Assembly (NCBI GenBank): GCA_030699445.1
Contig: JAUYMO010000023.1
Span: 1-59,861 of the forward strand
Direction of reading: 5' to 3'
DNA length: 59,861 nt
From: Candidatus Giovannonibacteria bacterium
GTDB taxonomy: Bacteria > Patescibacteriota > Minisyncoccia > UBA11713 > 2-01-FULL-45-33
In this document: in pieces, positions 1 through 59,861 of the stretch
Layout of the letters: every line of letters starts with the position of its first letter
Position numbering within the stretch: the first letter of the stretch is position 1
The notes under the pieces: generated by a model
What the model saw: only the letters and a program-made list of their open reading frames with translations
Database searches by the model: none
Told to the model about the DNA's origin: nothing
Program-made: the position numbers and the translations under genes

Positions 1-1
1 T

Positions 2-346
2 TCCATCTTCTACATAATTGGTATTTCAATAGCTATCAATGTTATTGTTGGCATTATCAATTGGTATTTTTATAATAGGAAATTAGCAATAATGCTTGGT
101 CTTTCTTTATTTCACCCTTTTGTGACAGCCTTGGTCGGGATTGGCGTGGCAATTTATCTTTTTATCAATGGCGCATTATTACTAGCAACGATTTCCGCTT
201 TTGTAGGGATATTCAGTTTTTTATTTTTGGAATTACATATAATCTTATATTCGTTTTTTGCTCAAAAATACAAAATGCATCCGAAATACGCTTTTGCTAA
301 GAGAGAATTCGGACACGTTTTTTCTTTTGAGGTCTCAAAAGAATAG
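2..346 (+). CDS. hypothetical multi-pass membrane protein, 5' end outside window
   Basis: The frame is open from position 2 to TAG at 344-346. The sequence is strongly hydrophobic (GISIAINVIVGIINWYF, LVGIGVAIYLFINGALLLATISAFVGIFSFLFL). No family recognised. Confidence 0.4.
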   Translation, partial: SIFYIIGISIAINVIVGIINWYFYNRKLAIMLGLSLFHPFVTALVGIGVAIYLFINGALLLATISAFVGIFSFLFLELHIILYSFFAQKYKMHPKYAFAKREFGHVFSFEVSKE

Positions 347-480
347 ATATTCTTATAGCATCCAAAGAATGTTAAAACGATAAACTAAAATCATAAAAAC
401 CGTCGTTATCACTGGGGCGAATCGGGGGATTTGACACACTCTCTTGTCTTTGCTAGGATTGAATAAGTCCATCATTTACG

Positions 481-1761
481 ATGGATTTTTTTACTAAAAA
501 TCATATGTTAGACATAAAAAATTTCAACGCGGCGCTGGACCAGTTGGCCGCCGAAAAAGGCATCTCCAAGGAAAAAATTCTGGAGACAATTGATATGGCC
601 CTGGCCGCCGCTTATAAAAGAGATTACGGCAAAAAGACGCAGTTAATCCGCGCGAAGTTTGATATCGCTACCGGCAAAGCCGAATTTTGGCAGGTAAAGC
701 TTGTCGTGGACGAATCCATGATTAAATCCGAAGAAGAAATCGCTGAAGAGGAAGCCGCGAAAATTGAAGGGCAGGAAATAAAAAGCGAGCGCCAGGAAAC
801 CAGAGAAGCTGCGCGGGAGGCCTTGGGCACAGATGGTGAAATTGGAATAGAAGGCGAAATCAGAAAAGTCCGCTTCAACGCCGACCGGCACATTATGCTC
901 GCCGACGCGAAAAAAACCAAAAAAGACGCCAAAATCGGCGACGAACTTACTTTTCCGCTGGAATCAAAAGAAGATTATGGAAGAATCGCGGCGCAAACCG
1001 CCAAGCAGGTTATTTTGCAACGCGTCCGCGAAGCCGAAAGGGATTCCGTTTTTGACGAGTTCAAAGAAAAAGAAGGCGAGGTTTTGAGCGGCATTGTGCA
1101 AAGAGTGGAGGGACGGCTGGTTTTTATGGATTTAGGAAGAACAATCGGCGTGCTCCCGCCGGACGAACAAGTGCGCGGCGAAAGATACAGAATCGGCGAA
1201 AGAATCAAAGTTTTGCTTTTGAAAGCCGAAAAAATGCCGCGGGGCCCGGGCGTTTATCTTTCAAGAAGCCATCCGAAATTAGTCGCGAAACTTTTTGAAA
1301 TTGAAGTTCCGGAAATCGCCTCGGGCGCGGTTGAAATAAAAAATGTCGCGCGGGAAGCCGGCAGCCGCACCAAAATCGCCGTTTCATCCAAAGAAGAAAA
1401 TATTGACCCGGTCGGCTCATGCGTCGGGCAGAGAGGTGTGCGCGTGACCACGGTTATTGCCGAATTGGGCGGCGAAAAAATAGACATCATCCCCTGGTCG
1501 GAAGATAAAGAAAAATATATTGCGTCCGCGATTTCTCCGGCAAAAACGCTGGAGGTGGAAATTGACGAAGATATAAAACACGCAAAAGTTACCGTGGCTG
1601 AAGACCAGCTTTCTTTGGCAATCGGCAAGGGCGGGCAAAATGTGCGGCTTGCCGCAAAACTCACGGGTTATAAAATAGATATCCGTTCGCGCACCGGCGA
1701 AACCGTCGCCGAAGCGACCTCCGAAGGCGAAGTTTCCGGGGAAGGGATTGCGGGGGAGTAA
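481..1761 (+). CDS. nusA: transcription termination/antitermination factor NusA
   Basis: NusA-like layout: N-terminal domain, TAKQVILQRVREAERD linker, S1 region (GIVQRVEGRLVFMDLG) and two KH regions (GSCVGQRGVRV, LAIGKGGQNVRLA). It has an acidic insertion after the N-terminal domain. Confidence 0.9.
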   Translation: MDFFTKNHMLDIKNFNAALDQLAAEKGISKEKILETIDMALAAAYKRDYGKKTQLIRAKFDIATGKAEFWQVKLVVDESMIKSEEEIAEEEAAKIEGQEIKSERQETREAAREALGTDGEIGIEGEIRKVRFNADRHIMLADAKKTKKDAKIGDELTFPLESKEDYGRIAAQTAKQVILQRVREAERDSVFDEFKEKEGEVLSGIVQRVEGRLVFMDLGRTIGVLPPDEQVRGERYRIGERIKVLLLKAEKMPRGPGVYLSRSHPKLVAKLFEIEVPEIASGAVEIKNVAREAGSRTKIAVSSKEENIDPVGSCVGQRGVRVTTVIAELGGEKIDIIPWSEDKEKYIASAISPAKTLEVEIDEDIKHAKVTVAEDQLSLAIGKGGQNVRLAAKLTGYKIDIRSRTGETVAEATSEGEVSGEGIAGE

Positions 1762-1871
1762 TTCTTAATTTTCTAATTTTTGAATTCTAAGTTTCAGCGC
1801 TATAGCGTTCAGATTTAGAATTTAAAAAAGGTTGGAAATTTTCAGCTACATCTATTATACTAATAACCATT

Positions 1872-3902
1872 ATGACCATAGAATATTTTGACCTAGGCAC
1901 GGGACTGTTCTCAAGACGTTTCGCGCTGGATTTGAGAGCGCAGGTGAAAAGAGCGCCCGAGGGTGATGAAAAAATGAAAGAAATCGCCGAGGCCATCCGC
2001 GTTGGGTCAAGCGCGTTTTTGAAAAGGCAATTTAAATCCGTATTTATAGTAGGCGCGCTCGTCGCCCTGCTTTTGTGGTTTTTTCTTGGCAAAAATATCG
2101 CAATCGGTTTTATAATCGGCGCTTTGGCATCTTCGCTCGCAGCTTACTTGGGAATGAAAACGGCTGTGATGGCAAATTCTAGAGTTGCCGAAGGCGCGAA
2201 ATCCGGTTTAAAAAAAGCTTTTTCTCTGGCGTTCAAAGGCGGCGCGGTTACCGGATTTTTAGTTGTGGGTTTGGGCCTTTTGGTTGTCGCCGGATTTTGG
2301 AATTGGATAAATGATTTGGCCGCCTTGGTCGGCGTCGGTTTCGGCGGCTCTTTGATTTCCGTTTTTTCCAGATTGGGCGGAGGAATTTACACCAAAGCGG
2401 CGGATGTCGGCGCGGACTTAGTCGGAAAAACCGAAGCCGAAATTCCGGAGGACGACCCGCGGAACCCCGCGGTGATTGCCGATTTGGTCGGCGACAACGT
2501 GGGAGACTGCGCCGGAATGGCGGCTGACCTTTTTGAGACATACGCCGTGACATTAATCGCCGCGATGCTTTTGGGCGGCGCGGTTTTTGCGGGAGCTGAC
2601 GCCGCGATTTTGCTTCCTTTATTTTTGGGCGGAGCCGCGATTTGGGCTTCTATAATAGGATTCTTTTTTGTTAAGGCGGCGGATGCTTCAAAAATAATGC
2701 TCGGGCTCTATAAAGGTTTAGTGGCAGCGGGAATTCTTTCGGCAATAGGTTTTTATTTCGCGATAAAAGAATTTGTAATCGCTCCGGGAACGGCCGAGAA
2801 CGGATTATTTAAAAACTTGGTAAAAATCCCCGGCAGTTCGTTTGATTATTTTTTGGCGTCTCTCTTGGGACTCATTGTTGTTTTAGGAATTGTTTTAATC
2901 ACGGAATATTACACGTCTAAAAAATTCCGCCCGGTAAAAGACATCGCCAAAAGCTCGCAATCGGGCCACGGCACGAATATAATAATTGGCTTGGCTTATT
3001 CTTTGGAATCAACCGCGCTTCCCGCTTTACTCATCGCTTTTTCCGCCTGGGGCGCGTATTATTTCGCGGGCCTTTACGGCGTGGCGCTTTCCGCGGTTTC
3101 TATGCTTTCCATGACCGGAATAATTGTGGCGATTGATTCGTTCGGCCCGATTACCGACAACGCCGGAGGAATTGCCGAAATGGCGGGCATGCCAAAAAGC
3201 GTCCGCGAAATTACCGATCCATTGGATGCCGTGGGTAACACAACCAAAGCCATCACCAAGGGCTACGCCATTGCTTCGGCGGGGCTCGCCGCGATGGTTT
3301 TATTTTCCGCTTACGCTTCGGAGTTAATTTCAAAAGGCGCCGGCGCGGTTTTCCAGCTTTCGGACCCTTTGGTCATAACCGGTTTATTTATCGGCGGAAT
3401 GCTTCCCTATATTTTCGGATCTCTTGCCATGCGCGCCGTGGGCAGCGCGGCCGGAGCGGTTGTTTTGGAAGTGCGGAGGCAATTTAAAGAATTGCCGGGC
3501 ATCATGGCGGGAACCCAAAAACCAGATTACGCCAAAACAGTGGACATTGTGACCGGCGCGGCTTTGAAAGAAATGATTTTGCCGGCGTTGCTTCCGATTT
3601 TAGTCACAATTTTGGTCGGATTTTTGCTCGGGCCGAAGGCCTTAGGCGGGCTTTTAATCGGCGTGATTCTTACCGGATTTTTTATGGCGATTTCAATGAC
3701 TTCGGGAGGCGCCGCCTGGGACAACGCCAAAAAATTTATTGAAGAAGGAAATTACGGAGGCAAGGGCTCGGAAGCGCACAAAGCCGCCGTCACTGGGGAC
3801 ACAGTCGGCGACCCATACAAAGATACCGCCGGTCCGGCGATAAATCCGATGATAAAAGTGGTCAACATCGTCGCCCTCCTCATAATTCCGTTTATAATTT
3901 AG
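1872..3902 (+). CDS. hppA: membrane-bound proton-translocating pyrophosphatase (H+-PPase)
   Basis: 676-aa polytopic protein with hallmark motifs [35 protein letters not shown] and [18 protein letters not shown]. Confidence 0.95.
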
Positions 3903-3905
3903 CTA

Positions 3906-3934
3906 TTGACTTTGTAATTTAACGGTGCTATACT
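3906..3934 (+). promoter_or_regulatory. sigma-70-type promoter (TTGACT-17-TATACT), copy 1 of a 33-bp perfect repeat
   Basis: ttgact at 3906-3911, a 17-nt spacer, tatact at 3929-3934. A GGAGG SD and the ATG at 3976 follow. The 33-mer 3903-3935 recurs exactly at 4681-4713. Confidence 0.6.
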
Positions 3935-3975
3935 AAAAACAGAATAAAACACAATAAACAAGAAAGGAGGAAAAG

Positions 3976-4413
3976 ATGACGTATGACAAGCTTGTCGCGA
4001 AAACGCTTAAAGAAATCAAAGAAAAAGTGATGCGGATGCCGGAAAATGCTGACGTTGACACGTTGCTCAAAATCTCCAAGCACGATGATGGGCACATTGA
4101 GTCGGTGGCAAGTTTTTTGAGCCTCTGGCTTTGGATCTGGGAACGCAAAGCAGTCTGTAAGGAGCGGGATCTTTTTTTTCTCCTCGGCATTCTCCAGTGC
4201 GACGCTTGCTGTGCGGCCTTGAGGGCTAGCCCCAGTAGCGTGGAAGCCTTTACCCGTGAAGACACAGGTGTTCAAAACCTGCTTAGCGACCGGATAAATA
4301 AGCTGACCGGCGCGCTTGCCTTGGCGGAAGATGCGCACGATGAGCTCAAGGTTAACATAATTAAAATACTACTAAGCAAGCTCGAAAAACAGCAGAAAGG
4401 AGAGATAAGATAG
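3976..4413 (+). CDS. hypothetical protein (145 aa), orphan
   Basis: ORF preceded by aaaggagg SD and a consensus promoter. No recognisable motif. Antisense ORFs across the same span were judged spurious. Confidence 0.5.
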   Translation: MTYDKLVAKTLKEIKEKVMRMPENADVDTLLKISKHDDGHIESVASFLSLWLWIWERKAVCKERDLFFLLGILQCDACCAALRASPSSVEAFTREDTGVQNLLSDRINKLTGALALAEDAHDELKVNIIKILLSKLEKQQKGEIR

Positions 4414-4469
4414 CCAAAGGGGCCCGGTAAAAACTGGGCTCTTTAAATTTTACAAATTATTATTTAGTG

Positions 4470-4559
4470 CTAACGGGATTTGGGATTGTAAAAAAGCACG
4501 ATCGCAAACATTATCGCGAAAGCGATTGCGGCGATAATGTATAAAGTTAAATCATTCAT
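4470..4559 (-). CDS. 29-aa hydrophobic peptide (MNDLTLYIIAAIAFAIMFAIVLFYNPKSR)
   Basis: Below the ORF-track cutoff. A single TM helix with a basic C-terminus. It starts 1 nt after the stop of a 28-aa hydrophilic ORF (4561-4647, minus). Speculative. Confidence 0.3.
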   Translation of the reverse strand: MNDLTLYIIAAIAFAIMFAIVLFYNPKSR

Positions 4560-4683
4560 TTTATTTATTTTTACCGCGCATCGCAACAACAAAAATTTCG
4601 GAAAGATAGCGAGAGAGACTACCCAACTGTTTTTCGTTAAAACCCATAGTTTTATAATACTAAGCTTGCAATAAAACGCACTA

Positions 4684-4712
4684 TTGACTTTGTAATTTAA
4701 CGGTGCTATACT
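4684..4712 (+). promoter_or_regulatory. sigma-70-type promoter, copy 2 of the 33-bp repeat
   Basis: Same 33-mer as 3903-3935, at 4681-4713. It is followed by ggtggaaaggag SD and the ATG at 4782. Confidence 0.6.
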
Positions 4713-4781
4713 AGAACCAGAGCAAGACTGGGTTTAAATTATTGTTGTTTTTCAAAACCGAAAGGTGGAAAGGAGAGAAAG

Positions 4782-5003
4782 ATGGAGAACATCGTAGGGA
4801 AAAAAGTTGTTTCCGCTGAGGTTCATCAGTCAGTATGCGATATAAACAAGATTATTGGCATTGGCAACGATGGAATTAATCACGTGTTGGGACTTTTTGC
4901 CAAATCTTGTGATGATGGCTACCTTGTCCTTAAGCTGGCTGATGGTGCTCCAGATATAATGTTCAGGCGCCACAGCGGGAATATCTCTATAACTGTTGGA
5001 TGA
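4782..5003 (+). CDS. hypothetical protein (73 aa), orphan
   Basis: ORF with its own promoter, SD and downstream terminator. No family recognised. Confidence 0.5.
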   Translation: MENIVGKKVVSAEVHQSVCDINKIIGIGNDGINHVLGLFAKSCDDGYLVLKLADGAPDIMFRRHSGNISITVG

Positions 5004-5023
5004 AAAACATCTCGTCTTTTTCG

Positions 5024-5055
5024 GGAGCTCACAAAATCGAGCTCCTTTCTTTTTT
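5024..5055 (+). terminator. rho-independent terminator
   Basis: Stem GGAGCTC / GAGCTCC followed by a T-run. Confidence 0.6.
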
Positions 5056-5084
5056 ATATTAATTTCTTATGTTAATCTCTATAA

Positions 5085-6167
5085 ATGGTCGGGAAACAAA
5101 AAATAACCGGACCGGCGTTTTTTATCGGAAAAGAAGGCGACGGATTAATTTCTTTCGGCTCGGGACAGCCCGACCTCCCGCCGCCCAAAGAAATTTTCAA
5201 GGGCTTGGAAAATCCCCGCCTTTTTAAATACGGGCTGATTCAAGGCGACAAAAAATTAAGAGAAGCTCTCGCTGGAGAATATCCAAAAGCTAAAGCAGGA
5301 AATTTTGTGATTACCAACGGCGCCTCGGAAGCTTTGGATTTGGCCATGCGTGTTTTGGCAAAAATGCCCGGCCAAAACAAAATCCTACTTTGCCGACCTT
5401 ATTACTATTCTTATCCGCCAATCGTAGAATTCGCCGGGCTCCAGCCAATTTACACCCAATTAAAAAACGGCCTGATTGATTTGGATGATTTCAAGAAAAA
5501 AATCAAAAAAGTAAAAGCTGTTTTAATCAACTCCCCATCCAATCCCACCGGCCGTGTGGAAACAATGGAAACTCTAAAAGCCATTGAGCGAATCACGAAA
5601 AAACTCGGCGTTTGGGTTATTTCCGACGAAGTTTACAAAGATTTAATTTACGGGCGCGAAAATTATCTGATAAAAGGCCGGCATGTGATCACCATAAATT
5701 CTTTTTCAAAAACCTACGCAATGTGCGGGTTGAGAGTCGGCTACCTTTATTCTCCGGACAGGGAATTTGTCCAAAAAATCACGGATATGAAAGTGCATAC
5801 TTCAATGAACACCAATTCCATGGGTCAGGCAATGGCGCTTTCCGCGATGCGCGCCCCGCGGAGTTATGTTAAAAATCAAGTCGCGATTTGGGAAAAAAGG
5901 CGCGACCTTATTTACGGCGGGCTTATAAAGCTCGGGTTTGATTTGTGGAAACCGGAAGGCGCTTTTTATGTGCTTCCAAAAATAAAAAATACCGAGAGCG
6001 CCTTGGGCGAGCTTTATTACAAATATAAAGTGATTGTTTACAACGGCGCCTGGTTCGGCGCGCCCGGAAGAATCCGGCTTTCCTACGCGCTGGATGAAAA
6101 GAAAATAGAAGAAGGCCTCCGGCGCATCAAAAAATTTTTAAAAGGAAAAGAGAGCTGGCTCAAATAA
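5085..6167 (+). CDS. class I/II PLP-dependent aminotransferase
   Basis: Aspartate-aminotransferase-like fold signature: NGASEAL, NSPSNPTG, SDEVY, and SFSKTYAMCGLRVGY carrying the PLP lysine. Confidence 0.85.
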   Translation: MVGKQKITGPAFFIGKEGDGLISFGSGQPDLPPPKEIFKGLENPRLFKYGLIQGDKKLREALAGEYPKAKAGNFVITNGASEALDLAMRVLAKMPGQNKILLCRPYYYSYPPIVEFAGLQPIYTQLKNGLIDLDDFKKKIKKVKAVLINSPSNPTGRVETMETLKAIERITKKLGVWVISDEVYKDLIYGRENYLIKGRHVITINSFSKTYAMCGLRVGYLYSPDREFVQKITDMKVHTSMNTNSMGQAMALSAMRAPRSYVKNQVAIWEKRRDLIYGGLIKLGFDLWKPEGAFYVLPKIKNTESALGELYYKYKVIVYNGAWFGAPGRIRLSYALDEKKIEEGLRRIKKFLKGKESWLK

Positions 6168-6256
6168 ATCCACAGCGCGACTTGCTTTTTTAAAGTGGCG
6201 GCAGTAAAGTAAAAAAAGACGGCAAATTTTAACTTCTTTCAAGAAAGGAGAAAAGC

Positions 6257-6394
6257 ATGAAGAAAAAGCTTGCAGATTTTCTCTTAGATGGGGTTATATT
6301 TTCAATTGGTTTAATAGTACTGGCGTTTATGTCCGTCTCGCGGACGATTATCAGGCTTTGCGGAGATGAAGCTAACGTGAGACTTCTGCATTAA
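6257..6394 (+). CDS. 45-aa small membrane protein, orphan
   Basis: aaaggag SD, then ATG at 6257. MKKKLADFLLDGVIFSIGLIVLAFMSVSR... has one TM helix. Below the ORF-track cutoff. Confidence 0.35.
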   Translation: MKKKLADFLLDGVIFSIGLIVLAFMSVSRTIIRLCGDEANVRLLH

Positions 6395-6428
6395 CAACGA
6401 TGGAGAAAGGAGAGGAGGGAAAAAGAAA

Positions 6429-6767
6429 ATGGGAGATGTGTTAAGATTTGATATTTCAAAAAAGAAATGGCGCCCTCGCGAAGCCTGTAGATTTTTTAGG
6501 CTAGTTGCGCACCCGCGCGCAGGAGCTCAAGAAATATATTATCGTTTCTGTGAAAAACAAAAGTTTATAAAAAAACCTGACCGCCGAGGTATTATGAGGC
6601 CGTGGAATCAAAAAGGGAAATATTTTGTCAGCACAGAAGATGAGATATTGGCTTTCAAGCGTTGCGAAAAAATCCACCCCTGCAGCCATTGCTCCAGATT
6701 CAGGCCAAAATTCCCTTTCCGCTTTAACAATATCGCGGTGCGCAAAGAGCAATCATCCCAACCTTAA
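6429..6767 (+). CDS. hypothetical basic Cys/His-containing protein (112 aa)
   Basis: Strong SD (aaaggagaggaggg), and a terminator directly after the stop. No family recognised. Confidence 0.45.
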   Translation: MGDVLRFDISKKKWRPREACRFFRLVAHPRAGAQEIYYRFCEKQKFIKKPDRRGIMRPWNQKGKYFVSTEDEILAFKRCEKIHPCSHCSRFRPKFPFRFNNIAVRKEQSSQP

Positions 6768-6792
6768 CCGCCCCATGTGGCGGTCTTTTTTT
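6767..6792 (+). terminator. rho-independent terminator
   Basis: Stem ACCGCC / GGCGGT followed by a T-run. Confidence 0.65.
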
Positions 6793-6824
6793 ACTTGTTG
6801 AAACATTAAAATAACCCTGCTAGT

Positions 6825-7484
6825 ATGAATTTTATGGATATGGAAGAAGACGATATGTATAATACCTATTTAATCCCGACGGTTATTGAAAAAGAGCAGT
6901 TCGGCGAGCGCGCCTACGATATTTATTCGCGGCTTCTTAAAGACCGCATTGTTTTTTTGGGCGGACCGATTATGGACCATGTGGCTAACACCATAATCGC
7001 CCAGTTTCTTTTTTTGGAATTGCAGGACCCTAAAAAAGACATATTTCTTTATATAAATTCTCCCGGCGGTTCGGTTTCGGCCACTTTGGCAGTTTACGAC
7101 ACGATGCAGCATATCAAGCCGGATGTTGCGACGCTTTGCGTCGGGTTCGCGGCTTCAGGTGCGGCGATACTTTTGGCGGGAGGCGCAAACGGCAAAAGAT
7201 ACGCCCTGCCCAATTCAGAAATTATGATTCACCAAGTTTTAGGGGCATCCGAAGGGCAGGCCTCGGACATCGCGATTGACGCCAAGCACATTGTGCATGT
7301 TAAAGAAAAAATAAATAAAATCTTGGCGCATCACACCAAGCAATCTCTTTCTAAAATAGAAAACGACGCCGACAGGAATTTTTATATGGATCCGGAGGAG
7401 GCCAAAAAATACGGCATCATTGACGAAATCGTGAAATCCAAAAATGTTCTCGGAAGAAATTCCAGAAACAATTCTAAAAAATAA
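6825..7484 (+). CDS. clpP: ATP-dependent Clp protease proteolytic subunit ClpP
   Basis: Motifs [40 protein letters not shown] (Ser) and MIHQ (His). A TTGAAA-17-TAGTAT promoter at 6798-6826 overlaps the first ATG, so the true start is probably 6834 or 6855. Confidence 0.9.
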
Positions 7485-7497
7485 TTTTGCGCCCATA

Positions 7498-7551
7498 GGG
7501 CCGACGTTACAGTCGGCCTCCCGACCCCCGACGCAAGGTCGGGGCGTCGGG
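7498..7551. repeat. two adjacent GC-rich hairpins (REP-like)
   Basis: GGCCGAC-GTTACA-GTCGGCC, then TCCCGACCCCCGAC-GCAAG-GTCGGGGCGTCGGGA. No T-run follows. A related TCCCGAC...GTCGGGA hairpin lies at 22570-22591. Confidence 0.6.
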
Positions 7552-7572
7552 ACTCAGTGATTAAACAATTTT

Positions 7573-7836
7573 ATGGCATTTGTTTATATATTAAAAAGTT
7601 TGCGAGATGCCAGGTTCTATATCGGCAGTACTACAAATTTGCAAGAAAGATTGAAACATCATTTTGGGGGATTCACTCCCAGTACAAAGAGTTTTGGAAA
7701 AATAGAACTTGTTTTTTCTCAAAAATATCCTAATTTGAAAGATGCCCGTTCTATAGAAAGAAAACTTAAAGCTTTGAAAAGAAAGGATTATCTTGAGAAA
7801 ATAATAAAAGACGGGAAAATCAACACGCGCCCATAG
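7573..7836 (+). CDS. GIY-YIG nuclease family protein (87 aa)
   Basis: FVYILKS...FYIGSTTNLQERLKHH matches the GIY-YIG/URI motif. The stop codon lies inside the first 10 nt of tRNA-Val. Confidence 0.8.
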   Translation: MAFVYILKSLRDARFYIGSTTNLQERLKHHFGGFTPSTKSFGKIELVFSQKYPNLKDARSIERKLKALKRKDYLEKIIKDGKINTRP

Positions 7837-7898
7837 CTCAGTGGTAGAGCGTTTGCATGACACGCAAAAGGCCTGAGGTTCGATCCCTCATGGGCGCA
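7827..7898 (+). tRNA. tRNA-Val (anticodon GAC)
   Basis: Hand-folded cloverleaf: GCGCCCA / TGGGCGC acceptor, anticodon loop ATGACAC, T-loop TTCGATC. No encoded CCA. Confidence 0.9.
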
Positions 7899-7900
7899 TA

Positions 7901-9037
7901 ATGAAACCGAAAAATAAAGAAACTAGCGGTCTGCGAACTTGGCTGGAGATTGACACCAAAAAAGTTGCGCGTAATTACCGACTTTTTCGCTCTTTGCTCC
8001 GGCAGAAAACCGCGCTGATGGCGGTTGTAAAATCCAACGCCTACGGCCACGACCTTTTTCAATTTTCCAAATTGATGGCCGGGCTCGGCGCCGATTGGCT
8101 TGGGGTGGACTCCATCGTGGAAGGCGAGGCGCTAAGAAAAACTGGGATTAAAATTCCGATTCTCGCGCTCGGTTACACTTTGCCGGAAAAATTCGCCGAA
8201 GCGGCGAAACAGAAAATCAGCCTGACAATTTCCACTTTCGCCGGCGTTAAAGAATTAAAAAAACATCGGGTGAAATTTCATTTGAAAATAGATACCGGCA
8301 TGCATCGCCAAGGTTTTTCGCCCAAAGAAATGCCGCGGGCGCTGAAAATTTTGAAACAAAATAAAATCGCGCCGGAAAATTTTGAAGGCATTTATACCCA
8401 TTTCGCCGCCGCCAAAAATCCCGCTTTCCCGGCCGATACCCAAAAACAGCTGGCACTCTTTAACGGCGCGGTTGAGCTGGCAAAGCGCGCGGGCTTCGCA
8501 CCGCTCGCGCACTCCGCCGCCACTTCCGGCGCAATTTTATTTCCCGAAGCCCATCTTGATATGGCGCGGATCGGCATCGGCCTTTACGGCCTCTGGCCTT
8601 CGCGCGAAACAGCGGCGGGTTTCGCAGAGAAATTAAATTTACAGCCGGTGTTGTCCTGGAAAACTATTATCAGCGAAATAAAAAATCTGCCGATGGGAAG
8701 CAAAATCGGCTACGATTTTACAGAAACATTGGCGCAACAGAGCCGAATCGCGGTTTGCCCGATCGGCTATTGGCACGGCTACCCCCGCGCGCTTTCCGCT
8801 GTCGGCCACGCGCTGGTGCGCGGGCAAAGAGCAAAAATATTGGGGCGCGTTTCAATGGACATGATTATTATTGACGTATCTAAAATAAAAAATGCCGCCG
8901 TGGGTGACACAGCGACACTGCTTGGCAAATCGGGCAAAGACGAAATAACGGCGGACGAACTGGCGGATTTATCCGGCACAACAAATTACGAAGCCGTTAC
9001 CAGATTAAATCCCCTGATTCGCAGGATTTACAGCTAA
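7901..9037 (+). CDS. alr: alanine racemase
   Basis: AVVKSNAYGHD (PLP lysine) and a C-terminal GRVSMDMIIIDV motif. It starts 3 nt after the tRNA-Val end. Confidence 0.9.
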   Translation: MKPKNKETSGLRTWLEIDTKKVARNYRLFRSLLRQKTALMAVVKSNAYGHDLFQFSKLMAGLGADWLGVDSIVEGEALRKTGIKIPILALGYTLPEKFAEAAKQKISLTISTFAGVKELKKHRVKFHLKIDTGMHRQGFSPKEMPRALKILKQNKIAPENFEGIYTHFAAAKNPAFPADTQKQLALFNGAVELAKRAGFAPLAHSAATSGAILFPEAHLDMARIGIGLYGLWPSRETAAGFAEKLNLQPVLSWKTIISEIKNLPMGSKIGYDFTETLAQQSRIAVCPIGYWHGYPRALSAVGHALVRGQRAKILGRVSMDMIIIDVSKIKNAAVGDTATLLGKSGKDEITADELADLSGTTNYEAVTRLNPLIRRIYS

Positions 9038-9915
9038 AACAAACGTGGGCGAGATTTTTCACGGCGTAAAAAGCGCCTCAATTTTATTTTTGCCCTTTCT
9101 TCCAACTGCCTGACCCGCTCGCGCGTTATGCCAAAACATTTTCCAATTTCTTCTAAAGTATAATCGCGGGCATATCCGATTCCGGAGCGCATTTTTAAAA
9201 TAATCGCGTCGCGCAAAGGCTTCAGCCCATCCAACCCGCGATTCATCAATTCCCGCACCTGATTTTCTTCCGCTAAAAATCCCGGCGAAGGCACCGTTTC
9301 GTCCGCAATAAAATCGCCGACTTCAGAGGCTTCATCGTCTCCAACTTGGGTATTTAAGCTGATCGGGTCTCTCACAGTGGCCAACGTATCAACAACCGTT
9401 TCCACCGGCAGTTGGAGTTTTTCAGCAAGCTCTTCCATTGTCGGCTTGCGCCCATATTGTTGGGCCAATGCGCCGAAAGCGCGATAAATTCTCTTAATTT
9501 TTTCAGTTTGGCCCACAGGAACTCTAATGGCGCACCCTTGGCCAATCAAAGCCCGCGCAATCCATGCTCTTATCCACGGACCGGCGTAGGTACTAAGCTT
9601 AATATCCAGCTTGTAATTGAATTTATCAACGGCTCTCATCAGCCCAAAATTGCCTTCAGATATTAAATCGGAAAAATCCATTGAAGGCTTTCTCGGATAA
9701 TGTTTAGCGATGTTAACCACCAAGCGCAGATTGGCTTTTATTATACTGCCGCGGATTTTAGCGGCTAGAGCAGAATTATCTTTCGCTTTTTTCAGCTCTG
9801 CAAACGCGGCTGCCTCTTCTTCTCTGCTTAAAAGAGGCGTCTGCCCGATTTCACGCAAATAAATATCAAGTGGGTCAATTTTTCGCTTTTTCATTTTTAC
9901 AGCGCCTCCTTTCAT
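9034..9915 (-). CDS. RNA polymerase sigma-70 family factor
   Basis: Region 2 (LISEGNFGLMRAVDKFNY) and region 4 HTH (YTLEEIGKCFGITRERVRQLEERA). Its 3' end overlaps alr by 4 nt, convergent. Confidence 0.85.
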   Translation of the reverse strand: MKGGAVKMKKRKIDPLDIYLREIGQTPLLSREEEAAAFAELKKAKDNSALAAKIRGSIIKANLRLVVNIAKHYPRKPSMDFSDLISEGNFGLMRAVDKFNYKLDIKLSTYAGPWIRAWIARALIGQGCAIRVPVGQTEKIKRIYRAFGALAQQYGRKPTMEELAEKLQLPVETVVDTLATVRDPISLNTQVGDDEASEVGDFIADETVPSPGFLAEENQVRELMNRGLDGLKPLRDAIILKMRSGIGYARDYTLEEIGKCFGITRERVRQLEERAKIKLRRFLRREKSRPRLF

Positions 9916-10012
9916 ATAAAGATCGCTAAAAATAGTCTAGCCTTTTTGCCAAAATTGGTCAATTCTGCTAACATATTTTTACGCTTGGATTTTTAACAAT
10001 TTTAAATTACCT

Positions 10013-10084
10013 GCCTGGGTAGCTCAGTGGTAGAGCGCTTGCCTGAAGAGCAAGGCGTCGGCAGTTCGATTCTGCCCCCAGGCA
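10013..10084 (+). tRNA. tRNA-Phe (anticodon GAA)
   Basis: Acceptor GCCTGGG / CCCAGGC, anticodon loop CTGAAGA, T-loop TTCGATT. No encoded CCA. Confidence 0.9.
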
Positions 10085-10135
10085 AAAAAAGTCGGCTGGC
10101 TTGACCACCATAATTTAAAGAGATAAGCTTAAAAT

Positions 10136-10396
10136 ATGCCCAAAGAAATAACTATTGATGATTTGGCGCGAATGGTGCAAGGAGGATTCAAGGAGGTTAA
10201 CGGTAAATTTAATGATGCGAATAAGCACCTCGTTCATATAGATGGAAGGCTGGATCATCTAGATGCCCGCATGGGTAGAATGGAAACAGATTTAGCAGAG
10301 ATAAAGGGTGAAATAGTTTATAAGTATGAATTTGAAGATTTATCAAGCCGGGTTAAATACCTTGAAACCAAGCTTGGCGTTGAAAGCGGAAAATAA
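10136..10396 (+). CDS. hypothetical coiled-coil protein (86 aa)
   Basis: Heptad-like sequence (LDHLDARMGRMETDLAEIKGE). No family recognised. Confidence 0.5.
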   Translation: MPKEITIDDLARMVQGGFKEVNGKFNDANKHLVHIDGRLDHLDARMGRMETDLAEIKGEIVYKYEFEDLSSRVKYLETKLGVESGK

Positions 10397-10611
10397 AAGC
10401 ATCGGCTCGCCTGCCCGCCTCCGGAGGGAACCATATTTTAGGAAAAGAAAATTTTTTAATCATGAAATTAAGAAACGAGAAACACCAGAGATGGTAATTT
10501 TTTGTCGCGCTTGACTTTCAACGCCAGACATGCTATTTTTACAACAGTACAAAAATTGAGTCACGGTGGCTCAATAATATGTTTTCAAACCAAAGAAAAG
10601 GGGGTGGTTAG

Positions 10612-10848
10612 ATGTATTACAAACTTGGAGACCAACGTGAGAAGGTACGTGAAGCATTTCCGCGAAAAATGCCTGAGTCGAGAAGTGGCAAAATAAATGT
10701 TGCCGCTGAGATTGTCTCGGAGTTCGCGCGACCCTGTGGTTCCTCGGATATCCATGTTTTCTATGTTGCGGCAGGGGTCATCATCTGCGAATCTAAAAAC
10801 GCAGATGATTTCATCAGGAAGTTCGACAAATTTACTCAATCACTTTGA
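10612..10848 (+). CDS. hypothetical protein (78 aa), orphan
   Basis: A TTGACT-17-TATTTT promoter starts at 10512, with an aaggggg SD and a terminator downstream. Confidence 0.45.
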   Translation: MYYKLGDQREKVREAFPRKMPESRSGKINVAAEIVSEFARPCGSSDIHVFYVAAGVIICESKNADDFIRKFDKFTQSL

Positions 10849-10868
10849 TTTTCTGCAACTCGAACCCA

Positions 10869-10908
10869 AGCCCTTTGCGAAGTATATTTTCGCTTAGGGC
10901 TCTTTTTT
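10869..10908 (+). terminator. rho-independent terminator
   Basis: AGCCCT..GCGAA-loop-TTCGC..AGGGCT followed by TTTTTT. Confidence 0.6.
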
Positions 10909-11072
10909 ATAAAATCATTGTTATATTTCTAAAAATCAATTATTCTTTAGATATTTACTCCGTAAGTTCTGAATTTATGCCACTAAATCCGCATGCCGGT
11001 AGGATCGCCGCTGAAGGCCGCGAAATGGGTTAGAACTATTTTTAAAATAGTGCACAAAAAAATAAAATATAC

Positions 11073-11144
11073 GCGCGCTTAGCTCAGTGGTAGAGCGACC
11101 CGTTTACACCGGGTAGGTCCGGGGTTCGATCCCTCGAGCGCGCA
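11073..11144 (+). tRNA. tRNA-Val (anticodon TAC)
   Basis: Acceptor GCGCGCT / AGCGCGC, anticodon loop TTTACAC, T-loop TTCGATC. No encoded CCA. Confidence 0.9.
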
Positions 11145-11185
11145 TAAAACTTGCTTTTTACGCCGGTTCGCGCTAGGATTAAAAT

Positions 11186-11428
11186 ATGAGAAGCAAAAAA
11201 GACCGCGAACTGGAGCTCAACCAAAACACGATAACTCTCGCGAATTTTATGGAATCTTACAACAAGAGCGTTCCTTTGGATTTTCCGAAAGTGTCGGCGA
11301 AAATATTGAAAGAATTTCAGGTATTGCATCCGGCGCTTTTTAAGCGCGGCGACGAATGGTCAATAGACAAGCACAGAAAAAAGCTGATGGATTGGCTCCC
11401 CTCCTACGCCGATTCCAAAATTTCTTAA
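11186..11428 (+). CDS. hypothetical protein (80 aa)
   Basis: ORF only. No motif recognised. Confidence 0.4.
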   Translation: MRSKKDRELELNQNTITLANFMESYNKSVPLDFPKVSAKILKEFQVLHPALFKRGDEWSIDKHRKKLMDWLPSYADSKIS

Positions 11429-11437
11429 ATTTAATTT

Positions 11438-13009
11438 TTACAAAATCTTCGGCAGTAAATTGACGCCGGTCATTTCTGCGGGCTGGCGGAGCGCCATTAA
11501 AGATAAAACCGTGGGCGCGATGTCGGTAAGCACGCCTTTGACCTCCATATAGCGCGAAAAAATTTCGCCGTCGGGACGCGGTGTTTGGTTTTTTAAATCC
11601 GCATCCACGACAAAAAACGGCACAGGGTTTGCCGTGTGCTTGGTGCGCTTCTCGCCCGAAGCCGAATAAACTTTTTCTTCGGCATTGCCGTGATCGGAGG
11701 TAATAATCGTAGCACCCCCCGCTTCTAAAATTTTTGAAATAATTTTTCCGACTGAAAAATCCAGCGCTTCAACGGCTTTCACCGTGGCGTCAAAATTCCC
11801 GGTGTGCCCCACCATGTCGCCGTTGGAAAAATTCACCAGAATAAAATCATATTTGCTCCAGTTTTCCAAAACCGTATCCGTGATTTTGGCAGCCGACATC
11901 TCTGGAGTCTGGTCAAAGCGGGCGGCTTTTGGAGAAGGAATCAAAATGCGCTCCTCGCCCGGATAAGGCGTTTCTTTTCCGCCGTTGAAAAAATATGTGA
12001 CGTGCGCGTATTTTTCTGTCTCGGCGATGTGCAGCTGTTTCAATCCCGCTTCGGAAATTATCCGCGCCAAGGGCCAAGAAACATCCATCGGCGGGAAAGC
12101 CACCTCCGCGGGAAAGCGCTTGTCGTACTCCGTCATTGTCACAAAAAAAAGATTATTTATTTTTTCCCGAGAAAATCCGGAAAAATTATTTAAAACAAAA
12201 GCGGAGGTCAGCTCACGCTCCGAGTCCTCCCTGTAATTGTAAAAAATCACCGCGTCCCCCGCTTCAATCCGGCCTTCTTTGTGGCCCAAAGACGCCGGCG
12301 GAATCAGCTCGTCCGTGATATTTTTTCCGTAAGACGCCTCAACATAATCAGGGGCGTTTTTAAAAATTTCGCCTTCGCCTAAAGTCAGGCATTTGTAAAA
12401 TTTTTCAATCCTGTCCCAATTTTCGTCCCTGTCTAAAGCAAAATATCTGCCGGTTACGGTCGCGATTTTTGCAAACGGATATCTGGCCGCGAGCCGTTCC
12501 TCCAGTTGTTTTAAAAATAAACCGGCTTCTTTTGTCGGGGCGTCTTTGCCGTCTGTAAAAAGATGGAGAAAAACCCGTTCCAATTTTTGCTGCGAGCAAA
12601 AATCCAAAAGCGCGTAAAGGTGGTCAATATAAGCGTGCACCGAACCAGAAGAAAGAAGGCCCATGATATGGAATTTGCCTCCGCCTTTTTTCGCGAAATC
12701 GGAAGCGTCCAAAAAAGCCCGGTTTTGAAAAAATGAGCCGTTGTGAATTGAGGTAATGATTCTCGGCAGATGATGATAAAGCGGTTTGCCCGCGCCGATG
12801 GTAAGATGCCCCACTTCGGAGTTGCCCTCTTCGCCCCACGGCAAACCAACGGCGACTCCGGATGCTTGGAGAGTCGTGAACGGAAAAAATTTTTCCAAAT
12901 CGCGGAAAGCCGGCATCTGGGCGTGCTTCCAGGTAGATTCCGGATTTCCAATATTTACCCCGAACCCGTCCAGCACCGCCAAAACAACTGGCTTATATTT
13001 CTTGGCCAT
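11438..13009 (-). CDS. gpmI: 2,3-bisphosphoglycerate-independent phosphoglycerate mutase
   Basis: VLDGFG, NSEVGHLTIGAG, FTDGKDAP and SDHGNAE motifs, in a 523-aa protein. Confidence 0.9.
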   Translation of the reverse strand: MAKKYKPVVLAVLDGFGVNIGNPESTWKHAQMPAFRDLEKFFPFTTLQASGVAVGLPWGEEGNSEVGHLTIGAGKPLYHHLPRIITSIHNGSFFQNRAFLDASDFAKKGGGKFHIMGLLSSGSVHAYIDHLYALLDFCSQQKLERVFLHLFTDGKDAPTKEAGLFLKQLEERLAARYPFAKIATVTGRYFALDRDENWDRIEKFYKCLTLGEGEIFKNAPDYVEASYGKNITDELIPPASLGHKEGRIEAGDAVIFYNYREDSERELTSAFVLNNFSGFSREKINNLFFVTMTEYDKRFPAEVAFPPMDVSWPLARIISEAGLKQLHIAETEKYAHVTYFFNGGKETPYPGEERILIPSPKAARFDQTPEMSAAKITDTVLENWSKYDFILVNFSNGDMVGHTGNFDATVKAVEALDFSVGKIISKILEAGGATIITSDHGNAEEKVYSASGEKRTKHTANPVPFFVVDADLKNQTPRPDGEIFSRYMEVKGVLTDIAPTVLSLMALRQPAEMTGVNLLPKIL

Positions 13010-13040
13010 AATATCCTCATTGTACCACTAAACCCAAAAT

Positions 13041-13062
13041 GTCAGAAGTTCAAGTTTTGACA
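13041..13062 (+). repeat. hairpin GTCAGAAGTTCAAGTTTTGACA, copy A (31 nt upstream of the RAYT-like gene)
   Basis: 7-bp stem GTCAGAA / TTTTGAC. Identical to 13261-13282. It contains TTGACA. Confidence 0.7.
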
Positions 13063-13092
13063 AAATATGGCGTTATAAGCTATTTTTAAAAC

Positions 13093-13764
13093 ATGCCTAG
13101 AGTTAAATTTGGTGAGGGCGAATATTATCATATTTTTAATAGAGGCGTAGACAAGCGCCAAATTTTTTCAAACGACGCTGATAGATGGCGTTTTCTTACG
13201 CTGTTATGTGTTTTGCAGGGAGAAAATTCTTTTCCGCAAATCGGCCGCATAGTGCCTTTTGTCAGAAGTTCAAGTTTTGACAATGAGATGTTCGACGGGA
13301 CTATAAAGACAAAATATGTGGAATTGGTAAGTTTTTGCCTAATGCCAAACCATTTTCATTTGAAAATACGTGAACTTAAAGAAGGTGGCGTCTCTAAATT
13401 TATGCAGCGTTTGCTGGGCGCTTATACCAAATACTTTAATATGCGCCATGGCCGCACAGGGCATTTATTCGGCAGCAGATTCCACGCGGTTCATATAGAC
13501 AGCAATAAATATTTAAATTATCTTTCTGCTTACATTCACTTAAATCCCCGCGAATTAAAAGAGTGGCGCGGCAAAGAAATAAAATATCCATGGTCCAGTT
13601 TTCAGGATTTTACTTTTAAGAATCGTTGGAACGCTTTTTTAAATACCTCAATTATTCTAGATCAGTTTGCCACAAGATCAGAATACAAAAAATTCGTAGA
13701 AGATACCCCCATTAAGGAGTTGCGCGAAAATTTACCGGAAGAATATCAGAAGTTCGAGTTTTGA
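13093..13764 (+). CDS. IS200/RAYT-like HUH Y1 transposase family protein (paralog 1)
   Basis: YHIFNRG, an HUH motif (PNHFHL), and YLSAYIHLNP (catalytic Tyr region), as in COG1943/RayT-type proteins. Confidence 0.75.
   Translation: MPRVKFGEGEYYHIFNRGVDKRQIFSNDADRWRFLTLLCVLQGENSFPQIGRIVPFVRSSSFDNEMFDGTIKTKYVELVSFCLMPNHFHLKIRELKEGGVSKFMQRLLGAYTKYFNMRHGRTGHLFGSRFHAVHIDSNKYLNYLSAYIHLNPRELKEWRGKEIKYPWSSFQDFTFKNRWNAFLNTSIILDQFATRSEYKKFVEDTPIKELRENLPEEYQKFEF
13261..13282 (+). repeat. same hairpin, copy B (inside the ORF, near codon 57)
   Basis: Exact 22-mer repeat of 13041-13062. It is translated as FVRSSSFD. Confidence 0.7.
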
Positions 13765-13766
13765 CA
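13746..13766 (+). repeat. same hairpin, copy C (overlaps the stop codon)
   Basis: TCAGAAGTTCGAGTTTTGACA, with 1 mismatch. It covers the TGA at 13762-13764. Confidence 0.65.
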
Positions 13767-13930
13767 GATTTGTGGAAACCGCCATTTGTGCTTGCACATT
13801 ACCCCGCTAACTTGACACGTATTTTTAATTATGCTACATTAATAGCGGGTTCAGAATGAGTCAAAAACCGAATCGGGAGAAAAATTTAAAAGCATTTCTT
13901 CCGTGTTCTTTTAAAAGAAAGGTGGGAGCA

Positions 13931-14185
13931 ATGATTCAATATGGACAAGCGCACACCAGTAAGGATAGGAGGACAAAAAAGACCTATGCCTCACATTCTG
14001 ATTGGTTAGTGAGGGTTCTGGATGAAAGAGAGTTTTCACACCATACTAGCGGGTACAAAATAGCCACAGTAGAAGGAAAAGTGGCTGTCATTTACCTAGA
14101 CGGCCAAGTGGTGCGTCTCTTCCTAGACGAATTTCGTAATAAGAAAGAGTTCCGCGCCCACATCCGCCTAATATTAAGTGCATGA
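13931..14185 (+). CDS. hypothetical protein (84 aa from the ATG at 13931; the ORF is open from 13856)
   Basis: A ggtggga SD sits 5 nt before 13931. A TTGACA-17-TACATT promoter starts at 13812. No family recognised. Confidence 0.4.
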   Translation: MIQYGQAHTSKDRRTKKTYASHSDWLVRVLDEREFSHHTSGYKIATVEGKVAVIYLDGQVVRLFLDEFRNKKEFRAHIRLILSA

Positions 14186-14196
14186 TTTAAAGTCGT

Positions 14197-14247
14197 GCCC
14201 TGCCGAATCAATCGAGCTTAGCTCGGTCAATCGCGCGGGGCTTTTTT
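14197..14247 (+). terminator. long imperfect hairpin followed by a T-run
   Basis: GCCCTGCCGAATCAATCGAGC-TTA-GCTCGGTCAATCGCGCGGGGC followed by TTTTTT. Confidence 0.55.
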
Positions 14248-14281
14248 ATTTATGTAAATATGCCCAATTCTCTTTACGCGG

Positions 14282-14310
14282 TTGACTTCTGAAACCGGGT
14301 TTGCTAGAAT
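14282..14310 (+). promoter_or_regulatory. sigma-70-type promoter for rny
   Basis: TTGACT, a 17-nt spacer, then TAGAAT. Confidence 0.55.
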
Positions 14311-14362
14311 TGGATTATAATTTTATTAACAATGCTTTTTAAGACAGAACAAAAACAGATAT

Positions 14363-15889
14363 ATGGATATACTTACGCTTGTAAAAGCGGCTATTGCGCT
14401 TGTCGCGGGAGCGGCAGCCGGTTACTTTCTGCGTCAAATCATCGCCCAGCAAAGGAAGGACACGCTGGAGCTTAAGGCCAAGCAAATATTACTAGACGCG
14501 AAAGAATCCGCCCAAAAAACACTGGACGAAGCCAAGTCGCGCGCCGAAAAAATCTTGGAAGAGGCCAAGCGCGAACAAAAAGAACAGGAAAAAGAACTCC
14601 GAAAAATTGAGGAAAGATTGGCGCACAAAGACGAGGTTTTGGAAAAAAAATCCGCGGAGCTGGATAAAGAAACGCAAAACCTCCAGGAAAAAGTTGAAAA
14701 AGTGAAAGTAATGAAAGAACAGCTGGAAGCGATTGAAACCCAGAAGCGCGAGGAGCTGGCAAAAGTTGCCGGGCTTACAGAAGAAGAGGCCAAAACGAAA
14801 ATCATAGAAGAAGTTGAGAAAAAACACTCCAACGATATTTTGGCGCGCATCCAAAAAATAGAGCAGTTCGGTTTGGAAACTTTGGAAAGGAAAGCTCGGG
14901 ATATTCTGGCTTCGGTAATCCAGCGCGTCGCCTCATCCACCGCTTCCGAAGTCACGGTCACTTCTCTTACCATCCCTTCGGACGATATTAAAGGAAAAAT
15001 AATCGGAAAAGAAGGCAGAAACATCCGGGCATTTGAAAGAGCGGCGGGGGTTGAGTTGATTGTTGACGATACTCCCGGCGTAATTATTATTTCAAGTTTT
15101 GACCCGGTCAGGCGCCAGATCGCCAGAGTCGCTTTGGAAAATTTGATTTTGGACGGGCGGATACAGCCCGCGCGGATTGAGGAGATGGTTGAAAAAGCCA
15201 AAGTTGAAATTGAAAAAATCATCAAAGACGCCGGCGAAAAAGCGGCTTATGAAGTCGGGATTTTGGATGTTGACCCGAGGCTTTTGATGCTTGTCGGCAG
15301 GTTAAGGTTCAGGACTTCCTACGGCCAAAATGTTTTACAGCATTCGGTTGAAATGGCGCATATTTCCGGAATGTTGGCTTCGGAATTGAAAGCCGACGTC
15401 GGCATCGCCAAAAAAGGCGCGCTTTTGCACGACATCGGAAAAGCCGTTGACCACGAAATTCAGGGAACGCACGTTGAAATCGGCAGGAGAATTTTGCAGA
15501 AATTCAACGTGGACATCCGCGTAATCCAAGCAATGCAGTCGCACCATGAAGAATACCCTTACGACACTTTGGAATCAATTATTGTGCAGACGGCGGACGC
15601 GATTTCGGCATCCCGCCCGGGCGCACGCCGTGATAGCGTGGAAAATTATCTAAAACGATTGGAAGATTTGGAAAGAATCGCAAATACTTTTCCGGGCGTG
15701 GAAAAAACTTACGCAATCCAAGCGGGCAGAGAAATAAGAGTTTTCATAACGCCGGATAAAATTACGGATTTGGAAGCCAAAAAAATGGCGAGAGACATCG
15801 CCGACCGCATTGAGTCCGAATTAAAATATCCCGGAGAAATAAAAGTGAACGTAATCCGCGAACTCCGCGCGATTGAATACGCCAGGTAA
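14363..15889 (+). CDS. rny: ribonuclease Y
   Basis: N-terminal TM helix, long coiled coil, KH domain (IIGKEGRNIRAFE) and HD domain (LLHDIGKAVDHE). Confidence 0.92.
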   Translation: MDILTLVKAAIALVAGAAAGYFLRQIIAQQRKDTLELKAKQILLDAKESAQKTLDEAKSRAEKILEEAKREQKEQEKELRKIEERLAHKDEVLEKKSAELDKETQNLQEKVEKVKVMKEQLEAIETQKREELAKVAGLTEEEAKTKIIEEVEKKHSNDILARIQKIEQFGLETLERKARDILASVIQRVASSTASEVTVTSLTIPSDDIKGKIIGKEGRNIRAFERAAGVELIVDDTPGVIIISSFDPVRRQIARVALENLILDGRIQPARIEEMVEKAKVEIEKIIKDAGEKAAYEVGILDVDPRLLMLVGRLRFRTSYGQNVLQHSVEMAHISGMLASELKADVGIAKKGALLHDIGKAVDHEIQGTHVEIGRRILQKFNVDIRVIQAMQSHHEEYPYDTLESIIVQTADAISASRPGARRDSVENYLKRLEDLERIANTFPGVEKTYAIQAGREIRVFITPDKITDLEAKKMARDIADRIESELKYPGEIKVNVIRELRAIEYAR

Positions 15890-15901
15890 ACGTTTCACAG
15901 C

Positions 15902-16741
15902 ATGAAACTCTTAATCTTCGGGGACGTGTTCGGGAAACTGGGAAGGGCGGGAGTAAAAATTATGCTACCGAAATGGCGGGAGAAATTTTCGCCGGATGTT
16001 GTTATCGCGAACATTGAAAATATCGCGCACGGAAAAGGAATCGGCATAAAACAAATCAACGAGCTAAAAGAAGCTGGCGTAAATATTTTTACCGGAGGCA
16101 ATCATTCGCTTGAAGGAAAAGATTTTGAAAAAGTTTTAAACGATGAAACTGTTCCGGTTTTGCGCCCCGCGAATATTCCTGCCTCACCGGCAGGCGGGCC
16201 CAACGCGCCGGGCAGGGGAGCTTTGGTTTACGAAGTGAAAACAACCGGCAAGAAACTTCTTGTAATAAATCTAATCGGCCAAGTTTTCATGAGGTCTGAA
16301 TATGAAAATCCGTTTCTGGCGGCGGATAAAATTTTAGAAGAATACGGCAATGAAACTCCTTACAAAATTCTGGATTGGCACGCGGACGCCACTTCCGAAA
16401 AAACCGTGATGGGCTGGTATCTGGACGGAAAAGTTTCGGCGGTTTTCGGCACGCATTCGCATGTGCCAACGGCCGACGCAAAAATTTTGCCCAAAGGCAC
16501 GGCGTATATTTCGGACATCGGCATGGTGGGACCGTTAAATTCAGTAATCGGCGTGGAAATTGAGCCGTCTATTAAAAGATTCAAAGATAAAATAAAAACC
16601 AAAATGGACCCGATTGAAAATGGCCCGATTGAGGTAAACGCGATTTTTGTTGAGTTGGAAGATGATACTGCTCGCAGTGAGCTTTGTCGAACTGTGGATA
16701 TCAGGCATTTGCGCGAAATCATTCCGGCGGGTAAGATATGA
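15902..16741 (+). CDS. ymdB: YmdB-family metallophosphoesterase (TIGR00282-like)
   Basis: LIFGDVFG, NIENIAHGKGI, DWHADATSEK and GTHSHVPTAD motifs, plus the conserved rny-ymdB pairing. It carries a palindromic element at 16178-16200. Confidence 0.85.
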   Translation: MKLLIFGDVFGKLGRAGVKIMLPKWREKFSPDVVIANIENIAHGKGIGIKQINELKEAGVNIFTGGNHSLEGKDFEKVLNDETVPVLRPANIPASPAGGPNAPGRGALVYEVKTTGKKLLVINLIGQVFMRSEYENPFLAADKILEEYGNETPYKILDWHADATSEKTVMGWYLDGKVSAVFGTHSHVPTADAKILPKGTAYISDIGMVGPLNSVIGVEIEPSIKRFKDKIKTKMDPIENGPIEVNAIFVELEDDTARSELCRTVDIRHLREIIPAGKI

Positions 16742-17031
16742 CAATGAATAAAGCACAATTAGCGGAAAAATTGCATGACATGCATGCAAAACAAGGCATG
16801 GACACCACTAAGAAACACTCCGACGAAGTGGTGGATTTTGTTTTTGACAGCATTACCGAGGCGTTAAAGAAAGGCGAAGAGGTTTCCATCGCCGGATTCG
16901 GCGTCTTTGCCACCAAGCAAAGAAAAGCCCGCACCGCAAGAAACCCCAGAACGGGAGCAACGGTGCAGGTGCCGGCCACAACCGTCCCCCGCTTCCGCGC
17001 CGGAAAAGGTTTGAAAGAGGCCGTAAAATAA
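16738..17031 (+). CDS. hup: HU family DNA-binding protein
   Basis: MNKAQLAEKL..., GFGVFATKQRKARTARNPRTG, VPRFRAGK. ATGA overlap with the ymdB stop. Confidence 0.9.
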   Translation: MTMNKAQLAEKLHDMHAKQGMDTTKKHSDEVVDFVFDSITEALKKGEEVSIAGFGVFATKQRKARTARNPRTGATVQVPATTVPRFRAGKGLKEAVK

Positions 17032-17053
17032 AAAGAAATCTTTTTAATTAAAA

Positions 17054-17078
17054 AGCTCCGCGATTGCGGAGCTTTTTA
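17054..17078. terminator. bidirectional hairpin terminator
   Basis: AGCTCCGC-GATT-GCGGAGCT, flanked by an A-run and a T-run. Confidence 0.7.
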
Positions 17079-17084
17079 ATTTTT

Positions 17085-17155
17085 TGCGGGATACCGGAAT
17101 CGAACCGGTGCCAAGAGTTTGGAAAACTCCTATTCTGCCATTAAACTAATCCCGC
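17085..17155 (-). tRNA. tRNA-Gly (anticodon TCC)
   Basis: The reverse complement folds: acceptor GCGGGAT / ATCCCGC, anticodon loop TTTCCAA, T-loop TTCGATT. No encoded CCA. Confidence 0.88.
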
Positions 17156-17203
17156 CTACGCCGGGCTTCGGCGGGCAAGCCCGCCAACTTTTTTGATTCT
17201 ATA

Positions 17204-17986
17204 TTATTTTCCCAAAAAGTAAATAAGGATATCTATAACAATCAGAACAATTATAATTACTTCCAAAAAGTTCGCGCGCTGGCTTTGAAGCGCGGTGAGC
17301 GCGAATTCCGAATTGCTCCGAGCGAATCCGATTTTATATTCAATATTGCGAAAGCGCGGGCGCAAATCAAAAATATCCGCGAGCTGCGAAAAAAGTGTCT
17401 CCAGCCGCTCATTCCCCCAGGTAACGTCTGGCTTGTCCAAAAGCGAAAGCTTGGTTATGACAAATTGGATAATGTTGTTGTTCTGCGCGACAAGCTGAAG
17501 TATTTCTTTTGTGTTTTTTGAAAATCTCCCCTTTTCCAAACCAACATTCATTGACTCAAGATTTGCCAAAATGCCATCCGTGATGTCTTCAATATATTCC
17601 AACGCGACGGACTGCGCCAAAATTCTTGCGGCGATTTCAACCTCGCCGATTCCCACCACCGGCAAATCAGCGGACTCTTCCATCACATTGAATTTGTGTT
17701 CGGTTTCGCGCAAAACATAATTGTCGTCGTATCCCGGCTTGGCGGGGCTCGTTAAAAATTTATTCAAAGATTTTTTAATGGAGAACTGCGTGTCCTTGGC
17801 GATATTGGCGAAAACAACCGCGCCGAAAGAAAAAATAAACAAAAATTCGCGCGGGCCCAAAAGATACGTCAAAAATTCGCGCCGGCGCCCGATTAAATTT
17901 TTGTCCAATTTATCCGCGGCTTTCGCCAAATTTATTTCTTTCGCCAGATAAATCGCCTCCAGATTGTATTCTTTATAATCCTGCAT
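17204..17986 (-). CDS. RMD1/DUF155 family protein
   Basis: Length, the FGAVVFANI core and a C-terminal TM helix resemble DUF155 proteins. Judged by eye only. Confidence 0.55.
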   Translation of the reverse strand: MQDYKEYNLEAIYLAKEINLAKAADKLDKNLIGRRREFLTYLLGPREFLFIFSFGAVVFANIAKDTQFSIKKSLNKFLTSPAKPGYDDNYVLRETEHKFNVMEESADLPVVGIGEVEIAARILAQSVALEYIEDITDGILANLESMNVGLEKGRFSKNTKEILQLVAQNNNIIQFVITKLSLLDKPDVTWGNERLETLFSQLADIFDLRPRFRNIEYKIGFARSNSEFALTALQSQRANFLEVIIIVLIVIDILIYFLGK

Positions 17987-18013
17987 AGCCCTATTATACC
18001 ACCTAAAAATAAA

Positions 18014-18039
18014 CCCCCCGCATGCGGGGGTTTTTTGTT
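18014..18039. terminator. GC hairpin flanked by A-run and T-run
   Basis: CCCCCGCATGCGGGGG with flanking runs, between tRNA-Pro and the DUF155 gene. Confidence 0.55.
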
Positions 18040-18171
18040 CGGCTTTTTCCTTTTTTTCTTTTTTCTCTTTTTTTCTTTTTTCTTGCTTTTAAGTTTGCAA
18101 TTCGTATAGTTATTCATAAAAGCCTCCCTCCTGTTAAAGAGATAGCATGACAATATATAAAAAACAACTTG

Positions 18172-18242
18172 TCGGGCTGCTGGGAATCGAACCCAGTCTC
18201 TCTGCTCCCAAAGCAGATGTACTGCCACCATACTCCAGCCCG
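18172..18242 (-). tRNA. tRNA-Pro (anticodon TGG)
   Basis: Acceptor CGGGCTG / CAGCCCG, anticodon loop TTTGGGA, T-loop TTCGATT. No encoded CCA. Confidence 0.88.
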
Positions 18243-18266
18243 CCTTCGGCGGGTAAACCCACTTCT

Positions 18267-18328
18267 ACAAATTCACGTTCTCAAGCATCCTAATCCTAGC
18301 TTTTTTGCGCGGAAAATCAAGGTAAATT
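18267..18328 (-). repeat. 62-bp remnant copy of the yraN 3' end
   Basis: 56/62 identical to 19602-19663. On the minus strand it still reads LDFPRKKARIRMLENVNL-stop but is preceded by a stop codon. Confidence 0.8.
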
Positions 18329-19073
18329 ATTTATCGAGCGAATTCCACATAAGTTCAAAGGCCGCTCGTTGCATTTGATTAATCTCTTTGCTTTCAATAA
18401 TTACGCCCATAAAATTTTCGCGATAAGATATAATTGCGATTTTATTCGCATAGATTTCCATATCTGCATTAAATTGAAATGGCGAATCTTTCACAATACG
18501 AATTTCTCGCAAATCTTGAACGGCTGTATTTTTCCAAGATCGAGCGGCTGGAGAATTGGAGGCAATGATGCGAATGCGAATTTTTCTTCTAACTCTTTCT
18601 TGTATGTAATAATCGGCATATTCTTGAGGCACCAGTTTTGAAAAATCAGAAAGTCCCGTATAACTAAAAATGATGTCGCCTTCTTTACAACTTTCAAGCG
18701 TATCCTCATAAAGATTTTTCATGCCCCCTACGCCCTCATAAAATGTAATGCGAGGCTTTAATGGAATAATATTTTGAATCGCGAGAAGCTCCGGCATCAA
18801 CTTATCAATAACATTTTCTTTTTCCTTTATACCGTTCTTCAGTGAGCGTGGGTCTTCCACAAAATAAACTTTTCGCTTTTTCTTGACGGTAGAAGTAACG
18901 ATGCCGCGGTTAATAAAATCCGGAAGGATATTATATACCGTCGTCCGTTTAATGCCGGCCTTTTTGGCAAGTTGCACAACAGACGCCTCGCCGAGCTCTA
19001 AAAGAGCTAAGTAAATCCGGGCCTCTTTCGGCTTTAGTCCAACATATTCAAGAGATTTTTCTATATTTGCCAT
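18327..19073 (-). CDS. TrmB-family transcriptional regulator
   Basis: N-terminal winged-helix motif LKPKEARIYLALLELGEASVVQLAKKAGIKRTTVYNIL. Confidence 0.7.
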   Translation of the reverse strand: MANIEKSLEYVGLKPKEARIYLALLELGEASVVQLAKKAGIKRTTVYNILPDFINRGIVTSTVKKKRKVYFVEDPRSLKNGIKEKENVIDKLMPELLAIQNIIPLKPRITFYEGVGGMKNLYEDTLESCKEGDIIFSYTGLSDFSKLVPQEYADYYIQERVRRKIRIRIIASNSPAARSWKNTAVQDLREIRIVKDSPFQFNADMEIYANKIAIISYRENFMGVIIESKEINQMQRAAFELMWNSLDK

Positions 19074-19177
19074 ACTATGTCTACTATTTTAGACATACTT
19101 TTATTATATCAAAAACCTTTAATATAAAGCAAATTTTAGATATATAGCTTAAAATGGCACTTTATTGTCTACATATA

Positions 19178-19206
19178 TTGACATCATTTCAATATTAGGA
19201 TATAAT
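19178..19206 (+). promoter_or_regulatory. consensus sigma-70 promoter (TTGACA-17-TATAAT)
   Basis: Exact consensus hexamers with a 17-nt spacer. It drives the 19282 ORF. The palindrome TATGTCTA-N6-TAGACATA at 19076-19097 is a likely TrmB-type operator. Confidence 0.65.
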
Positions 19207-19281
19207 GTGAGTAGAAAGTAAAGATAGCTCATTAAGATTAACGTAGGCCTAAAAAGCCGAATAACAACAAGGAGGAGAATA

Positions 19282-19494
19282 ATGCCTAGATATTTTGTTT
19301 CTGGGATATATGGCTGGGATTCTGTTTCCATGAGAGACTCATCTTTCGTAGAGGACGTCGAAATCGAGAAATCGATAAGCCGTAGAGAAGATCTGAAAAA
19401 AGTTGAAGAGTTTCTTAGAGATCTGTTTGAATCAAGGGATGGCAAGTCCGCTGGGTTTATCGAAATTCGTTCATTTAGTCTTTATATAACCTGA
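19282..19494 (+). CDS. hypothetical protein (70 aa), orphan
   Basis: aaggaggag SD, a consensus promoter and a downstream hairpin. No family recognised. Confidence 0.45.
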   Translation: MPRYFVSGIYGWDSVSMRDSSFVEDVEIEKSISRREDLKKVEEFLRDLFESRDGKSAGFIEIRSFSLYIT

Positions 19495-19599
19495 CATCAA
19501 AAGAAAGTGCCAGCCACACTTTCATTAATAAGGCAGGACGAGACCGCAGCGCAAAAACAAAAGCCCCGCGATGGAAACATCAACGGGCTTTTTTCTTTT

Positions 19600-19974
19600 T
19601 CACAAATTCACATTTTCCAGCATCCTAATCCTAGCTTTTTTACGCGTAAAATCAAGGAAAATTGCTACCACATCAATTTCAAAATCTTTGTCGTCCGCGA
19701 TTTTTCGTTCCGCGAGATAAGTTCTTATCGCTCGGGATAACCGCTGTTTTTTCCACGCCCGCACCGCATCCTCCGGCCGAAAGTTCGGATTGGAAATCGC
19801 TTTCACCTCCACAAAATGTAAAATCCCCTCTTTTTCTGCAATAATATCCAACTCGCCCCATTTTTTGCGGTAATTTCTTTCAACAATCTTAAATCCCCTC
19901 TTTTCCAAAAATCTGCACGCCAAGCCCTCCCCGATATTCCCGACTTTTTGCTTTTGCGTAATTTTCTTTGCCAT
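19600..19974 (-). CDS. yraN: YraN family endonuclease (UPF0102)
   Basis: GEGLACRFLEKRGFKIVERNYR..GELDIIA...HFVEVK is typical of UPF0102. Confidence 0.8.
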   Translation of the reverse strand: MAKKITQKQKVGNIGEGLACRFLEKRGFKIVERNYRKKWGELDIIAEKEGILHFVEVKAISNPNFRPEDAVRAWKKQRLSRAIRTYLAERKIADDKDFEIDVVAIFLDFTRKKARIRMLENVNL

Positions 19975-20027
19975 TTTGACAATTTTATAACAATTAGGTA
20001 GCGTATGCCATAGAAAGGACAGACAAA

Positions 20028-20303
20028 ATGCTTAATAAACTTGAAAAAATGACGCGAAAATTGTTTTGTCTTTGCTTCGCCAGCACTTTTGTATCCTTTG
20101 CTTTGGGTTTTATTTTAATAGACCAAATAGCATCCCTATATTTTGCCGAGTTGAACCCGTTACCGCGTTTTTTGCTTAATTTTTCCCTAACATCCGCCTT
20201 AAGCGTTGGTATTATGGAAGTAATTTTTGGGCGCATCATAGACCCAATAGCCACGGAAATAGTGGAGATGGAAGAACTGTTGGAAAAAGAAAGCAAAACT
20301 TAA
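20028..20303 (+). CDS. hypothetical membrane protein (91 aa)
   Basis: Two hydrophobic helices and an acidic tail. A terminator lies at 20306-20331. Confidence 0.4.
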   Translation: MLNKLEKMTRKLFCLCFASTFVSFALGFILIDQIASLYFAELNPLPRFLLNFSLTSALSVGIMEVIFGRIIDPIATEIVEMEELLEKESKT

Positions 20304-20305
20304 AA

Positions 20306-20331
20306 ACCAGCACCCCCGCTGGTCTTTTTTT
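20306..20331. terminator. hairpin terminator
   Basis: ACCAGC-loop-GCTGGT followed by a T-run, between two convergent genes. Confidence 0.6.
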
Positions 20332-20470
20332 ATAAAATATCCAAAATCTTTTCACGGAGACCATCAAATCCGCGACAGGACATTATGACGATGACATCGC
20401 CAGATCTCGCCTCCCGTTTCACATGAAACAGAAACCGTATGTTTCCCGTGAAACACTTCGTCTTACCTAA
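20330..20470 (-). pseudogene. mpl: C-terminal segment of the mpl-like ligase, in the +1 frame
   Basis: It translates to ...ARSGDVIVIMSCRGFDGLREKILDIL, matching the Mpl C-terminus (GD.ILVMSNGGFGGI..KLLD.L in E. coli Mpl as I recall it). The frame differs from 20463-21623. Confidence 0.6.
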
Positions 20471-21623
20471 GCGAGCCGGTTTTATACGGCTTATAAAGAT
20501 AAACAATGTCGGCATGCCGAAACGCCTTGATGTATTGTTTCTCAAAGATACGGTGCTTGGACGAGGCAGAACCCGGCTCAAACATAAGAAATAGTCGTCG
20601 CCGCGCTTTCACGCCTTTTGCGTGAAACTTTGTTTTAAGCATAATTAATGTTTCACGGACGGCAGTAGGATGGTGAGCATAGTCGTCAATCACGGTTATC
20701 CCATTTTTCTCACCAATAATCTCGGACCGCCTTTTCACTCCTTTAAAGCTGGCTATGGCTTTTTTGATTGTTTCATGTGAAACGCCAACGAATCTTGCTA
20801 CGGCAATAGCCGCTTGAGTATTTTTGGCCATATAGTCGCCGTGTTTAAGCCCAAACAGTTTCATGCCTGCCCGCCGAAGCTTTAGCGTAGGCGGGTGAAA
20901 CTTATTCACCAATTCCATCACATTTTTGTCATAGCGGTTGGCAACTAAAAGGCCGTTATTCGGTATCAGATTTATGAAACGCGCGAAAGCGTATTTATAG
21001 GCCTCGAGATCCTTATATATATCCACGTGGTCGAGCTCAATGTTGTTTACCACCCCTATAAATGGGCGATAATGCCAAAACTTAGGACTTTTATCAAAAA
21101 AAGCCGTGTCATATTCATCGCCCTCTAAAACAATGTATTCGCCCTTGCCGAGTTTAAAAGTGCCATTAAAGTTTCCCGTGAACCCGCCGACAAACACGGT
21201 TGGGTCCAAACCGGCGCATTCCAAAATCCAGGCGATTAGTGCGGTGGTAGTCGTTTTGCCATGCGTGCCGGAAATTACAATGGCTTTCTTTCCAAAAATA
21301 AACTCATCTAAAAGTATATCGGACATTGACCGATATCCGCCAACTGGCGGATGTCCGTTAGAAAGCACGTGCTCCAATTCCGGATTGCCCCGGCCAATAG
21401 TATTACCAACAATTACCACATCCGGCTTCCAATGTTTCATGTGAAACGCCGAATATGGCGTGAAAACCTTGATTTTCAATTTTTCCAGCATACTTTTCAT
21501 CGGCTCATACATTTCCTGGTCCGAGCCGGCAACTTCGTAGCCCTTCCTTTTTAAAAGCCCCGCCAAGCTTGCCATTGCCACTCCGGCAATGCCGATTAAA
21601 TAGTAACGTTTCCCCTTTATCAT
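20463..21623 (-). CDS. mpl: Mur ligase family, UDP-N-acetylmuramate:tripeptide ligase (Mpl)-like, ends prematurely
   Basis: GIAGVAMASLAGLL, GNTIGRGNPE, GTHGKTTTTA, EGDEYDTAFFDKSPKFWHY and NNIELDHVDIY. The stop follows ...CUU AGG UAA and the reading continues in the +1 frame. Confidence 0.8.
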   Translation of the reverse strand: MIKGKRYYLIGIAGVAMASLAGLLKRKGYEVAGSDQEMYEPMKSMLEKLKIKVFTPYSAFHMKHWKPDVVIVGNTIGRGNPELEHVLSNGHPPVGGYRSMSDILLDEFIFGKKAIVISGTHGKTTTTALIAWILECAGLDPTVFVGGFTGNFNGTFKLGKGEYIVLEGDEYDTAFFDKSPKFWHYRPFIGVVNNIELDHVDIYKDLEAYKYAFARFINLIPNNGLLVANRYDKNVMELVNKFHPPTLKLRRAGMKLFGLKHGDYMAKNTQAAIAVARFVGVSHETIKKAIASFKGVKRRSEIIGEKNGITVIDDYAHHPTAVRETLIMLKTKFHAKGVKARRRLFLMFEPGSASSKHRIFEKQYIKAFRHADIVYLYKPYKTGSLR

Positions 21624-21663
21624 TAATTAATAATAGGGGAAAATTTTAGAAAATTAAAAATCC

Positions 21664-22215
21664 CTAAAAGCTGGGACGCAGGATAAGCTCGCTGGGAATA
21701 TCCGGGTTAAAAGTAAATCCTCCTTGAGAAGTAATATTAAAATCGCCTCCAATTTTTAAGCTCAAAACCTCAATTCCTTTCCCATTATTTACAAGCATTT
21801 TGCTGTTATTTCCAAATTTAAGGACAAAATGTTGCTCTAAAATCGGGCTTAAAACCAGTTCGGCTACTGTGCCCTTGCCGTTAAAACCAGGGCTTGGCAA
21901 ACCGCAAGCGATATGAACAGTCCCAAGCTGGCTATCTATTTTTTTTGCAACAAACATGTCCTTTCTGCAAAAAGATTTCTCAATAATGATCTCTTTAACT
22001 TGGACCACGTTGGGGTCGTATTTAACTGTGGCTTCCAGGGCGTTGATAGGAACGCCAACCGTCGCTGCCATAAGCGCGACTTTTAAATCGTGATTGTCTC
22101 CAAAAAAGGCCTCGGTTTGGCTAAAACTGAAGTTTGCATAGGGTAAACTATCCAATTCAAAAGCCCGAACTGGTGTAGTTATTAAAAAATAAATTAAAAA
22201 CACAATCGCGAACAT
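21664..22215 (-). CDS. secreted cohesin-domain-like protein
   Basis: Signal peptide. The pattern INALEATVKYDPNVVQV...GLPSPGFNGKGTVAELV...LVNNGKGIEVL resembles cohesin-like domains common in CPR proteins, judged from memory. Confidence 0.5.
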   Translation of the reverse strand: MFAIVFLIYFLITTPVRAFELDSLPYANFSFSQTEAFFGDNHDLKVALMAATVGVPINALEATVKYDPNVVQVKEIIIEKSFCRKDMFVAKKIDSQLGTVHIACGLPSPGFNGKGTVAELVLSPILEQHFVLKFGNNSKMLVNNGKGIEVLSLKIGGDFNITSQGGFTFNPDIPSELILRPSF

Positions 22216-22302
22216 CCTGCGAATCTAGCACATCAAAGAAAATAAGTCAAGTGCAAAAATTGTGCCAAAGCTGTATAAAAGCTGTGCCTAAAAAATCCGT
22301 TT

Positions 22303-22373
22303 TGGACCCAGGGAGAATCGAACTCCCGCCTGCGCAATGCGAATGCGCCGTTATACCACTTAACTATGGGCCC
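22303..22373 (-). tRNA. tRNA-Ala (anticodon CGC)
   Basis: Acceptor GGGCCCA / TGGGTCC with the G3:U70 pair, anticodon loop TTCGCAT, T-loop TTCGATT. Confidence 0.88.
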
Positions 22374-22386
22374 TTACAAAGTCCTG

Positions 22387-22566
22387 TCGGGGTGTCCCGC
22401 TAAGCGGGATCTTCGCGCACCCTTGCCCCGTTAGAAAATTTACTTTCGGAGAGCCGAGAATCGAACTCGGGCCTTACGCACCCGAAACGTATGTACTACC
22501 ACTATACTACTCTCCGATGATTTTCTAACGGGGCGAACGCGCGTACTGCCGGTATACTACACCCCG
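22387..22566 (-). pseudogene. tRNA-Pro-like gene split in its anticodon loop by an insert that contains tRNA-Pro(CGG)
   Basis: 5' half is CGGGGTG-TA-GTAT-ACCGGCA-GTAC-G-CGCGT-TCG. 3' half is GGGT-GCGCG-AAGA-TCCCGC-TTA-GCGGGA-CACCCCG-A. Acceptor and anticodon stems pair, but the T-loop is only 3 nt. Confidence 0.5.
22446..22516 (-). tRNA. tRNA-Pro (anticodon CGG)
   Basis: Acceptor CGGAGAG / CTCTCCG, anticodon loop TTCGGGT, T-loop TTCGATT. It is flanked by the 14-bp inverted repeat CCCCGTTAGAAAAT / ATTTTCTAACGGGG. Confidence 0.88.
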
Positions 22567-22600
22567 ATTATCCCGACGCTGCGGTCGGGATTCGCTTCAC

Positions 22601-24082
22601 TCATTTAACATAATGCTTCTTTTTTATTTTTAAAACTTCTTCTTCTTCCAACCCTAATTGTTTTTTGCGGCCGGCTTCGGCGAGTTTTTTAAGCTCCGCG
22701 TCGGAAAGTTTGTTTAATTCTAAAACGCGCGTTTCCAGATATTCAGGCGTGTTTTTTTGCGGGTCTTCCAGCACCTCGTCAAAAATGGCGTTAAGCAAAA
22801 AACCTATGCGCATGCCCTGAGGAAGCCCCGCGAGCTCTTTTATTTTGTCGCCGTTTAACTTCATCATCTTAAGAGAAACCGGGTCTCTTTGCAATTTTTC
22901 CACCAAAAAACGGAAATGGCGCAATTTGTAGGGCTCGGCTTTGGGCACGCCCGAACCGATGCGGTCGCAGATGCGCACGCGGATTAAATCTTCCATATCC
23001 TCCGGCCCAACGCGCGAAATTAGGCGCCTGACTGATGATTCCGAAACTTCGTCAACGTTATAATAAAATAAGTGATAGCGCACGAGCTTTGTAACTTTTT
23101 CCGCGAAATCATTTCCGTATTTCAAGCGCGACAAAACTATCGCGGACATTCTGGCGCCGATTACTTCGTGGTTATAAAAAGTGGAATTGGGCCCGTCGCC
23201 CATTTTGGCGCGCGGTTTGCCGATGTCGTGAAATAGCGCGGACATTCTGACAACCAACGGCCATTTTTCTTTTGCCGCGTGGTCTAAAGCGCGCGAATTA
23301 TGCTCCCAGACGGTATAAATATGGTGCTTATTTTGGCCGATGCCGTAGCCCTCTTCAATTTCCGGTAAAAAAAGTTTTAAAATTCCTGCTTCGCGGAGCG
23401 CCTCAAGCCCCTCCGATGGCTTAGCCGACATGATGATTTTAGAAAATTCATCGCGGATGCGCTCCTTTGCTATCATTTTGAGCAAATTCGCCTTATTTTT
23501 CAACGCTTTTTCAGTTTTTGCTTCAATCGCAAATCCCAGCTCCGCGGAAAATCTTACGGCGCGCATTATGCGGAGGGCGTCTTCGGCGAATCTCTCTTCG
23601 GGATCGCCAACCGCGCGGATTATTTTTTTATCAAAATCTTTTTTACATTTGAAAGTATAATTTATTTGGAATTCGGACTTCCTAAGGAAGTCCGACTTCC
23701 TTAAATTCAATGCCATCGCATTTACCGTAAAATCCCTCCGCGCCAAGTCATCTTCCAATTTATCCGCGAATTTTATCTCGTCCGGGTGGCGCTTGTCTGA
23801 ATATTTTCCTTCTAAGCGGTACGGCGTGATTTCTATGGCGCGAAGTTTTGGATCTTCGGAGCCCGTAACAACGCTTACCGTCCCAAATTTATTTTCATAA
23901 AAACTTTTCGGGAAGAGCTCCTGTATTTTTTCCGGGCGGGCATTGGTTGTGATATCCCAATCCTGCGGAATTCTGCCAATTAAAAGATCGCGAACGCATC
24001 CACCGACAAGATACGCTTCAAATCCGGCGCCCTCTAAAATAGCGACAGCCGCTCTTATTTCTTTTGGAATAGTGAAATTCAT
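22601..24082 (-). CDS. cca: CCA-adding tRNA nucleotidyltransferase with HD domain
   Basis: GGCVRDLLIGR, DWDITT, RDFTVNAMA, ED.LRIMRAVRF and an HD domain (LFHDIGKP). It carries a palindromic element at 23674-23704. Confidence 0.9.
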   Translation of the reverse strand: MNFTIPKEIRAAVAILEGAGFEAYLVGGCVRDLLIGRIPQDWDITTNARPEKIQELFPKSFYENKFGTVSVVTGSEDPKLRAIEITPYRLEGKYSDKRHPDEIKFADKLEDDLARRDFTVNAMALNLRKSDFLRKSEFQINYTFKCKKDFDKKIIRAVGDPEERFAEDALRIMRAVRFSAELGFAIEAKTEKALKNKANLLKMIAKERIRDEFSKIIMSAKPSEGLEALREAGILKLFLPEIEEGYGIGQNKHHIYTVWEHNSRALDHAAKEKWPLVVRMSALFHDIGKPRAKMGDGPNSTFYNHEVIGARMSAIVLSRLKYGNDFAEKVTKLVRYHLFYYNVDEVSESSVRRLISRVGPEDMEDLIRVRICDRIGSGVPKAEPYKLRHFRFLVEKLQRDPVSLKMMKLNGDKIKELAGLPQGMRIGFLLNAIFDEVLEDPQKNTPEYLETRVLELNKLSDAELKKLAEAGRKKQLGLEEEEVLKIKKKHYVK

Positions 24083-24091
24083 AATTTTTTA

Positions 24092-24163
24092 CGCCCTCGC
24101 CAGGATTTGAACCTGGAATACATGGTCCGAGGCCATGCGTGATATCCGTTTCACCACGAGGGC
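24092..24163 (-). tRNA. tRNA-Arg (anticodon TCG), with C at position 33
   Basis: Acceptor GCCCTCG / CGAGGGC, D-loop with A20, anticodon stem CATGG / CCATG, loop CCTCGGA, T-loop TTCAAAT. Confidence 0.75.
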
Positions 24164-24195
24164 ATTTAAGCCCAATTTAGCATGTTTTTGGGCAC

Positions 24196-24224
24196 TTGAC
24201 AAGCGCCTTAGAAAGGAGTATAAT
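24196..24224 (+). promoter_or_regulatory. consensus sigma-70 promoter (TTGACA-17-TATAAT)
   Basis: Exact consensus hexamers with a 17-nt spacer. Confidence 0.65.
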
Positions 24225-24298
24225 GGGGACAGGAACGGTAGAAAAAATAAAATAGTGTCAGTAAAAATAATAGCCCAAATTTGGGCGGAGGAGAATTT

Positions 24299-24439
24299 AT
24301 GGATGGACTATTGGTGGTAGGATTTCTTGGCCTCGGTTCTGTACTAATTGGCATGGCAACGAACGGTCTCATCGGCGCCGGAGTTTTCTTCATAGGGCTT
24401 GCCGTATGTTTGACCATCGAACTAAACTCACCGAAGTAA
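24299..24439 (+). CDS. 46-aa small membrane protein, orphan
   Basis: ggaggag SD. MDGLLVVGFLGLGSVLIGMATNGLIGAGVFFIGLAVCLTIELNSPK. Below the ORF-track cutoff. Confidence 0.35.
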   Translation: MDGLLVVGFLGLGSVLIGMATNGLIGAGVFFIGLAVCLTIELNSPK

Positions 24440-24490
24440 ACTAGAGCATTTCTCACTCCCACACCTCAAAGGCCTAAAAACGGGCCGAGA

Positions 24491-24520
24491 CCCACCGTCC
24501 GCACGGTGGGTTTTCGTTTT
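24491..24520 (+). terminator. rho-independent terminator
   Basis: CCCACCGT-CCGC-ACGGTGGG followed by a T-rich run. Confidence 0.65.
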
Positions 24521-24543
24521 TTTACGCAACGCCGAAATGACTT

Positions 24544-24560
24544 GACGAGATGCGACCTCG
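24544..24560 (+). repeat. hairpin GACGAGATGCGACCTCG, copy A' (32 nt upstream of RAYT-like paralog 2)
   Basis: Identical 17-mer at 24748-24764. An inverted, 1-mismatch copy lies at 25271-25289. Confidence 0.7.
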
Positions 24561-24591
24561 ACATGGCTAGGAAACAGCGTATTATGGACAT

Positions 24592-25263
24592 ATGAGATTT
24601 GCTAAAGGCGAGTTTTATCACATTTACAATCGCGGGGTTGAAGGAAGAAATATTTTTATGGAAAGAGCGGATTATTTGCGATTCCTTCGCGGCTTAAAAG
24701 AATTTAACATTAATGGCAATACGAGGTTAGATCGCACAGCCGCTGCTGACGAGATGCGACCTCGTTCTCGTCAGAAACACACAGCATTAACATCAATTCT
24801 TGCCTATGTTTTGATGAAAAATCATATACATTTGTTGTTATATTGTATAAACGAAGAAAAGATGTCGCTTTTTCTGCAAAAAATTTTTGTTGGGCACACA
24901 ATGTACTTTAATACAAAATATCAAAGAACAGGCGTTCTCTTTCAGGGTAGATCAAAGTCTAAACATATTGACGACGATCACTATTTAAAACATCTAATTG
25001 ATTATATCCATTTAAATCCCTTAGATTATTCAATGCCCCAATGGCGAGAACACGGCATTAAAAATAGTTTGAGCACCAAAAACGAAATATTAAATTATCC
25101 ATGGTCAAGCGCAAAAAGCATAATAAATAACAAACCTAATCCGATTTTAAATGGAGAATTGGTCCGAGAGCTATTTCCTCATCCAAAAGAACTTTTAACG
25201 TCAGCGCTAGAATGGTCTTCAGAAAAATTTGAAGACGCAGCCGGCCTTTTAATTGAGCCTTAA
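24592..25263 (+). CDS. IS200/RAYT-like HUH Y1 transposase family protein (paralog 2)
   Basis: YHIYNRG, an HUH motif (KNHIHL) and HLIDYIHLNP. Same 223-aa length as paralog 1 but strongly diverged. Confidence 0.75.
   Translation: MRFAKGEFYHIYNRGVEGRNIFMERADYLRFLRGLKEFNINGNTRLDRTAAADEMRPRSRQKHTALTSILAYVLMKNHIHLLLYCINEEKMSLFLQKIFVGHTMYFNTKYQRTGVLFQGRSKSKHIDDDHYLKHLIDYIHLNPLDYSMPQWREHGIKNSLSTKNEILNYPWSSAKSIINNKPNPILNGELVRELFPHPKELLTSALEWSSEKFEDAAGLLIEP
24748..24765 (+). repeat. same hairpin, copy B' (inside the ORF, near codon 53)
   Basis: Translated as DEMRPRS. It also forms GACGAGA...TCTCGTC. Confidence 0.7.
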
Positions 25264-26136
25264 CTAACGTGACGAGGTCGCACCTCGTCGGCGGGCATGA
25301 AAAGCTTTATGGACTTCTTTTAATTGTTTGTCGGTAAAATGTGTGTAGATTTGCGTGGTGGAAATGTTGGAGTGGCCGAGCATAATCTGGACCGAACGGA
25401 GGTCGGCTCCGTTTTGCAATAAATCTGTGGCAAAAGCGTGGCGCAGGACATGCGGGGTGACTTTTTTGGCGATGCCCGCCTTAATCGCGTATTTTTTTAT
25501 CATTCGCTGGATTGAGCGCGGTGTCATCGGAAATAATTTATCGTTATCCACACTGCCGCGCTTTTCTAAATATTTTTTGATGGCCTCTTTGGCGCGGTCG
25601 GACAAAAAGACAACCCTAATCTTCCCGCCCTTTCCGCGGACGGAAAATTCGTCGCGTTTTAAATTAACATTATCAATTTTTAAATTGCAAAGCTCCGAAA
25701 TACGGAGTCCGGTTGAAAAAAAGAGTTCCAAAATCGCTTTGTCTCTTAAAATTTTCGCGGACTCGCCCTTGGGAGAGTCCAGCAATCTTTCCAAGTCGGC
25801 AATATCCAAAAGGTCTAATTCTCGCTGGGGAAGCTTGGCGAGCTCAATTTTTTCGGCATCCAGCGAATCAATATCTCTTTTCGCAAGATATTTCAAAAAC
25901 ATCCGGAGCGCGATGACATAATAATTCTGCGTATTTTTGTCCAAGTTCGCGCGGTTAAGATAAAGCCGGTATTTTCTTACTAACTCTTCGGTAATCTGGC
26001 CAGCAGAATCAATTTTTGAAAATTCAAAAAACCTTTTTAAATACCTGTCATAATTTTCTACAGTCTTCACGGCTCTCCCTTTTTCAATCTCTAGATATTC
26101 AAGAAACTCCTTCTTTAATTTTGCGACACTTTCCAT
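25264..26136 (-). CDS. tyrosine recombinase XerC/XerD family
   Basis: [31 protein letters not shown] and [14 protein letters not shown]. Confidence 0.88.
25271..25289 (-). repeat. same hairpin, copy C' (inverted, perfect 8-bp stem)
   Basis: GACGAGGT-CGC-ACCTCGTC, 8 nt after the RAYT-like stop. It encodes the last residues (RRGATSS) of the convergent xer gene. Confidence 0.7.
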
Positions 26137-26174
26137 ATTTTGATATTATCACACTTTATGCTATATTAAGTTCA

Positions 26175-26441
26175 ATGCTTAAATCCAAAGATAAAAAGAA
26201 GATAGTGGAGGCGCACCAAGTGCACGAAAAAGACACCGGCTCCGCCGAAGTGCAGGTGGCTTTGCTTTCCAAAAAAATTGACGAACTCACGGGCCATCTC
26301 AAAAAACACGCCAAAGACAACCATTCCAGAAGGGGGCTTTTGAAGATGGTTTCCAAAAGAAAAAAGTTTTTGGAATATTTATCAAAAACAAATAAACCAG
26401 GATACGAAAAACTTATTAAAAAATTAGGATTAAGAAAATAA
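26175..26441 (+). CDS. rpsO: 30S ribosomal protein S15
   Basis: [48 protein letters not shown]. The longer ORF from 26016 was rejected. Confidence 0.9.
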
Positions 26442-26947
26442 TGCCGGACATCAAACATAAAAATCAGAGGGTCGCGGTTTTCATAGACGCGCAGAATCTT
26501 TACCATTCGGCGCGAAGCTTATTCGGCGGGCGGGTGAATTTTAAAAATCTTCTGGCAGCGGCAGTGGGCGGAAGGCAATTAATCCGCGCTTTCGGATATG
26601 TGATAAGCACAAAAACCGGAGAGGAAAAGCCGTTTTTTGAAGCGCTTATAAAACTTGGCATTGAAACGCGCGAAAAGGAGCTTCAGGAATTTTTCGGCGG
26701 GGCGAAAAAAGCGGATTGGGATGTGGGGCTCGCGGTGGACGCAATCCGCACGGCGGAAATTGTGGACACGGTTGTCATCGCCTCCGGCGACGGCGATTTT
26801 ATCCCATTGGTTGAATATTTAAAAAATCAGGGCAGGCGCGTTGAAGTCATCGCTTTTGGCAGGTCTTCTTCCGGAAAACTCAAAGAAGCGGTGGACGAAT
26901 TCATTGACTTGGGCGAAGAACCGGGGAAATACATCATTAAAAAATAA
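26441..26947 (+). CDS. NYN/LabA-like domain protein
   Basis: VAVFIDAQNLYHSAR and VVIASGDGDFIPLVEYLK. Its ATG overlaps the rpsO stop (TAATG). Confidence 0.8.
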   Translation: MPDIKHKNQRVAVFIDAQNLYHSARSLFGGRVNFKNLLAAAVGGRQLIRAFGYVISTKTGEEKPFFEALIKLGIETREKELQEFFGGAKKADWDVGLAVDAIRTAEIVDTVVIASGDGDFIPLVEYLKNQGRRVEVIAFGRSSSGKLKEAVDEFIDLGEEPGKYIIKK

Positions 26948-27069
26948 CTCACCCCAAAACTCACATACATCGTTTTGTTACGATCGGAAGAAAATGATGT
27001 ATGTATAAAATTAAAAAAAACATGAAATAAAAAAAACCGCCGGGATTTCCGGATGGCTTAACGCTCTTG

Positions 27070-27249
27070 TCAGTTAATTGCCAAAAAGACAAACCAGAAA
27101 CCCCAAATTTCCAAAATCCACGCGAAACCGCCCATAAAATCCGCATTGTCGTTACCAAGCCTTCGTTTAATTGTATCGGCAAAGTAAAAATCTATGACAG
27201 GTAGGGCCAAGAAAACAAGTGCGAATAATATCGCAATCACATTATACAT
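27070..27249 (-). CDS. 59-aa small membrane protein
   Basis: aggggg SD. MYNVIAILFALVFLALPVIDFYF...FAWILEIWGFWFVFLAIN. Below the ORF-track cutoff. Confidence 0.3.
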   Translation of the reverse strand: MYNVIAILFALVFLALPVIDFYFADTIKRRLGNDNADFMGGFAWILEIWGFWFVFLAIN

Positions 27250-27339
27250 CCCAACACCCCCTTTTTGCTTTTAAGCTTATTATACTCTCAAAATCTTGTC
27301 AATAGTGACAATTTTGGGCGGGTAAGATAGGATTTTAAT

Positions 27340-27627
27340 ATGGTCACTCAAACCATAACAATAATTCCTAAAAAAATAACTGGAGGGCGAGAAGATATGG
27401 TTCTTTTGCCGCGCAGTGAGTTTGAAAAAATTCAAGAACGGCTGCAGAAGATGCCTTCATTAAAAGGTTACGAAACCGCAAACTACAAAAAAAAACAGTT
27501 TCGAGTTCCCGTTTATCAACTAAACGATAGGGCCGCGGCGCGTTTGGATAAAAATGTAAAAAGGGCATTGCAAGAATATAAAGCTGGGAAATTAACTCCT
27601 ATCCGGTCACTTGCTGATATAAAATAA
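27340..27627 (+). CDS. putative antitoxin (95 aa)
   Basis: It lies directly upstream of a RelE/YafQ-like ORF with a 5-nt gap. No motif recognised; the call rests on position only. Confidence 0.4.
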   Translation: MVTQTITIIPKKITGGREDMVLLPRSEFEKIQERLQKMPSLKGYETANYKKKQFRVPVYQLNDRAAARLDKNVKRALQEYKAGKLTPIRSLADIK

Positions 27628-27632
27628 TCAGC

Positions 27633-27893
27633 ATGAAAATTTATCTATCTTCTAATTTTGTAAGAAAATTTAAAAAACTCCCCGAAAACATAAAAGAAAA
27701 AGCCCGCAATCGCGAGGCAATTTTTAAATTAAACCCATTCGACCCTAGATTAGAAACGCACAAGCTTCACGGCAAACAAAGTAGCGAATGGGCCTATTCA
27801 ATTGATTACGGCTATCGCATAGCATTCGTTCTTCTAAAACATGGCGATGTGCTATACACCGATGTCGGCACGCACAACGAAGTTTATACATAA
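27633..27893 (+). CDS. RelE/ParE/YafQ-family type II toxin
   Basis: 86 aa. KKLPENIKEKA...NPFDPRLETHKLHGK...YRIAF...VGTHNEVY matches the family pattern. Confidence 0.65.
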   Translation: MKIYLSSNFVRKFKKLPENIKEKARNREAIFKLNPFDPRLETHKLHGKQSSEWAYSIDYGYRIAFVLLKHGDVLYTDVGTHNEVYT

Positions 27894-28038
27894 TAAAGCG
27901 TGGTTTTGCGGTGGCAGCTTTTGACATTTTTGCATCAATAATATAGTATCTAGAGTATTATTAATTAACATTGTTGGCCTTTGGATAGGTAGTCCGTGCG
28001 AAAACGCGGCCTAAAATCTGGAGGCCAGCCCAAGAAAT

Positions 28039-30207
28039 ATGCAATCAAAAAAATTTACGACGGAAGTCGGCGGAAGAACTCTTACCGCCGAATTTACTGA
28101 TTTAGCCCACCAAGCCAACGGGTCTTGTTTGCTCACTTACGGAGACACGGTTGTTTTAGCGACCGCCGTGCAAAATAAATCCATGCGCGAAGGAATAGAT
28201 TTTTTCCCGCTCACGGTTGACTACGAAGAGAAATTTTACGCCGCGGGGATGATTTTGGGCTCGCGTTTTATGCGCCGGGAGGGAAGAGCGTCGGACGAGG
28301 CAATTTTGGTTTCGCGCCTGATTGACCGCTCAATCCGCCCGTTATTTAACCAAAAAACCAGAAACGAAACGCAGGTAATTGTGCTCACCCTTTCTATTGA
28401 TGAAGATAACGACCCTGATTTGCTCGCGATTTTGGCGACATCTTTGGCGCTCGGCACTTCTAATATTCCTTGGGCTGGACCGATTGGCGCGGTGAGAATT
28501 GGCAAGGTGGATGGGAAGCTTGTTATAAACCCTGCTTATAAAGACCGCGAGGGCACGCCTTTGGACACGGTAATTTGTGGGATGAACGGCAAGGTCAATA
28601 TGATTGAAGCGGCCGCTCTTGAAATTTCTGAAAATGAAATGGCAGACGCACTCGCGCTCGCCGCCGCTGAAAACGACAAGCTTTGCGAATTTCAAAATAA
28701 AATCATAAAAGAAGTCGGCGTTCCGAAAGCGGAAATTAAAATCGCCGAAGCGCCGCCGGACATGCAAGCGGAATTCCGGAAAAAAATCGCGCCGAAACTT
28801 GAAGAAACAATTTACATCAAAGAAAAACTCAACCGCTACGAAGCGATGAACGCGCTAAAAGACCAGTGGCTGGAAGAATGCGAAGAAAATTTCGCCGACA
28901 CTCCGCATAATATCGCCGATTCTCTTTTTGAAGACGAAATTAACGACATTGTGCACAAAAATATTATAGAAAAAGAAAAGCGGCCTGACGGCAGAGGAAT
29001 AAAAGATTTGCGAGCGCTTTTCGCTAAAGCCGGAATTCTTCCGCGGACGCACGGCTCGGGAGTTTTTTACCGCGGAGAAACGCATATTCTTTCGGTGGCA
29101 ACGCTTGGCGCGCCATCGGACGTGCAGCTGATTGAAGGAATGGAAGTGCGCGCCAAAAAAAGATTCATGCACCACTATAATTTCCCTCCGTTTTCGGTGG
29201 GCGAAATAAAACCCATGCGCGGCCCCGGACGGAGAGATATCGGCCACGGAGCTTTGGGAGAAAAGGCCTTGCTCGCTGTGATTCCTCCCGTTGAAATTTT
29301 TCCATACACAATCCGCGTGGTTTCGGAAACGCTTTCGTCAAACGGCTCATCTTCAATGGGCTCGGTAACGGCCGGCTCGTTAGCGCTGATGGACGCGGGC
29401 GTGCCAATTAAAGCGCCTGTTTCCGGAATCGCCATGGGATTAATGTTAAAAGACGAAAACAATTACAAAGTTTTGACTGATATCCAAGGGCCGGAAGACC
29501 ATCACGGAGACATGGATTTTAAAGTCGCCGGCACAAAAGACGGAATCACCGCGGTGCAAATGGACGTGAAATTGGACGGGATACCGCTAAAAATATTGGG
29601 AGAGGCGTTTTTACAGGCAAAAGAAGCTCGCATTCAAATTTTGGAAGTCGTAACAAAAGAACTTCCCAAACACCGCGACGAACTTTCTCCTTACGCGCCG
29701 AGAATTTTAACCTTGCATATAAATCCGGATAAAATCCGCGACGTCATCGGTCCGGGAGGCAAGATGATTCAGTCAATCGTCGCCGAAACCGGCGCGGAAA
29801 TTGATATTGAGCAGGATGGAACCATTTTTATTACTTCGCCTAGCCAGGAAAGTTTGAAAGCGGCGGAAAATAAAATTATGTCGCTAACAAAAGAATTTGA
29901 AATCGGCGAAACATTCACCGGAACGGTCACAAGAATTTTTCCTTTCGGAGCAATGGTTGAAATCGCGCCGAAGCAGGAAGGGCTCGTGCACATTTCGGAG
30001 TTGGCGCCCTTCCGCGTAAACCAGGTCACGGATGTAGTTTCCCCCGGAGACGAAGTGCCGGTGAAAGTCATCGGAATTGACGACCAGGGGAGAGTCAACC
30101 TTTCAATAAAAGCGATAAAAGAATTGCCATTAAAATCGCATGACCAGCGCCGCGCCGGAGAAGACGAAGCCAGAAAACAAGCTCAAAGGAGACCGCCTAG
30201 GAGATAG
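28039..30207 (+). CDS. pnp: polyribonucleotide nucleotidyltransferase (PNPase)
   Basis: Two RNase PH domains (RPDGR, GHGALGEKAL, SNGSSSMGSV, EDHHGDMDFKVAGT), a KH domain (GPGGKMIQ) and an S1 domain. Confidence 0.95.
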   Translation: MQSKKFTTEVGGRTLTAEFTDLAHQANGSCLLTYGDTVVLATAVQNKSMREGIDFFPLTVDYEEKFYAAGMILGSRFMRREGRASDEAILVSRLIDRSIRPLFNQKTRNETQVIVLTLSIDEDNDPDLLAILATSLALGTSNIPWAGPIGAVRIGKVDGKLVINPAYKDREGTPLDTVICGMNGKVNMIEAAALEISENEMADALALAAAENDKLCEFQNKIIKEVGVPKAEIKIAEAPPDMQAEFRKKIAPKLEETIYIKEKLNRYEAMNALKDQWLEECEENFADTPHNIADSLFEDEINDIVHKNIIEKEKRPDGRGIKDLRALFAKAGILPRTHGSGVFYRGETHILSVATLGAPSDVQLIEGMEVRAKKRFMHHYNFPPFSVGEIKPMRGPGRRDIGHGALGEKALLAVIPPVEIFPYTIRVVSETLSSNGSSSMGSVTAGSLALMDAGVPIKAPVSGIAMGLMLKDENNYKVLTDIQGPEDHHGDMDFKVAGTKDGITAVQMDVKLDGIPLKILGEAFLQAKEARIQILEVVTKELPKHRDELSPYAPRILTLHINPDKIRDVIGPGGKMIQSIVAETGAEIDIEQDGTIFITSPSQESLKAAENKIMSLTKEFEIGETFTGTVTRIFPFGAMVEIAPKQEGLVHISELAPFRVNQVTDVVSPGDEVPVKVIGIDDQGRVNLSIKAIKELPLKSHDQRRAGEDEARKQAQRRPPRR

Positions 30208-30224
30208 CCATGTTAAAATAAATT

Positions 30225-31082
30225 ATGGCCGACGAGCCAAAAAAAATTCCAAATATAAGGACGCTAAAAACCGACGCCGAGATTTTTATGAAAGAGAAAC
30301 AAATCTCGCAGCTGGATATCGCGCGCGGGGCATACAGAGCCGGCAGAGATGTCCCGCGAACCGTCCCGGCGCAAAGTTTTAACTATAAAATAATAATTTT
30401 CGCGGGGCTTGCCGTGCTTATCGTGGGACTGGCGATTTTTTTCGCTTTCAGATTATTTTTTCCGGCCACTCCCGCCCCGCAAAGCGGGGCTGAAAAACCG
30501 ACCGCTAATTTTTTGCCGGTGGACGGAACCAAAGAAATAATATTTTCCGAAGCCAATCCGGGCGCGCTCTTAAGTGCGCTTTTGGAGGAGCGCGTAAAAA
30601 ATCTCCGCTTTGACACAGCGGTTTATTTGCCGATAAAAATCCTTAAAAACACCGGAGAAGAAAAATTTTTGGCGGCTCCGGATTTGGCGCGTTCGCTCGC
30701 CTGGCAGGCGCCGGCGGAATTTTTGGGCAATCTTCAGCCAGATTTCAATCTGCTCGCCGTTTACGGGCAAAATTCACGGGATATCGCGGTAATTTTAAAA
30801 ATAAAAAATTTCCCGAGCGCTTTAGCGTCGCTCTTTAATTGGGAAAAAACAATATGGCAAGATTTTAAACCATTTTTACAGACAGAGGATATAAAAAATA
30901 TTTCCCAATTCGCTTTCGCGGATGATTTAATAAAAAATAACGACGCGAGGGTCTTAAAAAATTCCCAAGGTAAAATAATTCTGGGATATTCAATTTTCAA
31001 CCACCAATATGTAATCATCTCCACCTCCCGCGAGGCGCTCTCAACAATCCTAGACCGCCTCATCGCTTTACCGCCAAGATAG
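30225..31082 (+). CDS. hypothetical membrane-anchored protein (285 aa)
   Basis: One TM helix (IIIFAGLAVLIVGLAIFFAF). No family recognised. Confidence 0.5.
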   Translation: MADEPKKIPNIRTLKTDAEIFMKEKQISQLDIARGAYRAGRDVPRTVPAQSFNYKIIIFAGLAVLIVGLAIFFAFRLFFPATPAPQSGAEKPTANFLPVDGTKEIIFSEANPGALLSALLEERVKNLRFDTAVYLPIKILKNTGEEKFLAAPDLARSLAWQAPAEFLGNLQPDFNLLAVYGQNSRDIAVILKIKNFPSALASLFNWEKTIWQDFKPFLQTEDIKNISQFAFADDLIKNNDARVLKNSQGKIILGYSIFNHQYVIISTSREALSTILDRLIALPPR

Positions 31083-31090
31083 TAGAGGTA

Positions 31091-31119
31091 TTGACACGCA
31101 ACCAAAAGGGTGCTATACT
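31091..31119 (+). promoter_or_regulatory. sigma-70-type promoter (TTGACA-17-TATACT)
   Basis: It shares ggtgctatact with the 3903 and 4681 promoters. Confidence 0.6.
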
Positions 31120-31172
31120 CTAAATTAGAACTAGAAAAATAGGCTCAGCAAATAAACTAAAGGAGGAGAGCT

Positions 31173-31571
31173 ATGGGACTAGACTTGACTCTGCTTCCCC
31201 TTGAGGGACCGAGAGAAATGGGCAACACATACGTACTCTGCCACGATCGCTTGAGCTTTGATCGCGCTTACGCCATCTTCGGGCAATTGACCGATTTATC
31301 CTATATTCGAGAGGGTGGACGGAGCGATATTCCGGAGAAGCCAACAATCAAGGCGCATCCGATTCCGCCGCAGATGTGGGTAAGGACCTACGAGGACGAG
31401 GGCATCGAGAAAACAAGAGAGGACAAGTATGGCGACGAGCTGGTGTTTGTCTACGCCCAGCAACTCAAGAAGCTGAAGATGCCAGACGATGCCTCGCCTA
31501 AGAACAAAGCCATCAAGGCTTTCGTGAACGCTCTCCCCGACGACACGCCCATAATCCTTTATTGGTCTTGA
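31173..31571 (+). CDS. hypothetical protein (132 aa), orphan
   Basis: aaaggaggag SD and a terminator hairpin at about 31592-31635. It looks more GC-rich than its neighbours by eye. Confidence 0.5.
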   Translation: MGLDLTLLPLEGPREMGNTYVLCHDRLSFDRAYAIFGQLTDLSYIREGGRSDIPEKPTIKAHPIPPQMWVRTYEDEGIEKTREDKYGDELVFVYAQQLKKLKMPDDASPKNKAIKAFVNALPDDTPIILYWS

Positions 31572-31682
31572 GATGCGCTGTTAGTTCAATTGTGAGCCGG
31601 AATGATCAAGTGATCGTTTCGGCTCATTTCTTTTTGTAACAATTTGCCTCCGAGATAAAATTTTGATAAAGTATAAAGAAAT

Positions 31683-31895
31683 ATGATTATTTTTACTGAC
31701 CACGCGCTTAGGCGGATGCGTGAAAGGAAAATTTCTAAAGCGCAAGTTAGCATGGTATTAGAGCATCCGGAATCTGCGGAATCAGAAGAAGGTAATATTA
31801 AAATACTTCGTAAAAAATTTGAAAACAGGGCTTTGGAGATAGTTATTGAAACTGGCAAAAACAAAATTATCGTGGTAACATTATATTGGTTATGA
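31683..31895 (+). CDS. DUF4258-like toxin candidate
   Basis: IIFTDHALRRMRERKIS...VVTLY pattern. It overlaps the next ORF. Confidence 0.55.
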   Translation: MIIFTDHALRRMRERKISKAQVSMVLEHPESAESEEGNIKILRKKFENRALEIVIETGKNKIIVVTLYWL

Positions 31896-32101
31896 AAATA
31901 CAATACGACAAACAAGCCGATGCCTTATACATCTATATCGGCGAAGGTAAAATAAAAAAGACCGTCAAAGCCGGTAAAAATACTCTGATTGATTTTGGAG
32001 AAAAAGACCGGGTTCTTGGAGTTGAATTTTATAAAATCTCCCGCTCCGCGCCGCAAGAAAAATTGCAAAGCATATCCGTGGAATTACCGGTTCACGCTTA
32101 A
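31892..32101 (+). CDS. DUF2283-like antitoxin candidate
   Basis: MKIQYDKQADALYIYI...LGVEF pattern. ATGA-type overlap with the preceding ORF. Confidence 0.55.
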   Translation: MKIQYDKQADALYIYIGEGKIKKTVKAGKNTLIDFGEKDRVLGVEFYKISRSAPQEKLQSISVELPVHA

Positions 32102-32103
32102 TT

Positions 32104-32463
32104 ATGGCACTGGATTTAGATTATTTTAGAAAACAATTGGAGGAAGAAAAAACGCGGTTGGAGGGGGAGTTATCAACAATCGCGCATAGGAATCCGGACG
32201 CGCCGGAGGATTGGACCGTGAGCCAGCCAGATATGAATGTTATGCCTGCCGCCAAAGAAGAGGTCGCGGACGTTGAAGAAGAATTGGAAAACGCGGCAAG
32301 CGTGGAATATAATTTGGAATCCCGCTTGCGGGATATTAATGAAGTGCTTGAGAAAATGCGCCAGGGAAAATACGGCGTCTGCGCCGTCGGTGGCGAGTTA
32401 ATTGACGAAGCAAGATTGCGCGCCAACCCAGCGGCGATTACTTGCGTAAAACACGCCAAATAA
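32104..32463 (+). CDS. DksA/TraR-family protein with a degenerate zinc finger
   Basis: Coiled-coil N-terminus. The C-terminal YGVCAVGGELIDEARLRANPAAITCVKH keeps only 2 of the 4 Cys positions. Confidence 0.55.
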   Translation: MALDLDYFRKQLEEEKTRLEGELSTIAHRNPDAPEDWTVSQPDMNVMPAAKEEVADVEEELENAASVEYNLESRLRDINEVLEKMRQGKYGVCAVGGELIDEARLRANPAAITCVKHAK

Positions 32464-32464
32464 T

Positions 32465-33049
32465 ATGTTTCAAATAGACCAAAAATTTCCGCATTTTTCT
32501 TTGGAGACATATAATCCGAAAAAGGATGAAGTGGGTAAAATTACCTTGAAAGACTTCGAAGAGGCCTGGTTAGTATTATTTTTTTATCCTGCGGATTTTA
32601 CATTTGTCTGCCCCACGGAACTTTTGGATTTAAACAAGCGGCATGAAGATTTCGCGAAAGAAAAAGCGGAGCTCGTCGGCGTCTCAACCGACACAGTTTT
32701 CACGCACAAGGCCTGGATTGAAACGGAAGAACTTTTGAAGGGCTTAAAATATCCGTTGGCGGCTGACCATAACGGAAAATTTTCAAGAGAACTTGGAATT
32801 TATGACGAAAATAACGGCATGGCCCAGCGCGCGGTTTTTATAATTGACCCGGACGGTATTTTGCGCGCCGTTGAGATTGTGGCGGACGCAATCGGCAGAA
32901 ATGCGTCCGAAATTTTGAGGAAATTAAAAGCTCTAAACTTCGTCCGCAAAAATCCCGGCCACGTCTGCCCTGCCTCTTGGGATGAAGGCGCGCAGACCCT
33001 ACAACCATCAATTAAAAAAGCAGGTAAGGTTTACAAAGAATGGCAGTAA
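32465..33049 (+). CDS. peroxiredoxin (2-Cys Prx/AhpC family)
   Basis: FFYPADFTFVCPTEL, and a resolving Cys in VCPASW. Confidence 0.9.
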   Translation: MFQIDQKFPHFSLETYNPKKDEVGKITLKDFEEAWLVLFFYPADFTFVCPTELLDLNKRHEDFAKEKAELVGVSTDTVFTHKAWIETEELLKGLKYPLAADHNGKFSRELGIYDENNGMAQRAVFIIDPDGILRAVEIVADAIGRNASEILRKLKALNFVRKNPGHVCPASWDEGAQTLQPSIKKAGKVYKEWQ

Positions 33050-34569
33050 AACTCCATTCGGCGGAAGTTGTTGGTTTGGAGGGAAAAATTATTGACGTGG
33101 AAATTGATCTCTCGCGCGGACTTTTTAGTTTCGCGATTGTGGGGCTCGCGGATAAGGCAATCGCCGAATCCAAAGAAAGAGTCTCCGCGGCGATAAAAAG
33201 CCTCGGGGCCAAGCCGCCTAACCAAAAAAACCAGCGAGTCACGATTTCTCTGGCTCCGGCGGATTTAAAAAAGGAAGGGCCGGCTTTTGATTTGCCCATA
33301 GCGCTTTCCTACCTTTTGGCCTCCAAACAAGCAAATTTTGAAACAAAAAATAAAATTTTTCTGGGCGAGCTCGCTTTAGATGGCGCCCTTCGCCCAATAA
33401 AGGGCTCTTTGGCCCTTGCCGAAACCGCCAAAAAGAAAGGATTTTCCGAAATATTTTTGCCCGCGGGAAACGGCGCCGAAGCGTCTTTAATTGAGGGCAT
33501 AAAAGTTTTTGAAGCCGCTTCTCTGGAGGAAATTTTAAACCATCTGGAAAATAAAGTTTTAATAAAAGAATTCCCGCCGACAAAATTTATAAAATCAGAA
33601 TTTTCTTTCACGACGGATTTTTCCGACATCCGCGGGCAGGAATCCGCAAAAAGGGGGTTAGAAATCGCGGCGGCGGGCTCGCATAACGCTCTTATGATAG
33701 GCCCGCCGGGCACGGGAAAAACCATGCTGGCGCGGGCGTTTTCCACAATTTTACCTCCGCTTTCCCGCGACGAAGCGCTGGAGGTCACAAAAATACATTC
33801 CATATCGGGCGCTTTGAAAGAAAATGAAACTTTAATCAGAGAGCGCCCTTTTAGAAATCCGCATCATACGTCTTCTTACATTTCGTTAGTCGGCGGAGGC
33901 AGTTATCCAAAGCCCGGAGAAATAACTTTGGCCCACAGGGGAGTTTTATTTTTAGACGAGTTCGCGGAATTTGAAAGGCGGGTGATTGAAGTTTTGCGCC
34001 AGCCACTGGAAGATAAAGTGGTAACAGTTGCCCGCGCTAAAGCCACCCTGACTTTCCCGGCGCAAATTATGCTGATTTTGGCGATGAACCCATGCCCTTG
34101 CGGAAATTTGGGTTCCAATAAAACCTGCATCTGCCCAACCTCGGCCATCAATCGTTATCAAAGAAAAATTTCCGGGCCGATTGTTGACCGGATTGATTTG
34201 TGGCTGGGTGTTTACGGCATTGAACATAAAAAATTGGAAGACGACCCGCCGGGAACCAGAAGAGAAAAGTCGGATGAAATACGCAAGCGCGTTGAGTATG
34301 CGCGGGAAACCCAGAAAAAAAGATTTGCCGGAAGCAAAATTATGACCAACTCTGAAATGTCCGTTCGAGATATTAAAAAATATTGCGTTTTGGACGACGA
34401 ATCAAAATCAATTTTACAGCAAGCCGCCGCTCGGCTGGATTTATCTCCGCGTTCTTACCACCGCGTCATCAAACTCGCCCGCACCATCGCCGATCTGGAA
34501 AACACAAAAGAAATAAAAAAAGAACATTTGCTGGAAGCTTTACAATACCGCCCGAAACAATTGGTATAA
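33040..34569 (+). CDS. comM: YifB/ComM Mg-chelatase-like AAA+ ATPase
   Basis: Lon-like N-terminal domain, Walker A (GPPGTGKT), LFLDEF, a CPCG..C.C motif and C-terminal SPRSYHRVIKLARTIADLE. Confidence 0.9.
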   Translation: MAVKLHSAEVVGLEGKIIDVEIDLSRGLFSFAIVGLADKAIAESKERVSAAIKSLGAKPPNQKNQRVTISLAPADLKKEGPAFDLPIALSYLLASKQANFETKNKIFLGELALDGALRPIKGSLALAETAKKKGFSEIFLPAGNGAEASLIEGIKVFEAASLEEILNHLENKVLIKEFPPTKFIKSEFSFTTDFSDIRGQESAKRGLEIAAAGSHNALMIGPPGTGKTMLARAFSTILPPLSRDEALEVTKIHSISGALKENETLIRERPFRNPHHTSSYISLVGGGSYPKPGEITLAHRGVLFLDEFAEFERRVIEVLRQPLEDKVVTVARAKATLTFPAQIMLILAMNPCPCGNLGSNKTCICPTSAINRYQRKISGPIVDRIDLWLGVYGIEHKKLEDDPPGTRREKSDEIRKRVEYARETQKKRFAGSKIMTNSEMSVRDIKKYCVLDDESKSILQQAAARLDLSPRSYHRVIKLARTIADLENTKEIKKEHLLEALQYRPKQLV

Positions 34570-34580
34570 AACAAAAGAAA

Positions 34581-34670
34581 TTATCTTGTTTTTTTTGTCG
34601 CAATCACCACCAAAGCTAAGGCAATGATTACCAGCGCGGCAAGTATGTAAGATTGAACCATAATGTCCAT
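34581..34670 (-). CDS. 29-aa hydrophobic peptide (MDIMVQSYILAALVIIALALVVIATKKTR)
   Basis: Same design as the 4470-4559 peptide. Inside comM-flank insert 1. Speculative. Confidence 0.3.
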   Translation of the reverse strand: MDIMVQSYILAALVIIALALVVIATKKTR

Positions 34671-34686
34671 ATTATTAATAATGAAA

Positions 34687-34866
34687 CTAATTTTTAATGA
34701 GGGCTATGCTAAAATACCAAGAAATTAAGGATAGAACCAACCCCATAGAAAGCGAGAATAAATTAGCTGTGCCAGCCACTAAAGGGCCTATGACAATTGA
34801 AGCAAATAAAACTTGCGCAATGTCCCGAGAAATATTCGATATGACATGAATCTTCCCGAATTCCAT
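34687..34866 (-). CDS. 59-aa small membrane protein
   Basis: MEFGKIHVISNISRDIAQVLFASIVIGPLVAGTANLFSLSMGLVLSLISWYFSIALIKN. Below the ORF-track cutoff. Confidence 0.3.
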   Translation of the reverse strand: MEFGKIHVISNISRDIAQVLFASIVIGPLVAGTANLFSLSMGLVLSLISWYFSIALIKN

Positions 34867-34919
34867 GAACTTATGGTAGCATAGGCTTATAAAATGTCCA
34901 CAATATTAGAAAAGATTTT

Positions 34920-34982
34920 GAAAACATAAAAAAAGAGCACCTCCTTGAGGCGCTCCAGTATAGGCCGAAACAGTTGATATAA
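34920..34982 (+). repeat. remnant copy 2 of the comM 3' end
   Basis: It reads KNIKKEHLLEALQYRPKQLI-stop, against EIKKEHLLEALQYRPKQLV-stop in comM. Many differences are synonymous. A stop codon lies just upstream. Confidence 0.8.
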
Positions 34983-35215
34983 ATGTATAGCTATGCTATG
35001 AATTTATCCACACACGATAACGGCTACAAATTGTTATAATAATTAAGTGCCTAATAAATGCGGGCACAGAAGGGGATAAAGGTTTTTGAATCACATTTAG
35101 GTTTTGGAGGCCTATAATGTTTGACGAATCCTAAATCTTGTAACTTCTTGGGCGTGGAATCCCTTAAAGCATCCCCTTCTGAGCTCGAACTTCCGAGACA
35201 TTTTTTATTTATTTT

Positions 35216-35611
35216 CTATTCACTCGGCGTATTATTTTCAAGGTTCTTTTCAGAAAGTTTTATATAAATAATTTTCCCGTGCTGATTATCAGTTAATTTT
35301 TCAGGAGTATATTTCCCCGCAAATTTTACTGGATCAATTCCGTAAGCCCGAATAAATGAGTGTGGAGCAACAGAAGCTGTTTTGCTACCGCTGTGCGTTA
35401 TCTTAAAGGCGCCCTCCTTCCTGTCTTTTCCAAAAGAAAAACCAACGGCCTTTTTTTCCTTATCGTAAAATATAGTAACAAATGAGTATTGAGACAAAGA
35501 CTCCTTCCTATAAAATCCGGCATTAAAAGAAAATCCACCAGCCTTATTAAGGCTAATAGTATAAGAAAATCTAGCTCCTATTTCTGTAAATTTGTTGAAT
35601 TGAAACTCCAT
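35216..35611 (-). CDS. hypothetical protein (131 aa)
   Basis: ORF inside comM-flank insert 2, bracketed by the inverted TTATCCACACAC 12-mers. No family recognised. Confidence 0.5.
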   Translation of the reverse strand: MEFQFNKFTEIGARFSYTISLNKAGGFSFNAGFYRKESLSQYSFVTIFYDKEKKAVGFSFGKDRKEGAFKITHSGSKTASVAPHSFIRAYGIDPVKFAGKYTPEKLTDNQHGKIIYIKLSEKNLENNTPSE

Positions 35612-35714
35612 GTTCTAATTGTATCATGCGCAATAAAAAAAACAATAGCAAGTGTGTGGATAAGTTTTTTTAAAACTAAAAGTCCTTGTTTATAAGGTGT
35701 TTTTAGAGCGAAAC

Positions 35715-35771
35715 ATAAAAAAAGAGCACCTGCTAGAGGCGCTCCAGTATAGGCCGAAGTCGCTAATTTAG
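35715..35771 (+). repeat. remnant copy 3 of the comM 3' end
   Basis: It reads IKKEHLLEALQYRPKSLI-stop. Confidence 0.8.
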
Positions 35772-36136
35772 ATAAACCCTTTAGGCGCGGCTTCTTGCTC
35801 TTCTTGGCACAGCGGGTTTTTTTCGCCAGCCAAATCACAGAATTTTTGCTTGGTCCTAGCCAGCTTTTCATCCGCGGCTTCGTTTTCGTCTATTATTTTA
35901 GAAAGCCGCTGCTTAATCTGGGTATTTTCAGCCAGCGTTGCTTGCCTCGCTTTAATCGCAAGCTCTATTAACTCCTCCTTATGGCTGATACCGAGGTCAA
36001 CTCTTTCCGAAAAAGCTTGTTTATATTCTTTTAACGCATTATTAAGTCGGGCTTGATGAACTAGCTTTGGAATAAAGCCTGTCAGCATACCAGCAACAAA
36101 AATAACGAACGCCCAAATAAGATATCTTTTAACCAT
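35768..36136 (-). CDS. hypothetical TM plus coiled-coil protein (122 aa)
   Basis: N-terminal TM helix, then a helical region. No family recognised. Confidence 0.5.
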   Translation of the reverse strand: MVKRYLIWAFVIFVAGMLTGFIPKLVHQARLNNALKEYKQAFSERVDLGISHKEELIELAIKARQATLAENTQIKQRLSKIIDENEAADEKLARTKQKFCDLAGEKNPLCQEEQEAAPKGFI

Positions 36137-36260
36137 CCGCGTCTCCTTTCGTGTTTTTTTCTTTTACTACTATACACCTTTCAACAAAAAAATAAAGCGC
36201 GCAGGGATGGATGTCTCCTTACGCGCTTAAAATTCGGAGGGGAAAAAGAATTGGAAGGGT

Positions 36261-36845
36261 TCAGCTCACAGTCGCGGCTGACCGTTTAAGCCCTGGCGTT
36301 TCCTTGTGGTCGCTTGCTGCTCTTTCGGCTTTCTCGGGAGCAACGATGGCATTGTTTTCACTACCCATCTTCGGCAGAGTGTAAAACAGATGCTCTACCA
36401 AAAACCCGAGTAGTGCCACGCTGATGCCAAAGACGATAGCCGCCATGACCGCATACTTATCGCTCATCTGGTCCTCGATATGGCTCACGAATACGCCGAA
36501 TAAATCTTTTGACCTGCCATCAATGAAAAGATACTCCGAGGGCGCGACAGCGCACAAATACACGAGTCCAGAGCAGAGTGCGGTCCAAAGAAAACGGCTG
36601 GCAATAGAACTCTTTTCCTGGTAGCGCACGCCGTTGTAGAGCACGGCGCCGAGACCTGCGAGAAATACCACTATTCCCATATTTAAGATGAGATAGCCGA
36701 GTTCGCGCGGGCCATACCAAGGAAGTAGAAGCGCGAACACAAAAGCGTCCTTATCAAGACTCGGTTCCACCGAGTTCCCGATTACGAGAACGAGCCAAGA
36801 GCTCAAAACGAACAAGACCCAGCGGGTCCACTTGTAGCTAAACAT
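36261..36845 (-). CDS. hypothetical polytopic membrane protein (194 aa)
   Basis: About 5 hydrophobic helices. No family recognised. Confidence 0.5.
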   Translation of the reverse strand: MFSYKWTRWVLFVLSSWLVLVIGNSVEPSLDKDAFVFALLLPWYGPRELGYLILNMGIVVFLAGLGAVLYNGVRYQEKSSIASRFLWTALCSGLVYLCAVAPSEYLFIDGRSKDLFGVFVSHIEDQMSDKYAVMAAIVFGISVALLGFLVEHLFYTLPKMGSENNAIVAPEKAERAASDHKETPGLKRSAATVS

Positions 36846-36937
36846 CTTTCACCTCCATAATTGTATTGTCACCAGCGAGTTATTCGCCAGCTTACTCTGC
36901 CTACCATTATACACCCGGGGGCTAAAAAAGTCAATAG

Positions 36938-37948
36938 CTAATAGATTTGCGCGGCGCCGCGGATTTCAAAGTGCACATGGCAGCCGGATGAATTGCCGGT
37001 AGAGCCTATACTCCCGATTTGCTGGCCTTGCTCCACATGGTCTCCAACTTTAACAATCACATAAGAAAGGTGGGCGTAAACGGTCTGCGTGCCATTGGAG
37101 TGAGCAATTACCACATATTTTCCGTATCCTCCGTTCCAGCCCTGGTTTCTGGCGACAATCACCGTGCCGCCTGCCGACGCGTAAACCGGAGTTAAACAAC
37201 TAGCCGCCAAATCCACACCGCTATTATTATATCCATGATACCCATGCGGGTTTGAAGCCGTCGCGCGCGAGTTTCGTCCTCCTACAATCGGGCGCATAAA
37301 ATACCCCGGCAACGACGGACTGCCGGATCCCCGCACGGGCGCGTATTGCGGCACCTCAATCTCAATGTCCGGAATAATGATGGTTATCCCTTCTTCCAAA
37401 GGCCCATTCGCGGGCAGATTGAATTCGGAATTAGCATTAATAATTTCCTGCGCGTCGCTTTTGAATTTTTTAGCAAGTGATTGCGCGGTGTCTTCTTTTT
37501 TCACAGTGTACGGAAAACCGCTTATCGGGAAAATTATCAGCGTATCGCCGGCTTTTACCAGATCGCCGTTTTTTAAGTTATTAGCCCAGTAAATATCTGA
37601 AACGCTTCTATTGAACATTTTGGCAATTTTTGAAAGGTTGTCTTCCGGCTGAACAGTATATGTAGTAATTTGGTCAAGCTTATAGGTTTCAAAATCTGCC
37701 AAACTCCCCATAGGGCCGATTACCGGAAAAAGAGAGGAATCTTCCACGATATTCATAACCGCGCCGCCGGTAGCCGCTTTGGGGTCAGCGGCGCTTGGGG
37801 CTTTCAGAAGCGGAAGGTTTTGAGAGTTATAAGAGGAGGCGTTGCTCTGGCCGCTGCCGAATAAATTACCTAAAAACGAGAAAAAGCCGGCGCGCGCGGC
37901 CGGGGCAAATGCCAAAAATAGCGCCAAAAAGACGCCCGAGGCGGGCAA
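36938..37948 (-). CDS. LysM-domain M23 family metallopeptidase
   Basis: Signal peptide, two LysM-like repeats (YTVQPEDNLSKIAKMF, YTVKKEDTAQSLAKKF) and an M23 core (HSNGTQTVYAHL, GSTGNSSGCHVHFEI). Apparent TTG start. Confidence 0.85.
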   Translation of the reverse strand: MPASGVFLALFLAFAPAARAGFFSFLGNLFGSGQSNASSYNSQNLPLLKAPSAADPKAATGGAVMNIVEDSSLFPVIGPMGSLADFETYKLDQITTYTVQPEDNLSKIAKMFNRSVSDIYWANNLKNGDLVKAGDTLIIFPISGFPYTVKKEDTAQSLAKKFKSDAQEIINANSEFNLPANGPLEEGITIIIPDIEIEVPQYAPVRGSGSPSLPGYFMRPIVGGRNSRATASNPHGYHGYNNSGVDLAASCLTPVYASAGGTVIVARNQGWNGGYGKYVVIAHSNGTQTVYAHLSYVIVKVGDHVEQGQQIGSIGSTGNSSGCHVHFEIRGAAQIY

Positions 37949-38192
37949 AAATAAGCCTTTAAGATGTGCCTTATTTAAAATTGTCTAAAAGTTTAAAAGC
38001 TAATTAATAGGCCTCGCCTAGCAAACCTGTCCGCCTTTGGCGGAAAAACCCTTATTTCAAGCCAAATTTGGGCTTCAATGCTCCCTATCCGACCATTAGG
38101 TTAATACTAGCATTTTGGGCGCCCCCAATCAATCCGGGTCAAAAAGATGTCCACAGCCCCGCTAAGCGGGGTAAAATTGCTATCATACGCTC

Positions 38193-39989
38193 ATGCTAGA
38201 TTTAGCGTTGTTAAATTCCAAACAAAAAGAGGCGGTGGAGGCCACAGAAGGGCCGGTTTTGGTTGTGGCGGGCGCCGGAGCGGGAAAAACCAAGGTCATC
38301 ACCGAGCGGATTAAATATTTAATTGAAAAAGATGTTCCACCCGAATCAATTTTGGCAGTTACTTTCACAAATAAAGCCGCGGGGGAGATGAAAAGCCGCG
38401 TGGCGCGTTCCGGCCCATTCATCGGCACTTTTCACGCTTTGGGGCTTTTAATTATCCGCGAAAACCTGAAAGGGCTAGGCATTGCCAAAAATTTTACTAT
38501 TTTAGACGAAGATGACGCCCTAAAACTCATAAAAGAATGCCTTTTGGAGTTAAAAATTGACCCGAAGCAATTTGACCCGTCCAGAATCAGAAATAATATT
38601 TCCCGCTTGAAAAATCAGATGATGACGGCGGATGAGTTTATTGAGGAAAGCGCATTTGGAAAAATACTGGGGAGAGTCTGGCGGCTTTATGAAGAAAAAA
38701 CCAAAGCGCAGAATTTGCTGGATTTTGACGATTTGCTTTTAAAGCCGGTTTTGCTTTTTAAAAAAGATGCCGAGGCGCTGAAAAAATATCAGGAGCGCTG
38801 GCGCTACATCCATATAGACGAATACCAGGATACAAACGAAGCGCAATATGTTTTGTCAAAAATGCTTGCGGAAAGTAGCCGCAATATTTTGGCGGTGGGC
38901 GACATTGACCAGGCAATCTACAGCTGGCGGGGAGCGGATTTTAAAAATGTTTTGAATTTCCAAAAAGATTATCCGGACGCCAAAGTTGTTTTTCTGGAAG
39001 AAAATTACCGCTCCACCGATATTATTTTGGAAGCGGCAAACGCCGTTATAACGCATAATAAATTCCGCATACCAAAAAATCTATGGACAAAAAGAACCGG
39101 CGAAAACCAAATCCGGATTTTTTTCGCGGAAGACGAAAAAAAGGAAGCGGAAATGGTCGCCAGCGAAATAAAATTCCTGAAAACAAAAATAAAATTGAGC
39201 GAAATGGCGGTTCTTTACCGCACCAACGCCCAATCGCGCGCCATGGAAGAAGTTTTTTTGGCGAAAAATATTCCTTATAAAATTACCGGCGGAGTGCGTT
39301 TTTACGAAAGGCGCGAAATAAAAGATTTAATAGCGTATCTAAGGCTTATTAGAAATCCGGAGAACGGATTGAGCTACAATAGAATCGCGAATGTCCCGCC
39401 GCGCAAAAAAAAGAAAATAGATTTTGACGCGCTTATAGAAAATTTACGTAACGATACTGACAATATAAACGCGCAAGAACTCCTAAAAAAAATTATTAGT
39501 AAAATAGAATATAGAGACTATATTGATGACGGAACGGAGAAGGGAAAAGAAAGATGGCAAAATGTGGAAGAGCTTCTGGGTCTCGCCCAAAAAATAGAAA
39601 ATTTGGATGAATTTTTGGAGCATATTTCTCTTTTTGCCATAGATGATAATTACGATAAAATTGAGGACCGCGTGAGTTTAATGACCATGCATTCAGCCAA
39701 AGGGCTTGAATTTGAAGCTGTTTTTGTGGTTGGCTTGGAAGAGGGGCTTTCCCCGCACACGCTTTCATTTGAACCGGAGGATTTGGAAGAAGAGCGCCGG
39801 CTTTATTACGTGGCCATAACCCGCGCCAAAACTCATCTCTATCTGACCGCGGCCGGGCGCCGGACTCTTTTCGGCGAGCGCGCGGCGAATATGCCTTCCA
39901 GATTTTTAAAAGAAATCCCCGAGCATTTGCTGGTTTATTTAAATAAACGGGAGGGCGAAGAAATAGAAGAAAATATTTATGTTGAATAA
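38193..39989 (+). CDS. uvrD: UvrD/PcrA/Rep-family DNA helicase (short, 598 aa)
   Basis: AGAGAGKTKV, DEYQDTN, VGDIDQAIYSWRGA, LEENYRS, TMHSAKGLEF and YVAITRAK. Confidence 0.9.
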   Translation: MLDLALLNSKQKEAVEATEGPVLVVAGAGAGKTKVITERIKYLIEKDVPPESILAVTFTNKAAGEMKSRVARSGPFIGTFHALGLLIIRENLKGLGIAKNFTILDEDDALKLIKECLLELKIDPKQFDPSRIRNNISRLKNQMMTADEFIEESAFGKILGRVWRLYEEKTKAQNLLDFDDLLLKPVLLFKKDAEALKKYQERWRYIHIDEYQDTNEAQYVLSKMLAESSRNILAVGDIDQAIYSWRGADFKNVLNFQKDYPDAKVVFLEENYRSTDIILEAANAVITHNKFRIPKNLWTKRTGENQIRIFFAEDEKKEAEMVASEIKFLKTKIKLSEMAVLYRTNAQSRAMEEVFLAKNIPYKITGGVRFYERREIKDLIAYLRLIRNPENGLSYNRIANVPPRKKKKIDFDALIENLRNDTDNINAQELLKKIISKIEYRDYIDDGTEKGKERWQNVEELLGLAQKIENLDEFLEHISLFAIDDNYDKIEDRVSLMTMHSAKGLEFEAVFVVGLEEGLSPHTLSFEPEDLEEERRLYYVAITRAKTHLYLTAAGRRTLFGERAANMPSRFLKEIPEHLLVYLNKREGEEIEENIYVE

Positions 39990-40770
39990 GCAAAAAAAGT
40001 TTTTGGGCCAGCATTTTCTAAAAAATAAAAAAATCTTGGAGGAGATGGCGCGCGCGGCGGAAATTTCTAAGAAAGATATTGTTTTGGAAGTCGGCCCGGG
40101 CTTGGGCTCGCTTACGGAAATTTTGGCGGAGCGCGCCGGAAAAGTAATCGCGATAGAAAAAGACAGGGATTTAATTCCTGTTTTGCGCGAGAAATTCAAA
40201 AATTATAAAAATGTTGAAATTATTGAAGGAGATATTTTAAAAATTAAATACCTCCCCTTGCCCCTCCTTGTAAAGGAGGGGATAAAACATTATAAAATTG
40301 TCGCCAATCTTCCATACTATATAACCTCGCGTTTTCTGCGCCTATTCTTGTCCCAAACCAGGTTTAGGTCAAAGCTGATGGTGCTTATGGTTCAAAAAGA
40401 AGTCGCCGAAAGAATTTTGGCGCGCGACGGAAAGGAATCTTTGCTTTCTCTTTCCGTAAAAGCTTACGCTAAAGCGGAAATTATACGGCGCGTTTCAAAA
40501 AATTTTTTCTCGCCTCCGCCAAAAGTTGATTCGGCAATAATTAAGCTAACCCCTTACCCCCAAACCCCCTTTCCCCTTCGTAAGGGGAAAGGGGGCGATG
40601 TTGAAAAAATTCTTGCCGTTGCTAAAATCGCCTTCCAGCAAAAACGCAAAATGCTCCGGCATTCTCTTTCGAGGTTCAACCTTAATAATTTAGAAGAATA
40701 TGGAAATAAGCGCCCGGAAGAACTTAGCTTTAAAGACTGGGTTCATATTCACACCCTAATTGTGCCGTAA
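39979..40770 (+). CDS. rsmA: 16S rRNA (adenine1518/1519-N6)-dimethyltransferase RsmA/KsgA
   Basis: LGQHFL, EVGPGLGSLT, ANLPYYITS and FSPPPKVDSA. Two GC hairpin elements lie inside the ORF (40251-40283 and 40550-40596). Confidence 0.9.
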   Translation: MLNKQKKFLGQHFLKNKKILEEMARAAEISKKDIVLEVGPGLGSLTEILAERAGKVIAIEKDRDLIPVLREKFKNYKNVEIIEGDILKIKYLPLPLLVKEGIKHYKIVANLPYYITSRFLRLFLSQTRFRSKLMVLMVQKEVAERILARDGKESLLSLSVKAYAKAEIIRRVSKNFFSPPPKVDSAIIKLTPYPQTPFPLRKGKGGDVEKILAVAKIAFQQKRKMLRHSLSRFNLNNLEEYGNKRPEELSFKDWVHIHTLIVP

Positions 40771-40785
40771 AAGTGATACAATTAA

Positions 40786-41808
40786 GTGGAAGAAATGGGC
40801 TATTTACCTTCAAAAAATTTCATAGCCCTTGTTTCCGCTGCCCTTGTTATTTTATTCACGGGTTGGTTTGTTTCGATGGTGTGGAATAGCGCCCCTGAAA
40901 CACTAAAAAGCCCTTCACAAGCCGCCGCCACTTCCTTTTTGGCGGCTTACCAGAACGCCAACCGCGACACAGACAACGACGGGCTGAAGGACTGGGAGGA
41001 AATTCTCTGGAAAACCGACCCAAACAAAGCCGACACGGACGGCGACGGCGCGCTTGACGGCCCAGAAGTTAAAGATGGCCGCGACCCGATGGTGGCGGGG
41101 CATAAATTGGCGAATAGCGCGTGGAATGATGTTTTAGAATCAAAAATTGAAGAAAACGCAAAAAGCAAGGAAGGAAAAACTATAACCAAGCTCGTGGCTG
41201 AAGAGTTTGCAAGTAATTATTTTCTTTCCAAGGGAGTGGAAGGAGATCTTTTGCAAAGCAGCGCTAAAAGCGACATAGCGAATTCCCTATCCGGAACAAT
41301 TGAAAAAGAAATAGCCGCGTATAAAGACGCTTTTTCTCTCAGTAATTTAAAAATCTCCCAAAATAGCGGCGGGGAATTTGCTAAAACATATTTAAATAAA
41401 ATTGGCGCGCTTCTAGAAAAAGAACCGGCGGGCACTCAAACCGCTGAACCTATAATTTTAAGGATGATTTTGGAAGAAAATAATTTTGAAAAAACGAAAC
41501 TTTTTGATCCTTATATTGAAGCTTATAAAAAATTGGTGGCGGATTTAAAAAATGTTTCGGCGCCAACCGCTTATAAAGAACTGCACCTTGAACTTATAAA
41601 CGCGCTCAACAACACGCGCCAGTCCGTAGAATTTATGAGGGGCGTAGAAAAAGATCCCGCAGGAACAATGATAGGTATTAGACTTTATATCACACAAGGA
41701 GAGAGAATAAAAAACTTTCTTATATCCATGAAAGACAGAATAGATAGTGAAAACATAACTTTTTTACAAAATGAGGGTGGGTATTTTTTCAATAAATACA
41801 CAAGATAA
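40786..41808 (+). CDS. membrane-anchored protein with thrombospondin-type-3-like Ca-binding repeats
   Basis: N-terminal TM helix, then DTDNDGLKDWEE...DTDGDGALDG (DxDxDG repeats) and a helical remainder. GTG start, or the ATG at 40795. Confidence 0.55.
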   Translation: MEEMGYLPSKNFIALVSAALVILFTGWFVSMVWNSAPETLKSPSQAAATSFLAAYQNANRDTDNDGLKDWEEILWKTDPNKADTDGDGALDGPEVKDGRDPMVAGHKLANSAWNDVLESKIEENAKSKEGKTITKLVAEEFASNYFLSKGVEGDLLQSSAKSDIANSLSGTIEKEIAAYKDAFSLSNLKISQNSGGEFAKTYLNKIGALLEKEPAGTQTAEPIILRMILEENNFEKTKLFDPYIEAYKKLVADLKNVSAPTAYKELHLELINALNNTRQSVEFMRGVEKDPAGTMIGIRLYITQGERIKNFLISMKDRIDSENITFLQNEGGYFFNKYTR

Positions 41809-41815
41809 AATTTTT

Positions 41816-43204
41816 ATGATATTGAAAAATAAAAAAATAATAATAGCGATTTTAATAACTCTAACGTTGTTTCCGCCAACATTTTTGGCGCCGAAAGCCA
41901 AGGCCTTAATAGTGCACGACCCCATACACACTGCCGTGAACCTTTCTTATTGGACTTTGGACTGGACAAAAGAGTTTGCTTTAGACAAAATCGGTTGGTA
42001 TATAGCCAAGCTTATGGTGCACGAAATTTCTCAATCCATTGTCCAATGGATCAGAACAGGTGGGCAGGGAGGCTCTCCACTTTTTGTCCGAGATTGGGAA
42101 GGATTTTTGTTAAACATTGCGGATAAAGCTGGCGGAAAAGTGCTTGAGCAATTAAAACTTACCGCGCTTTGCGAGCCCTTCGCGCTAAAGCTTCGGCTGG
42201 CTTTTGGCGTAGGCCGCAGTCCGATTCAGGAAAGGTTGCGATGCACAATTTCAGGCGTAGTTGGAAATTTGAATAATTTTTATAATGATTTTTCGCAAGG
42301 AGGCTGGCAAAGATGGATTGAAATAACCCAAACGCCGGCCAATAACCCTTATATGGCTTATTTCATCGCGCTTGATGCTAGACAAATGGCAGAAGCTTCA
42401 GCGGTAAACTCCGGCCGCAATGAAGCAATAGCGGCAGGAGGATTTTTGAGCCTTAAAAAATGCACCGTAACTCCGACTACTTTTTCGGTCACGGACGACG
42501 ACACCGGAGAAGAAAGCGAAGTTTCTTTTGATAAAGAAGATTGCCAAAACACAACGCCCGGAGCAATCGTAAACGACCAGCTTAAAAAAGTTTTCGGTTC
42601 GGAAATAGACCAGTTGAATATAGCCGATGAATTAAACGAGGTTTTGCTCGCCGCTGTGCAGCAATTAATACACACAATGCTTTTCTCCGCGGGCGGAGTT
42701 TATGAATCGGACGTCGCATCTTCCTACAAGGCGGCGGAAACAGACATTCAAAATCTTTCTGGCACGATAGAAAAAGTTTTGAAAATAGAAACAGAAATTT
42801 CCAGAGCCGAAATTATTTTAAATAAAACCGAGCGGGCGCTTTTTGCGACGCAGGATGAAATTATAGTTCTAACAAAACTCAAGGCGTGCCAAATCAATAA
42901 AAACGACAGCATATCCACCACCAATTCCAAAATAGCGTCTGCAAGTTCAACGGCGGAAATGCTTGAGACGAAAGTTAAAGAGCAAAAAGACCTGGTCGCG
43001 CTGATTAAAAACGACCGCGACAGAATCAGAAACGCTAAAAATGTATTGGAAATTGACCAGGCCTATCAAGACGCGACTTTTGATATAAGCAAAATCAGCG
43101 TACTGGAAGTAGCTCAAGCCGATTTTGACACGGCTTTGGAAAAGAAAACTCAAGCCGAAGACGATTTAGCCGTTTGCTTAAATCCTCCGGTAGTAAATCC
43201 ATGA
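41816..43204 (+). CDS. secreted protein with a C-terminal coiled coil (T4SS-like locus)
   Basis: Signal peptide MILKNKKIIIAILITLTLFPPTFLAPKAKA, with heptad-rich sequence in the last third of the protein. The ORF track extends to 41771, but 41816 fits a signal peptide. Confidence 0.55.
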   Translation: MILKNKKIIIAILITLTLFPPTFLAPKAKALIVHDPIHTAVNLSYWTLDWTKEFALDKIGWYIAKLMVHEISQSIVQWIRTGGQGGSPLFVRDWEGFLLNIADKAGGKVLEQLKLTALCEPFALKLRLAFGVGRSPIQERLRCTISGVVGNLNNFYNDFSQGGWQRWIEITQTPANNPYMAYFIALDARQMAEASAVNSGRNEAIAAGGFLSLKKCTVTPTTFSVTDDDTGEESEVSFDKEDCQNTTPGAIVNDQLKKVFGSEIDQLNIADELNEVLLAAVQQLIHTMLFSAGGVYESDVASSYKAAETDIQNLSGTIEKVLKIETEISRAEIILNKTERALFATQDEIIVLTKLKACQINKNDSISTTNSKIASASSTAEMLETKVKEQKDLVALIKNDRDRIRNAKNVLEIDQAYQDATFDISKISVLEVAQADFDTALEKKTQAEDDLAVCLNPPVVNP

Positions 43205-45996
43205 TTTTAAATAATAAAAAATTCATAACCATAATTTTCTCAATAGTGCTTTTGGGCGTGATGTTTAATTTCATCGCGGCGCCGTTGGCATTCGCAGTGA
43301 GCCACACAAACCCTCCCGCCCAGACCCAGCCACAAGTCGGAAGCCAAAAAAGCACGACGGCGCTAGATTATGCCTTTGCTTGGTCTTTAGAATCTTTCGC
43401 CGCCTTAGGAGCCGCAATCGGTCAAATCGTATCGCTATTTACATGGATTGGCGGTAAATTTTTTGATATTGCTGTTGATTATAATATTAACTTCGTGCAA
43501 GGAAAACTCGGCGCCATAATTATAGGCTGGGGGATTGTTAGAGACATAACCAACATTTTCTTCGTTTTGATTATTTTAGGCATCGCAATATCTACTATTC
43601 TCCGAATACAAGGCTACCAAGCCAAAGCATTGCTTCCAAAGCTTATCATCATCGCTCTGCTGATAAATTTCAGCTTAACTATCGGCCTGGTAATTATTGA
43701 TTTTAGCAATATTTTAGCTTTACAATTTTACGATAAGCTTAGGCCAAACAAGATTTCTATATCGGAGACTATTAACCAAATAACTAGACCGCAAAATTTT
43801 TATAATATAAATGCGCCGCCGAAAGACCAGCAGTTAACATTTGAGTTGCAGAAACCAGAAGAAGCGACTCCTTATATACTTCAAAACGGAAGCGCGCCTA
43901 ACAATACCCAAAATCAAGCTCCAGCCGCATTGCAAAATGGGTTGTGGAGTGGAACTATAAGCAGGCTTTTCGCGGGAAGTCCGGAGGCGTCAGCCGTTGT
44001 AGCCACTGCTGCTTGGGGAAATACTATTATGCTTTCTATTTTAGTATTTGTATTTTTCGTTGGCGGAGTTTTACTGCTCGTTCGCGCTGCAATTTTGGGA
44101 TTCCTTTTGGTGCTAGCGCCATTGGCTTTCCTGTTTTACATACTTCCCGACACTGAAACTCATTGGAAAAAATGGTGGAGCACTTTTATCCAGCACGTTT
44201 TCTTTTTTCCGTCTTTTCTGTTTCTTTTATATGTAGCAGTAAAATTTGTGGGCGATGCCACTAAAGGCATAGCGGCCTCGGAATTTTTGAGCAACCCCAG
44301 TCTAGTGTTTACTTATCTTTTGGCAATAATCATGCTGTTGACCGCGCTTATCTTGGGCCGAAGCATGGGTGTCTACGGAGCCGCCACGGCGATGAATTGG
44401 GCTACAAGCGGGAGAAAATGGCTCACGGGATTTGTTGGAGGAGTGGCAGCGAGGAATACTTTGGCGCCGATTGGCGAGCGTCTAAAACCCTTAGCGAACA
44501 GAGTCACGCGGGCATCGCCCTGGCTGGGAACTTACGCGCGCGGAGCCCAAGAATGGCTGGCTAAGCGCGGAGGCGCGCGCGACATGGCCGAAGACCAGGC
44601 AAAAGCCGCTTTGGCGCAGGCCAAAGGTACTTGGGGAGCGTCATTTGGAAAAGGAACTTTGCCAATGAGAGTGGGTATGCTGAAAGGTATGGATGAAAAA
44701 ACCCGCGGAGAATTTTTGGCGACGCTTCCAGGCCCTCTTCGCAAAACCGCGGACAATATTATCGCCTCGCCGCAGTTTACTTCCGCGGAACAAAAAGGTC
44801 TTGCCAAATCAAGAATGCAATATGAAATTAACCAAGCGCAACTTCAAGGAAACTTGAGCAACTTTATGGCAGGCAAAAGCGATGAGGATGCGCAAAAATA
44901 CTTTGGCGCTATGAGCGAGAATCAAAAAACCGCTTGGCTTGAAGAGGGGTATGGCAATCCGGCGACTCTTAATAAATTCGCCAAACTGACAACTGCCCAG
45001 CCGGGGCCCGAAGGAGGGCTGTCGCTGGAAGACCAGGAAAAATTCCGTCAGTCGCTTAGATCTGCTTCCGGACCGGCCGTATCCGCTTATGTTGAAAAAC
45101 TAACCGGAGACGCCAGAAAAGACGCGAGAACACAAACATTGAAAGCTCTTTCACCGGAACAACTGGCTTATCTTTATACCGAAGGAGATGACGCAAAAAG
45201 AACCGAACTTGACGGGCTTACAAAAACTCTAGCTCCCGATGTGCAGCAGAAATACAACGATGCCGCGGCTAAAATGCTTAATCAAAAACCTTCAGCCGAT
45301 TTGATAGCCGCTCTTCCCTCGCTTTCCGACGATATGACCGCGTCATTTATCCGCTCTCGCGGGGTTGACAACACAATTGATTTGATAAACGACACCGCTA
45401 CGCTGGAGCCGGTAAAAAGAAAATTATTTGGGGGTATAAAAAAAGCTGGGCTTAGCGGTCAGTATGCCAAAAAGCTAGACCCCATAACCAAAGTGAAATA
45501 TCTGGATTATGATGAATCTAAGTATGAAAATCCCAATGATTTTGAAAAGGATACGATTACATTTACTGAAGCCGTAGCCGTAGAAGTCAAAAACTCAACC
45601 GCTAGAGAGCTTGCTCAAAGAACATCCGCGAAAATTATAAGAGATAAAAACTTCAAAAATTCTCTGCTGAAAGGCGCTAGTATCGCACAGTTGGCCGCTT
45701 TGACAGACACTCCGGCTAAATCCGCGGCTCTAAAAGAGATATTAATTGAGGCGGCAGAAGATAAGAATTTATCCGCTGACAATATCGCCAAACAATTTAA
45801 AGCTAAAAATTTAAGCATACAATTGGGGGAACAGCTTGCCAATTTAAGAAGAAGACAAAAAGAAATGATGAATCAGCCGGAACGTCTGCTTTACTCGCAA
45901 ATTTTCGGAGATTTAGAGCCGGAACGCCCGAAACAACCACCGCAACCTCCTCCACGAAACGATTTTGAAGAATATAAACCACCACCTAAACCATAA
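43201..45996 (+). CDS. TrbL/VirB6-like polytopic membrane protein with a long C-terminal extension
   Basis: ATGA overlap with the upstream stop. Signal/TM helix, then at least 6 TM helices (GWGIVRDITNIFFVLIILGIAISTIL...), a roughly 500-aa soluble tail and a Pro-rich end. Family call by resemblance only. Confidence 0.6.
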   Translation: MILNNKKFITIIFSIVLLGVMFNFIAAPLAFAVSHTNPPAQTQPQVGSQKSTTALDYAFAWSLESFAALGAAIGQIVSLFTWIGGKFFDIAVDYNINFVQGKLGAIIIGWGIVRDITNIFFVLIILGIAISTILRIQGYQAKALLPKLIIIALLINFSLTIGLVIIDFSNILALQFYDKLRPNKISISETINQITRPQNFYNINAPPKDQQLTFELQKPEEATPYILQNGSAPNNTQNQAPAALQNGLWSGTISRLFAGSPEASAVVATAAWGNTIMLSILVFVFFVGGVLLLVRAAILGFLLVLAPLAFLFYILPDTETHWKKWWSTFIQHVFFFPSFLFLLYVAVKFVGDATKGIAASEFLSNPSLVFTYLLAIIMLLTALILGRSMGVYGAATAMNWATSGRKWLTGFVGGVAARNTLAPIGERLKPLANRVTRASPWLGTYARGAQEWLAKRGGARDMAEDQAKAALAQAKGTWGASFGKGTLPMRVGMLKGMDEKTRGEFLATLPGPLRKTADNIIASPQFTSAEQKGLAKSRMQYEINQAQLQGNLSNFMAGKSDEDAQKYFGAMSENQKTAWLEEGYGNPATLNKFAKLTTAQPGPEGGLSLEDQEKFRQSLRSASGPAVSAYVEKLTGDARKDARTQTLKALSPEQLAYLYTEGDDAKRTELDGLTKTLAPDVQQKYNDAAAKMLNQKPSADLIAALPSLSDDMTASFIRSRGVDNTIDLINDTATLEPVKRKLFGGIKKAGLSGQYAKKLDPITKVKYLDYDESKYENPNDFEKDTITFTEAVAVEVKNSTARELAQRTSAKIIRDKNFKNSLLKGASIAQLAALTDTPAKSAALKEILIEAAEDKNLSADNIAKQFKAKNLSIQLGEQLANLRRRQKEMMNQPERLLYSQIFGDLEPERPKQPPQPPPRNDFEEYKPPPKP

Positions 45997-46001
45997 ATAT
46001 T

Positions 46002-46709
46002 ATGGATGAAACAAATAAAAACATAGAAATAATGGAGCGATATAAAGACCTGCCGGAAGATATCCAGCAAGCTCTCTTTTCATCCGCGACTTCGGATGCG
46101 ATTTTAGCAATCGGCAAAAAAAATGGGCTGGCAATTGATAAAATCGGGGAGTTGGTTGATGAAACCGGTTTGGTAATGCTTGGAATCACTTCGCCTTCGG
46201 ATTATGTAAAAAATCTGGTGAGCCGATTAAGTGTAACGCAAGAAAAGGCGCGCGCCATCGCGGAAGAAATCAACCAAAAAGTTTTCCAGCCGGTAAGAGA
46301 GTCGCTGAAGAAGATTCATGGGTTGGCGGCAGAAAAGCCCACACCACCCCCCCCAGCCCCCCCCTTCGTAAGGGGGGGAGCTGAAGAAAAACCCCTTCCC
46401 CCTTACGAAGGGGGAAGGGAAGGGCTAGGGGTTAAAAAACCTCTCCCCAAACGCGAAGATATTGTCCCGCCGCCCAAAGCGCTTCCCAAACCGGAAATCC
46501 CGGAACCACTTCTAATCCCGCCGATTTTCGTTAAAAAATTTCCCGAGCCGATAGTTTCTAAACCCGATATTGTTCCTCCCGCGAAAGAACCGTTGCCGCA
46601 AGATTCTCTCGCGGCCAAAAGCGCGCTGGATAAAGAATTAAACGCTCCGCCATCACCGCGGCCACAGCAGTATAAAGAAAAAGACCCTTATCGTGAGATA
46701 ATAGAATAA
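46002..46709 (+). CDS. Pro-rich protein (T4SS-like locus)
   Basis: Globular N-terminal 105 aa, then a P-rich tail that includes two C-run/G-run hairpin elements (46357-46378 and 46393-46419). Confidence 0.5.
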   Translation: MDETNKNIEIMERYKDLPEDIQQALFSSATSDAILAIGKKNGLAIDKIGELVDETGLVMLGITSPSDYVKNLVSRLSVTQEKARAIAEEINQKVFQPVRESLKKIHGLAAEKPTPPPPAPPFVRGGAEEKPLPPYEGGREGLGVKKPLPKREDIVPPPKALPKPEIPEPLLIPPIFVKKFPEPIVSKPDIVPPAKEPLPQDSLAAKSALDKELNAPPSPRPQQYKEKDPYREIIE

Positions 46710-46710
46710 T

Positions 46711-47133
46711 ATGCAGCACCAAGTCCCACAATTTATAGATATAGAAGATAAAATTTTCGGGCCTTTAACGGCCAAGCAGTTTTTCTATATCTTGGGCGGC
46801 GCCGCTATTCTTTTTATAATGTACGTTTATCTTCAGCTTTGGCTGGTAATTATTCTTGGCGCTCCGGTCGCGGCGTTCGCCGGTTCTCTGGCGTTTTTGA
46901 AAATCAACGGCCAGCCATTTATTAAAATTCTTGGGAGCGCCATAGATTACGCTTCTTCGGCAAGATTATATTTGTGGAAGAAGAGCCCGCCGCGCGGGAA
47001 AACACTCGGTGTTTTTGGGGATTCAACACCGAGTGTTGAGGAGCGCGAGCGGGCTACAACCCCCAAACTCACCCAAAGCAAATTACAAGATTTATCCTGG
47101 TCCTTAGACATCCAAAAAAATATTAAACGATAA
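46711..47133 (+). CDS. PrgI-family (VirB3-analogue) membrane protein
   Basis: QVPQFIDIEDKIFGPLTAKQFFYILGG plus two TM helices, directly upstream of VirB4-like genes. It carries the 37-nt element at 47001-47037. Confidence 0.65.
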   Translation: MQHQVPQFIDIEDKIFGPLTAKQFFYILGGAAILFIMYVYLQLWLVIILGAPVAAFAGSLAFLKINGQPFIKILGSAIDYASSARLYLWKKSPPRGKTLGVFGDSTPSVEERERATTPKLTQSKLQDLSWSLDIQKNIKR

Positions 47134-47135
47134 AT

Positions 47136-47783
47136 ATGGCTAACGCTTTACCATCGCAAGACATTTTAAAGATAGAAGAAATCCGTGACGGCGTCATGGT
47201 TTTAAAAGACGGCTCTTTGCGCGCCGTGATGATGGCTTCTTCTTTGAATTTTTCCTTAAAAAGCGCGGATGAGCAGACCGCCGTCATTATGCAGTACCAA
47301 AATTTCCTGAACTCTTTGGATTTCACGGTGCAATTTTTTCTGGAGTCGCGAAAATTAAATATTGAGCCATATCTTGACACTTTAAAAGAAGCCGAGGCAA
47401 AACAAACCAACGAACTTTTGAAAATTCAGATAACGGAATATATAGAATTTATCCGCACCTTCGTCCGCGCGGCGAATATCGTGAGCAAAAATTTTTATAT
47501 TGTCGTGCCTTTCACTCCCGCGCTTTTTACGACGCCGAAGGAAGGGGTAAAAAGTTTGTTGGGAATTTTCGGAAAAAAATCCGCGGAAAATAAAAATCTG
47601 CCGCAGGATAAATTTGACGAATACAAAAATCAGCTCTGGCAAAGAGTGGACAGTGTAATTCAAGGCCTGGTGCGGACAGGCGTCAGGGCGGTTCCATTAA
47701 ACACCGAGGAATTAATTGAGCTTTTTTACAGCCTTTACAACCCGGGCGAATTAGAAAAAGGAAAGCCCCCGGCATTAACATAA
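47136..47783 (+). CDS. VirB4 N-terminal-domain-like protein (215 aa)
   Basis: ILKIEEIRDGVMVLKDGSLRAVMMASSLNFSLKSADEQ... resembles the N-terminal region of VirB4/TrsE-type proteins. No NTP-binding motif. Confidence 0.45.
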   Translation: MANALPSQDILKIEEIRDGVMVLKDGSLRAVMMASSLNFSLKSADEQTAVIMQYQNFLNSLDFTVQFFLESRKLNIEPYLDTLKEAEAKQTNELLKIQITEYIEFIRTFVRAANIVSKNFYIVVPFTPALFTTPKEGVKSLLGIFGKKSAENKNLPQDKFDEYKNQLWQRVDSVIQGLVRTGVRAVPLNTEELIELFYSLYNPGELEKGKPPALT

Positions 47784-47787
47784 ATTT

Positions 47788-49599
47788 ATGGCTTTTTTAG
47801 ATATCTTCAAGAAAAAAGAAAAAGAAACGGAAATCACGCCGGTTTTTCCGGAGGAAATTTACCGCGCCGGCGTTTTGGAATTAAAAGACGTCATCGCGCC
47901 CGCCGCTTTGGAGGTCACTGCCAACCACATGAGATTGGGCGAGAAGCTGATGCGGACAATTTTTATTTTTTCGCTTCCCAGATTCCTTTCATCCAACTGG
48001 TTTTCTCCAATAATAAATTTGGATAAGGTTTTTGACGTTTCCATATTCGTGCATCCGGTGAACACCGCCGCGGTTTTAAAAAAGCTCCAGCGGAAAGTCG
48101 CCGAAGTGCAGTCGCAGGTTTCCATCCGGCAGGAGAAAGGGCTTGTGCGCGATCCTGTTTTGGACACAGCTTTCCAGGATTTGGAGGCCTTGCGCGACAA
48201 GCTCCAGCAGGCGCAGGAAAGATTATTTAATTTTGGCCTTTACATCGCGGTTTACGGAAACACCATAGAAGAGTTGGACAAGGCGGAGACGGAAATAAAA
48301 TCCATGCTGGAATCGCGCCTGGTTTACGCCAAGCCCGCGCTTTTCCAGCAAAAAGAGGCGCTGGATTCCGTTTTTCCGCAGGCCTTGGACACTCTCGGCG
48401 TTAATACTTACCTGAATTCCTCTCCGGCATCCAGTATCTTTCCGTTTGTTTCTTTTGATCTCACTTCCAATAGGGGGATTCTTTACGGCATCAATTCGCA
48501 TAATAATTCGCTGATTTTATTTGACCGCTTCAGTTTGGAAAATTATAACTCGGTAATTTTCGCCAAAGCCGGCGCCGGAAAATCTTACACAACAAAGCTG
48601 GAAATACTGCGCTCGCTGATGTTTGAAACGGATGTCATCGTCATAGACCCGGAAAAAGAATACGAATATCTCGCCGAGGCGGTGGGCGGAAGATATTTTA
48701 ATATATCTTTGACCTCGCACCACCATATCAATCCTTTTGACCTGCCGATGCCGCGGGAGGATGAATCGCCAGCGGATGTTTTGCGCTCGCACATCATAAA
48801 TTTGGTCGGTCTTTTCAGAATTATGCTTGGAGGGCTCACGCCGGAAGAAGATTCCGTCATTGACCGCGCCATCACCGAAACTTACGCTTCGCGCGACATC
48901 ACGCCGGATTCTGATTTTTCAAAAGCCACTCCGCCGATACTTTCCGATTTGGAATTGGTTATCGCCAACATGGAAGGAGGCGAATCCTTGGCGCAGCGCC
49001 TGCGAAAATTTACCAAAGGCACCTGGGCGGGATTTATAAACCAGCCGACCAATGTTGATATCAACCAAAAATGCGTGGTTTTTTCCGTCCGCGACATGGA
49101 GGATGAATTGCGGCCGGTCGCGATGTATCTGATAATCCACTATATCTGGAGCGCCATACGCGCGAACATTAAAAAAAGATTACTGGTGGTGGACGAGGCA
49201 TGGTGGATTATGAAAAATGAAGACGGGGCGTCGTTTCTTTTCGGCATCGCCAAGCGCGCCAGAAAATATTATCTGGGACTTGCCACAATCACCCAGGACG
49301 TCGGCGACTTTTTAAATTCGCCCTACGGAAAACCTTTAATTACGAACTCTTCCATTCAAATTTTATTGCGCCAGTCTCCGGCATCAATTGACCTTTTAAA
49401 ACAAACTTTCAATTTAACAGACGAAGAAAAATTTTTGCTTCTTGAATCCGATGTCGGCGAGGGGTTATTTTTCGCGGGACTAAAACATGTCGCCATCAAA
49501 ATACTTGCTTCCTACACCGAAGACCAATTAATCACATCCGACCCCGCCCAGCTTTTGGCGATTAAAAAGGCGAAAGAGGATTTTAAGCAACAAACATAA
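47788..49599 (+). CDS. VirB4/TrsE-like type IV secretion ATPase
   Basis: Walker A in AKAGAGKSYTTK, Walker B in LLVVDEAWWIM, and a downstream ATITQDVGDF motif. 603 aa. Confidence 0.8.
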   Translation: MAFLDIFKKKEKETEITPVFPEEIYRAGVLELKDVIAPAALEVTANHMRLGEKLMRTIFIFSLPRFLSSNWFSPIINLDKVFDVSIFVHPVNTAAVLKKLQRKVAEVQSQVSIRQEKGLVRDPVLDTAFQDLEALRDKLQQAQERLFNFGLYIAVYGNTIEELDKAETEIKSMLESRLVYAKPALFQQKEALDSVFPQALDTLGVNTYLNSSPASSIFPFVSFDLTSNRGILYGINSHNNSLILFDRFSLENYNSVIFAKAGAGKSYTTKLEILRSLMFETDVIVIDPEKEYEYLAEAVGGRYFNISLTSHHHINPFDLPMPREDESPADVLRSHIINLVGLFRIMLGGLTPEEDSVIDRAITETYASRDITPDSDFSKATPPILSDLELVIANMEGGESLAQRLRKFTKGTWAGFINQPTNVDINQKCVVFSVRDMEDELRPVAMYLIIHYIWSAIRANIKKRLLVVDEAWWIMKNEDGASFLFGIAKRARKYYLGLATITQDVGDFLNSPYGKPLITNSSIQILLRQSPASIDLLKQTFNLTDEEKFLLLESDVGEGLFFAGLKHVAIKILASYTEDQLITSDPAQLLAIKKAKEDFKQQT

Positions 49600-49602
49600 T
49601 TT

Positions 49603-50037
49603 ATGGACGAAACAGCGACAAATTACGCGAATCTCCAGCAGGCCCGCAACGCGGACCAAGCCGCGGCGCCGGCCGCATCCGCTAAAGCAGCAGTCGCCAA
49701 AATGAGCGCGATTACAGCTACTTTATTTATTCTGGTAGCTTTGGGAATTGACGGTCTCCAGGTTCTTTTAATATCCATACCATACGCGGGTGTTGTGTTA
49801 AACTTGATAGTAAGCATATTTGCCTGGATGATTTTCTTCGTCTGGCTAAAAAGTTTGGGCATTTCCGGAAGTATTAAAAAAGATAAAGACCTTCAGAGAT
49901 TAATATTTCTTGCTTCAGCATTTGGGTTTGAACTTCTGCCGATTTTAGATTCACTTCCCGGGTGGACAGCTTTTGCTTTAGGGACGGTAATTATTGAATA
50001 CAGCGGCGAGATTTTAGAAAAAAAGAATGATAAATAA
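49603..50037 (+). CDS. small polytopic membrane protein (T4SS-like locus)
   Basis: Three to four TM helices after an Ala-rich N-terminus. Confidence 0.5.
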   Translation: MDETATNYANLQQARNADQAAAPAASAKAAVAKMSAITATLFILVALGIDGLQVLLISIPYAGVVLNLIVSIFAWMIFFVWLKSLGISGSIKKDKDLQRLIFLASAFGFELLPILDSLPGWTAFALGTVIIEYSGEILEKKNDK

Positions 50038-51013
50038 AATTTATAAAAATTTAATAATCATTTTGTTTCTAGTTTTAGCATCGCGCTCACATGCCCTATT
50101 ACTTTCTTCGCCAACCGATCTTACTCTAACCTTAAGTCCGGAATCGCCGCGAGCCGGCAGTAAATTTACGGCTGAAGTAAAAACGTTTGTCTTTGAGCCG
50201 GTCCGGGCAAATTTTAGATGGTTTTTAAACGGCAAAGAAATTGTTTCCGGACGCGGTATAGTAAAAGAAGCATTCACGGCAGGCACTTTGGGCGCCAATA
50301 TGACAATACGAGTAGTGGCAACTTCCGCCGAAGGAGATGTTTTTGAAACCCAAACCGTCGTCTCAATCGGCGATATAGATTTTATTCTCATCCCGCTCAC
50401 TTATACGCCTAGTTTTTACAAAGGAGCCGCTTTGCCTACGCCGGGGAGTTTATTAGAAATTTTTGCTGTCCCTCATATTTTCAAAGCCCAAAATCGGCTC
50501 AACTCTAATAACTTAATTTATGAGTGGAGCATAGACAACCAGCCACTGCCGGATAAATCCGGGGAAGGAAAAAATGCGCTTGCGGTGCAACTGGCCGATG
50601 TCAGCGGATCAGAATACGATGTTATGCTTAAAGTAAGCTCTTTGGACAGAAGCGCCATTTTGCAAAAACATATCTCAATTAAAACTTATGAGCCGGAAAT
50701 TTTATTTTACGAAACAAATTCGCTTACCGGATTGAAGCCCGCGGCGCTGAATTCTTTTTCGGGCAGGGCGGGAGATTCGTTTTCAATATTGGCGGAGCCC
50801 TTTTATTTTGATTTGGCGTCTTTGGCGCGCGCAAAATTTAACTGGAGTGCCGGCGGAGTGGCAGCCGAACCAAACGCAAAAAATCCGCTGCTTCTGGAAC
50901 TTGCCGCTCCGGCAAATACCGACTCGCAAACTGCTTTTAATTTAAAAATTGAAGACCGCAAAACGCTTTTCCAGCAAGCCGAAGCATTAATAAATATTTA
51001 CGCCACAAAATGA
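50027..51013 (+). CDS. secreted protein (T4SS-like locus)
   Basis: Signal peptide (LIIILFLVLASRSHA), with beta-rich-looking sequence. It overlaps the upstream ORF by 11 nt. Confidence 0.5.
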   Translation: MINKIYKNLIIILFLVLASRSHALLLSSPTDLTLTLSPESPRAGSKFTAEVKTFVFEPVRANFRWFLNGKEIVSGRGIVKEAFTAGTLGANMTIRVVATSAEGDVFETQTVVSIGDIDFILIPLTYTPSFYKGAALPTPGSLLEIFAVPHIFKAQNRLNSNNLIYEWSIDNQPLPDKSGEGKNALAVQLADVSGSEYDVMLKVSSLDRSAILQKHISIKTYEPEILFYETNSLTGLKPAALNSFSGRAGDSFSILAEPFYFDLASLARAKFNWSAGGVAAEPNAKNPLLLELAAPANTDSQTAFNLKIEDRKTLFQQAEALINIYATK

Positions 51014-51909
51014 AAAAGAAAATTTTAATGCCGATATTTTTATTCTCCCTTGCCGGCACGGCTTTGGCGTATAATTTGCTCCAGCCGCTTCCGGGCGTGG
51101 GACAGACTGTTGATACTTTCCCGAATTACATTGCTGGAATTATTCCTTTTATTTTGGGCTTGGCGGCGGTGCTCGCGGTGGTGGAAATTGTTATCGGAGG
51201 AATAGAATACGCCGTCACGGAAGCGATTGACTCCAAAGCTGACGCCAAAGACCGCATCACCCAAGCGATTTTGGGGCTTTTGCTCGCGCTCGCATCCTGG
51301 CTGATTCTTTGGACAATAAATCCAGCCTTGGTAAATTTGCATTTAACAATCCCTGAATTAATTTTGCCGACGCAAGACCAAACACAACAACAAACAGGAC
51401 CGCCGTGGACAGACCAAGAAAAACAAGTACAGCTTTCAACGAGGCCCGGAGGAACGGTAACGTGTTTTACATATAATCCCGCAATTAATAGGCGCGGAGT
51501 AAGAACATTTGGTGACAGCAGTAAAACAATAGATCAGCTTAATGCGCAATGCCAACAGCAATGCGTTCAAGCAGCGCAAACCACAGGAACTCAAGCAGAA
51601 TGCGTTGCAAGCACAAATCCAATAAATACTTCTCCAATCGTATTGCCATCGCAAGCGCATTGCACCGTTACCGGCCAATGTTCAGTAATCGGCACCGGAA
51701 ATTCTTGTACAAACGCTTCGGAATGTACGGTTACAACGGCACCGCCAGGCCAAAAAACTTATTGTATCTTAGATGCTGGGAATCAACCCCCGAACTGTAC
51801 TCTTCATCAAGAAATAGAACAATCGAGTTGTTCACAAGCATCTTGTCAGGTTGCAACACCATTAGGAAATGCTTGTCCGAATGCAACAGCTATTTGTGTC
51901 ATAAAATAA
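51010..51909 (+). CDS. T4SS-pilin-like protein with a Cys-rich C-terminal domain
   Basis: Signal peptide, two TM helices and LALASWLILWTINPALV, as in the CPR pilin-like family. About 165 C-terminal residues follow with 14 Cys and many Thr/Gln. ATGA overlap upstream. Confidence 0.6.
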   Translation: MKKKILMPIFLFSLAGTALAYNLLQPLPGVGQTVDTFPNYIAGIIPFILGLAAVLAVVEIVIGGIEYAVTEAIDSKADAKDRITQAILGLLLALASWLILWTINPALVNLHLTIPELILPTQDQTQQQTGPPWTDQEKQVQLSTRPGGTVTCFTYNPAINRRGVRTFGDSSKTIDQLNAQCQQQCVQAAQTTGTQAECVASTNPINTSPIVLPSQAHCTVTGQCSVIGTGNSCTNASECTVTTAPPGQKTYCILDAGNQPPNCTLHQEIEQSSCSQASCQVATPLGNACPNATAICVIK

Positions 51910-52159
51910 ATAGACAAATCATGGAAAATTTATTAACTATAAAGAAATCTAATAAAAAAATATGAAAGAATTTTTACAGCCAAACGAATCGCCGGCTAAA
52001 GACTTTGCTATCGTTATAGATTTTATTAAGAATTTAATGAAAAAAACGAACCCCGCCTAAGCGGGGTTCTCGGAGGCCGAAGCCAATGTGTACTGCCATT
52101 ATATCACCCGCAAAAACCTTGTCAATAGACTTATCCACAATATAAAATACAATAAATTT

Positions 52160-52873
52160 ATGAAAGAATCTTTTCAACCAAGTGAATCGCCGGAGAAAGA
52201 GAAGGGGTCTCTTTGGCAAACGTTTAGAGATATGAAAAACGCGGTGGCGTTCGCGGCGCTTTTGGCGTTCGCCGCTCCGGGGATTACCTCCGCCCAAGAA
52301 AAAGAAACTCGCCCGGAAGGAACAAAAATCAGCGATACGGAAAGGGGAATTGAAAAAATAAAAGAAGATGTTTTAAAAATCGCCGAGAGCTTGAAAATAA
52401 AAGGGCGAGAGGGAAAATTCGGGCAAACGGCAACTCGCAGGTGGGTTTCAGAAAATAAGGAGGTTATTGTCGCTGGTTACGAAAATGATGGCAAGGCGCG
52501 CTGGATAATTTTAGAGAATGAAAACGCGCAGATGAGATTTTTTGATATGTCGGCGGATGGCTCTGTGAATAGAGTTATTATTAACGATGAAAAATCGCCC
52601 GCCGGAAGAAAGGCAACCGATAATGATATAAAAACTTTTGTTTCTATGGATAAATTAGCCAAAGACGCACGCGTATCAGCTGATTTAATGCCGGAAAAAG
52701 CGCATGTGTACGAGCTCGGAAAAGAAAACAATGAGATTATACTGCGCGGAGTTGATTTTGAAAAAGGTGAGTCCGAAAAAGTAATCGGGCCGGAAGCAAA
52801 AAAGCTCGCGGAAAGAGTCCAAAACTTATTTAACGCGAAAGTCGCCCAACACAGCGCGGAGCTTGCGAAATAA
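52160..52873 (+). CDS. secreted hypothetical protein
   Basis: ATG at 52160 after a TTGTCA-16-TATAAA promoter. Signal-like AVAFAALLAFAAPGITSAQE. The ORF track starts at the GTG at 52088. Confidence 0.5.
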   Translation: MKESFQPSESPEKEKGSLWQTFRDMKNAVAFAALLAFAAPGITSAQEKETRPEGTKISDTERGIEKIKEDVLKIAESLKIKGREGKFGQTATRRWVSENKEVIVAGYENDGKARWIILENENAQMRFFDMSADGSVNRVIINDEKSPAGRKATDNDIKTFVSMDKLAKDARVSADLMPEKAHVYELGKENNEIILRGVDFEKGESEKVIGPEAKKLAERVQNLFNAKVAQHSAELAK

Positions 52874-52874
52874 A

Positions 52875-54101
52875 ATGGAAAATTTATTAACAAAAAGAAA
52901 TATAATAATCGCGGGGGTGGGAATAGTTATTCTCATCGGAATTTTGTTTTATTTTGGGTCAAAAAGCGGGACGCAGGGAACGGGAGGGGGGGGATTTTTA
53001 GGAACTATTTTTCCGTCTTCGGCGCCCTCCCCAACACTCGGTGTTGGCGGGCCTCAAACACCGAGTGTTTTGCCAGGCGGCGAACTGCCTCTAACCCCTC
53101 AAGCCGCCCAAAGTTTGCCTGTGGGCACATTAATTCGCTTGAGTGATGATAATATTTCTTCTCTTGTTGGAGTTGGCACAACGTCAGTCCGCTACCATAA
53201 AAATATTCCTGAAAATCTTGGGCATCTTTTTGAAAGGCGCGCGGACGGCGCGAGCGAAGAAAAAAGGATTTCCAATTTCACCATTCCGCAGGTTTTGCGC
53301 GTGGTCTGGGCGCCGGACGCCAAGCGCGCCGTGATTTTTTATAATTTAGATAATCAAATAAGAAAACTTTTGATTGATTACTCAACCACAACCCCAAAAA
53401 CGAATTTTCTTCCGGACGCCGTTTCGGATGTGGCTTTTTCTCCCGATTCCAAATCGCTGGCGTTTATAAATGATAGTGGTGACACCCAAAATATTTTTAC
53501 GGCAACGTCTGATTTTAAAAACCAAAGAAAAATTTTGGATAACGACATTCCTGGCCTGGAAATTTCCTGGCCGGCCGCGAACACAATCGCTTTAAAAACA
53601 AAATCATCCTACGCCGTGCGCGGATTTTTATACGCGGTTAATATAGGAAGCGGGGCATTTTCAAAAATCGCCGAAGGGCTGGGCTTGGACGCCATTTGGA
53701 ATAAAGACGGCTCGGGAGTGCTTTATTCCAGAAGCGACGCGGACGGCAATATATTGAACATTAAATTTTTGGACATAAAAACCGGCGCGGAAAAAGAATT
53801 TTCAGTAAAAACCATCGCTGAAAAATGCGCGTTTTTAAATACCTTAAAAAATATCGCTTACTGCGGAGTCCCCCGATTAAGCGCAGGCCGGATTACCGAA
53901 AAGCAGCCCGACGCATGGTGGCAGGGAAAAGTAAGTTTCCAAGATAATTTTGTTTCGCTGGACACCGCGACCGGCCAAAATTCTGTTTTTGTCCCGACTC
54001 CCACAGACATTACCCAGCCAAAACTGCTTTTAGACGATTCTTCCCTCCTTTTCCGCGACAAAACCTCCGGCAATCTTTGGAGCTTAAAATTGAAGCCTTA
54101 G
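52875..54101 (+). CDS. membrane-anchored TolB-like beta-propeller protein
   Basis: TM helix (IIIAGVGIVILIGILFYF), a Gly/Pro linker with the 37-nt element (53033-53069), and PD40-like repeats (VAFSPDSKSLAFINDSGD). Confidence 0.5.
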   Translation: MENLLTKRNIIIAGVGIVILIGILFYFGSKSGTQGTGGGGFLGTIFPSSAPSPTLGVGGPQTPSVLPGGELPLTPQAAQSLPVGTLIRLSDDNISSLVGVGTTSVRYHKNIPENLGHLFERRADGASEEKRISNFTIPQVLRVVWAPDAKRAVIFYNLDNQIRKLLIDYSTTTPKTNFLPDAVSDVAFSPDSKSLAFINDSGDTQNIFTATSDFKNQRKILDNDIPGLEISWPAANTIALKTKSSYAVRGFLYAVNIGSGAFSKIAEGLGLDAIWNKDGSGVLYSRSDADGNILNIKFLDIKTGAEKEFSVKTIAEKCAFLNTLKNIAYCGVPRLSAGRITEKQPDAWWQGKVSFQDNFVSLDTATGQNSVFVPTPTDITQPKLLLDDSSLLFRDKTSGNLWSLKLKP

Positions 54102-54111
54102 TTGTTAGAAT

Positions 54112-54139
54112 TTGACAAATTTATACAAAGGAGTATAGT
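54112..54139 (+). promoter_or_regulatory. sigma-70-type promoter (TTGACA-16-TATAGT)
   Basis: Hexamers at 54112-54117 and 54134-54139. Confidence 0.55.
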
Positions 54140-54174
54140 TAGGAAAGAAATCAACAAATCAATTGGAGGGGAAA

Positions 54175-54297
54175 ATGGGAAATTTTATCGCTTTGCATTT
54201 CAATGTCATAGTCGGCTTCGCGACATTAACTGTACTAGGCACTGTAGTGGGCCTTATTTTATACATTATTTACCCCCTTTTCCTCGGCGCTCCATGA
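54175..54297 (+). CDS. 40-aa small membrane protein, orphan
   Basis: ggagggg SD. MGNFIALHFNVIVGFATLTVLGTVVGLILYIIYPLFLGAP. Below the ORF-track cutoff. Confidence 0.35.
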   Translation: MGNFIALHFNVIVGFATLTVLGTVVGLILYIIYPLFLGAP

Positions 54298-54318
54298 TTA
54301 ATCGGGCGCCGTTTTTTT
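54285..54318. terminator. hairpin terminator between convergent genes
   Basis: CGGCGC...GCGCCG followed by TTTTTTT. Confidence 0.6.
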
Positions 54319-54790
54319 ACGCCAAATCAAGCGGTTTGATGACAACTCGCCGTTCCAAACCCTGGCCGGTTGATTCGGTCGCGATGTCCGGATATTCCTG
54401 CAGAACATAATGCACGATTCTGCGTTCGTAGGCGTTCATCGGACGCATCTCCATCGGTTTTTTAAAATAGCGGACGCGCTGGGCGTGCATGCGCGCCGCG
54501 TCTTTTATTTCCTCAATCTTTTTTTTATTGTAATCGTTGATGTCTATTAAAAACTGGAATTTTATTTCCGGAAATTTCTGCTCGTAAATTCTTTTTATAA
54601 CATGTGAAAGCGCGCTTAGATGCTTGCCGTTGTCGCCTATCAAAAGCGGAGCGTCCTGGGCTTTGATAATAAACCAGCTGTCCTCGCCGCCTTCTTGAAA
54701 TTCCAAGGAAAAAGAAAATCCCATCCGGCGAAGCAGAGTTTTAATGGAGCTTTCAACAAATTCTATTTGCGGTTTTTTATCCTCCTGCAT
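54317..54790 (-). CDS. jag: Jag/KhpB-type KH plus R3H RNA-binding protein
   Basis: R3H motif region YERRIVHYVLQEYPDIATES.G, and the conserved position next to yidC. Confidence 0.8.
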   Translation of the reverse strand: MQEDKKPQIEFVESSIKTLLRRMGFSFSLEFQEGGEDSWFIIKAQDAPLLIGDNGKHLSALSHVIKRIYEQKFPEIKFQFLIDINDYNKKKIEEIKDAARMHAQRVRYFKKPMEMRPMNAYERRIVHYVLQEYPDIATESTGQGLERRVVIKPLDLA

Positions 54791-55544
54791 GTGAAAGCGC
54801 CTCCTTCGCTTTTTTGCGAACGCGCGCTTCGTGCACTATAGCAAAAACATTCATGGCTGTCCAATATAGAGAAACCGCGGCCGGCAGTTTAAAGCCCAAA
54901 ATAAAAATAATAAATGGGAAAATGTAAAGCATCTGCCATTGCATCGCCTGCGCCATACCCGCCTGCCGGTCGGGCAGGTCACCTTTGGCGGGAGATGCGG
55001 ATTTGGGCGGCCCGCCTGCCGGCGAGGCAGGCATAGCCAGTTTTGCCTGCCAAAATTGTGAAAGCGCCGCTAAAGCGGCTAATCCAACATTCGCGCTGGT
55101 TAAAGAAATAAAACCTAAAAACATTGTATTTATATTTTCCGGTATTTTTAAAAAAGAATAAACATCGCCGGCCGGAAAAGGAAGCCCATACAAAAAAACC
55201 TGGTACATGGCAAAAAGTATCGGGAGCTGGATTAGCAGCATGCCAAATCCGGAAAGCGGATTTATGCCGTGTTTTTTGTAAAGCTCCATCAAAGCTTTGG
55301 CCTGGTCTTCTTTGTTTTTTTTGTCCGCGTAGATTTTTTTGACTTCCGGCTCAATAATTTTCATCGCGTTTTGAGTTTTGAGCATTTTATGCGTCATCGG
55401 AAACATCAGCGCCCTTATTATCACGGTGAGCAAAATAACCGCCAAACCCAAATCGTGCCCCGGAAGCACCGCGGTTAAAAAGATAAGCGCGTTTAAAATC
55501 GGCTTGTAAAAAAATATGTTAAAAAATATTTTGAGCCAGGACAT
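54777..55544 (-). CDS. yidC: membrane protein insertase YidC (short form)
   Basis: LAVILLTVIIRALMFPMTHK, ELYKKHGINPLSG and AVSLYWTAMNVF. It contains two palindromic elements (54958-54978 and 55011-55031). Confidence 0.88.
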   Translation of the reverse strand: MSWLKIFFNIFFYKPILNALIFLTAVLPGHDLGLAVILLTVIIRALMFPMTHKMLKTQNAMKIIEPEVKKIYADKKNKEDQAKALMELYKKHGINPLSGFGMLLIQLPILFAMYQVFLYGLPFPAGDVYSFLKIPENINTMFLGFISLTSANVGLAALAALSQFWQAKLAMPASPAGGPPKSASPAKGDLPDRQAGMAQAMQWQMLYIFPFIIFILGFKLPAAVSLYWTAMNVFAIVHEARVRKKAKEALSHAGG

Positions 55545-55857
55545 ATTTTATATCTTCTCTAATCTCCGTAAAAGATGGGGATTTTCTTTCCGATAATTTA
55601 ATAAAAAAAACAACATCCCGGCCAGCGGGAATTGTCTTTAAAAAACTTTTCGCGGCTTCGGCCATGCGCCTTCTGGCAAGATTTCTTAAAGCCGCGCCGC
55701 GATTTTTAGGCCCGGAAACTATAAAGGCAAAGCGGTTTATAAATTTCCCATTGCGAAAAACTTTTACCGAAACGATTTTTCCGCGGAAACTCCGCGTTTT
55801 TGACCTAAAAATTTTTGCCAAATCCGCACGGCCCAACCTTAACGCTTTTTTCAGCAT
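55519..55857 (-). CDS. rnpA: ribonuclease P protein component
   Basis: Basic 112-aa protein (FAFIVSGPKNRGAALRNLARRRMAE) in the canonical rpmH-rnpA-yidC order. Confidence 0.8.
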   Translation of the reverse strand: MLKKALRLGRADLAKIFRSKTRSFRGKIVSVKVFRNGKFINRFAFIVSGPKNRGAALRNLARRRMAEAAKSFLKTIPAGRDVVFFIKLSERKSPSFTEIREDIKYVLAQNIF

Positions 55858-55863
55858 AGCACA

Positions 55864-55998
55864 TTAAACCGCCAGGCGGTATCTGCCTTTTTGGCGCCTT
55901 CTGGCCAGCACGTTTTTGCCTGTTTTTGAGCGCATTCTCTTTAAAAATCCGTGCTTCTTGGCTCTTTTTCTTTTTTTGGGCTGATAAGTGACTGACAT
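55864..55998 (-). CDS. rpmH: 50S ribosomal protein L34
   Basis: [44 protein letters not shown], 44 aa. Not in the ORF track because it is under 60 aa. Confidence 0.9.
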
Positions 55999-56108
55999 AA
56001 TTTTTTAATTTTACAACAATTCCTGTTTTTTGCAATATTCACAACTCATCCACAATCTATTAACATCTTTTATGATGCAAAGTAAAACAATAGTTTTATA
56101 GTAAAACG
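55999..56108. other. oriC part 1 (rpmH-dnaA intergenic region)
   Basis: AT-rich, with the DnaA-box-like TCATCCACA at 56046-56054 (1 mismatch to TTATCCACA). Confidence 0.6.
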
Positions 56109-57473
56109 ATGACCAACGAAGAATTATGGAGCCGGGCGCTGACTGAAATAGAGCTTGCCGTGTCGCGGGCAAATTTCGTAACCTGGTTTAAAGACACCAG
56201 AATCCTTAATTTCGCGGAGGGCACAGTCACAGTCGGAGTACCCAACGGCTTTTCCAAAGAATGGCTGGAGAACAAATTTCACAAGTTTATTTTGAAATCC
56301 TTAAGGACACAGGCTCCGGAAATCCGCGCCATCAATTATTCCATAGCCACCCCGTCAACAACGGCAGCGGCTAAAATTAAATTTAAAAAAGAGCCCCCGC
56401 CGCTCCAGGAAGAACAGCTTGAATTTAAAGATTTTTATGTGGACCCGAGAACCAACCTTAATCCTAAATACACGCTTGATACTTTTATCGTCGGCTCATT
56501 CAACGAACTGGCCCACGCGGCGGCACAGGCTGTAATTAAAAATTTGGGCAGGGTTTATAACCCGTTATTTATCTACGGCGGAGTTGGCTTGGGTAAGACC
56601 CATCTCCTGCAGGCCATCGGCAACGCCGTGTGTAAAGAAAATCCCGGAAAAAAAGTGAACTATATAACTTCGGAAAAATTCAGCAACGAGCTTGTCAGCT
56701 CCCTGCAAAATAATTATGTCCATAATTTCAAGGAAAAATACAGGGAGTTTGATTTGTTGATTGTGGACGACGTCCAATTTTTCGCGGGGAAAACAAAAAC
56801 CCAGGAAGAATTTTTCTATACTTTTAACGCTTTGTATGAAGCCGGCAAGCAGGTTGTGTTTTCCTCCGACCGCTCGCCAAAATCCATTTCCGATATCGGC
56901 GAACGGCTGCAGTCGCGGATGGAGGCCGGGGTGATTATAGATATTTCGGAGCCGGAATACGAATCGCGCCTAGCCATATTAAAAGCCAAAATATTGGAGA
57001 AAAAAATTGATTTGCCTGAAACCACTATTGAACTTATGGCTTTGCTTATTCATAAAAATATACGCGAGCTGGAAGGGGCGTTAAACACTATAAACATCCA
57101 GTCCAAATACCAAAATCGCGTGCTCACTCAAGACGAGGTAAAGATTATTTTAAGCAAGAATATTAAGCCAAAAAACGCCGTAACGCCCACGCAGATAATA
57201 AAAACAGTGGCAGAATTCTACGATATTCAGGAAAAAGCCATATACGAACACACTAGAAAGACCGAGGTGGTAAAGCCAAGGCAGGTGGCCATGTATCTGA
57301 TCCGTGAGGATTTAAAAGGCTCTTATCCGTTTATCGGCCAGAAATTCGGCGGAATGGACCACACCACGGCAATCCACGCCTATGAAAAAATCTTGCGGGA
57401 ATTAAAAAGTGACGCTAAACTTGAAGATGAATTAAAATCAATTAGAAATAAATACCAAAATTTACAGAAATAA
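56109..57473 (+). CDS. dnaA: chromosomal replication initiator DnaA
   Basis: NPLFIYGGVGLGKTHLL, LLIVDDVQF, SDRSP, and C-terminal DNA-binding HTTAIHAYEKI. Confidence 0.95.
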   Translation: MTNEELWSRALTEIELAVSRANFVTWFKDTRILNFAEGTVTVGVPNGFSKEWLENKFHKFILKSLRTQAPEIRAINYSIATPSTTAAAKIKFKKEPPPLQEEQLEFKDFYVDPRTNLNPKYTLDTFIVGSFNELAHAAAQAVIKNLGRVYNPLFIYGGVGLGKTHLLQAIGNAVCKENPGKKVNYITSEKFSNELVSSLQNNYVHNFKEKYREFDLLIVDDVQFFAGKTKTQEEFFYTFNALYEAGKQVVFSSDRSPKSISDIGERLQSRMEAGVIIDISEPEYESRLAILKAKILEKKIDLPETTIELMALLIHKNIRELEGALNTINIQSKYQNRVLTQDEVKIILSKNIKPKNAVTPTQIIKTVAEFYDIQEKAIYEHTRKTEVVKPRQVAMYLIREDLKGSYPFIGQKFGGMDHTTAIHAYEKILRELKSDAKLEDELKSIRNKYQNLQK

Positions 57474-57610
57474 AATGTGCATTAAAAAATTAAAAATATT
57501 TACGCGGTTTATATCCACAGGTTATTTAAAAACTTAATTATAAAAATCCTTAAAATAAAACAGTTTTTAGAAAATTCACATATCCACAATATTTAATTAT
57601 AATAAATTTT
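57474..57610. other. oriC part 2 (dnaA-dnaN intergenic region)
   Basis: Very AT-rich 137 bp with two ATATCCACA boxes (57511-57519 and 57580-57588). Confidence 0.65.
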
Positions 57611-58714
57611 ATGAAGATCCAATGTTTAAATAAGAACTTAAAAGACGCGGTGGTAATCGCGGAAAGAAACACGTCAAAAAACCAAACATTACCTATTTTA
57701 AATTCCATACTTTTAGAAGCGAACAAAGAAGGGATAAAAATCAGGGCGACCAATTTAGAAACGGCGGTGGAAGTTTCTGTGTCTGGAAAAATCCAAGAAA
57801 CAGGCATCCTCGCTGTTCCGGCTAAAACCATCAGCGCCTTTTTGGCGAATATTGGAGATGAGCAGATAATTCTCCAAACCCAAAAAAACAACCTATTTAT
57901 AAAAACCAGCGAGATAGAAACAACTATCCGCGGCTATTCTTCGGAGGATTTTCCTATTTTTCCCAAACCAGAATCCCAGGAGGAGTTCGCGCTAACATCC
58001 CCGGAATTAAAGCAGGGGCTGTCTTCCGTGGCTATCGCTTCCAGTTTATCGGATATAAAGCCGGAATTGGCAAGTATATTTTTCAGTGTTTTTAAAAACA
58101 CTATAAAAATAGCCGCCACGGACTCCTTTAGGCTCGCGGAAAAAAATATTGTTTTAAAAAAACTGCGCGCTGAAAAAATGCTCTCCTTTCTTGTTCCCCA
58201 GAGGGCCGTCGGCGAAATTTTAAGGCTTCTGGAAAATGATGAAGATATTGAAATTGGGGTGAACAAGAACCAAATTATATTTTCCGGGCCAAATTATAAA
58301 TTTATATCCCGGCTCACGGACGGCAAGTTTCCGGATTACGAACAAATCATACCGAAAAAATTTAACGCCACCGCCGTGGTTAAAAAATCGGATATTTTAT
58401 CGCACATAAAATTGGCGGGGGTGTTCGTCGGAAAATTAAACGAACTTTCACTCGCTTTCAATCCGGCGAAAAAAGCGATTTTATTGAACACTTCCCATTC
58501 GGACGTTGGCGAACATTCCTCAATCGTGCCCGCTTCAGCACAGGGCGAAAACATCGCGGCGAAATTTAACTGGAAATATTTATTGGACGGAATTTCCCAA
58601 ATAAATAATGAATACGTGGAATTTAATATCAATAGCGATCAGTCCCCCCTGCTCATAAAAGGCAAAGGCGATGCGTCTTATCTCTATCTGGTTATGCCGA
58701 TGAGGGGAGTGTAG
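57611..58714 (+). CDS. dnaN: DNA polymerase III beta sliding clamp
   Basis: 367 aa. ATDSFRLAE, RLTDGKFPDYEQIIP, and a C-terminal LVMPMR. Confidence 0.92.
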   Translation: MKIQCLNKNLKDAVVIAERNTSKNQTLPILNSILLEANKEGIKIRATNLETAVEVSVSGKIQETGILAVPAKTISAFLANIGDEQIILQTQKNNLFIKTSEIETTIRGYSSEDFPIFPKPESQEEFALTSPELKQGLSSVAIASSLSDIKPELASIFFSVFKNTIKIAATDSFRLAEKNIVLKKLRAEKMLSFLVPQRAVGEILRLLENDEDIEIGVNKNQIIFSGPNYKFISRLTDGKFPDYEQIIPKKFNATAVVKKSDILSHIKLAGVFVGKLNELSLAFNPAKKAILLNTSHSDVGEHSSIVPASAQGENIAAKFNWKYLLDGISQINNEYVEFNINSDQSPLLIKGKGDASYLYLVMPMRGV

Positions 58715-58726
58715 TATAGAAGTAAT

Positions 58727-59861
58727 ATGTCTCAAAGCGAAGCTAAAGAAAAAATAAAGAACTTAATTGATAAGTACGAAAAAGTAAAAAACGCAGGGCG
58801 CTTAAGGTCTTACACAGAAGAAGAAACAAAAAAAGATTTTATTCTCCCGCTTTTTGAGGCATTGGGTTGGAGCGTTTTTGATAAGGAAGAAGTGTCGGCT
58901 GAAGAAAGCATTAAATCGTCCGGCAGAGTTGATTATGGTTTTTATTTGAACGGCCGTCCTAAGTTTTATTTGGAGGCTAAGCCGTTAAAAGCAGATTTAA
59001 ACAAAGAGGTTTTCGCAGATCAAGCTATTAAATACTCATGGAACCGAGGCGTAACTTGGGCTATATTAACTGATTTCGAAAATATAAAAGTATTTTGCGC
59101 GCAAGAGATAGATAAATATTTAGCCGCTAAATTCTTTTTTGAAATTCCCTACTCCCAATACTTGGAAAGATTCGATCAGCTTTGGTGGCTTTCCAAAGAA
59201 GCGTTCACGGAAGATATTTTGGATAAAGAAGCGGAGAAAGTTGGTAAAAAACTGCACAAGGTTCCGGTTAGCGAATTGCTTTATAAAGATTTAGGCAAGG
59301 CCCGCGATATATTAACCGAGACGCTAAGAATATGTAATTCAAACGTATCAAAAGATTTATTGGATGAAGGAGTCCAAAAACTTTTGAACAGGCTGATTTT
59401 TTTGAGAGTGGCAGAGGATAGAGGCATAGAGCCAAACATTTTAACAATATTGATGAGGGAAGCGGAGGCGCAAAAATCGAGCGGACAGATTTATAAGGCT
59501 ATGGTTTCAAAGTTCAGAGAGCTGGACAAAATATATGATTCAAATTTGTTTTCTAAACATCCATTTGAAGATTGGGAAGAATACGGCGGCGACACGGAAA
59601 AAGCAATTAAGATTTTGTACGGAAAAAAAGGATATTATGAGTATGATTTTAAAGCAATGCCGGCGGATGTTCTCGGAAGCGTTTACGAACACTATTTGGG
59701 CTATCGGCTGGCTCAATCAAAAAAGGGCGTTACTTTGGCTAAAGATGCCGGGAAACGGAAAGAACAGGGCATTTATTACACCCCCTCATATATAGTTGAT
59801 TACATCGTCAAAAATAGCCTTAAACCTGTTTTGGATAAATGCGGGAGCGTGGCCGATTTAC
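58727..59861 (+). CDS. type IIG/type I-like restriction-modification enzyme (N6-adenine methyltransferase), 3' end outside window
   Basis: Open frame to the window edge. HsdR-N-like N-terminus (EEETKKDFILPLFEALGW...VDYGF) and an EQGIYYTPSYIVDYIV motif typical of Eco57I/PglX-type gamma-class methyltransferases. Confidence 0.65.
   Translation, partial: MSQSEAKEKIKNLIDKYEKVKNAGRLRSYTEEETKKDFILPLFEALGWSVFDKEEVSAEESIKSSGRVDYGFYLNGRPKFYLEAKPLKADLNKEVFADQAIKYSWNRGVTWAILTDFENIKVFCAQEIDKYLAAKFFFEIPYSQYLERFDQLWWLSKEAFTEDILDKEAEKVGKKLHKVPVSELLYKDLGKARDILTETLRICNSNVSKDLLDEGVQKLLNRLIFLRVAEDRGIEPNILTILMREAEAQKSSGQIYKAMVSKFRELDKIYDSNLFSKHPFEDWEEYGGDTEKAIKILYGKKGYYEYDFKAMPADVLGSVYEHYLGYRLAQSKKGVTLAKDAGKRKEQGIYYTPSYIVDYIVKNSLKPVLDKCGSVADL

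Follow-up and report, generated by a model that had tools for sequence, protein, structure and literature searches.

Rickettsia palindromic elements (RPEs) occur in RNA genes as well as in protein genes. They are palindromic repeats without a gene of their own that lie in frame within unrelated housekeeping genes, where they are translated as loop residues (PMC10969869). The element described here is like the RPEs in forming palindromic, in-frame inserts in unrelated protein genes (pth, an mpl-like gene, mnmA and an ATPase gene). It is set apart from them by size and host: RPEs are ~100-150 bp in length, occur in Rickettsia only and code for a peptide that is conserved, while this element is 30 nt long, is read in three frames and crosses phylum boundaries. 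Unlike RPEs, it also regenerates tRNA 5' ends.

The GC clusters of fungal mitochondria are tiny, sporadic and mobile-looking, and they merge, nest and move between species (PMC4478555). The PstI palindromes of Neurospora flank tRNA genes and have been proposed to be processing signals (Yin et al. 1981, as cited in PMC4478555). Similar to the yeast GC42 and Neurospora clusters, the present element consists of tiny GC-rich hairpins in an AT-richer genome, some of them beside tRNA genes; in contrast to these clusters, it has a bacterial host, produces no duplication, has in-frame genic copies and is unrelated in sequence. Heterocystous cyanobacteria reportedly carry small dispersed repeats (SDRs; Elhai et al., 2008), palindromic units of 21-27 nt that are found in genes and spacers and are nested. 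The element differs from these in sequence and host range, and to our knowledge regeneration of tRNA ends is not known for SDRs. With respect to size, host, location, cognate transposase or target duplication, the element falls outside the RPE, GC-cluster and REP families, and literature searches by sequence, peptide strings and topic found no name for it.

Hairpins with CCCGCC and GGCGGG arms

The window analyzed here, 59,861 nt in length, is contig C42 of a Giovannonibacteria-like CPR genome (G000; 658 kb in 58 contigs, 44% GC, 46 tRNA genes), and the comparison set was a family of 20 genomes, referred to by G-numbers. An earlier note on this DNA had described related hairpins inside an mpl-like gene and in the leaders of tRNA-Gly and tRNA-Pro. 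All of the sequences quoted in it are present where it had placed them, and its central proposal, that one repeat family occurs in both pre-tRNA leaders and coding genes, is borne out. The likeness between the mpl and tRNA-Gly copies is also real, although the count of 22 matches in 26 positions should be 23 identities, in blocks of 11 and 12 nt. Between these blocks, the centre is TAAA in the mpl copy and CGG in the tRNA-Gly copy.

Four matches to CCCGCC-N3-25-GGCGGG were found in the window, compared to 0.24 expected from shuffles, and none of 100 shuffles reached four. The genome as a whole contains 23 CCCGCC...GGCGGG matches where ~4 are expected, an approximately 6-fold enrichment, while the opposite order (GGCGGG..CCCGCC) is not enriched (5 versus ~4 expected). 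In a census of all 6-bp hairpins, the numbers with the C-arm first and the G-arm first were 50 and 0 for CCTGCC, 22 and 0 for TCCGCC and 15 and 2 for CCCGCC. Because the counts are one-sided for several GC stems, the genome holds several families of tiny palindromes. Some CCCGCC...GGCGGG hairpins are plain terminators, such as that on contig C10 at 12346.

Structure of the element

The element is a 26-nt hairpin with a 4-nt tail, arranged as CCCGCC - TWC - GC - TAAA - GC - TTC - GGCGGG - CARG. It folds into a 6-bp GC stem, a 3x3 internal loop, a 2-bp inner stem and a 4-nt loop, with a 14-nt centre between the stem arms. The earlier note had correctly identified the hairpin but had overlooked the tail, with which the true unit is 30 nt. 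The element has the same limits among the 126 public copies in the matches listed; in these matches the tail (CAAG, CAGG or TAAA) is conserved outside the palindrome and the flanks are unconserved. The outer pair of the 126 listed copies is T-A in 52, C-G in 47 and other in 27, and complementary arm variants were identified among the family copies (TCCTCC/GGAGGA, CCCTCC/GGAGGG and CACTCC/GGAGTG). Asymmetric because of its internal loop and tail, the element forms a sequence family distinct from the 20/21-nt GC palindromes. Its 30 nt correspond to 10 codons. Of the six reading frames of the element, three lack stop codons, and it is these three that the genic copies use.

In an Rfam search of the regions surrounding the copies, no families other than RNase P RNA and tRNAs gave a score. 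An intrinsic terminator was rejected as the copies in mpl, pth, mnmA and the RNase P RNA are gene-internal and lack a T-run. A DDE-type MITE was rejected because neither the pth nor the mpl site has a target-site duplication; what looks like a repeat at tRNA-Gly is the element's own arm, which matches the tRNA start. A target-site rule was also sought: an arm-like word adjoins the insert in the tRNA cases and in pth, and is absent at mpl and RNase P.

Insertions in protein genes and RNase P RNA

The pth gene on contig C5 contains a sequence that matches the mpl element at 25 of 26 positions, in the same orientation with respect to the coding strand and in another frame (read as PAFAKASAG). Relative to an uninterrupted site found in 15 of 15 relatives (16-genome alignment), pth of G000 has exactly 30 extra nucleotides, or 10 codons, with no target duplication. 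The same-genus genome G001, with 86% amino-acid identity in Pth, is without the insert.

Copies were identified at several other G000 loci. One in a P-type ATPase gene is read as PASAKATAG, while one in mnmA lies in the opposite orientation, has CCCTCC/GGAGGG arms and is read as PSEALAEEG. The RNase P RNA (RF00010, 151.7 bits) carries a copy with an enlarged centre, giving a 45-nt helix-tip expansion; the RNase P RNA of G014 also carries a copy, in a different helix. In an intergenic copy on contig C25, the centre is split by a 21-nt CCTGCC palindrome. In the window itself, a degenerate copy (bp 42165-42200, plus strand) lies in a gene of a type IV secretion locus that encodes a 481-aa protein, where it is read as ..PFALKLRLA..; a 16-nt core has been retained and the arms have decayed. 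At least five G000 copies are thus inside ORFs, in addition to the one in RNase P RNA. The genic copies persist in surface loops of the Mpl-like ligase, Pth, MnmA and the P-type ATPase, and copies survive only where 30 in-frame nucleotides or a longer helix are tolerated.

The mpl-like gene (bp 20463-21623, minus strand) encodes a Mur ligase whose best match is mpl (TIGR01081, 311 bits), followed by murC, with both matches below the cut-off. The element occupies bp 20866-20895 of the minus strand and is read as PPTLKLRRAG: the 26-nt hairpin is at bp 20870-20895 and the 4-nt tail, CAGG on the coding strand, is at bp 20866-20869. On either side are the halves of a split 14-bp palindrome, GTTTCA and CATGAAAC (bp 20858-20901, minus strand). 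Without the 30 nt, the gene reads GTTTCACATGAAAC; as this excision restores a 14-bp palindrome, the element landed inside another palindrome. A copy is found at the same site in G016 with a compensatory change of the outer pair from C-G to T-A, and G002 and G010 have the same arms with a longer centre. The segment is missing from 12 other family members and absent from other genera.

The translations given in the earlier note for this element and for a second palindrome in the same gene are correct (the gene reads HPPTLKLRRAG and HPPVGGY, respectively), and the alignment of Mpl orthologues that it had suggested indicates that both palindromes are insertions. The second, TCCGCC-AACT-GGCGGA (bp 21335-21352, minus strand), is part of a separate small family of 16-nt palindromes with TCCGCC stems, and represents a net insertion of 12 nt found in G000 only. 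At this site, G002, G010 and G016 read GH-L-YRSM; in G019 (locus L006), exactly this position is taken by a 21-nt palindrome. Thirty bases beyond, relatives have TCCGCC-AGCT-GGCGGA or the doubly changed TCTGCC-AGCT-GGCAGA, while G000 is empty. The MnmA loop VFY..MLGGG is a similar insertion hot spot, and the 21-nt palindrome fills the same Mpl and MnmA loops in relatives.

The tRNA-Gly and tRNA-Pro leaders

Both tRNA genes of interest are on the minus strand, and for both the earlier note had correctly observed that the hairpin combines the 5' leader with the first bases of the tRNA: nt 1-5 of tRNA-Gly (hairpin at bp 17151-17175) and nt 1-4 of tRNA-Pro (hairpin at bp 18239-18253). The tRNA-Gly(tcc) gene is located at bp 17085-17155. 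In front of this gene and overlapping it is a copy of the element that is 29 nt long and has a variant centre (bp 17151-17179, minus strand); the arm of this copy supplies tRNA nt 1-5 (bp 17151-17155). The displaced old 5' end of the tRNA, GGCGGG on the tRNA strand, follows at bp 17180-17185 (minus strand). Read along the tRNA strand, the order is leader, GGCGGG, CTTG, CCCGCC, a 13-nt centre, GGCGGG, ATTAG and the rest of the tRNA. When the 29 nt are removed, the tRNA-Gly start is intact; the element therefore lies between nt 5 and nt 6 of tRNA-Gly, with its arm as the new nt 1-5. The displaced GGCGGG, the tail and the left arm together form a decoy hairpin, GGCGGG-CUUG-CCCGCC (bp 17170-17185), which is the sole terminator-like structure, on the plus strand.

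The tRNA-Pro(tgg) gene (bp 18171-18242, minus strand) is overlapped at nt 1-4 by a short-form hairpin with the same arms, a 3-nt loop and a TAAA tail (bp 18239-18257, minus strand). The adjacent bp 18258-18262 (minus strand) are probably the displaced 5' end of tRNA-Pro; on the tRNA strand they read GTGGG, which differs from GCGGG by one change. Insertions of this kind suggest a rule for the tRNAs that tolerate the element, namely those starting with GCGGG or CGGG.

The corresponding sites are empty in close relatives. The tRNA-Gly gene is 99% identical in G007 and G019 and has a plain leader there; among the orthologous tRNA-Gly genes of G007, G019, G016 and G006 (87-99% identical), none has a leader hairpin. 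The tRNA-Pro leader of G016 is likewise plain, and the homologous leader in G002 and G010 lacks the ~20 hairpin-bearing bases. In G008, tRNA-Gly carries a related insert with another centre, again with GCGGG just before it.

Distribution beyond this genome

At least 120 genome stretches, representing at least eight phylum-level groups, contain the 24-nt core of the element (with one free position); from the 23 specified bases, we estimate that ~0.03 matches would be expected by chance. Among the matches listed are Alpha- and Gammaproteobacteria (including Bradyrhizobium), Bacteroidota, Planctomycetota, Acidobacteriota, Omnitrophota, Methylomirabilota, Desulfuromonadales and many CPR lineages, and some are from cultured isolates. 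The core is also present in five IMG/VR contigs. Comparison with annotated plasmids gave weak partial matches only, with no feature or a "hypothetical protein" at these positions, and annotated phages gave no match.

In the host family, 18 core copies were identified in 10 of the 20 genomes, compared to none for a reversed control pattern. Copy number is low, with 1-4 canonical copies in each of these 10 genomes. Except for the shared mpl copy, the family copies lie in differing sequence contexts, many of them inside ORFs. Close inverted or tandem pairs were found at three public loci (L210, L128 and L151).

Of 124 public copies in the matches listed, 18 are within 60 nt of a tRNA, and 14 (~11%) are within 6 nt of a tRNA end where ~0.7 would be expected (P ~3e-14, using a null that is biased in favour of tRNAs). 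Five listed public copies, all from CPR genomes, have the layout seen in the window at the 5' end of a tRNA (four tRNA-Gly and one tRNA-Pro(tgg)), and a sixth copy, on an IMG/VR contig, has it at tRNA-Gly; GCGGG lies just 5' of the tail in all six. Together with the window tRNA-Gly and tRNA-Pro and the tRNA-Gly of G008, there are nine cases, seven of them in genomes or contigs other than those of the window, in which an old GCGGG is followed by the tail, the left arm, the centre and the right arm, the right arm being tRNA nt 1-5; these nine need not all be independent, as L102 and L144 have extra upstream bases in common. In the remaining tRNA-side public copies, either the tail abuts tRNA nt 1 or the copy is at, or overlaps, the 3' end.

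Mode of insertion and alternative explanations

A likely explanation for these observations is that the mpl segment is one copy of a gene-less, 30-nt insertion element that enters genes and tRNAs as an exact unit. Exact-unit insertion without target-site duplication, nesting and covarying arms are observed, and tRNA starts equal to the element arm are regenerated on insertion. At the tRNAs, the element would land after nt 5 (Gly) or nt 4 (Pro), its last arm GGCGGG would rebuild the gene start, and the old first tRNA bases would be pushed into the leader to pair there with the left arm of the element. We infer that the element moves as a folded single strand that is recognised by a trans-acting nuclease or transposase. 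Pairing of the stem may be needed for the recognition step, which would account for the covariation of the arms; selection is not the only possible source of this covariation, as templated repair of quasi-palindromes could also produce it.

The enzyme would be encoded elsewhere than in the element, and G000 has two groups of candidate genes: seven of the Y1 (RAYT/IS200-like) type and nine for mini GIY-YIG proteins. When ORFs less than 1.5 kb from ~125 public copies (from the matches listed) were compared all-against-all, no recurrent partner gene was found. The sole recurrent "proteins" near the listed copies were translations of the element itself and a mini GIY-YIG gene at three loci. In G000, none of the seven Y1_Tnp genes is near a copy. 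A larger "master" element was sought by flank-to-flank blastn, in which flanks were common only to related Alphaproteobacteria, where the copies sit within another local repeat. As some copies (those in mpl and mnmA) are old, activity may be rare. The near-identity of the 24-mer across phyla, in an element that has no gene of its own, is counted against the insertion reading.

A narrower form of the explanation is possible, and we put it forward tentatively: that the element actively targets the ends of tRNA acceptor stems (nt 5/6 of Gly or Pro, or the mature 5' or 3' boundary), heals them with its arm and is moved by a tRNA-directed activity. This activity might come from a mini GIY-YIG nuclease linked to tRNAs or from a route at the RNA level, one that makes use of the element's likeness to a tRNA minihelix with a 4-nt 3' tail.

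A reading in which a RAYT-like Y1 transposase of the genome spreads the element as an ordinary REP sequence, on the model of REP/BIME elements, is rather unlikely. As in REP/BIME sequences, a short, imperfect, GC-rich palindrome (26 nt) stands beside a single-stranded 4-nt tag, target-site duplications are absent, some public copies lie close together in inverted or tandem arrangement and Y1 genes are present in the genome. REP tags are GTAG or GGAG; the tag here is conserved as CAAG, CAGG (CARG/CYTG) or TAAA and not as GTAG. In addition, most G000 copies are intragenic rather than extragenic, and the element is low-copy (1-4 core copies per genome), identical across phyla and not lineage-specific, while REPs are normally high-copy and species-specific. 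Finally, no Y1 gene or cognate RAYT is flanked by the element. The two RAYT-like genes of the window were considered as partners and rejected, since each has private hairpins that are unrelated to it.

The proposal of the earlier note that the hairpins fold tRNA leaders onto the acceptor 5' strand can be read as a role in tRNA processing, in which the hairpins are functional parts of pre-tRNA leaders that control RNase P cleavage or folding and the mpl copy is a stray relative. We consider this very unlikely. The complementarity between the leader and the acceptor strand is real, the same tRNA-Gly and tRNA-Pro layout occurs in several CPR lineages, and the GC palindromes beside Neurospora mitochondrial tRNA genes were once proposed as processing signals. 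However, in the census of tRNA 5' ends only 2 of the 46 G000 tRNA genes carry the hairpin, even if this is more than the 0.06 expected (P ~0.002). The hairpins are also absent from the same two tRNA genes in close relatives, and the 30-nt element is present in protein loops and RNase P RNA, where a leader role is inapplicable. The proposed folding of the leader onto the acceptor strand was not upheld for pre-tRNA-Gly, for which a cloverleaf with a separate leader hairpin is predicted (pair probability ~0.89 for the acceptor stem and 0.011 between leader and acceptor); the latter value is low since CCCGCC is taken up, with the CUUG tail and the displaced GGCGGG, in a separate hairpin. In pre-tRNA-Pro, competition between the hairpin and the acceptor stem is predicted (pair probabilities of 0.79 and 0.15, respectively, and energies that differ by no more than 1 kcal/mol). 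This result is ambiguous, and the folding model gives no cloverleaf for this tRNA in any case. Since relatives are free of the hairpin and the predicted pre-tRNA-Gly fold is normal, a processing role is unlikely, and the leader hairpin, including the first tRNA bases, is in our judgement probably an insertion scar and not a conserved processing signal.

Equally improbable is the idea that the tRNA-side copies are remnants or satellites of mini GIY-YIG cassettes that enter tRNA genes and replace their 5' part, with the hairpin being the junction structure of the cassette and the in-gene copies being secondary. Of the nine mini GIY-YIG genes in G000, at least seven lie immediately 5' of a tRNA, and in front of most of these a fragment of the old tRNA 5' part can be recognised together with GC hairpins; three of the hairpins have CCCGCC/GGCGGG arms. 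This order of old 5' bases, insert and regenerated tRNA has the same logic as that at tRNA-Gly, and a mini GIY-YIG gene is less than 1.5 kb from three public copies among the matches listed. Nevertheless, there is no GIY-YIG gene at the tRNA-Gly or tRNA-Pro site of the window, the copies in pth, mpl, mnmA and RNase P are distant from tRNAs, and 122 of the ~125 listed public copies have no GIY-YIG gene nearby. An interrupted tRNA on contig C53, where a tRNA-Asn 5' fragment, a GIY-YIG gene and an intact tRNA-Asn follow one another, was examined as a further candidate and rejected, as its 20-nt palindrome lies in the leftover 5' fragment and leaves the working tRNA uninterrupted.

That these are unrelated GC palindromes which arose in place (through fold-back or quasi-palindrome mutations, or as terminators) and are alike by chance is scarcely credible: short GC stems do form easily and some of the genomic hairpins are plain terminators, but chance does not explain the 25/26 match in pth, the identical 24-mer in so many unrelated genome stretches, the absence of matches to the reversed control pattern or the conservation of the tail past the palindrome.

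Significance

Newly described here are the 30-nt family and the layout in which the old 5' end of tRNA-Gly or tRNA-Pro is displaced. With 30 nt, no gene and no duplication, the element is a well-delimited case among the smallest bacterial mobile DNA, for which filled and empty sites, nesting and covarying stems have been identified, along with old copies in essential genes of a reduced genome. Self-healing insertion accounts for the odd leader hairpins of tRNA-Gly and tRNA-Pro. If tRNA ends are indeed targeted, the element would define a new class of mobile DNA, minimal in size and homing to tRNAs, and would be a vehicle for transfer between phyla. Inserts of this kind enlarge loops in the proteins and RNase P RNA of CPR bacteria and can be a source of error in alignments, in annotation and in the inference of RNA structure. 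For uncultivable organisms, they serve as markers of recent change in the genome.

Mini GIY-YIG genes and tRNA fragments

Nine mini GIY-YIG genes, with open frames of approximately 80-150 aa, were found in the Giovannonibacteria genome G000. One lies in the window (7576-7785) and the others are carried on contigs C53 (11046-11252), C13 (28490-28699), C25 (13321-13533), C19 (2992-3192), C17 (3172-3372), C10 (7525-7722), C43 (9607-9810) and C23 (492-707). At least seven of the nine adjoin a tRNA gene directly on its 5' side. Most of these tRNA-adjoining genes are preceded by a recognisable leftover tRNA 5' fragment and one or two GC hairpins. Among these hairpins, three (C10 7741, C19 2956 and C25 13560) have CCCGCC/GGCGGG arms.

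On contig C53, a tRNA-Asn 5' fragment (~10985-11045) carries a 20-nt palindrome, CCTGCCTGCC-GGCAGGCAGG, inserted 3' of the D-arm, and a complete tRNA-Asn gene is located downstream at 11297. A partial tRNA gene is also present in the related genome G012, where the 35-nt 5' half of a GCGGGATTAG-type tRNA-Gly (loci L036/L042, contig C5, ~42681-42715) is immediately followed by a distinct, intact tRNA-Gly(tcc). The arrangement resembles an integration scar. G000 itself has a second, different tRNA-Gly(tcc) gene at 2832-2902 of the 5.4 kb contig C36; this gene may represent a paralogue, a copy borne by an element, or contamination from binning.

Other repeat and palindrome families

The word ACCCCGTTAGAAA, which is another repeat family, occurs 26-31 times in G000 when its complement is included. 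In the window it is found at 22380-22445 and 22518-22545, and its occurrences include both flanks of tRNA-Pro(cgg). Additional small palindrome families are present genome-wide: GGAAGTCSGACTTCC (~20 copies), AACACYSRGTGTT (~18 copies), CCCCTTMSKAAGGGG (~8 copies) and double TCCGCC hairpins, which are translated as SAKGGPA(L/S)GG in two unrelated G000 proteins (C3 12009 and C40 6702).

State of the mpl-like ligase

The top NCBIfam scores of the mpl-like ligase of G000 (window 20330-21623) fall below the cut-off. The protein ends early, with its remainder in another frame, and approximately 45 residues present in other family members, including ..LIG.YN.SN.., are missing from it and from its counterparts in G002, G010 and G016. 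Possibly this gene is in decay or has been put to another use.

Related copies and RNase P RNA

A sister of the 30-nt element has identical arms and tail, with the centre GCCAAGGC replacing GCTAAAGC. A ..CGGCGAAGCCTTGGCG.. word recurs in many high-GC genomes ~25 nt away from a canonical 30-nt copy. The loci given for the sister element and this word are L207 (~5850-5880) and the Alphaproteobacterial L094, L100, L104, L183 and L197. The 30-nt element is also found as tandem direct copies with a period of 31-39 nt (L128, L151 and L190), specifically as three consecutive copies adjoining a tRNA 3' end at L128, and as a close inverted pair at L210.

In the family relative G014, a canonical 30-nt element is located within the RNase P RNA (L223, contig C2, ~1196-1225). 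The helix that hosts this copy differs from the one that hosts the G000 copy. The peripheral helices of RNase P appear to have served repeatedly as landing sites.

What the first reader, a model, noticed from the sequence alone, without database searches (positions are those of the whole stretch)
22387..22566. Intact tRNA-Pro(CGG) nested in the anticodon loop of a second, tRNA-Pro-like gene
Reading the minus strand, 22566-22534 gives a normal tRNA 5' half: acceptor CGGGGTG, D-arm GTAT-ACCGGCA-GTAC and anticodon-stem strand CGCGT. Positions 22422-22387 give the matching 3' half: GCGCG, then a T-arm-like hairpin, then acceptor CACCCCG and a discriminator A.
Between the halves lie a perfect 14-bp inverted repeat (CCCCGTTAGAAAAT at 22533-22520 and ATTTTCTAACGGGG at 22439-22426) and, inside it, the complete 71-nt tRNA-Pro(CGG). 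Joining the halves around the repeat would give a loop TCG+GGGT. That is close to the TTCGGGT loop of the inner tRNA, or a GGG anticodon with C33. The outer T-loop is only 3 nt (TCCCGC-TTA-GCGGGA), so the outer gene may be dead.
There are several readings.
- A tRNA gene disrupted by a small inverted-repeat element that brings its own replacement tRNA.
- A very unusual tRNA-containing intron.
- A leader/trailer scaffold for processing.
I know of no described bacterial case of a tRNA within a tRNA.
Basis: partly seen in the sequence, partly recalled or inferred. Interest (0 to 1): 0.65.

Follow-up and report, generated by a model that had tools for sequence, protein, structure and literature searches.

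The report
tRNA gene nested inside tRNA gene
A 112-base palindrome-ended DNA cassette carrying its own proline tRNA gene sits in the anticodon loop of the resident proline tRNA gene and has replaced it, and the same kind of tRNA-in-tRNA nest proves common in these small groundwater bacteria.

Summary
On the minus strand, an intact tRNA-Pro(CGG) (22516-22446) lies between a perfect 14-bp inverted repeat. That repeat lies between the two halves of a second tRNA-Pro gene.

The outer gene is the lineage's ancestral tRNA-Pro(CGG), not GGG. Its first 29 nt are identical to intact genes at the same cca-linked position in relatives. It is dead: nucleotide 31 is missing and the T arm is replaced by a 6-bp/3-nt hairpin.

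The case is not unique. All share the arms N-CCCGTTAGA-NNN / NNN-TCTAACGGG-N', a 13-bp helix whose unconstrained positions covary. In 113 of 118 nests the shell accepts the same amino acid as the cargo tRNA. Nests of three to six layers exist.

Copies of the same frame without a tRNA carry 4-bp target-site duplications in 14 of 21 cases, so the frame is a MITE-like mobile DNA.

Simple excision cannot rebuild the shell's anticodon in most nests, so an intron reading fails.

I found no prior description. The enzyme, and why tRNA-bearing copies lack duplications, remain unknown.

The parts
22601..24082 (-). cca gene (class II CCA-adding tRNA nucleotidyltransferase, 493 aa). This is the conserved upstream neighbour in the cca > tRNA-Pro(CGG) > tRNA-Ala(CGC) order.
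   Evidence: NCBIfam TIGR02692 and NF009814 hits. The synteny holds in most of 40 relatives checked.
22571..22590 (-). Hairpin TCCCGAC-CGCAGC-GTCGGGA between the cca stop codon and the shell. It has no T-run.
   Evidence: Read from the sequence. Not called as a terminator.
22538..22566 (-). Shell 5' half, tRNA positions 1-30 of the ancestral resident tRNA-Pro(CGG): acceptor strand, D arm, G26, and four of the five 5' anticodon-stem bases.
   Evidence: 29/29 identical to intact tRNA-Pro(CGG) of L003 and L074. Direct repeat with the inner 5' half.
22534..22537 (-). Left junction TTCG. This is loop positions 32-35 of the shell, or the family's left 'foot'. Nucleotide 31 is missing before it.
   Evidence: Comparison with L003 (GCGCGC-TTCGGGT-GCGCG). 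Family junction tables.
22520..22533 (-). Left arm (terminal inverted repeat): C + core CCCGTTAGA + AAAT.
   Evidence: The same core flanks at least 120 other tRNA cassettes. Covariation.
22517..22519 (-). 3-nt leader spacer CAT.
22446..22516 (-). Cargo: intact 71-nt tRNA-Pro(CGG) with no encoded CCA. This is the working gene.
   Evidence: Rfam 62.3 bits. ARAGORN. 94% identical to the tRNA-Pro(CGG) in the cca locus of L005.
22440..22445 (-). 6-nt trailer spacer AAGTAA.
22426..22439 (-). Right arm: ATTT + core TCTAACGGG + G.
22422..22425 (-). Right 'foot' CAAG. It is part of the inserted DNA and is absent from the uninterrupted ortholog.
   Evidence: (TTCG..CAAG) and (TTCA..CAAG) are the commonest foot pairs in the family.
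22387..22421 (-). Shell 3' half: loop 36-38 GGT, stem GCGCG, variable AAGA, degenerate T arm TCCCGC-TTA-GCGGGA (22409-22395), acceptor CACCCCG, discriminator A.
   Evidence: GGTGCGCGAAGA and CACCCCGA match L003, but the 17-nt T arm is replaced by a 15-nt hairpin. ARAGORN rejects the shell even when a 7-nt loop is supplied.
22303..22373 (-). tRNA-Ala(CGC), the next gene in the conserved cluster. It is not nested here but is the commonest cargo type elsewhere.

Best explanation
The locus is a resident tRNA-Pro(CGG) gene overwritten by a small mobile DNA cassette.

What was inserted. The cassette (about 22533-22422, 112 bp) consists of two 13-14-bp inverted arms (N-CCCGTTAGA-NNN and its complement), 3-6-nt spacers, and a complete tRNA-Pro(CGG) that is no closer to its shell than to cargos in other loci. 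It landed between positions 35 and 36 of the resident gene's anticodon loop. This is shown by comparison with uninterrupted orthologs.

How the locus works now (inferred). The cluster is probably transcribed with or just after cca. The arms close a 13-bp helix around the cargo, so the cargo folds on its own despite the homologous shell halves. RNase P, a 3' endonuclease or exonuclease, and the CCA-adding enzyme encoded next door then mature the inner tRNA. The shell is a relic. It has lost nucleotide 31 and its T loop.

The frame is mobile DNA. Copies without a tRNA are flanked by 4-5-bp target-site duplications, preferentially TTCA/TGAA, so the frame behaves as a non-autonomous MITE-like element moved by a transposase acting in trans that I could not identify.

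Why cargo and shell match (inferred). Either only insertions that complement the gene they destroy survive, or cargo-target homology guides the insertion.

Repeated invasion of the innermost intact tRNA, together with recombination between the homologous layers, would build multi-layer nests and also erode them into half-nests.
For: - Shell identity. The 5' 29 nt are identical to the intact L003 and L074 genes at the syntenic cca position. The 3' blocks GGTGCGCGAAGA and CACCCCGA match as well.
- Shell decay. ARAGORN will not call the joined halves, nor the halves with a supplied loop. Rfam scores only the inner gene. A near-identical relative in run X3 has 22542-22595 replaced by TGT.
- Recurrence. 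At cca loci of GTDB genomes they occur in L009, L026 and L043.
- Helix. It is exactly 13 bp. The -1:+1 pair is Watson-Crick in 99% of copies, with three pair types. Arm position 10 is Watson-Crick in 96%, with four pair types, against 38% in shuffles. There is no pairing beyond that.
- Shell matches cargo type. The best foreign match to the shell is the same amino acid in 113 of 118 shells.
- Cargo is not a local copy. The shell is 74-75% identical to its own cargo and equally so to cargos from other loci.
- Cassettes in unrelated contexts. Cassettes 90-97% identical, spacers included, sit in shells only 45-75% identical, in loci whose 2-kb flanks share no tblastx hit. Identity falls away around the arms and feet.
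- Mobility. 14 of 21 cargo-less frames have identical 4-nt direct repeats, against 0.08 expected. The Met nest L083 also has one (CTCA).
- Decay spectrum. 37 of 117 shells are no longer cloverleaf-competent. Some carry other palindromic inserts.
- Layering. Multi-layer nests and half-nests exist.
Against: - No transposase or recombinase was found in or beside the nests. ORF clustering over 120 loci gave only housekeeping families.
- The two IS200-like Y1 genes in the window have homologs in only one other locus, and the arm motif does not flank them.
- tRNA-bearing copies almost never show the 4-bp duplication. They have hetero feet instead (TTCA..CAAG or its reverse complement CTTG..TGAA), and 2-5 loop nucleotides are lost. 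I cannot derive this from ordinary cut-and-paste transposition.
- Higher conservation of the cassette than of the shell is also expected under vertical descent, because the cargo is under selection and the shell is not.
- About two thirds of shells are still cloverleaf-competent. This could mean recent insertion or some retained role.
- There are no RNA data. The core's invariance is imposed by my search pattern, and the pattern required a T loop, so the share of tRNA cargo is biased upward.
Confidence: 0.7

Rival explanations
1. RNA-level intron or split tRNA. The outer gene would be a functional tRNA-Pro whose intron happens to contain another tRNA. Processing of the inner tRNA would leave two halves held together by the 13-bp helix, and these would be trimmed and ligated into a second tRNA.
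For: - The insertion lies in the anticodon loop, and a 13-14-bp helix next to it recalls the complementary leaders of archaeal split tRNAs.
- 80 of 117 shells are still cloverleaf-competent if a loop is supplied.
- In one junction class, removing [N core..core N' + 4 nt] restores the right anticodon in 13 of 38 shells.
- For this window the same cut would give the loop TTCGGGT.
Against: - No excision within 12 nt of either arm gives a same-amino-acid tRNA in 66 of 117 shells, and no single rule works across the family.
- There is no bulge-helix-bulge. The junction feet occur in both orientations (TTCA..CAAG and CTTG..TGAA), which is DNA-strand symmetry and not an RNA motif.
- Many restored loops would lack U33.
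- This window's shell lacks nucleotide 31 and a T loop.
- A third of shells are degraded or carry further insertions.
Confidence: 0.05
2. Host-selected processing scaffold. The helix, and perhaps the shell, would be kept because they help fold, process or stabilise the inner pre-tRNA, for example as an RNase III-type stem or a clamp that prevents mispairing. On this view they are not the ends of a mobile element.
For: - The helix has a fixed length of 13 bp, with compensatory changes at four positions.
- Leaders and trailers are very short (2-14 and 5-9 nt) in almost all nests.
- No terminator or promoter is predicted between cca and the nest.
Against: - Most tRNAs in the same genomes lack the frame. 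Seven of eight tRNAs in this window, and most cca-linked tRNA-Pro genes, have none.
- The same frame occurs around non-tRNA interiors of 9-115 nt, with target-site duplications, in intergenic DNA.
- A 9-bp core that stayed at or near the search sequence in cargo-less copies collected with one mismatch per core allowed points to protein recognition and not just pairing.
- This rival is compatible with the best explanation as a secondary role.
Confidence: 0.1
3. Local rearrangement without a mobile element. A palindrome-driven or slippage duplication of the resident tRNA gene would have produced the nested copy in place.
For: - Inner and outer genes are co-oriented homologs.
- In some loci one half of the shell is nearly identical to the cargo. 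Examples are the L009 3' half, with one difference, and layers 3 and 6 of L086.
- Some multi-layer arrays contain duplicated blocks.
Against: - On average the shell is no closer to its own cargo than to cargos in other loci.
- Here the inner gene is 72-74% identical to the shell but 94% identical to L005's gene.
- The same arm sequence bounds cargos of 14 anticodon types in unrelated contexts.
Confidence: 0.05
4. Classical integrase-mediated integration at a tRNA attB. A tiny integrative element carrying a tRNA part would leave displaced tRNA fragments as att repeats.
For: - The anticodon loop is a classic crossover site for tyrosine integrases (from memory; compare PMC3293823 for archaeal tRNA fragments left by an integrating element).
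- Half-nests (tRNA + right arm + 3' half) resemble attL/attR remnants.
- A Xer-type recombinase lies 3 kb away.
Against: - Integration gives direct repeats of one tRNA part, not a complete gene flanked by both halves and by inverted arms.
- No overlap sequence is repeated at the two junctions.
- The Xer gene is a syntenic housekeeping gene that is also present in nest-free relatives.
- There is no integrase in 120 loci.
Confidence: 0.05

Closest known systems
Bacterial MITEs and other non-autonomous palindromic elements (Correia, RUP, ERIC and IS-derived MITEs)
   Same: About 40-140 bp with no ORF. Terminal inverted repeats of about 13 bp. 4-5-bp target-site duplications around cargo-less copies. 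Several copies per contig. Able to fold as a hairpin.
   Different: Many copies carry a complete, working tRNA gene. Those copies are found only inside the anticodon region of a tRNA gene for the same amino acid, and they lack the duplication. No parent insertion sequence with these ends was found.
Integrative elements and plasmids that target tRNA genes and carry a replacement tRNA segment (for example pNOB8/SSV-type; Caldiarchaeum tRNA-Thr locus, PMC3293823)
   Same: A mobile DNA enters a tRNA gene, often at the anticodon loop. It avoids killing the host by supplying tRNA sequence and leaves tRNA fragments behind.
   Different: Those elements are kilobases long and encode an integrase. They restore the gene by a partial direct duplication. 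Here a 110-bp ORF-less cassette supplies a whole independent tRNA between inverted arms, and both halves of the old gene remain around it.
Archaeal intron-containing, split and permuted tRNA genes (BHB-dependent; PMC4390854, PMC4090602)
   Same: The gene is interrupted at or near the anticodon loop, with a helix formed by sequences flanking the interruption. It bears on the question of how tRNA genes become disrupted.
   Different: There is no bulge-helix-bulge and no consistent splice rule. The host is a bacterium. The interrupted gene is not rebuilt but replaced by the insert's own tRNA.
Group I introns in bacterial tRNA anticodon loops, and homing introns or inteins in general
   Same: A selfish insertion into an essential, conserved gene that neutralises its own damage. 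It can spread between related genomes through the conserved target.
   Different: There is no ribozyme (the interior is 71-nt tRNA plus spacers) and no homing endonuclease. The damage is neutralised by bringing a substitute gene and not by splicing.
REP/REPIN-RAYT and IS200/IS605 hairpin elements
   Same: Palindromic hairpin DNA. Y1 (IS200-like) transposase homologs are present in the window at 24592-25263 and 13102-13683.
   Different: IS200/IS605 and REPINs make no target duplication. The arm motif is not near the Y1 genes and is not repeated in the window. The Y1 homologs are absent from almost all nest loci.

Membership tests
Bacterial elongator tRNA (inner gene) | Cloverleaf with 7-nt anticodon loop, U33, T-loop GTTCGAT, and a score above the Rfam RF00005 gathering threshold | tested here: met
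   62.3 bits against a threshold of 29. ARAGORN calls tRNA-Pro(cgg).
Bacterial elongator tRNA (outer gene, halves joined) | A recognisable cloverleaf once the insert is removed | tested here: not met
   ARAGORN makes no call at any threshold on the joined halves, with intron mode, or with a supplied 7-nt loop. The T loop is 3 nt and nucleotide 31 is missing.
Bacterial elongator tRNA (outer gene, halves joined) | Descent from a real tRNA gene | tested here: met
   29/29 identity with L003 and L074 in the 5' part, and matching 3' blocks.
BHB-type (archaeal or eukaryal) tRNA intron or split tRNA | Bulge-helix-bulge: two 3-nt bulges on opposite strands separated by a 4-bp helix at the exon-intron borders | tested here: not met
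   The 13-bp helix abuts unpaired feet of two mirror-image kinds. No second bulge is present.
BHB-type (archaeal or eukaryal) tRNA intron or split tRNA | One excision rule that restores a 7-nt anticodon loop | tested here: not met
   The best rules work in 13 of 38 and 11 of 78 shells. 66 of 117 shells have no solution for the same amino acid.
BHB-type (archaeal or eukaryal) tRNA intron or split tRNA | A splicing endonuclease and ligase in the genome, and a spliced RNA product | not testable with these tools
   Only a 60-kb window is available, and there are no usable RNA runs.
Group I intron in tRNA | Ribozyme core (P3-P9, more than 200 nt) and an Rfam Intron_gpI match | tested here: not met
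   The insert is 112 nt, of which 71 are tRNA. There was no Rfam hit at E up to 10.
MITE / non-autonomous DNA transposon | Terminal inverted repeats | tested here: met
   13-14-bp arms.
MITE / non-autonomous DNA transposon | Target-site duplication | tested here: inconclusive
   Met in 14 of 21 cargo-less frames and in the Met nest L083. Not met in this window's copy (TTCG versus CAAG) or in about 100 other tRNA-bearing copies.
MITE / non-autonomous DNA transposon | Small, no ORF, multiple copies per genome | tested here: met
   40-140 bp. Two or more copies occur on single contigs, for example L150, L106, L136, L138 and Ga0208375_1000003. There is only one copy in this 60-kb window.
MITE / non-autonomous DNA transposon | An autonomous partner with the same ends encoding a transposase | tested here: not met
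   No arm pair at 250-6000 bp with a duplication encloses a transposase. The L106 pair encloses NusG, L11, L1 and other housekeeping genes. The search covered only 1.26 Mb.
Integrase-type integrative element at tRNA attB | Direct repeat of a tRNA part at both ends, and an integrase gene | tested here: not met
   The arms are inverted, no junction overlap is repeated, and there is no integrase in the loci.
IS200/IS605 or REPIN-RAYT | Association with a Y1 HUH transposase, no target duplication, and the motif repeated near the gene | tested here: not met
   Y1 homologs are in the window, but the motif is not near them and not repeated. Cargo-less frames do have duplications.

The most novel reading that the evidence does not exclude
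These are a previously undescribed class of bacterial selfish element: 'cuckoo' tRNA cassettes that specifically overwrite the host's tRNA gene for the same amino acid. On this reading they enter by a structure-guided or homology-guided route distinct from ordinary transposition. Its marks are the absence of a target duplication, replacement of a CA/TG/CG dinucleotide in the anticodon loop, and mirror-image feet. Repeated invasion would build matryoshka nests. If so, they offer a living model of how tRNA genes become disrupted and how tRNA genes are exchanged horizontally in Patescibacteria.
Probability: 0.45. Interest if true: 0.9.

Novelty: new variant of a known kind. Interest (0 to 1): 0.8.

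Why it matters
If the account is right, four things follow.

- **A new way for mobile DNA to occupy an essential gene.** Instead of splicing out, as introns and inteins do, or rebuilding the gene by partial duplication, as integrative elements do, the element carries a complete substitute.
- **Horizontal tRNA replacement.** tRNA genes in candidate-phyla-radiation bacteria would be replaced horizontally and often. That affects tRNA-based phylogeny, tRNA gene counts and annotation. The shells are invisible to tRNA finders, and a nest can be misread as an intron-containing gene.
- **A test case for an old question.** Whether disrupted tRNA genes (intron-containing, split or fragmented) arise from mobile-element insertion can be examined here, with many independent events at different stages of decay.
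- **A possible tool.** The 13-bp arm, CCCGTTAGA plus covarying bases, presumably marks the site of an unknown DNA-binding transposase or recombinase. If its target is the anticodon stem-loop, it could be developed into a tool.

Tried and rejected
- **ARAGORN on the outer gene.** Intron mode and lowered thresholds made no call on the locus or on the joined halves.
- **Rfam at E up to 10 on 22380-22600.** Only the inner tRNA scored. The weak hits (SpF41, MIR1883) are the tRNA and the hairpin.
- **Exact-protein look-up of CCA.** The protein is not on record.
- **RNA evidence.** The two runs returned for 'rna' are of unknown kind and hold only contigs. One is a near-identical nest. The other holds the identical inner tRNA without recognisable arms.
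- **Viral contigs.** The family pattern gave no match in IMG/VR, so there is no sign of a phage vector.
- **An enzyme encoded in cis.** ORF clustering over 120 loci gave CCA, YraN/UPF0102, ValRS, a NYN-domain protein and the like, but no transposase.
- **The Y1 and XerD genes near the nest.** XerD is syntenic in nest-free relatives. The Y1 homologs recur in one other locus only.
- **A composite or autonomous element bounded by the arms.** The only candidate, in L106, encloses housekeeping genes.
- **Integron attC analogy** (GTTRRRY/RYYYAAC). I rejected it because the arm order is reversed relative to attC.
- **Orientation classes of the frame relative to the cargo.** I dropped this idea. The spacer next to the cargo's 5' end (CATAGG...) occurs with either kind of foot, so the feet are not rigidly tied to the interior.
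- **Deriving the hetero feet from a 4-bp or 2-bp duplication model.** Only partly successful. It is recorded as unexplained (note).
- **Literature.** Seven full-text searches, including the arm sequence itself, found nothing on nested bacterial tRNA genes.
Full report
**1. The observation**

Read on the minus strand, the interval runs in this order:
- the cca stop codon (22603-22601) and a hairpin (22590-22571);
- a tRNA 5' half: CGGGGTG-TA-GTAT-ACCGGCA-GTAC-G-CGCG, 22566-22538;
- TTCG (22537-22534);
- a 14-nt arm CCCCGTTAGAAAAT (22533-22520) and the spacer CAT;
- a complete tRNA-Pro(CGG) (22516-22446) and the spacer AAGTAA;
- the complementary arm ATTTTCTAACGGGG (22439-22426) and CAAG;
- a tRNA 3' half: GGT-GCGCG-AAGA-TCCCGC/TTA/GCGGGA-CACCCCG-A, 22421-22387;
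- tRNA-Ala(CGC), 13 nt further on.

ARAGORN and Rfam both call the inner gene, at 62.3 bits. The repeat finder reports the inverted repeat as 24 nt at 83% complementarity, and the direct repeat between the outer and inner 5' halves as 36 nt at 75%. Contigs from two independent public runs span the whole structure with no differences. The description is accurate and is not an artefact.

**2. What the outer halves are**

tRNA finders do not see the outer gene. ARAGORN fails with intron mode, on the joined halves, and with a supplied loop. Rfam scores only the inner gene.

The window is from a groundwater Paceibacterota (Parcubacteria, Giovannonibacteria-like) bacterium. Its CCA enzyme is up to 81% identical to proteins of such MAGs. 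The order cca > tRNA-Pro(CGG) > tRNA-Ala(CGC) holds across most of the relatives I checked, usually with the tRNA a few bases after cca.

The uninterrupted tRNA-Pro(CGG) genes of L003 and L074 are identical to the shell over its first 29 nt. L003 also matches GGTGCGCGAAGA and CACCCCGA on the 3' side. The shell is therefore the lineage's own tRNA-Pro(CGG). Compared with GCGCGC-TTCG|GGT-GCGCG, the window has lost C31. It has gained 112 nt (C + arm ... arm + G + CAAG) between G35 and G36. Its 17-nt T arm is replaced by a 15-nt hairpin with a 3-nt loop.

The inner gene is only 72-74% identical to the shell but 94% identical to the tRNA-Pro(CGG) of L005.

**3. It is one member of a large family**

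At other cca loci the same architecture recurs with the same arm core.
- L009 and L026 have nests around tRNA-Pro(CGG).
- L043 has one around tRNA-Ala(CGC).
- Half-nests occur in L026 (Ala), L067 and L072.

I scanned JGI metagenome contigs with the pattern CCCGTTAGA-N50-70-GTTCRANTC-N18-48-TCTAACNGG.

Together with the earlier loci and the window this gives 125 pattern matches. In 121 of them the interior is an ARAGORN-called tRNA:

| Cargo | Count |
|---|---|
| Ala-CGC | 35 |
| Pro-CGG | 21 |
| Val-CAC | 15 |
| Pro-TGG | 12 |
| Val-TAC | 11 |
| Gly-CCC | 6 |
| Thr-TGT | 5 |
| Thr-CGT | 5 |
| Val-GAC | 4 |
| Arg-TCT | 2 |
| Leu-CAG | 2 |
| Met-CAT | 1 |
| Leu-CAA | 1 |
| Ala-TGC | 1 |

The flanks are the two halves of another tRNA, almost always split in the anticodon loop. 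As a check independent of the anticodon, I compared each shell with cargo tRNAs from other loci. The best match is for the same amino acid in 113 of 118 shells.

**4. Anatomy of the frame**

Over 111 distinct copies the helix is exactly 13 bp.
- The pair just outside the core is Watson-Crick in 99% of copies (C:G 89, T:A 18, G:C 3; shuffles give 68%).
- The nine core pairs were fixed by my pattern.
- The next three pairs are Watson-Crick in 96%, 89% and 86% of copies. The first of these has four pair types (shuffles give 38%).
- Positions further in, and the four bases further out (the 'feet'), do not pair.

So pairing is under selection over a defined length. The core stayed at or near the search sequence in further copies collected with one mismatch per core allowed. 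That suggests sequence-specific recognition.

**5. DNA element or RNA signal**

*Mirror-image feet.* The feet come in two forms, TTCA..CAAG (29 copies) and its exact reverse complement CTTG..TGAA (10 copies), plus transition variants. The window's pair is TTCG..CAAG. The spacer next to the cargo's 5' end can be the same with either form, for example CATAGG... in L177 and L122. This symmetry belongs to double-stranded DNA and not to an RNA motif.

*Cargo-less frames with duplications.* The same frame exists without any tRNA, with interiors of 9-115 nt, in intergenic DNA. These sites include the NusG-L11-L1 region and the surroundings of a 16S rRNA gene. In 14 of 21 such copies the four bases outside [N core..core N'] are an exact direct repeat, against 0.08 expected. 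The repeats are TTCA x5, TTTA x2, TGAA x2, TCAA, CAAG, CATA, CGTG, TGGA and CTGA. The fifth base often matches too. That is the signature of transposition with a 4-5-bp target duplication. One tRNA nest, Met in L083, has it as well: CTCA, which is loop positions 32-35.

*No working excision rule.* I removed every possible segment within 12 nt of either arm. This regenerates a tRNA for the same amino acid in only 51 of 117 shells, and the same anticodon in 36. No single rule works: the best give 13 of 38 and 11 of 78. In most nests 2-5 loop nucleotides, including part of the anticodon, are simply missing. There is no bulge-helix-bulge. The intron reading therefore fails for the family. It fails for this locus in particular, because the shell is defective elsewhere too.

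**6. The cargo comes from elsewhere and the shell decays**

- Shells are on average 74-75% identical to their own cargo and 74-75% identical to same-anticodon cargos of other loci. Some other locus's cargo often matches a shell at 90-100%.
- Cassettes that are 90-97% identical, spacers included, sit inside shells that are 45-75% identical. The loci's 2-kb flanks share no tblastx hit. Examples are L043/L199, L145/L199, L105/L167, L091/L153 and L126/L141. Identity falls away around the arms and feet.
- When a 7-nt loop is supplied, 80 of 117 shells are still called as tRNAs and 37, including this one, are not.
- Some shells carry another palindromic insert (CCTGCCTGCCGGCAGGCAGG) in the D or T loop.
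- A near-identical relative of the window in run X3 has replaced the shell's acceptor and D arm with TGT.

One caveat applies. A selected cargo will always look better conserved than a neutral shell, so the identity contrast alone does not prove transfer. The unrelated flanks and the lack of excess similarity between a shell and its own cargo are the stronger points.

**7. Nests within nests**

- L086 has five successive 5' half-shells, each followed by a left arm, then the intact tRNA-Ala, then two right-arm + 3' half units. Two blocks are near-duplicates, so unequal recombination contributes.
- L026 has three layers at tRNA-Pro, and L098, L113, L132 and L181 have three at tRNA-Val.
- Half-nests (tRNA + right arm + 3' half) are what recombination between a shell half and the homologous cargo half would leave.

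This fits a cycle of invasion of the innermost intact gene followed by erosion through recombination between the homologous layers. The patchy distribution at cca loci fits the same cycle: among the 80 GTDB loci and the window, only three tRNA-Pro genes sit between the CCCGTTAGA arms.

**8. Mechanism: shown and inferred**

*Shown:*
- the resident gene is interrupted at 35|36 by a palindrome-ended cassette with a complete isoaccepting tRNA;
- the frame family transposes as DNA;
- shell and cargo match by amino acid;
- cargos are not local copies.

*Inferred:*
- The cluster is read through from cca. No promoter-like or terminator-like site was predicted between them.
- The 13-bp helix insulates folding of the cargo from its homologous shell.
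- RNase P, a 3' nuclease and the neighbouring CCA enzyme mature the cargo, which has no encoded CCA. The ancestral-type genes L003 and L074 encode CCA.
- The match between cargo and target arises either from selection or from homology-guided entry. Under selection, an insertion that kills a tRNA survives only if it carries the same one. The preferred target TTCA/TTTA/CTCA is positions 32-35 of many loops.

*Not resolved:*
- the enzyme;
- why tRNA-bearing copies have hetero feet and lose a CA/TG/CG dinucleotide instead of showing a 4-bp duplication (note).

Nothing in 1.26 Mb of held loci encodes a candidate bounded by the arms. The window's two IS200-like Y1 genes and its XerD gene show no association with the nests. 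No copy was found in viral contigs.

**9. Comparison with known systems and novelty**

The frame behaves like a MITE. The strategy resembles integrative elements that target tRNA genes and bring replacement sequence; the archaeal example is in PMC3293823. The result superficially resembles an intron-containing or split tRNA gene.

It differs from all of these. It is ORF-less and about 110 bp long. It carries a whole tRNA between inverted arms. It lodges inside a tRNA gene for the same amino acid. It forms multi-layer nests.

Seven full-text searches, including the arm sequence, found no description. That library is incomplete, so prior work cannot be excluded. I rate it a new variant of a known kind (a mobile element that targets tRNA genes). 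There is a substantial chance that the entry mechanism is new.

**10. Limits**

- The family pattern fixed the core and required a T loop. Core invariance and the dominance of tRNA cargo are therefore partly by design.
- The metagenome loci have no taxonomy.
- ARAGORN calls serve as a proxy for tRNA competence.
- There are no RNA data.
- The junction grammar is described but not explained.

Noticed in passing
window 24592-25263 (+) and 13102-13683 (+): Two IS200-like Y1 (RAYT-like) transposase homologs lie in one 60-kb window. They are 35% identical to each other. By Pfam Y1_Tnp one scores below and one above the family threshold. Neither is flanked by the arm motif.
   Followed up: partly
L017 4440-4720 and L024 4440-4700: A second kind of nest with different arms (GGTTGAGTACTT.. 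/ ..AAGTGTTCAAC in L017). tRNA-Pro(CGG) sits inside a tRNA-Pro(TGG)-like shell whose 5' half keeps a full loop TTTGGGG, with the 3' half about 100 nt downstream. This suggests further frame families beyond CCCGTTAGA.
   Followed up: partly
L086 3450-4100 (reverse strand): A six-layer array: five tRNA-Ala 5' half-shells, each followed by a left arm, then the intact tRNA-Ala(CGC), then only two right-arm + 3' half units. Two blocks are near-duplicates.
   Followed up: partly
L184, L199 (3' shells) and L142 (5' shell): Another short GC-rich palindrome, CCTGCCTGCCGGCAGGCAGG, is inserted in the T loop or D loop of dead shells. It is probably an unrelated MITE that is tolerated there.
   Followed up: no
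L136 918-1593 and 4866-4895, around the 16S rRNA gene at 2293-3873 (-): Several cargo-less frames cluster on both sides of a 16S rRNA gene. One has a TTCA duplication and one has hetero feet TTTA..CAAG, like the tRNA nests.
   Followed up: partly
L150 2086-2204 and 14436-14554; L106 2357-2474 and 6785-6904: Two copies of the same cargo-less frame, with interiors of about 100 nt of unknown content and no Rfam hit, lie on one contig. The content of these 80-115-nt interiors is unexplained.
   Followed up: partly
window 22571-22590 and 22395-22409 (-): The hairpin after cca (TCCCGAC..GTCGGGA) and the hairpin that replaces the shell's T arm (TCCCGC-TTA-GCGGGA) share TCCCG...CGGGA ends. Neither is followed by a T-run.
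   Followed up: no
run X21 contig laid on window 22446-22523: A public run holds a 78-nt stretch identical to the inner tRNA plus its leader (AAAATCAT) but with different flanks. Upstream it reads GCTAGAAAATCAT, against GTTAGAAAATCAT in the window, and it has no right arm. This may be a decayed frame or a source copy.
   Followed up: partly
L003 5405-5478, L074 2196-2269 versus window 22446-22516: The ancestral-type tRNA-Pro(CGG) genes of relatives encode the 3' CCA. The invading cargo here does not, and in the shell the corresponding bases read ACAG.
   Followed up: no
L090 7140-7256 and L140 2065-2166: In two nests the frame is not in the anticodon loop. In L090 (Leu-CAA) it follows the D arm and the shell lacks its anticodon arm. 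In L140 (Val-GAC) it lies in the D loop and the 3' shell is gone.
   Followed up: no

Follow-up and report, generated by a model that had tools for sequence, protein, structure and literature searches.

Accessory-gene gain is poorly understood in the Patescibacteria (Candidate Phyla Radiation), bacteria whose genomes are very small and contain few recognisable mobile elements. In Candidatus Giovannonibacteria, a tiny groundwater bacterium, the DNA downstream of comM (yifB) poses the problem in compact form: how does an intact gene come to be followed by further copies of its own 3' end, each beyond a small insert? A first-pass annotation had noticed three such copies around two inserts in a stretch of 59,861 nucleotides (the window, meaning the whole stretch analysed), and a repeat search bore this out, the copies forming a direct-repeat family (D1) of three 63-nt members in which copies 1 and 3 were 71% and 86% identical to copy 2, respectively (Table 1). 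A back-translated pattern for EHLLEALQYR matched these three copies and nothing else in the 59.9-kb window, against 0.00 matches expected from 100 shuffles. Each copy comprises the last ~20 codons of comM in frame, including the terminal stop codon. The ComM protein encoded upstream is 92–94% identical to those of the Giovannonibacteria L003, L009 and L083.

Table 1. Features of the comM/M23 junction and of the surrounding window (positions in the window)
Feature	Position	Strand	Basis or remark
Xer-type gene, only tyrosine recombinase of the window	25264-26136		7 kb from comM; synteny conserved in 38 loci
comM (yifB), intact, 509 aa, target of 3'-end insertions	33040-34569	+	Pfam ChlI, Mg_chelatase (8.8e-92), Mg_chelatase_C
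Copy 1, working comM end, KEIKKEHLLEALQYRPKQLV-stop	34509-34571	+	Repeat family D1; A+T-rich codons
Insert 1, two-peptide cassette	34572-34921	-	Two ORFs for small hydrophobic peptides
Insert 1 ORF, 29 aa, hydrophobic	34581-34670	-	ORF list
Insert 1 ORF, 59 aa, hydrophobic	34687-34866	-	ORF list
Copy 2, probable displaced comM end, NIKKEHLLEALQYRPKQLI-stop	34922-34984	+	Repeat family D1
Intrinsic-terminator-like hairpin within copy 2	34925-34956	-	10-bp stem then seven U; terminator scan
Insert 2, 131-aa orphan gene and promoter region	34985-35705	-	ORF list
Inverted repeat I9, left arm, 15 nt, AATTTATCCACACAC	35001-35015	+	93% complementary to right arm, 35652-35666
131-aa orphan gene, sole ORF of insert 2	35216-35611	-	ORF list
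Copy 3, probable oldest displaced comM end, ERNIKKEHLLEALQYRPKSLI-stop	35706-35773	+	D1 member 35711-35773; stop overlaps stop of convergent 122-aa gene
Intrinsic-terminator-like hairpin within copy 3	35714-35745	-	9-bp stem then seven U; directly after 122-aa gene
122-aa membrane-protein gene, lineage-specific	35768-36136	-	Between copy 3 and conserved flank
194-aa membrane-protein gene, lineage-specific	36261-36845	-	Between copy 3 and conserved flank
LysM/M23 peptidase gene, conserved right-hand hotspot flank	36938-37948	-	Pfam

The differences among the copies lie almost exclusively at synonymous sites. Scored over 57 nt, IKK up to the stop, copies 1 and 2 differ at 15 nucleotides with 1 amino acid change, copies 1 and 3 at 21 with 2 changes, and copies 2 and 3 at 9 with 1 change; in 20,000 simulations per pair, random substitutions never kept the frame, the stop and equally few amino acid changes. 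Because the differences follow this synonymous-only pattern, the proposal of the first-pass annotation that each copy was once the functional end of a different comM allele is supported. Comparison with native ends points the same way. At the DNA level, copy 2 was 90.2% identical to the native end of comM in L003, the closest relative, and copy 3 was 89.2% identical to it, Lys-Ser codons included. Copy 1 reached only 66–72% identity to the relatives over the last 51 alignment columns, where most of comM reaches 80–90%; its identity to the native end of comM in L171 was 84.6%. Copies 2 and 3 thus look like the clade's native comM end and copy 1 looks foreign. When comM identity was scored in 60-column blocks, there was a modest fall at the extreme 3' end, which alone is not decisive. 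To the left of copy 2, 9 of 21 positions agreed with the native sequence and the differences were mostly GC-to-AT, hinting, at a level that is not significant, that copy 2 may be the remnant of a longer, decayed copy.

An in-place tandem duplication of the comM end, followed by divergence of the copies, would explain why the repeats are direct and near one another, but it is contradicted by the synonymous-only pattern, as non-functional copies would not keep frame, stop and amino acid sequence through 9–21 substitutions. The copies also match different native alleles of other genomes, and the sequences between them are mutually unrelated, which makes such a duplication very improbable. Still less credible is an assembly artefact, in which strain variants of the comM end were stitched together. 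The window is metagenomic and comM alleles vary within the community, but the copies are 14–29% diverged and separated by unique sequence with complete ORFs. Furthermore, a Logan assembly of SRR13727534 contained a 10-kb contig that was 100% identical over window positions 30059–40000, possibly from the same reads, and this was the single other contig matched in exact-protein look-ups with comM and the 131-, 122- and 194-aa proteins. The same architecture was found in five other independent, unrelated assemblies from other studies (L003, L093, L120, L184, and L173 with L174), the last two sharing a junction across two different samples. The array is hence not the collapse of strain variants that the first-pass annotation had allowed for.

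The contents of the inserts were as first described, two tiny membrane peptides in insert 1 and a 131-aa orphan in insert 2. The 59-aa and 131-aa proteins, on which the cargo searches were run, had no match in Pfam, PADLOC or PHROGs. Insert 1 has a G+C content of 0.35–0.38, compared with 0.45–0.52 in the flanks, and was not found in any of the relatives compared; it is probably the newest cassette, and copy 1 would have come in together with it. In L171 and L173, homologues of the 131-aa protein are encoded in the interval that separates comM from the M23 gene, and more distant homologues adjoin restriction-modification genes. AlphaFold gave the 131-aa protein a confident fold (mean pLDDT 80.8), yet no PDB entry matched at E ≤ 0.001. 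A HicA remnant was looked for in insert 2 and none was present. The left arm of inverted repeat I9 includes a perfect DnaA-box sequence, and the window contains TTATCCACA 4 times where 0.31 occurrences are expected. Beyond copy 3, the 122-aa and 194-aa genes are missing in relatives with an empty site, and the former has a homologue at the same position in L173. An Rfam scan of 34000–37000 gave no credible non-coding RNA.

We compared the comM/M23 junction across 12 distinct Giovannonibacteria. In L004, L006 and L084 the site is empty and comM abuts the convergent M23 peptidase gene, with the two stops ~10–20 nt apart (L004, L006/L086 and L084/L104). L005, L007, L008, L009, L085 and L171 carry different inserts of 0.3–4.3 kb, and the window, L003 and L184 carry arrays of comM ends. 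Displaced comM ends were found in L184 and also in L173 and L174, short contigs that stop short of comM and hold the same piece of the architecture, with a ~105-nt counterpart of copy 3. The L003 array has 4 comM ends around a 177-aa gene, a 502-aa gene and HicBA, the L093 array carries a PemK/MazF-type pair, and the L120 array carries a 345-aa HATPase/DUF4325 gene. The triplication is therefore not a fixed feature of the clade, and the serial integration at the 3' end that had been proposed is supported by the three empty-site relatives and by the others with different inserts. None of the empty sites found belongs to a strain closely enough related for the events to be dated.

Serial integration is also favoured by two cassettes that are present in other genomes too, where their place in the array differs. 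A cassette consisting of a comM end, a 502/498-aa gene and a further comM end is shared by L003 (3084–4713) and L184 (1987–3629), with 76.5% identity over 1,649 nt. The alignment begins exactly at AACATAAAAAG in both genomes, ~60 nt before the comM stop, and this start lies within native comM in L184, whereas in L003 it coincides with the second copy; the right end of the alignment falls within the next comM-end copy. The cassette is second in the L003 array and first in that of L184. Likewise, HicB follows the native comM end in L085 and L171 and the third copy in L003. These comparisons show the mode of growth: a cassette brings with it a surrogate 3' end that keeps comM intact, and the earlier end is displaced downstream as a direct repeat, placing the newest cassette beside comM and the oldest end most distally. 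For the window, copy 3 would have been the end of the ancestral comM, which converged on the 122-aa gene; the 131-aa cassette would then have entered with copy 2, and the two-peptide cassette with copy 1.

Cassettes at this junction range from 0.35 to 1.5 kb, and we asked how units of this size could be joined to comM. We fetched ~165 Patescibacteria comM loci, most with ~50–58% ComM identity and a few labelled Chloroflexota, and all of their ORFs were searched with iterative profiles seeded with the window Xer gene and a large serine recombinase. In agreement with the first-pass annotation, which had found no integrase in either insert, no integrase or recombinase was detected within or beside any cassette on these comM contigs. 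The conserved Xer orthologue was the only tyrosine recombinase in the ~165 loci, and three serine recombinases were found, each 4–9 kb from comM and none adjoining it. The cargo genes contained no Pfam recombinase domain. No partner element or host enzyme for the same att site was found on the fetched comM contigs. By eye, no dif-like site (28 bp, with 11-bp arms on either side of a 6-bp spacer) was convincing; only the half-site-like TTATGTTTT, with no matching second arm, was seen on the reverse strand of the repeats.

Mobile counterparts were also sought, the first-pass annotation having pointed to larger intact elements and to copies of the repeat on extrachromosomal DNA. IMG/VR scans with three back-translated comM-end patterns and an alignment of the 131-aa family recovered no cassette and no isolated phage-borne comM end; two of the pattern scans were empty and the third matched full-length comM and comM split by a prophage. 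A tblastn search with the comM C-terminus against GenBank phages gave 17 records, and the two long gut 'phage' contigs that were opened contained full-length comM. The expectation of empty sites in relatives was borne out, but no large occupied site appeared among the ~165 loci, and the viral contigs scanned contained no isolated fragment of the comM end. These results bear on the possibility that the inserts are larger elements, prophages or integrative islands, which eroded by deletion and lost the integrase with most of the cargo. Direct repeats resembling attL and attR around an intact target gene, the low G+C content of the inserts and the visible decay of parts not under selection, such as the left part of copy 3, would all agree with erosion, and about half of the Dehalococcoides ssrA islands have no integrase module (PMC3146451). 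Nevertheless, 0 of ~10 cassettes in six genomes retained any recombinase fragment. In addition, two genomes with ComM proteins of only ~80% similarity carry the 502-aa cassette with matching ends and without an integrase, so this cassette was either transferred or inherited in its small form. Together with the lack of a large occupied site in the ~165 loci, this leaves erosion an unlikely explanation.

We consider it about an even chance (probability roughly 0.5) that the junction is a hotspot to which integrase-less cassettes are added singly by a recombinase acting in trans at a short comM core, with terminators keeping the displaced ends. The joining would be site-specific recombination at a short conserved core within comM, for which AACATAAAAA(AA)G, ~60 nt before the comM stop, is the candidate, and a putative second class of junctions lies ~100–115 nt before the stop. 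The replacement end would be carried in attP, and the enzyme would be supplied in trans, much as when cis-mobilizable elements accumulate by accretion at one att site. We found a co-oriented downstream copy of the tail for 4 of 160 comM tails and in ~1 convincing case among 3,381 other ORF tails (Fisher p = 2e-5). Furthermore, four left boundaries of the long class, from three separate groups (Giovannonibacteria, L093 and L120), lie within ~15 nt of one another (simulated p = 1.6e-4). Gene-end duplication as a general trait was rejected: apart from comM and the YraN gene of the window, hits among 3,541 ORF tails looked spurious, that in L089 being an internal tandem duplication.

A serious, though less probable, alternative dispenses with a dedicated recombinase. 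DNA taken up from related strains would recombine through short conserved blocks near the comM end, either by Campbell-type ('ends-in') events or through circular cassettes produced when two repeats recombine; portable homology would be the role of the comM end, and the locus would resemble a Neisseria 'minimal mobile element' that leaves duplicates as well. Under such exchange it would be natural that no locus examined has a recombinase in cis and that cargo types of the arrays stand directly after native comM in other relatives. The almost invariant TACCACCGCGTCATCAAACTCGCCCGCACCATCGCCGA, immediately upstream of the long-class boundary, could support RecA pairing, and the window has type IV secretion-like genes. 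RecA recombination usually needs longer identity than is found here, however, adjacent copies being 65–71% identical with at most 11–12 identical bases in a row (at most 11 for copies 1 and 2; manual counts). The concentration of the effect on comM rather than on gene ends generally and the clustering of the boundaries also count against it, and the first duplication would still require a non-homologous event. Other observations weigh against a trans-acting enzyme at a hotspot. The comM ends of L085 and L171 are hybrids with different apparent crossover points, which fits homologous exchange better, and L171 has three cargo genes at the site but one comM end. No recombinase beside comM, viral counterpart or close-strain empty site has come to light, and hairpin strength is clade-limited. 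Two similar small inserts flanked by repeats lie at unrelated sites in the same window, one at the end of the YraN gene and the other at a promoter, and one comM-specific enzyme would not explain them.

Beyond what the first-pass annotation had noticed, the displaced ends appear to have a second use. On the minus strand, copies 2 and 3 have the form of an intrinsic (Rho-independent) terminator, a G+C-rich stem-loop followed by a U run. The antisense fold of copy 2 has −16.3 kcal/mol (z = −2.11), and the copy 3 hairpin lies inside a −19.0 kcal/mol fold of a 71-nt stretch (z = −1.84); copy 1 has no antisense hairpin (z = +0.55). In copy 3 the left ~40 nt has decayed and the hairpin part is retained, and a Glu-to-Gly codon change in the displaced copy of L184 makes a 7-bp stem perfect. 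Strong antisense hairpins are confined to the near clade of the window. We read copies 2 and 3 as doubling as predicted antisense terminators for the convergent cargo genes, a role that could account for the persistence of displaced comM ends. The last codons of comM and a predicted terminator on the opposite strand would place overlapping constraints on a single dual-use sequence in a compact genome.

The leftover comM ends record gene gain in a genome without recognisable mobile elements. Read outwards from comM, where the newest cassette would lie, the array gives an ordered history of gain at one site, and the site has been used in three separate groups of these bacteria. If a recombinase does act in trans, the conserved cores would offer a handle for finding the enzyme and possibly a tool for site-specific integration in uncultured bacteria; should no enzyme take part, short conserved gene ends would serve as landing pads in DNA uptake.

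Among known systems, AbaR islands are Tn7-like transposons that interrupt comM and supply no replacement 3' end. The parallel drawn with them by the first-pass annotation therefore holds for the landing gene and not for the mode of insertion, as comM in the window is intact, the cargo has no transposase, and the repeats are 60–105 nt of diverged alleles. Use of comM/yifB as a landing site is also shared with prophages and pipolins that carry serine recombinases: in L180 a prophage gene for a 584-aa serine recombinase abuts the last ~100 codons of comM, and yifB is a reported site for such enzymes (pipolin preprint 10.1101/2024.05.22.595293). Prophages of the L180 type split comM and carry their own recombinase, whereas the comM of the window is whole and no enzyme is carried.

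The comM/M23 junction resembles the minimal mobile elements of Neisseria in its conserved flanks, varied small cassettes and lack of mobility genes. In Neisseria, two conserved flanking genes enclose small strain-variable cassettes without mobility genes, and double crossover within those flanking genes is the presumed route of exchange; displaced gene-end repeats are not known from these elements, and the comM locus differs in repeating the end of one flank in series. In Streptococcus thermophilus, ICESt1/ICESt3 and CIMEs occupy the 3' end of fda, where accretion-mobilization places integrase-less, att-flanked elements in tandem and a resident ICE supplies the integrase. The comM cassettes likewise are tandem elements without integrase at the 3' end of a protein-coding gene, and they share with CIMEs the form of att-flanked units with neither integration nor transfer genes; the fetched comM contigs showed no partner that could supply an integrase.

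The arrays also recall integrons and integrase-less attC clusters, with one- or two-gene cassettes, often toxin-antitoxin, each bounded by a ~60–100-nt repeat resembling a recombination site, and with the newest beside the entry site. They differ in that the locus has no intI, the Xer-type gene being the only tyrosine recombinase, that the repeats, unlike attC, show homology throughout to the coding end of comM, and that the cassettes have their own promoters and lie in either orientation. More speculatively, and with considerable doubt, Patescibacteria might gain genes in an integron-like manner without an integrase in cis, the comM end segment serving as both portable recombination site and antisense terminator for cassettes exchanged between species. 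One- and two-gene cassettes (toxin-antitoxin pairs, small membrane proteins and orphans) would be captured with the newest nearest comM, the enzyme would be a host or helper recombinase, and other gene ends might be used likewise, as at the YraN gene of the window.

The comM-end array is a variation on the already known tandem accretion at gene 3' ends. Of 31 Dehalococcoides ssrA islands, 16 carry a CcrB-like serine integrase and 15 lack an integration module, the latter being discussed as cis-mobilizable elements that accretion has brought together (McMurdie et al. 2011, PMC3146451). As in those islands, elements at comM stack downstream of a single-copy gene, direct repeats of its 3' end form the boundaries, and the target stays intact. 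The Dehalococcoides target is an RNA gene with a 20 bp repeat and islands of several kb, some with their own integrase; at comM the target is protein-coding, the repeats are 60–105 nt of coding sequence from diverged alleles, and the cassettes are small units in which no integrase was found.

The last ~20 codons of comM, whose best matches were metagenome-assembled genomes of Giovannonibacteria (Patescibacteria), were present twice more downstream, with orientation and frame preserved. In a direct-repeat search these formed a family of three 63-nt copies, numbered from the working end (copy 1) to the most distal (copy 3), in which copies 1 and 3 were 71% and 86% identical to copy 2. When the whole window was scanned with a back-translated EHLLEALQYR pattern, only the three comM ends matched (0 expected). 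From IKK to the stop (57 nt) the copies differed pairwise by 9–21 nt and 1–2 amino acids, the stop codon was retained in all three, and random substitution matched the real copies in 0 of 20,000 simulations per pair. Because frame, stop and amino acids were preserved despite 9–21 nt differences, the copies appear to have diverged inside working genes. In-place duplication was effectively excluded by this synonymous-type divergence (0/20,000), as was an assembly error, since a second assembly (SRR13727534, Logan), possibly built from the same reads, was identical to the window over 10 kb and two contigs from two samples (L173 and L174) shared one junction. The first-pass annotation had described three comM 3′ ends with synonymous-type differences, which the repeat search, pattern scan and simulations bore out; the assembly artefact it had allowed for did not hold, given the identical second assembly and the arrays in other assemblies.

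Positions of features at and around the comM hotspot (in the window unless a locus is named)
Feature	Position or loci	Strand	Basis or remark
comM/yifB	33040-34569	+	complete ComM/YifB by Pfam
comM-end repeat family, 63-nt copies 1, 2 and 3	34509-34571, 34922-34984, 35711-35773	+	direct-repeat search
Insert 1 (copies 1 to 2): 29-aa and 59-aa hydrophobic ORFs		-	ORF list
Insert 2 (copies 2 to 3): 131-aa orphan ORF		-	ORF list
15-nt inverted repeat AATTTATCCACACAC	35001-35015, 35652-35666		brackets 131-aa gene
LysM/M23 peptidase gene	36938-37948	-	convergent to comM; right flank of junction
Empty junction, stop to stop ~10–20 nt	L004, L006/L086, L084/L104		
Unrelated junction inserts, 0.3–4.3 kb	L005, L007, L008, L009, L085, L171		
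comM-end arrays at junction	window, L003, L184		
Junction insert, 4.3 kb	L007 11555-15779		no comM-end repeats
Xer orthologue	25264-26136		profile search
Two 223-aa proteins	13093-13764, 24592-25263		IS200-like Y1 transposase domains
DUF4258/DUF2283 gene pair	31683-32101		Pfam on identical Logan contig
PrgI-family gene	46711-47133		type IV secretion-like
VirB4/TraG-like ATPase gene	47788-49599		type IV secretion-like
T4SS pilin-like gene	51010-51909		type IV secretion-like
dnaA + dnaN	56109-58714		
YraN/UPF0102 gene	19600-19974	-	last 63 nt, 19600-19663
Displaced YraN-end copy	18268-18330		~90% identity
TrmB-like regulator gene	18327-19073		between YraN ends
tRNA-Pro	18171-18242		
41-nt direct repeat	3903-3943, 4681-4721		95% identical
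145-aa orphan ORF	3976-4413		in 737-nt insert
Perfect ~115-nt tandem duplication	L089 7620-7830		polynucleotide phosphorylase gene 3′ end

The ORF lists agreed with the earlier description of the inserts as two tiny membrane peptides and a 131-aa orphan, and the 59-aa and 131-aa ORFs had no family match in Pfam, PADLOC or PHROGs. The 131-aa protein had a confident predicted fold with no PDB match at E <= 0.001. In four unrelated contigs (L169, L170, L175, L177) a homologue comes immediately after a restriction-modification methylase gene, and in two Giovannonibacteria contigs (L171, L173) the homologue overlaps the HicA toxin gene start; a role as a small regulator or antitoxin is possible for this family. 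The inverted repeat bracketing the gene carries a perfect DnaA-box sequence, TTATCCACA, in its arms, with a -10-like hexamer after each; TTGTCCACA occupies the equivalent place 5′ of the L171 homologue. Possible roles for the repeat are an operator or a pair of convergent promoters. Perfect DnaA boxes numbered four in the window against 0.31 expected.

To place the array among relatives, 160 comM loci were listed from genome and metagenome collections (up to 80 per collection), with a few more from cargo look-ups, and the interval between comM and the convergent LysM/M23 gene was scored in 12 distinct Giovannonibacteria. Empty sites in related genomes, a check proposed in the first-pass annotation, were found, together with unrelated inserts (including small membrane proteins, a DinB/LexA-like pair and HicB) and arrays. 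The L007 insert reads as Y-family polymerase-like, LexA/UmuD-like, protease-like and response regulator genes. When each locus was searched downstream with its own comM tail, extra co-oriented ends were found in 4 of 160: the window (three ends); L003, the closest genome among the listed loci (93% ComM identity), whose four ends flank genes for a 177-aa membrane protein, a 502-aa orphan and HicB/HicA; L093, with two ends flanking a gene pair, one member of 68 aa and the other for a PemK/MazF-type toxin; and L120, with two ends flanking a 345-aa HATPase/DUF4325 gene, the displaced one interrupted by two in-frame stops. Cargo look-ups added two array cases, L184 and L173/L174; the latter, short contigs ending before comM, carry in this order HicA, a 127-aa homologue of the 131-aa gene, a displaced comM end, a homologue of the 122-aa gene that copy 3 abuts, and the M23 gene. 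Among 3,541 ORF tails from the same loci, convincing downstream copies were found only for comM and one other gene, YraN of the window (Fisher p = 2e-5 for comM enrichment).

The displaced YraN end, on the minus strand like the gene itself, lies 1.27 kb downstream and ~25 nt from the tRNA; the two ends enclose the TrmB-like gene and a small ORF on the opposite strand. Elsewhere in the window, just past the H+-pyrophosphatase gene, the 41-nt repeats each contain a near-consensus promoter (TTGACT-17 nt-TATACT) and flank the 737-nt insert. An assembly or frameshift artefact could account for the L089 duplication.

The ends suggest an order of insertion. At the DNA level, copy 2 matched the native L003 end at 90% and copy 3 matched it at 89%. 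Copy 1 has A+T-rich codons. Over the final 51 alignment columns it shared only 66–72% identity with relatives, compared with 80–90% for most of the gene; it reached 84.6% with the native L171 end. The stop codons of copy 3 and the convergent 122-aa gene overlap, as do those of the native L009 end and its neighbour. From these identities and this likeness, the distal copy looks ancestral and the gene-nearest copy imported. The clearest evidence for order and unit, as judged by alignment, came from L003 (3084-4713) and L184 (1987-3629), which were 76.5% identical across 1,649 nt. This alignment starts exactly at AACATAAAAAG, ~60 nt before the comM stop, inside native comM in L184 and at the second comM-end copy in L003, spans the comM end, a spacer and a ~500-aa gene, and ends inside the next copy. 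The cassette (cargo plus comM end) is thus first in the L184 array and second in that of L003, as predicted by serial entry at the working end. Similarly, HicB is the first gene after native comM in L085 and L171 and comes after the third copy in L003, with the last 18–35 nt of the comM end carried along. These comparisons confirm the arrays themselves, and the earlier reading of serial 3′-end insertion is supported by the empty sites, the differing arrays and the common L003/L184 cassette.

In Giovannonibacteria, similarity between copies ends on the right at the comM stop codon; in L120 it continues ~35 nt beyond. The left edges fall into two classes. Window copy 2, L003 copies B and C and the L184 copy make up a short class, ~62–72 nt upstream of the stop; L003 copy D, L173, L120 and L093 make up a long class, ~100–115 nt upstream of it, near ATCAA|ACTCGCC. 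The four long-class edges lie within ~15 nt of one another in three separate genome groups (simulated p = 1.6e-4). By synteny, copy 3 corresponds to the long copy in L173. Its right 63 nt are preserved, and the ~40 nt to their left seem to have decayed, with changes mostly from GC to AT.

At the level of sequence comparison, the arrays show that insertion occurred repeatedly, that it replaced the comM end and moved older ends away from the gene, and that the cassettes have defined ends. We favour, at a probability of about 0.5, site-specific recombination at a short core inside the comM end (candidate AACATAAAAAAAG), where a recombinase would act in trans and cis-mobilizable cassettes would accrete, because the effect is concentrated on comM, boundaries cluster, cassette ends are conserved across genomes, and adjacent copies share runs of at most 11–12 identical bases (hand count), which is short for RecA recombination. 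No cassette encodes a recombinase, and when every ORF in the loci was searched with iterative profiles, the only hits were a conserved Xer orthologue and three serine recombinases, 4–9 kb from comM. The finding of no recombinase in or beside any cassette fits homology-driven capture after DNA uptake, via an almost invariant block immediately 5′ of the long-class boundary, as do the hybrid ends of L085 and L171, which suggest variable crossover points, and the window's two other repeat-flanked inserts (YraN gene end and duplicated promoter); we regard this capture as the main rival and the less likely of the two. Erosion of larger elements that lost their integrase is less probable still, fitting poorly with a cassette that, in two diverged genomes, retains its two ends and lacks an integrase. 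Viral-contig scans yielded no cassette and no isolated phage-borne comM-end fragment. Of the first-pass proposal of att-like mobile elements, serial insertion stood, and a mobile counterpart was not found in these contigs.

Other genes were noted in the window. The second Y1 match is weak (E = 5e-4) and its gene abuts the Xer-type recombinase gene; the secretion-like genes are set among large orphan ORFs (~41.8 to 54 kb); and the DUF4258/DUF2283 pair, ~1 kb 5′ of comM, is toxin–antitoxin-like. The dnaA and dnaN genes are also present, and the replication origin is probably ~20 kb from the hotspot.

Read on the minus strand, copies 2 and 3 each contain a G+C-rich hairpin of 9–10 bp with seven U behind it, at 34925-34956 and 35714-35745, both listed by the terminator scan. 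Their 71-nt stretches are predicted to fold at -16.3 kcal/mol (z = -2.1) and -19.0 kcal/mol (z = -1.8), and copy 1 has no such hairpin (z = +0.55). The hairpin was also found in the L173 copy and the native ends of L003, L009, L083 and L004, and was absent from comM ends of more distant relatives. A second allele type, KSPHILEAL (AGCCCCCAT...), has a different hairpin at the equivalent position, and in the displaced L184 copy a Glu-to-Gly codon change completes a perfect 7-bp stem. We infer from these folds that in this clade the comM end doubles as a terminator for the gene convergent on it; displaced ends may survive as terminators of minus-strand cargo genes.

The comM arrays have some features in common with ICESt1/CIME accretion at fda, Neisseria minimal mobile elements and integron arrays. 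AbaR islands land in comM. A pipolin preprint names yifB as a reported serine-recombinase site (10.1101/2024.05.22.595293). An IMG/VR prophage contig (L180 8899-11033) has the last ~100 comM codons directly after a gene for a 584-aa large serine recombinase, which is a comM-splitting integration of known kind. The prophage, pipolins and AbaR each bring an enzyme of their own and disrupt comM, whereas the comM cassettes do neither. comM/yifB stands as a known landing site, and the likeness to AbaR first drawn is loose. Closest to the comM arrays are the tandem ssrA-specific islands of Dehalococcoides, stacked between 20-bp ssrA 3′-end repeats, about half of which have no integrase module and have been discussed as cis-mobilizable elements (PMC3146451). 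New here are the host phylum, the one- or two-gene cassettes with an integrase in no instance, the 60–105-nt surrogate of a protein-coding 3′ end drawn from diverged alleles, and the predicted role of displaced ends as antisense terminators.
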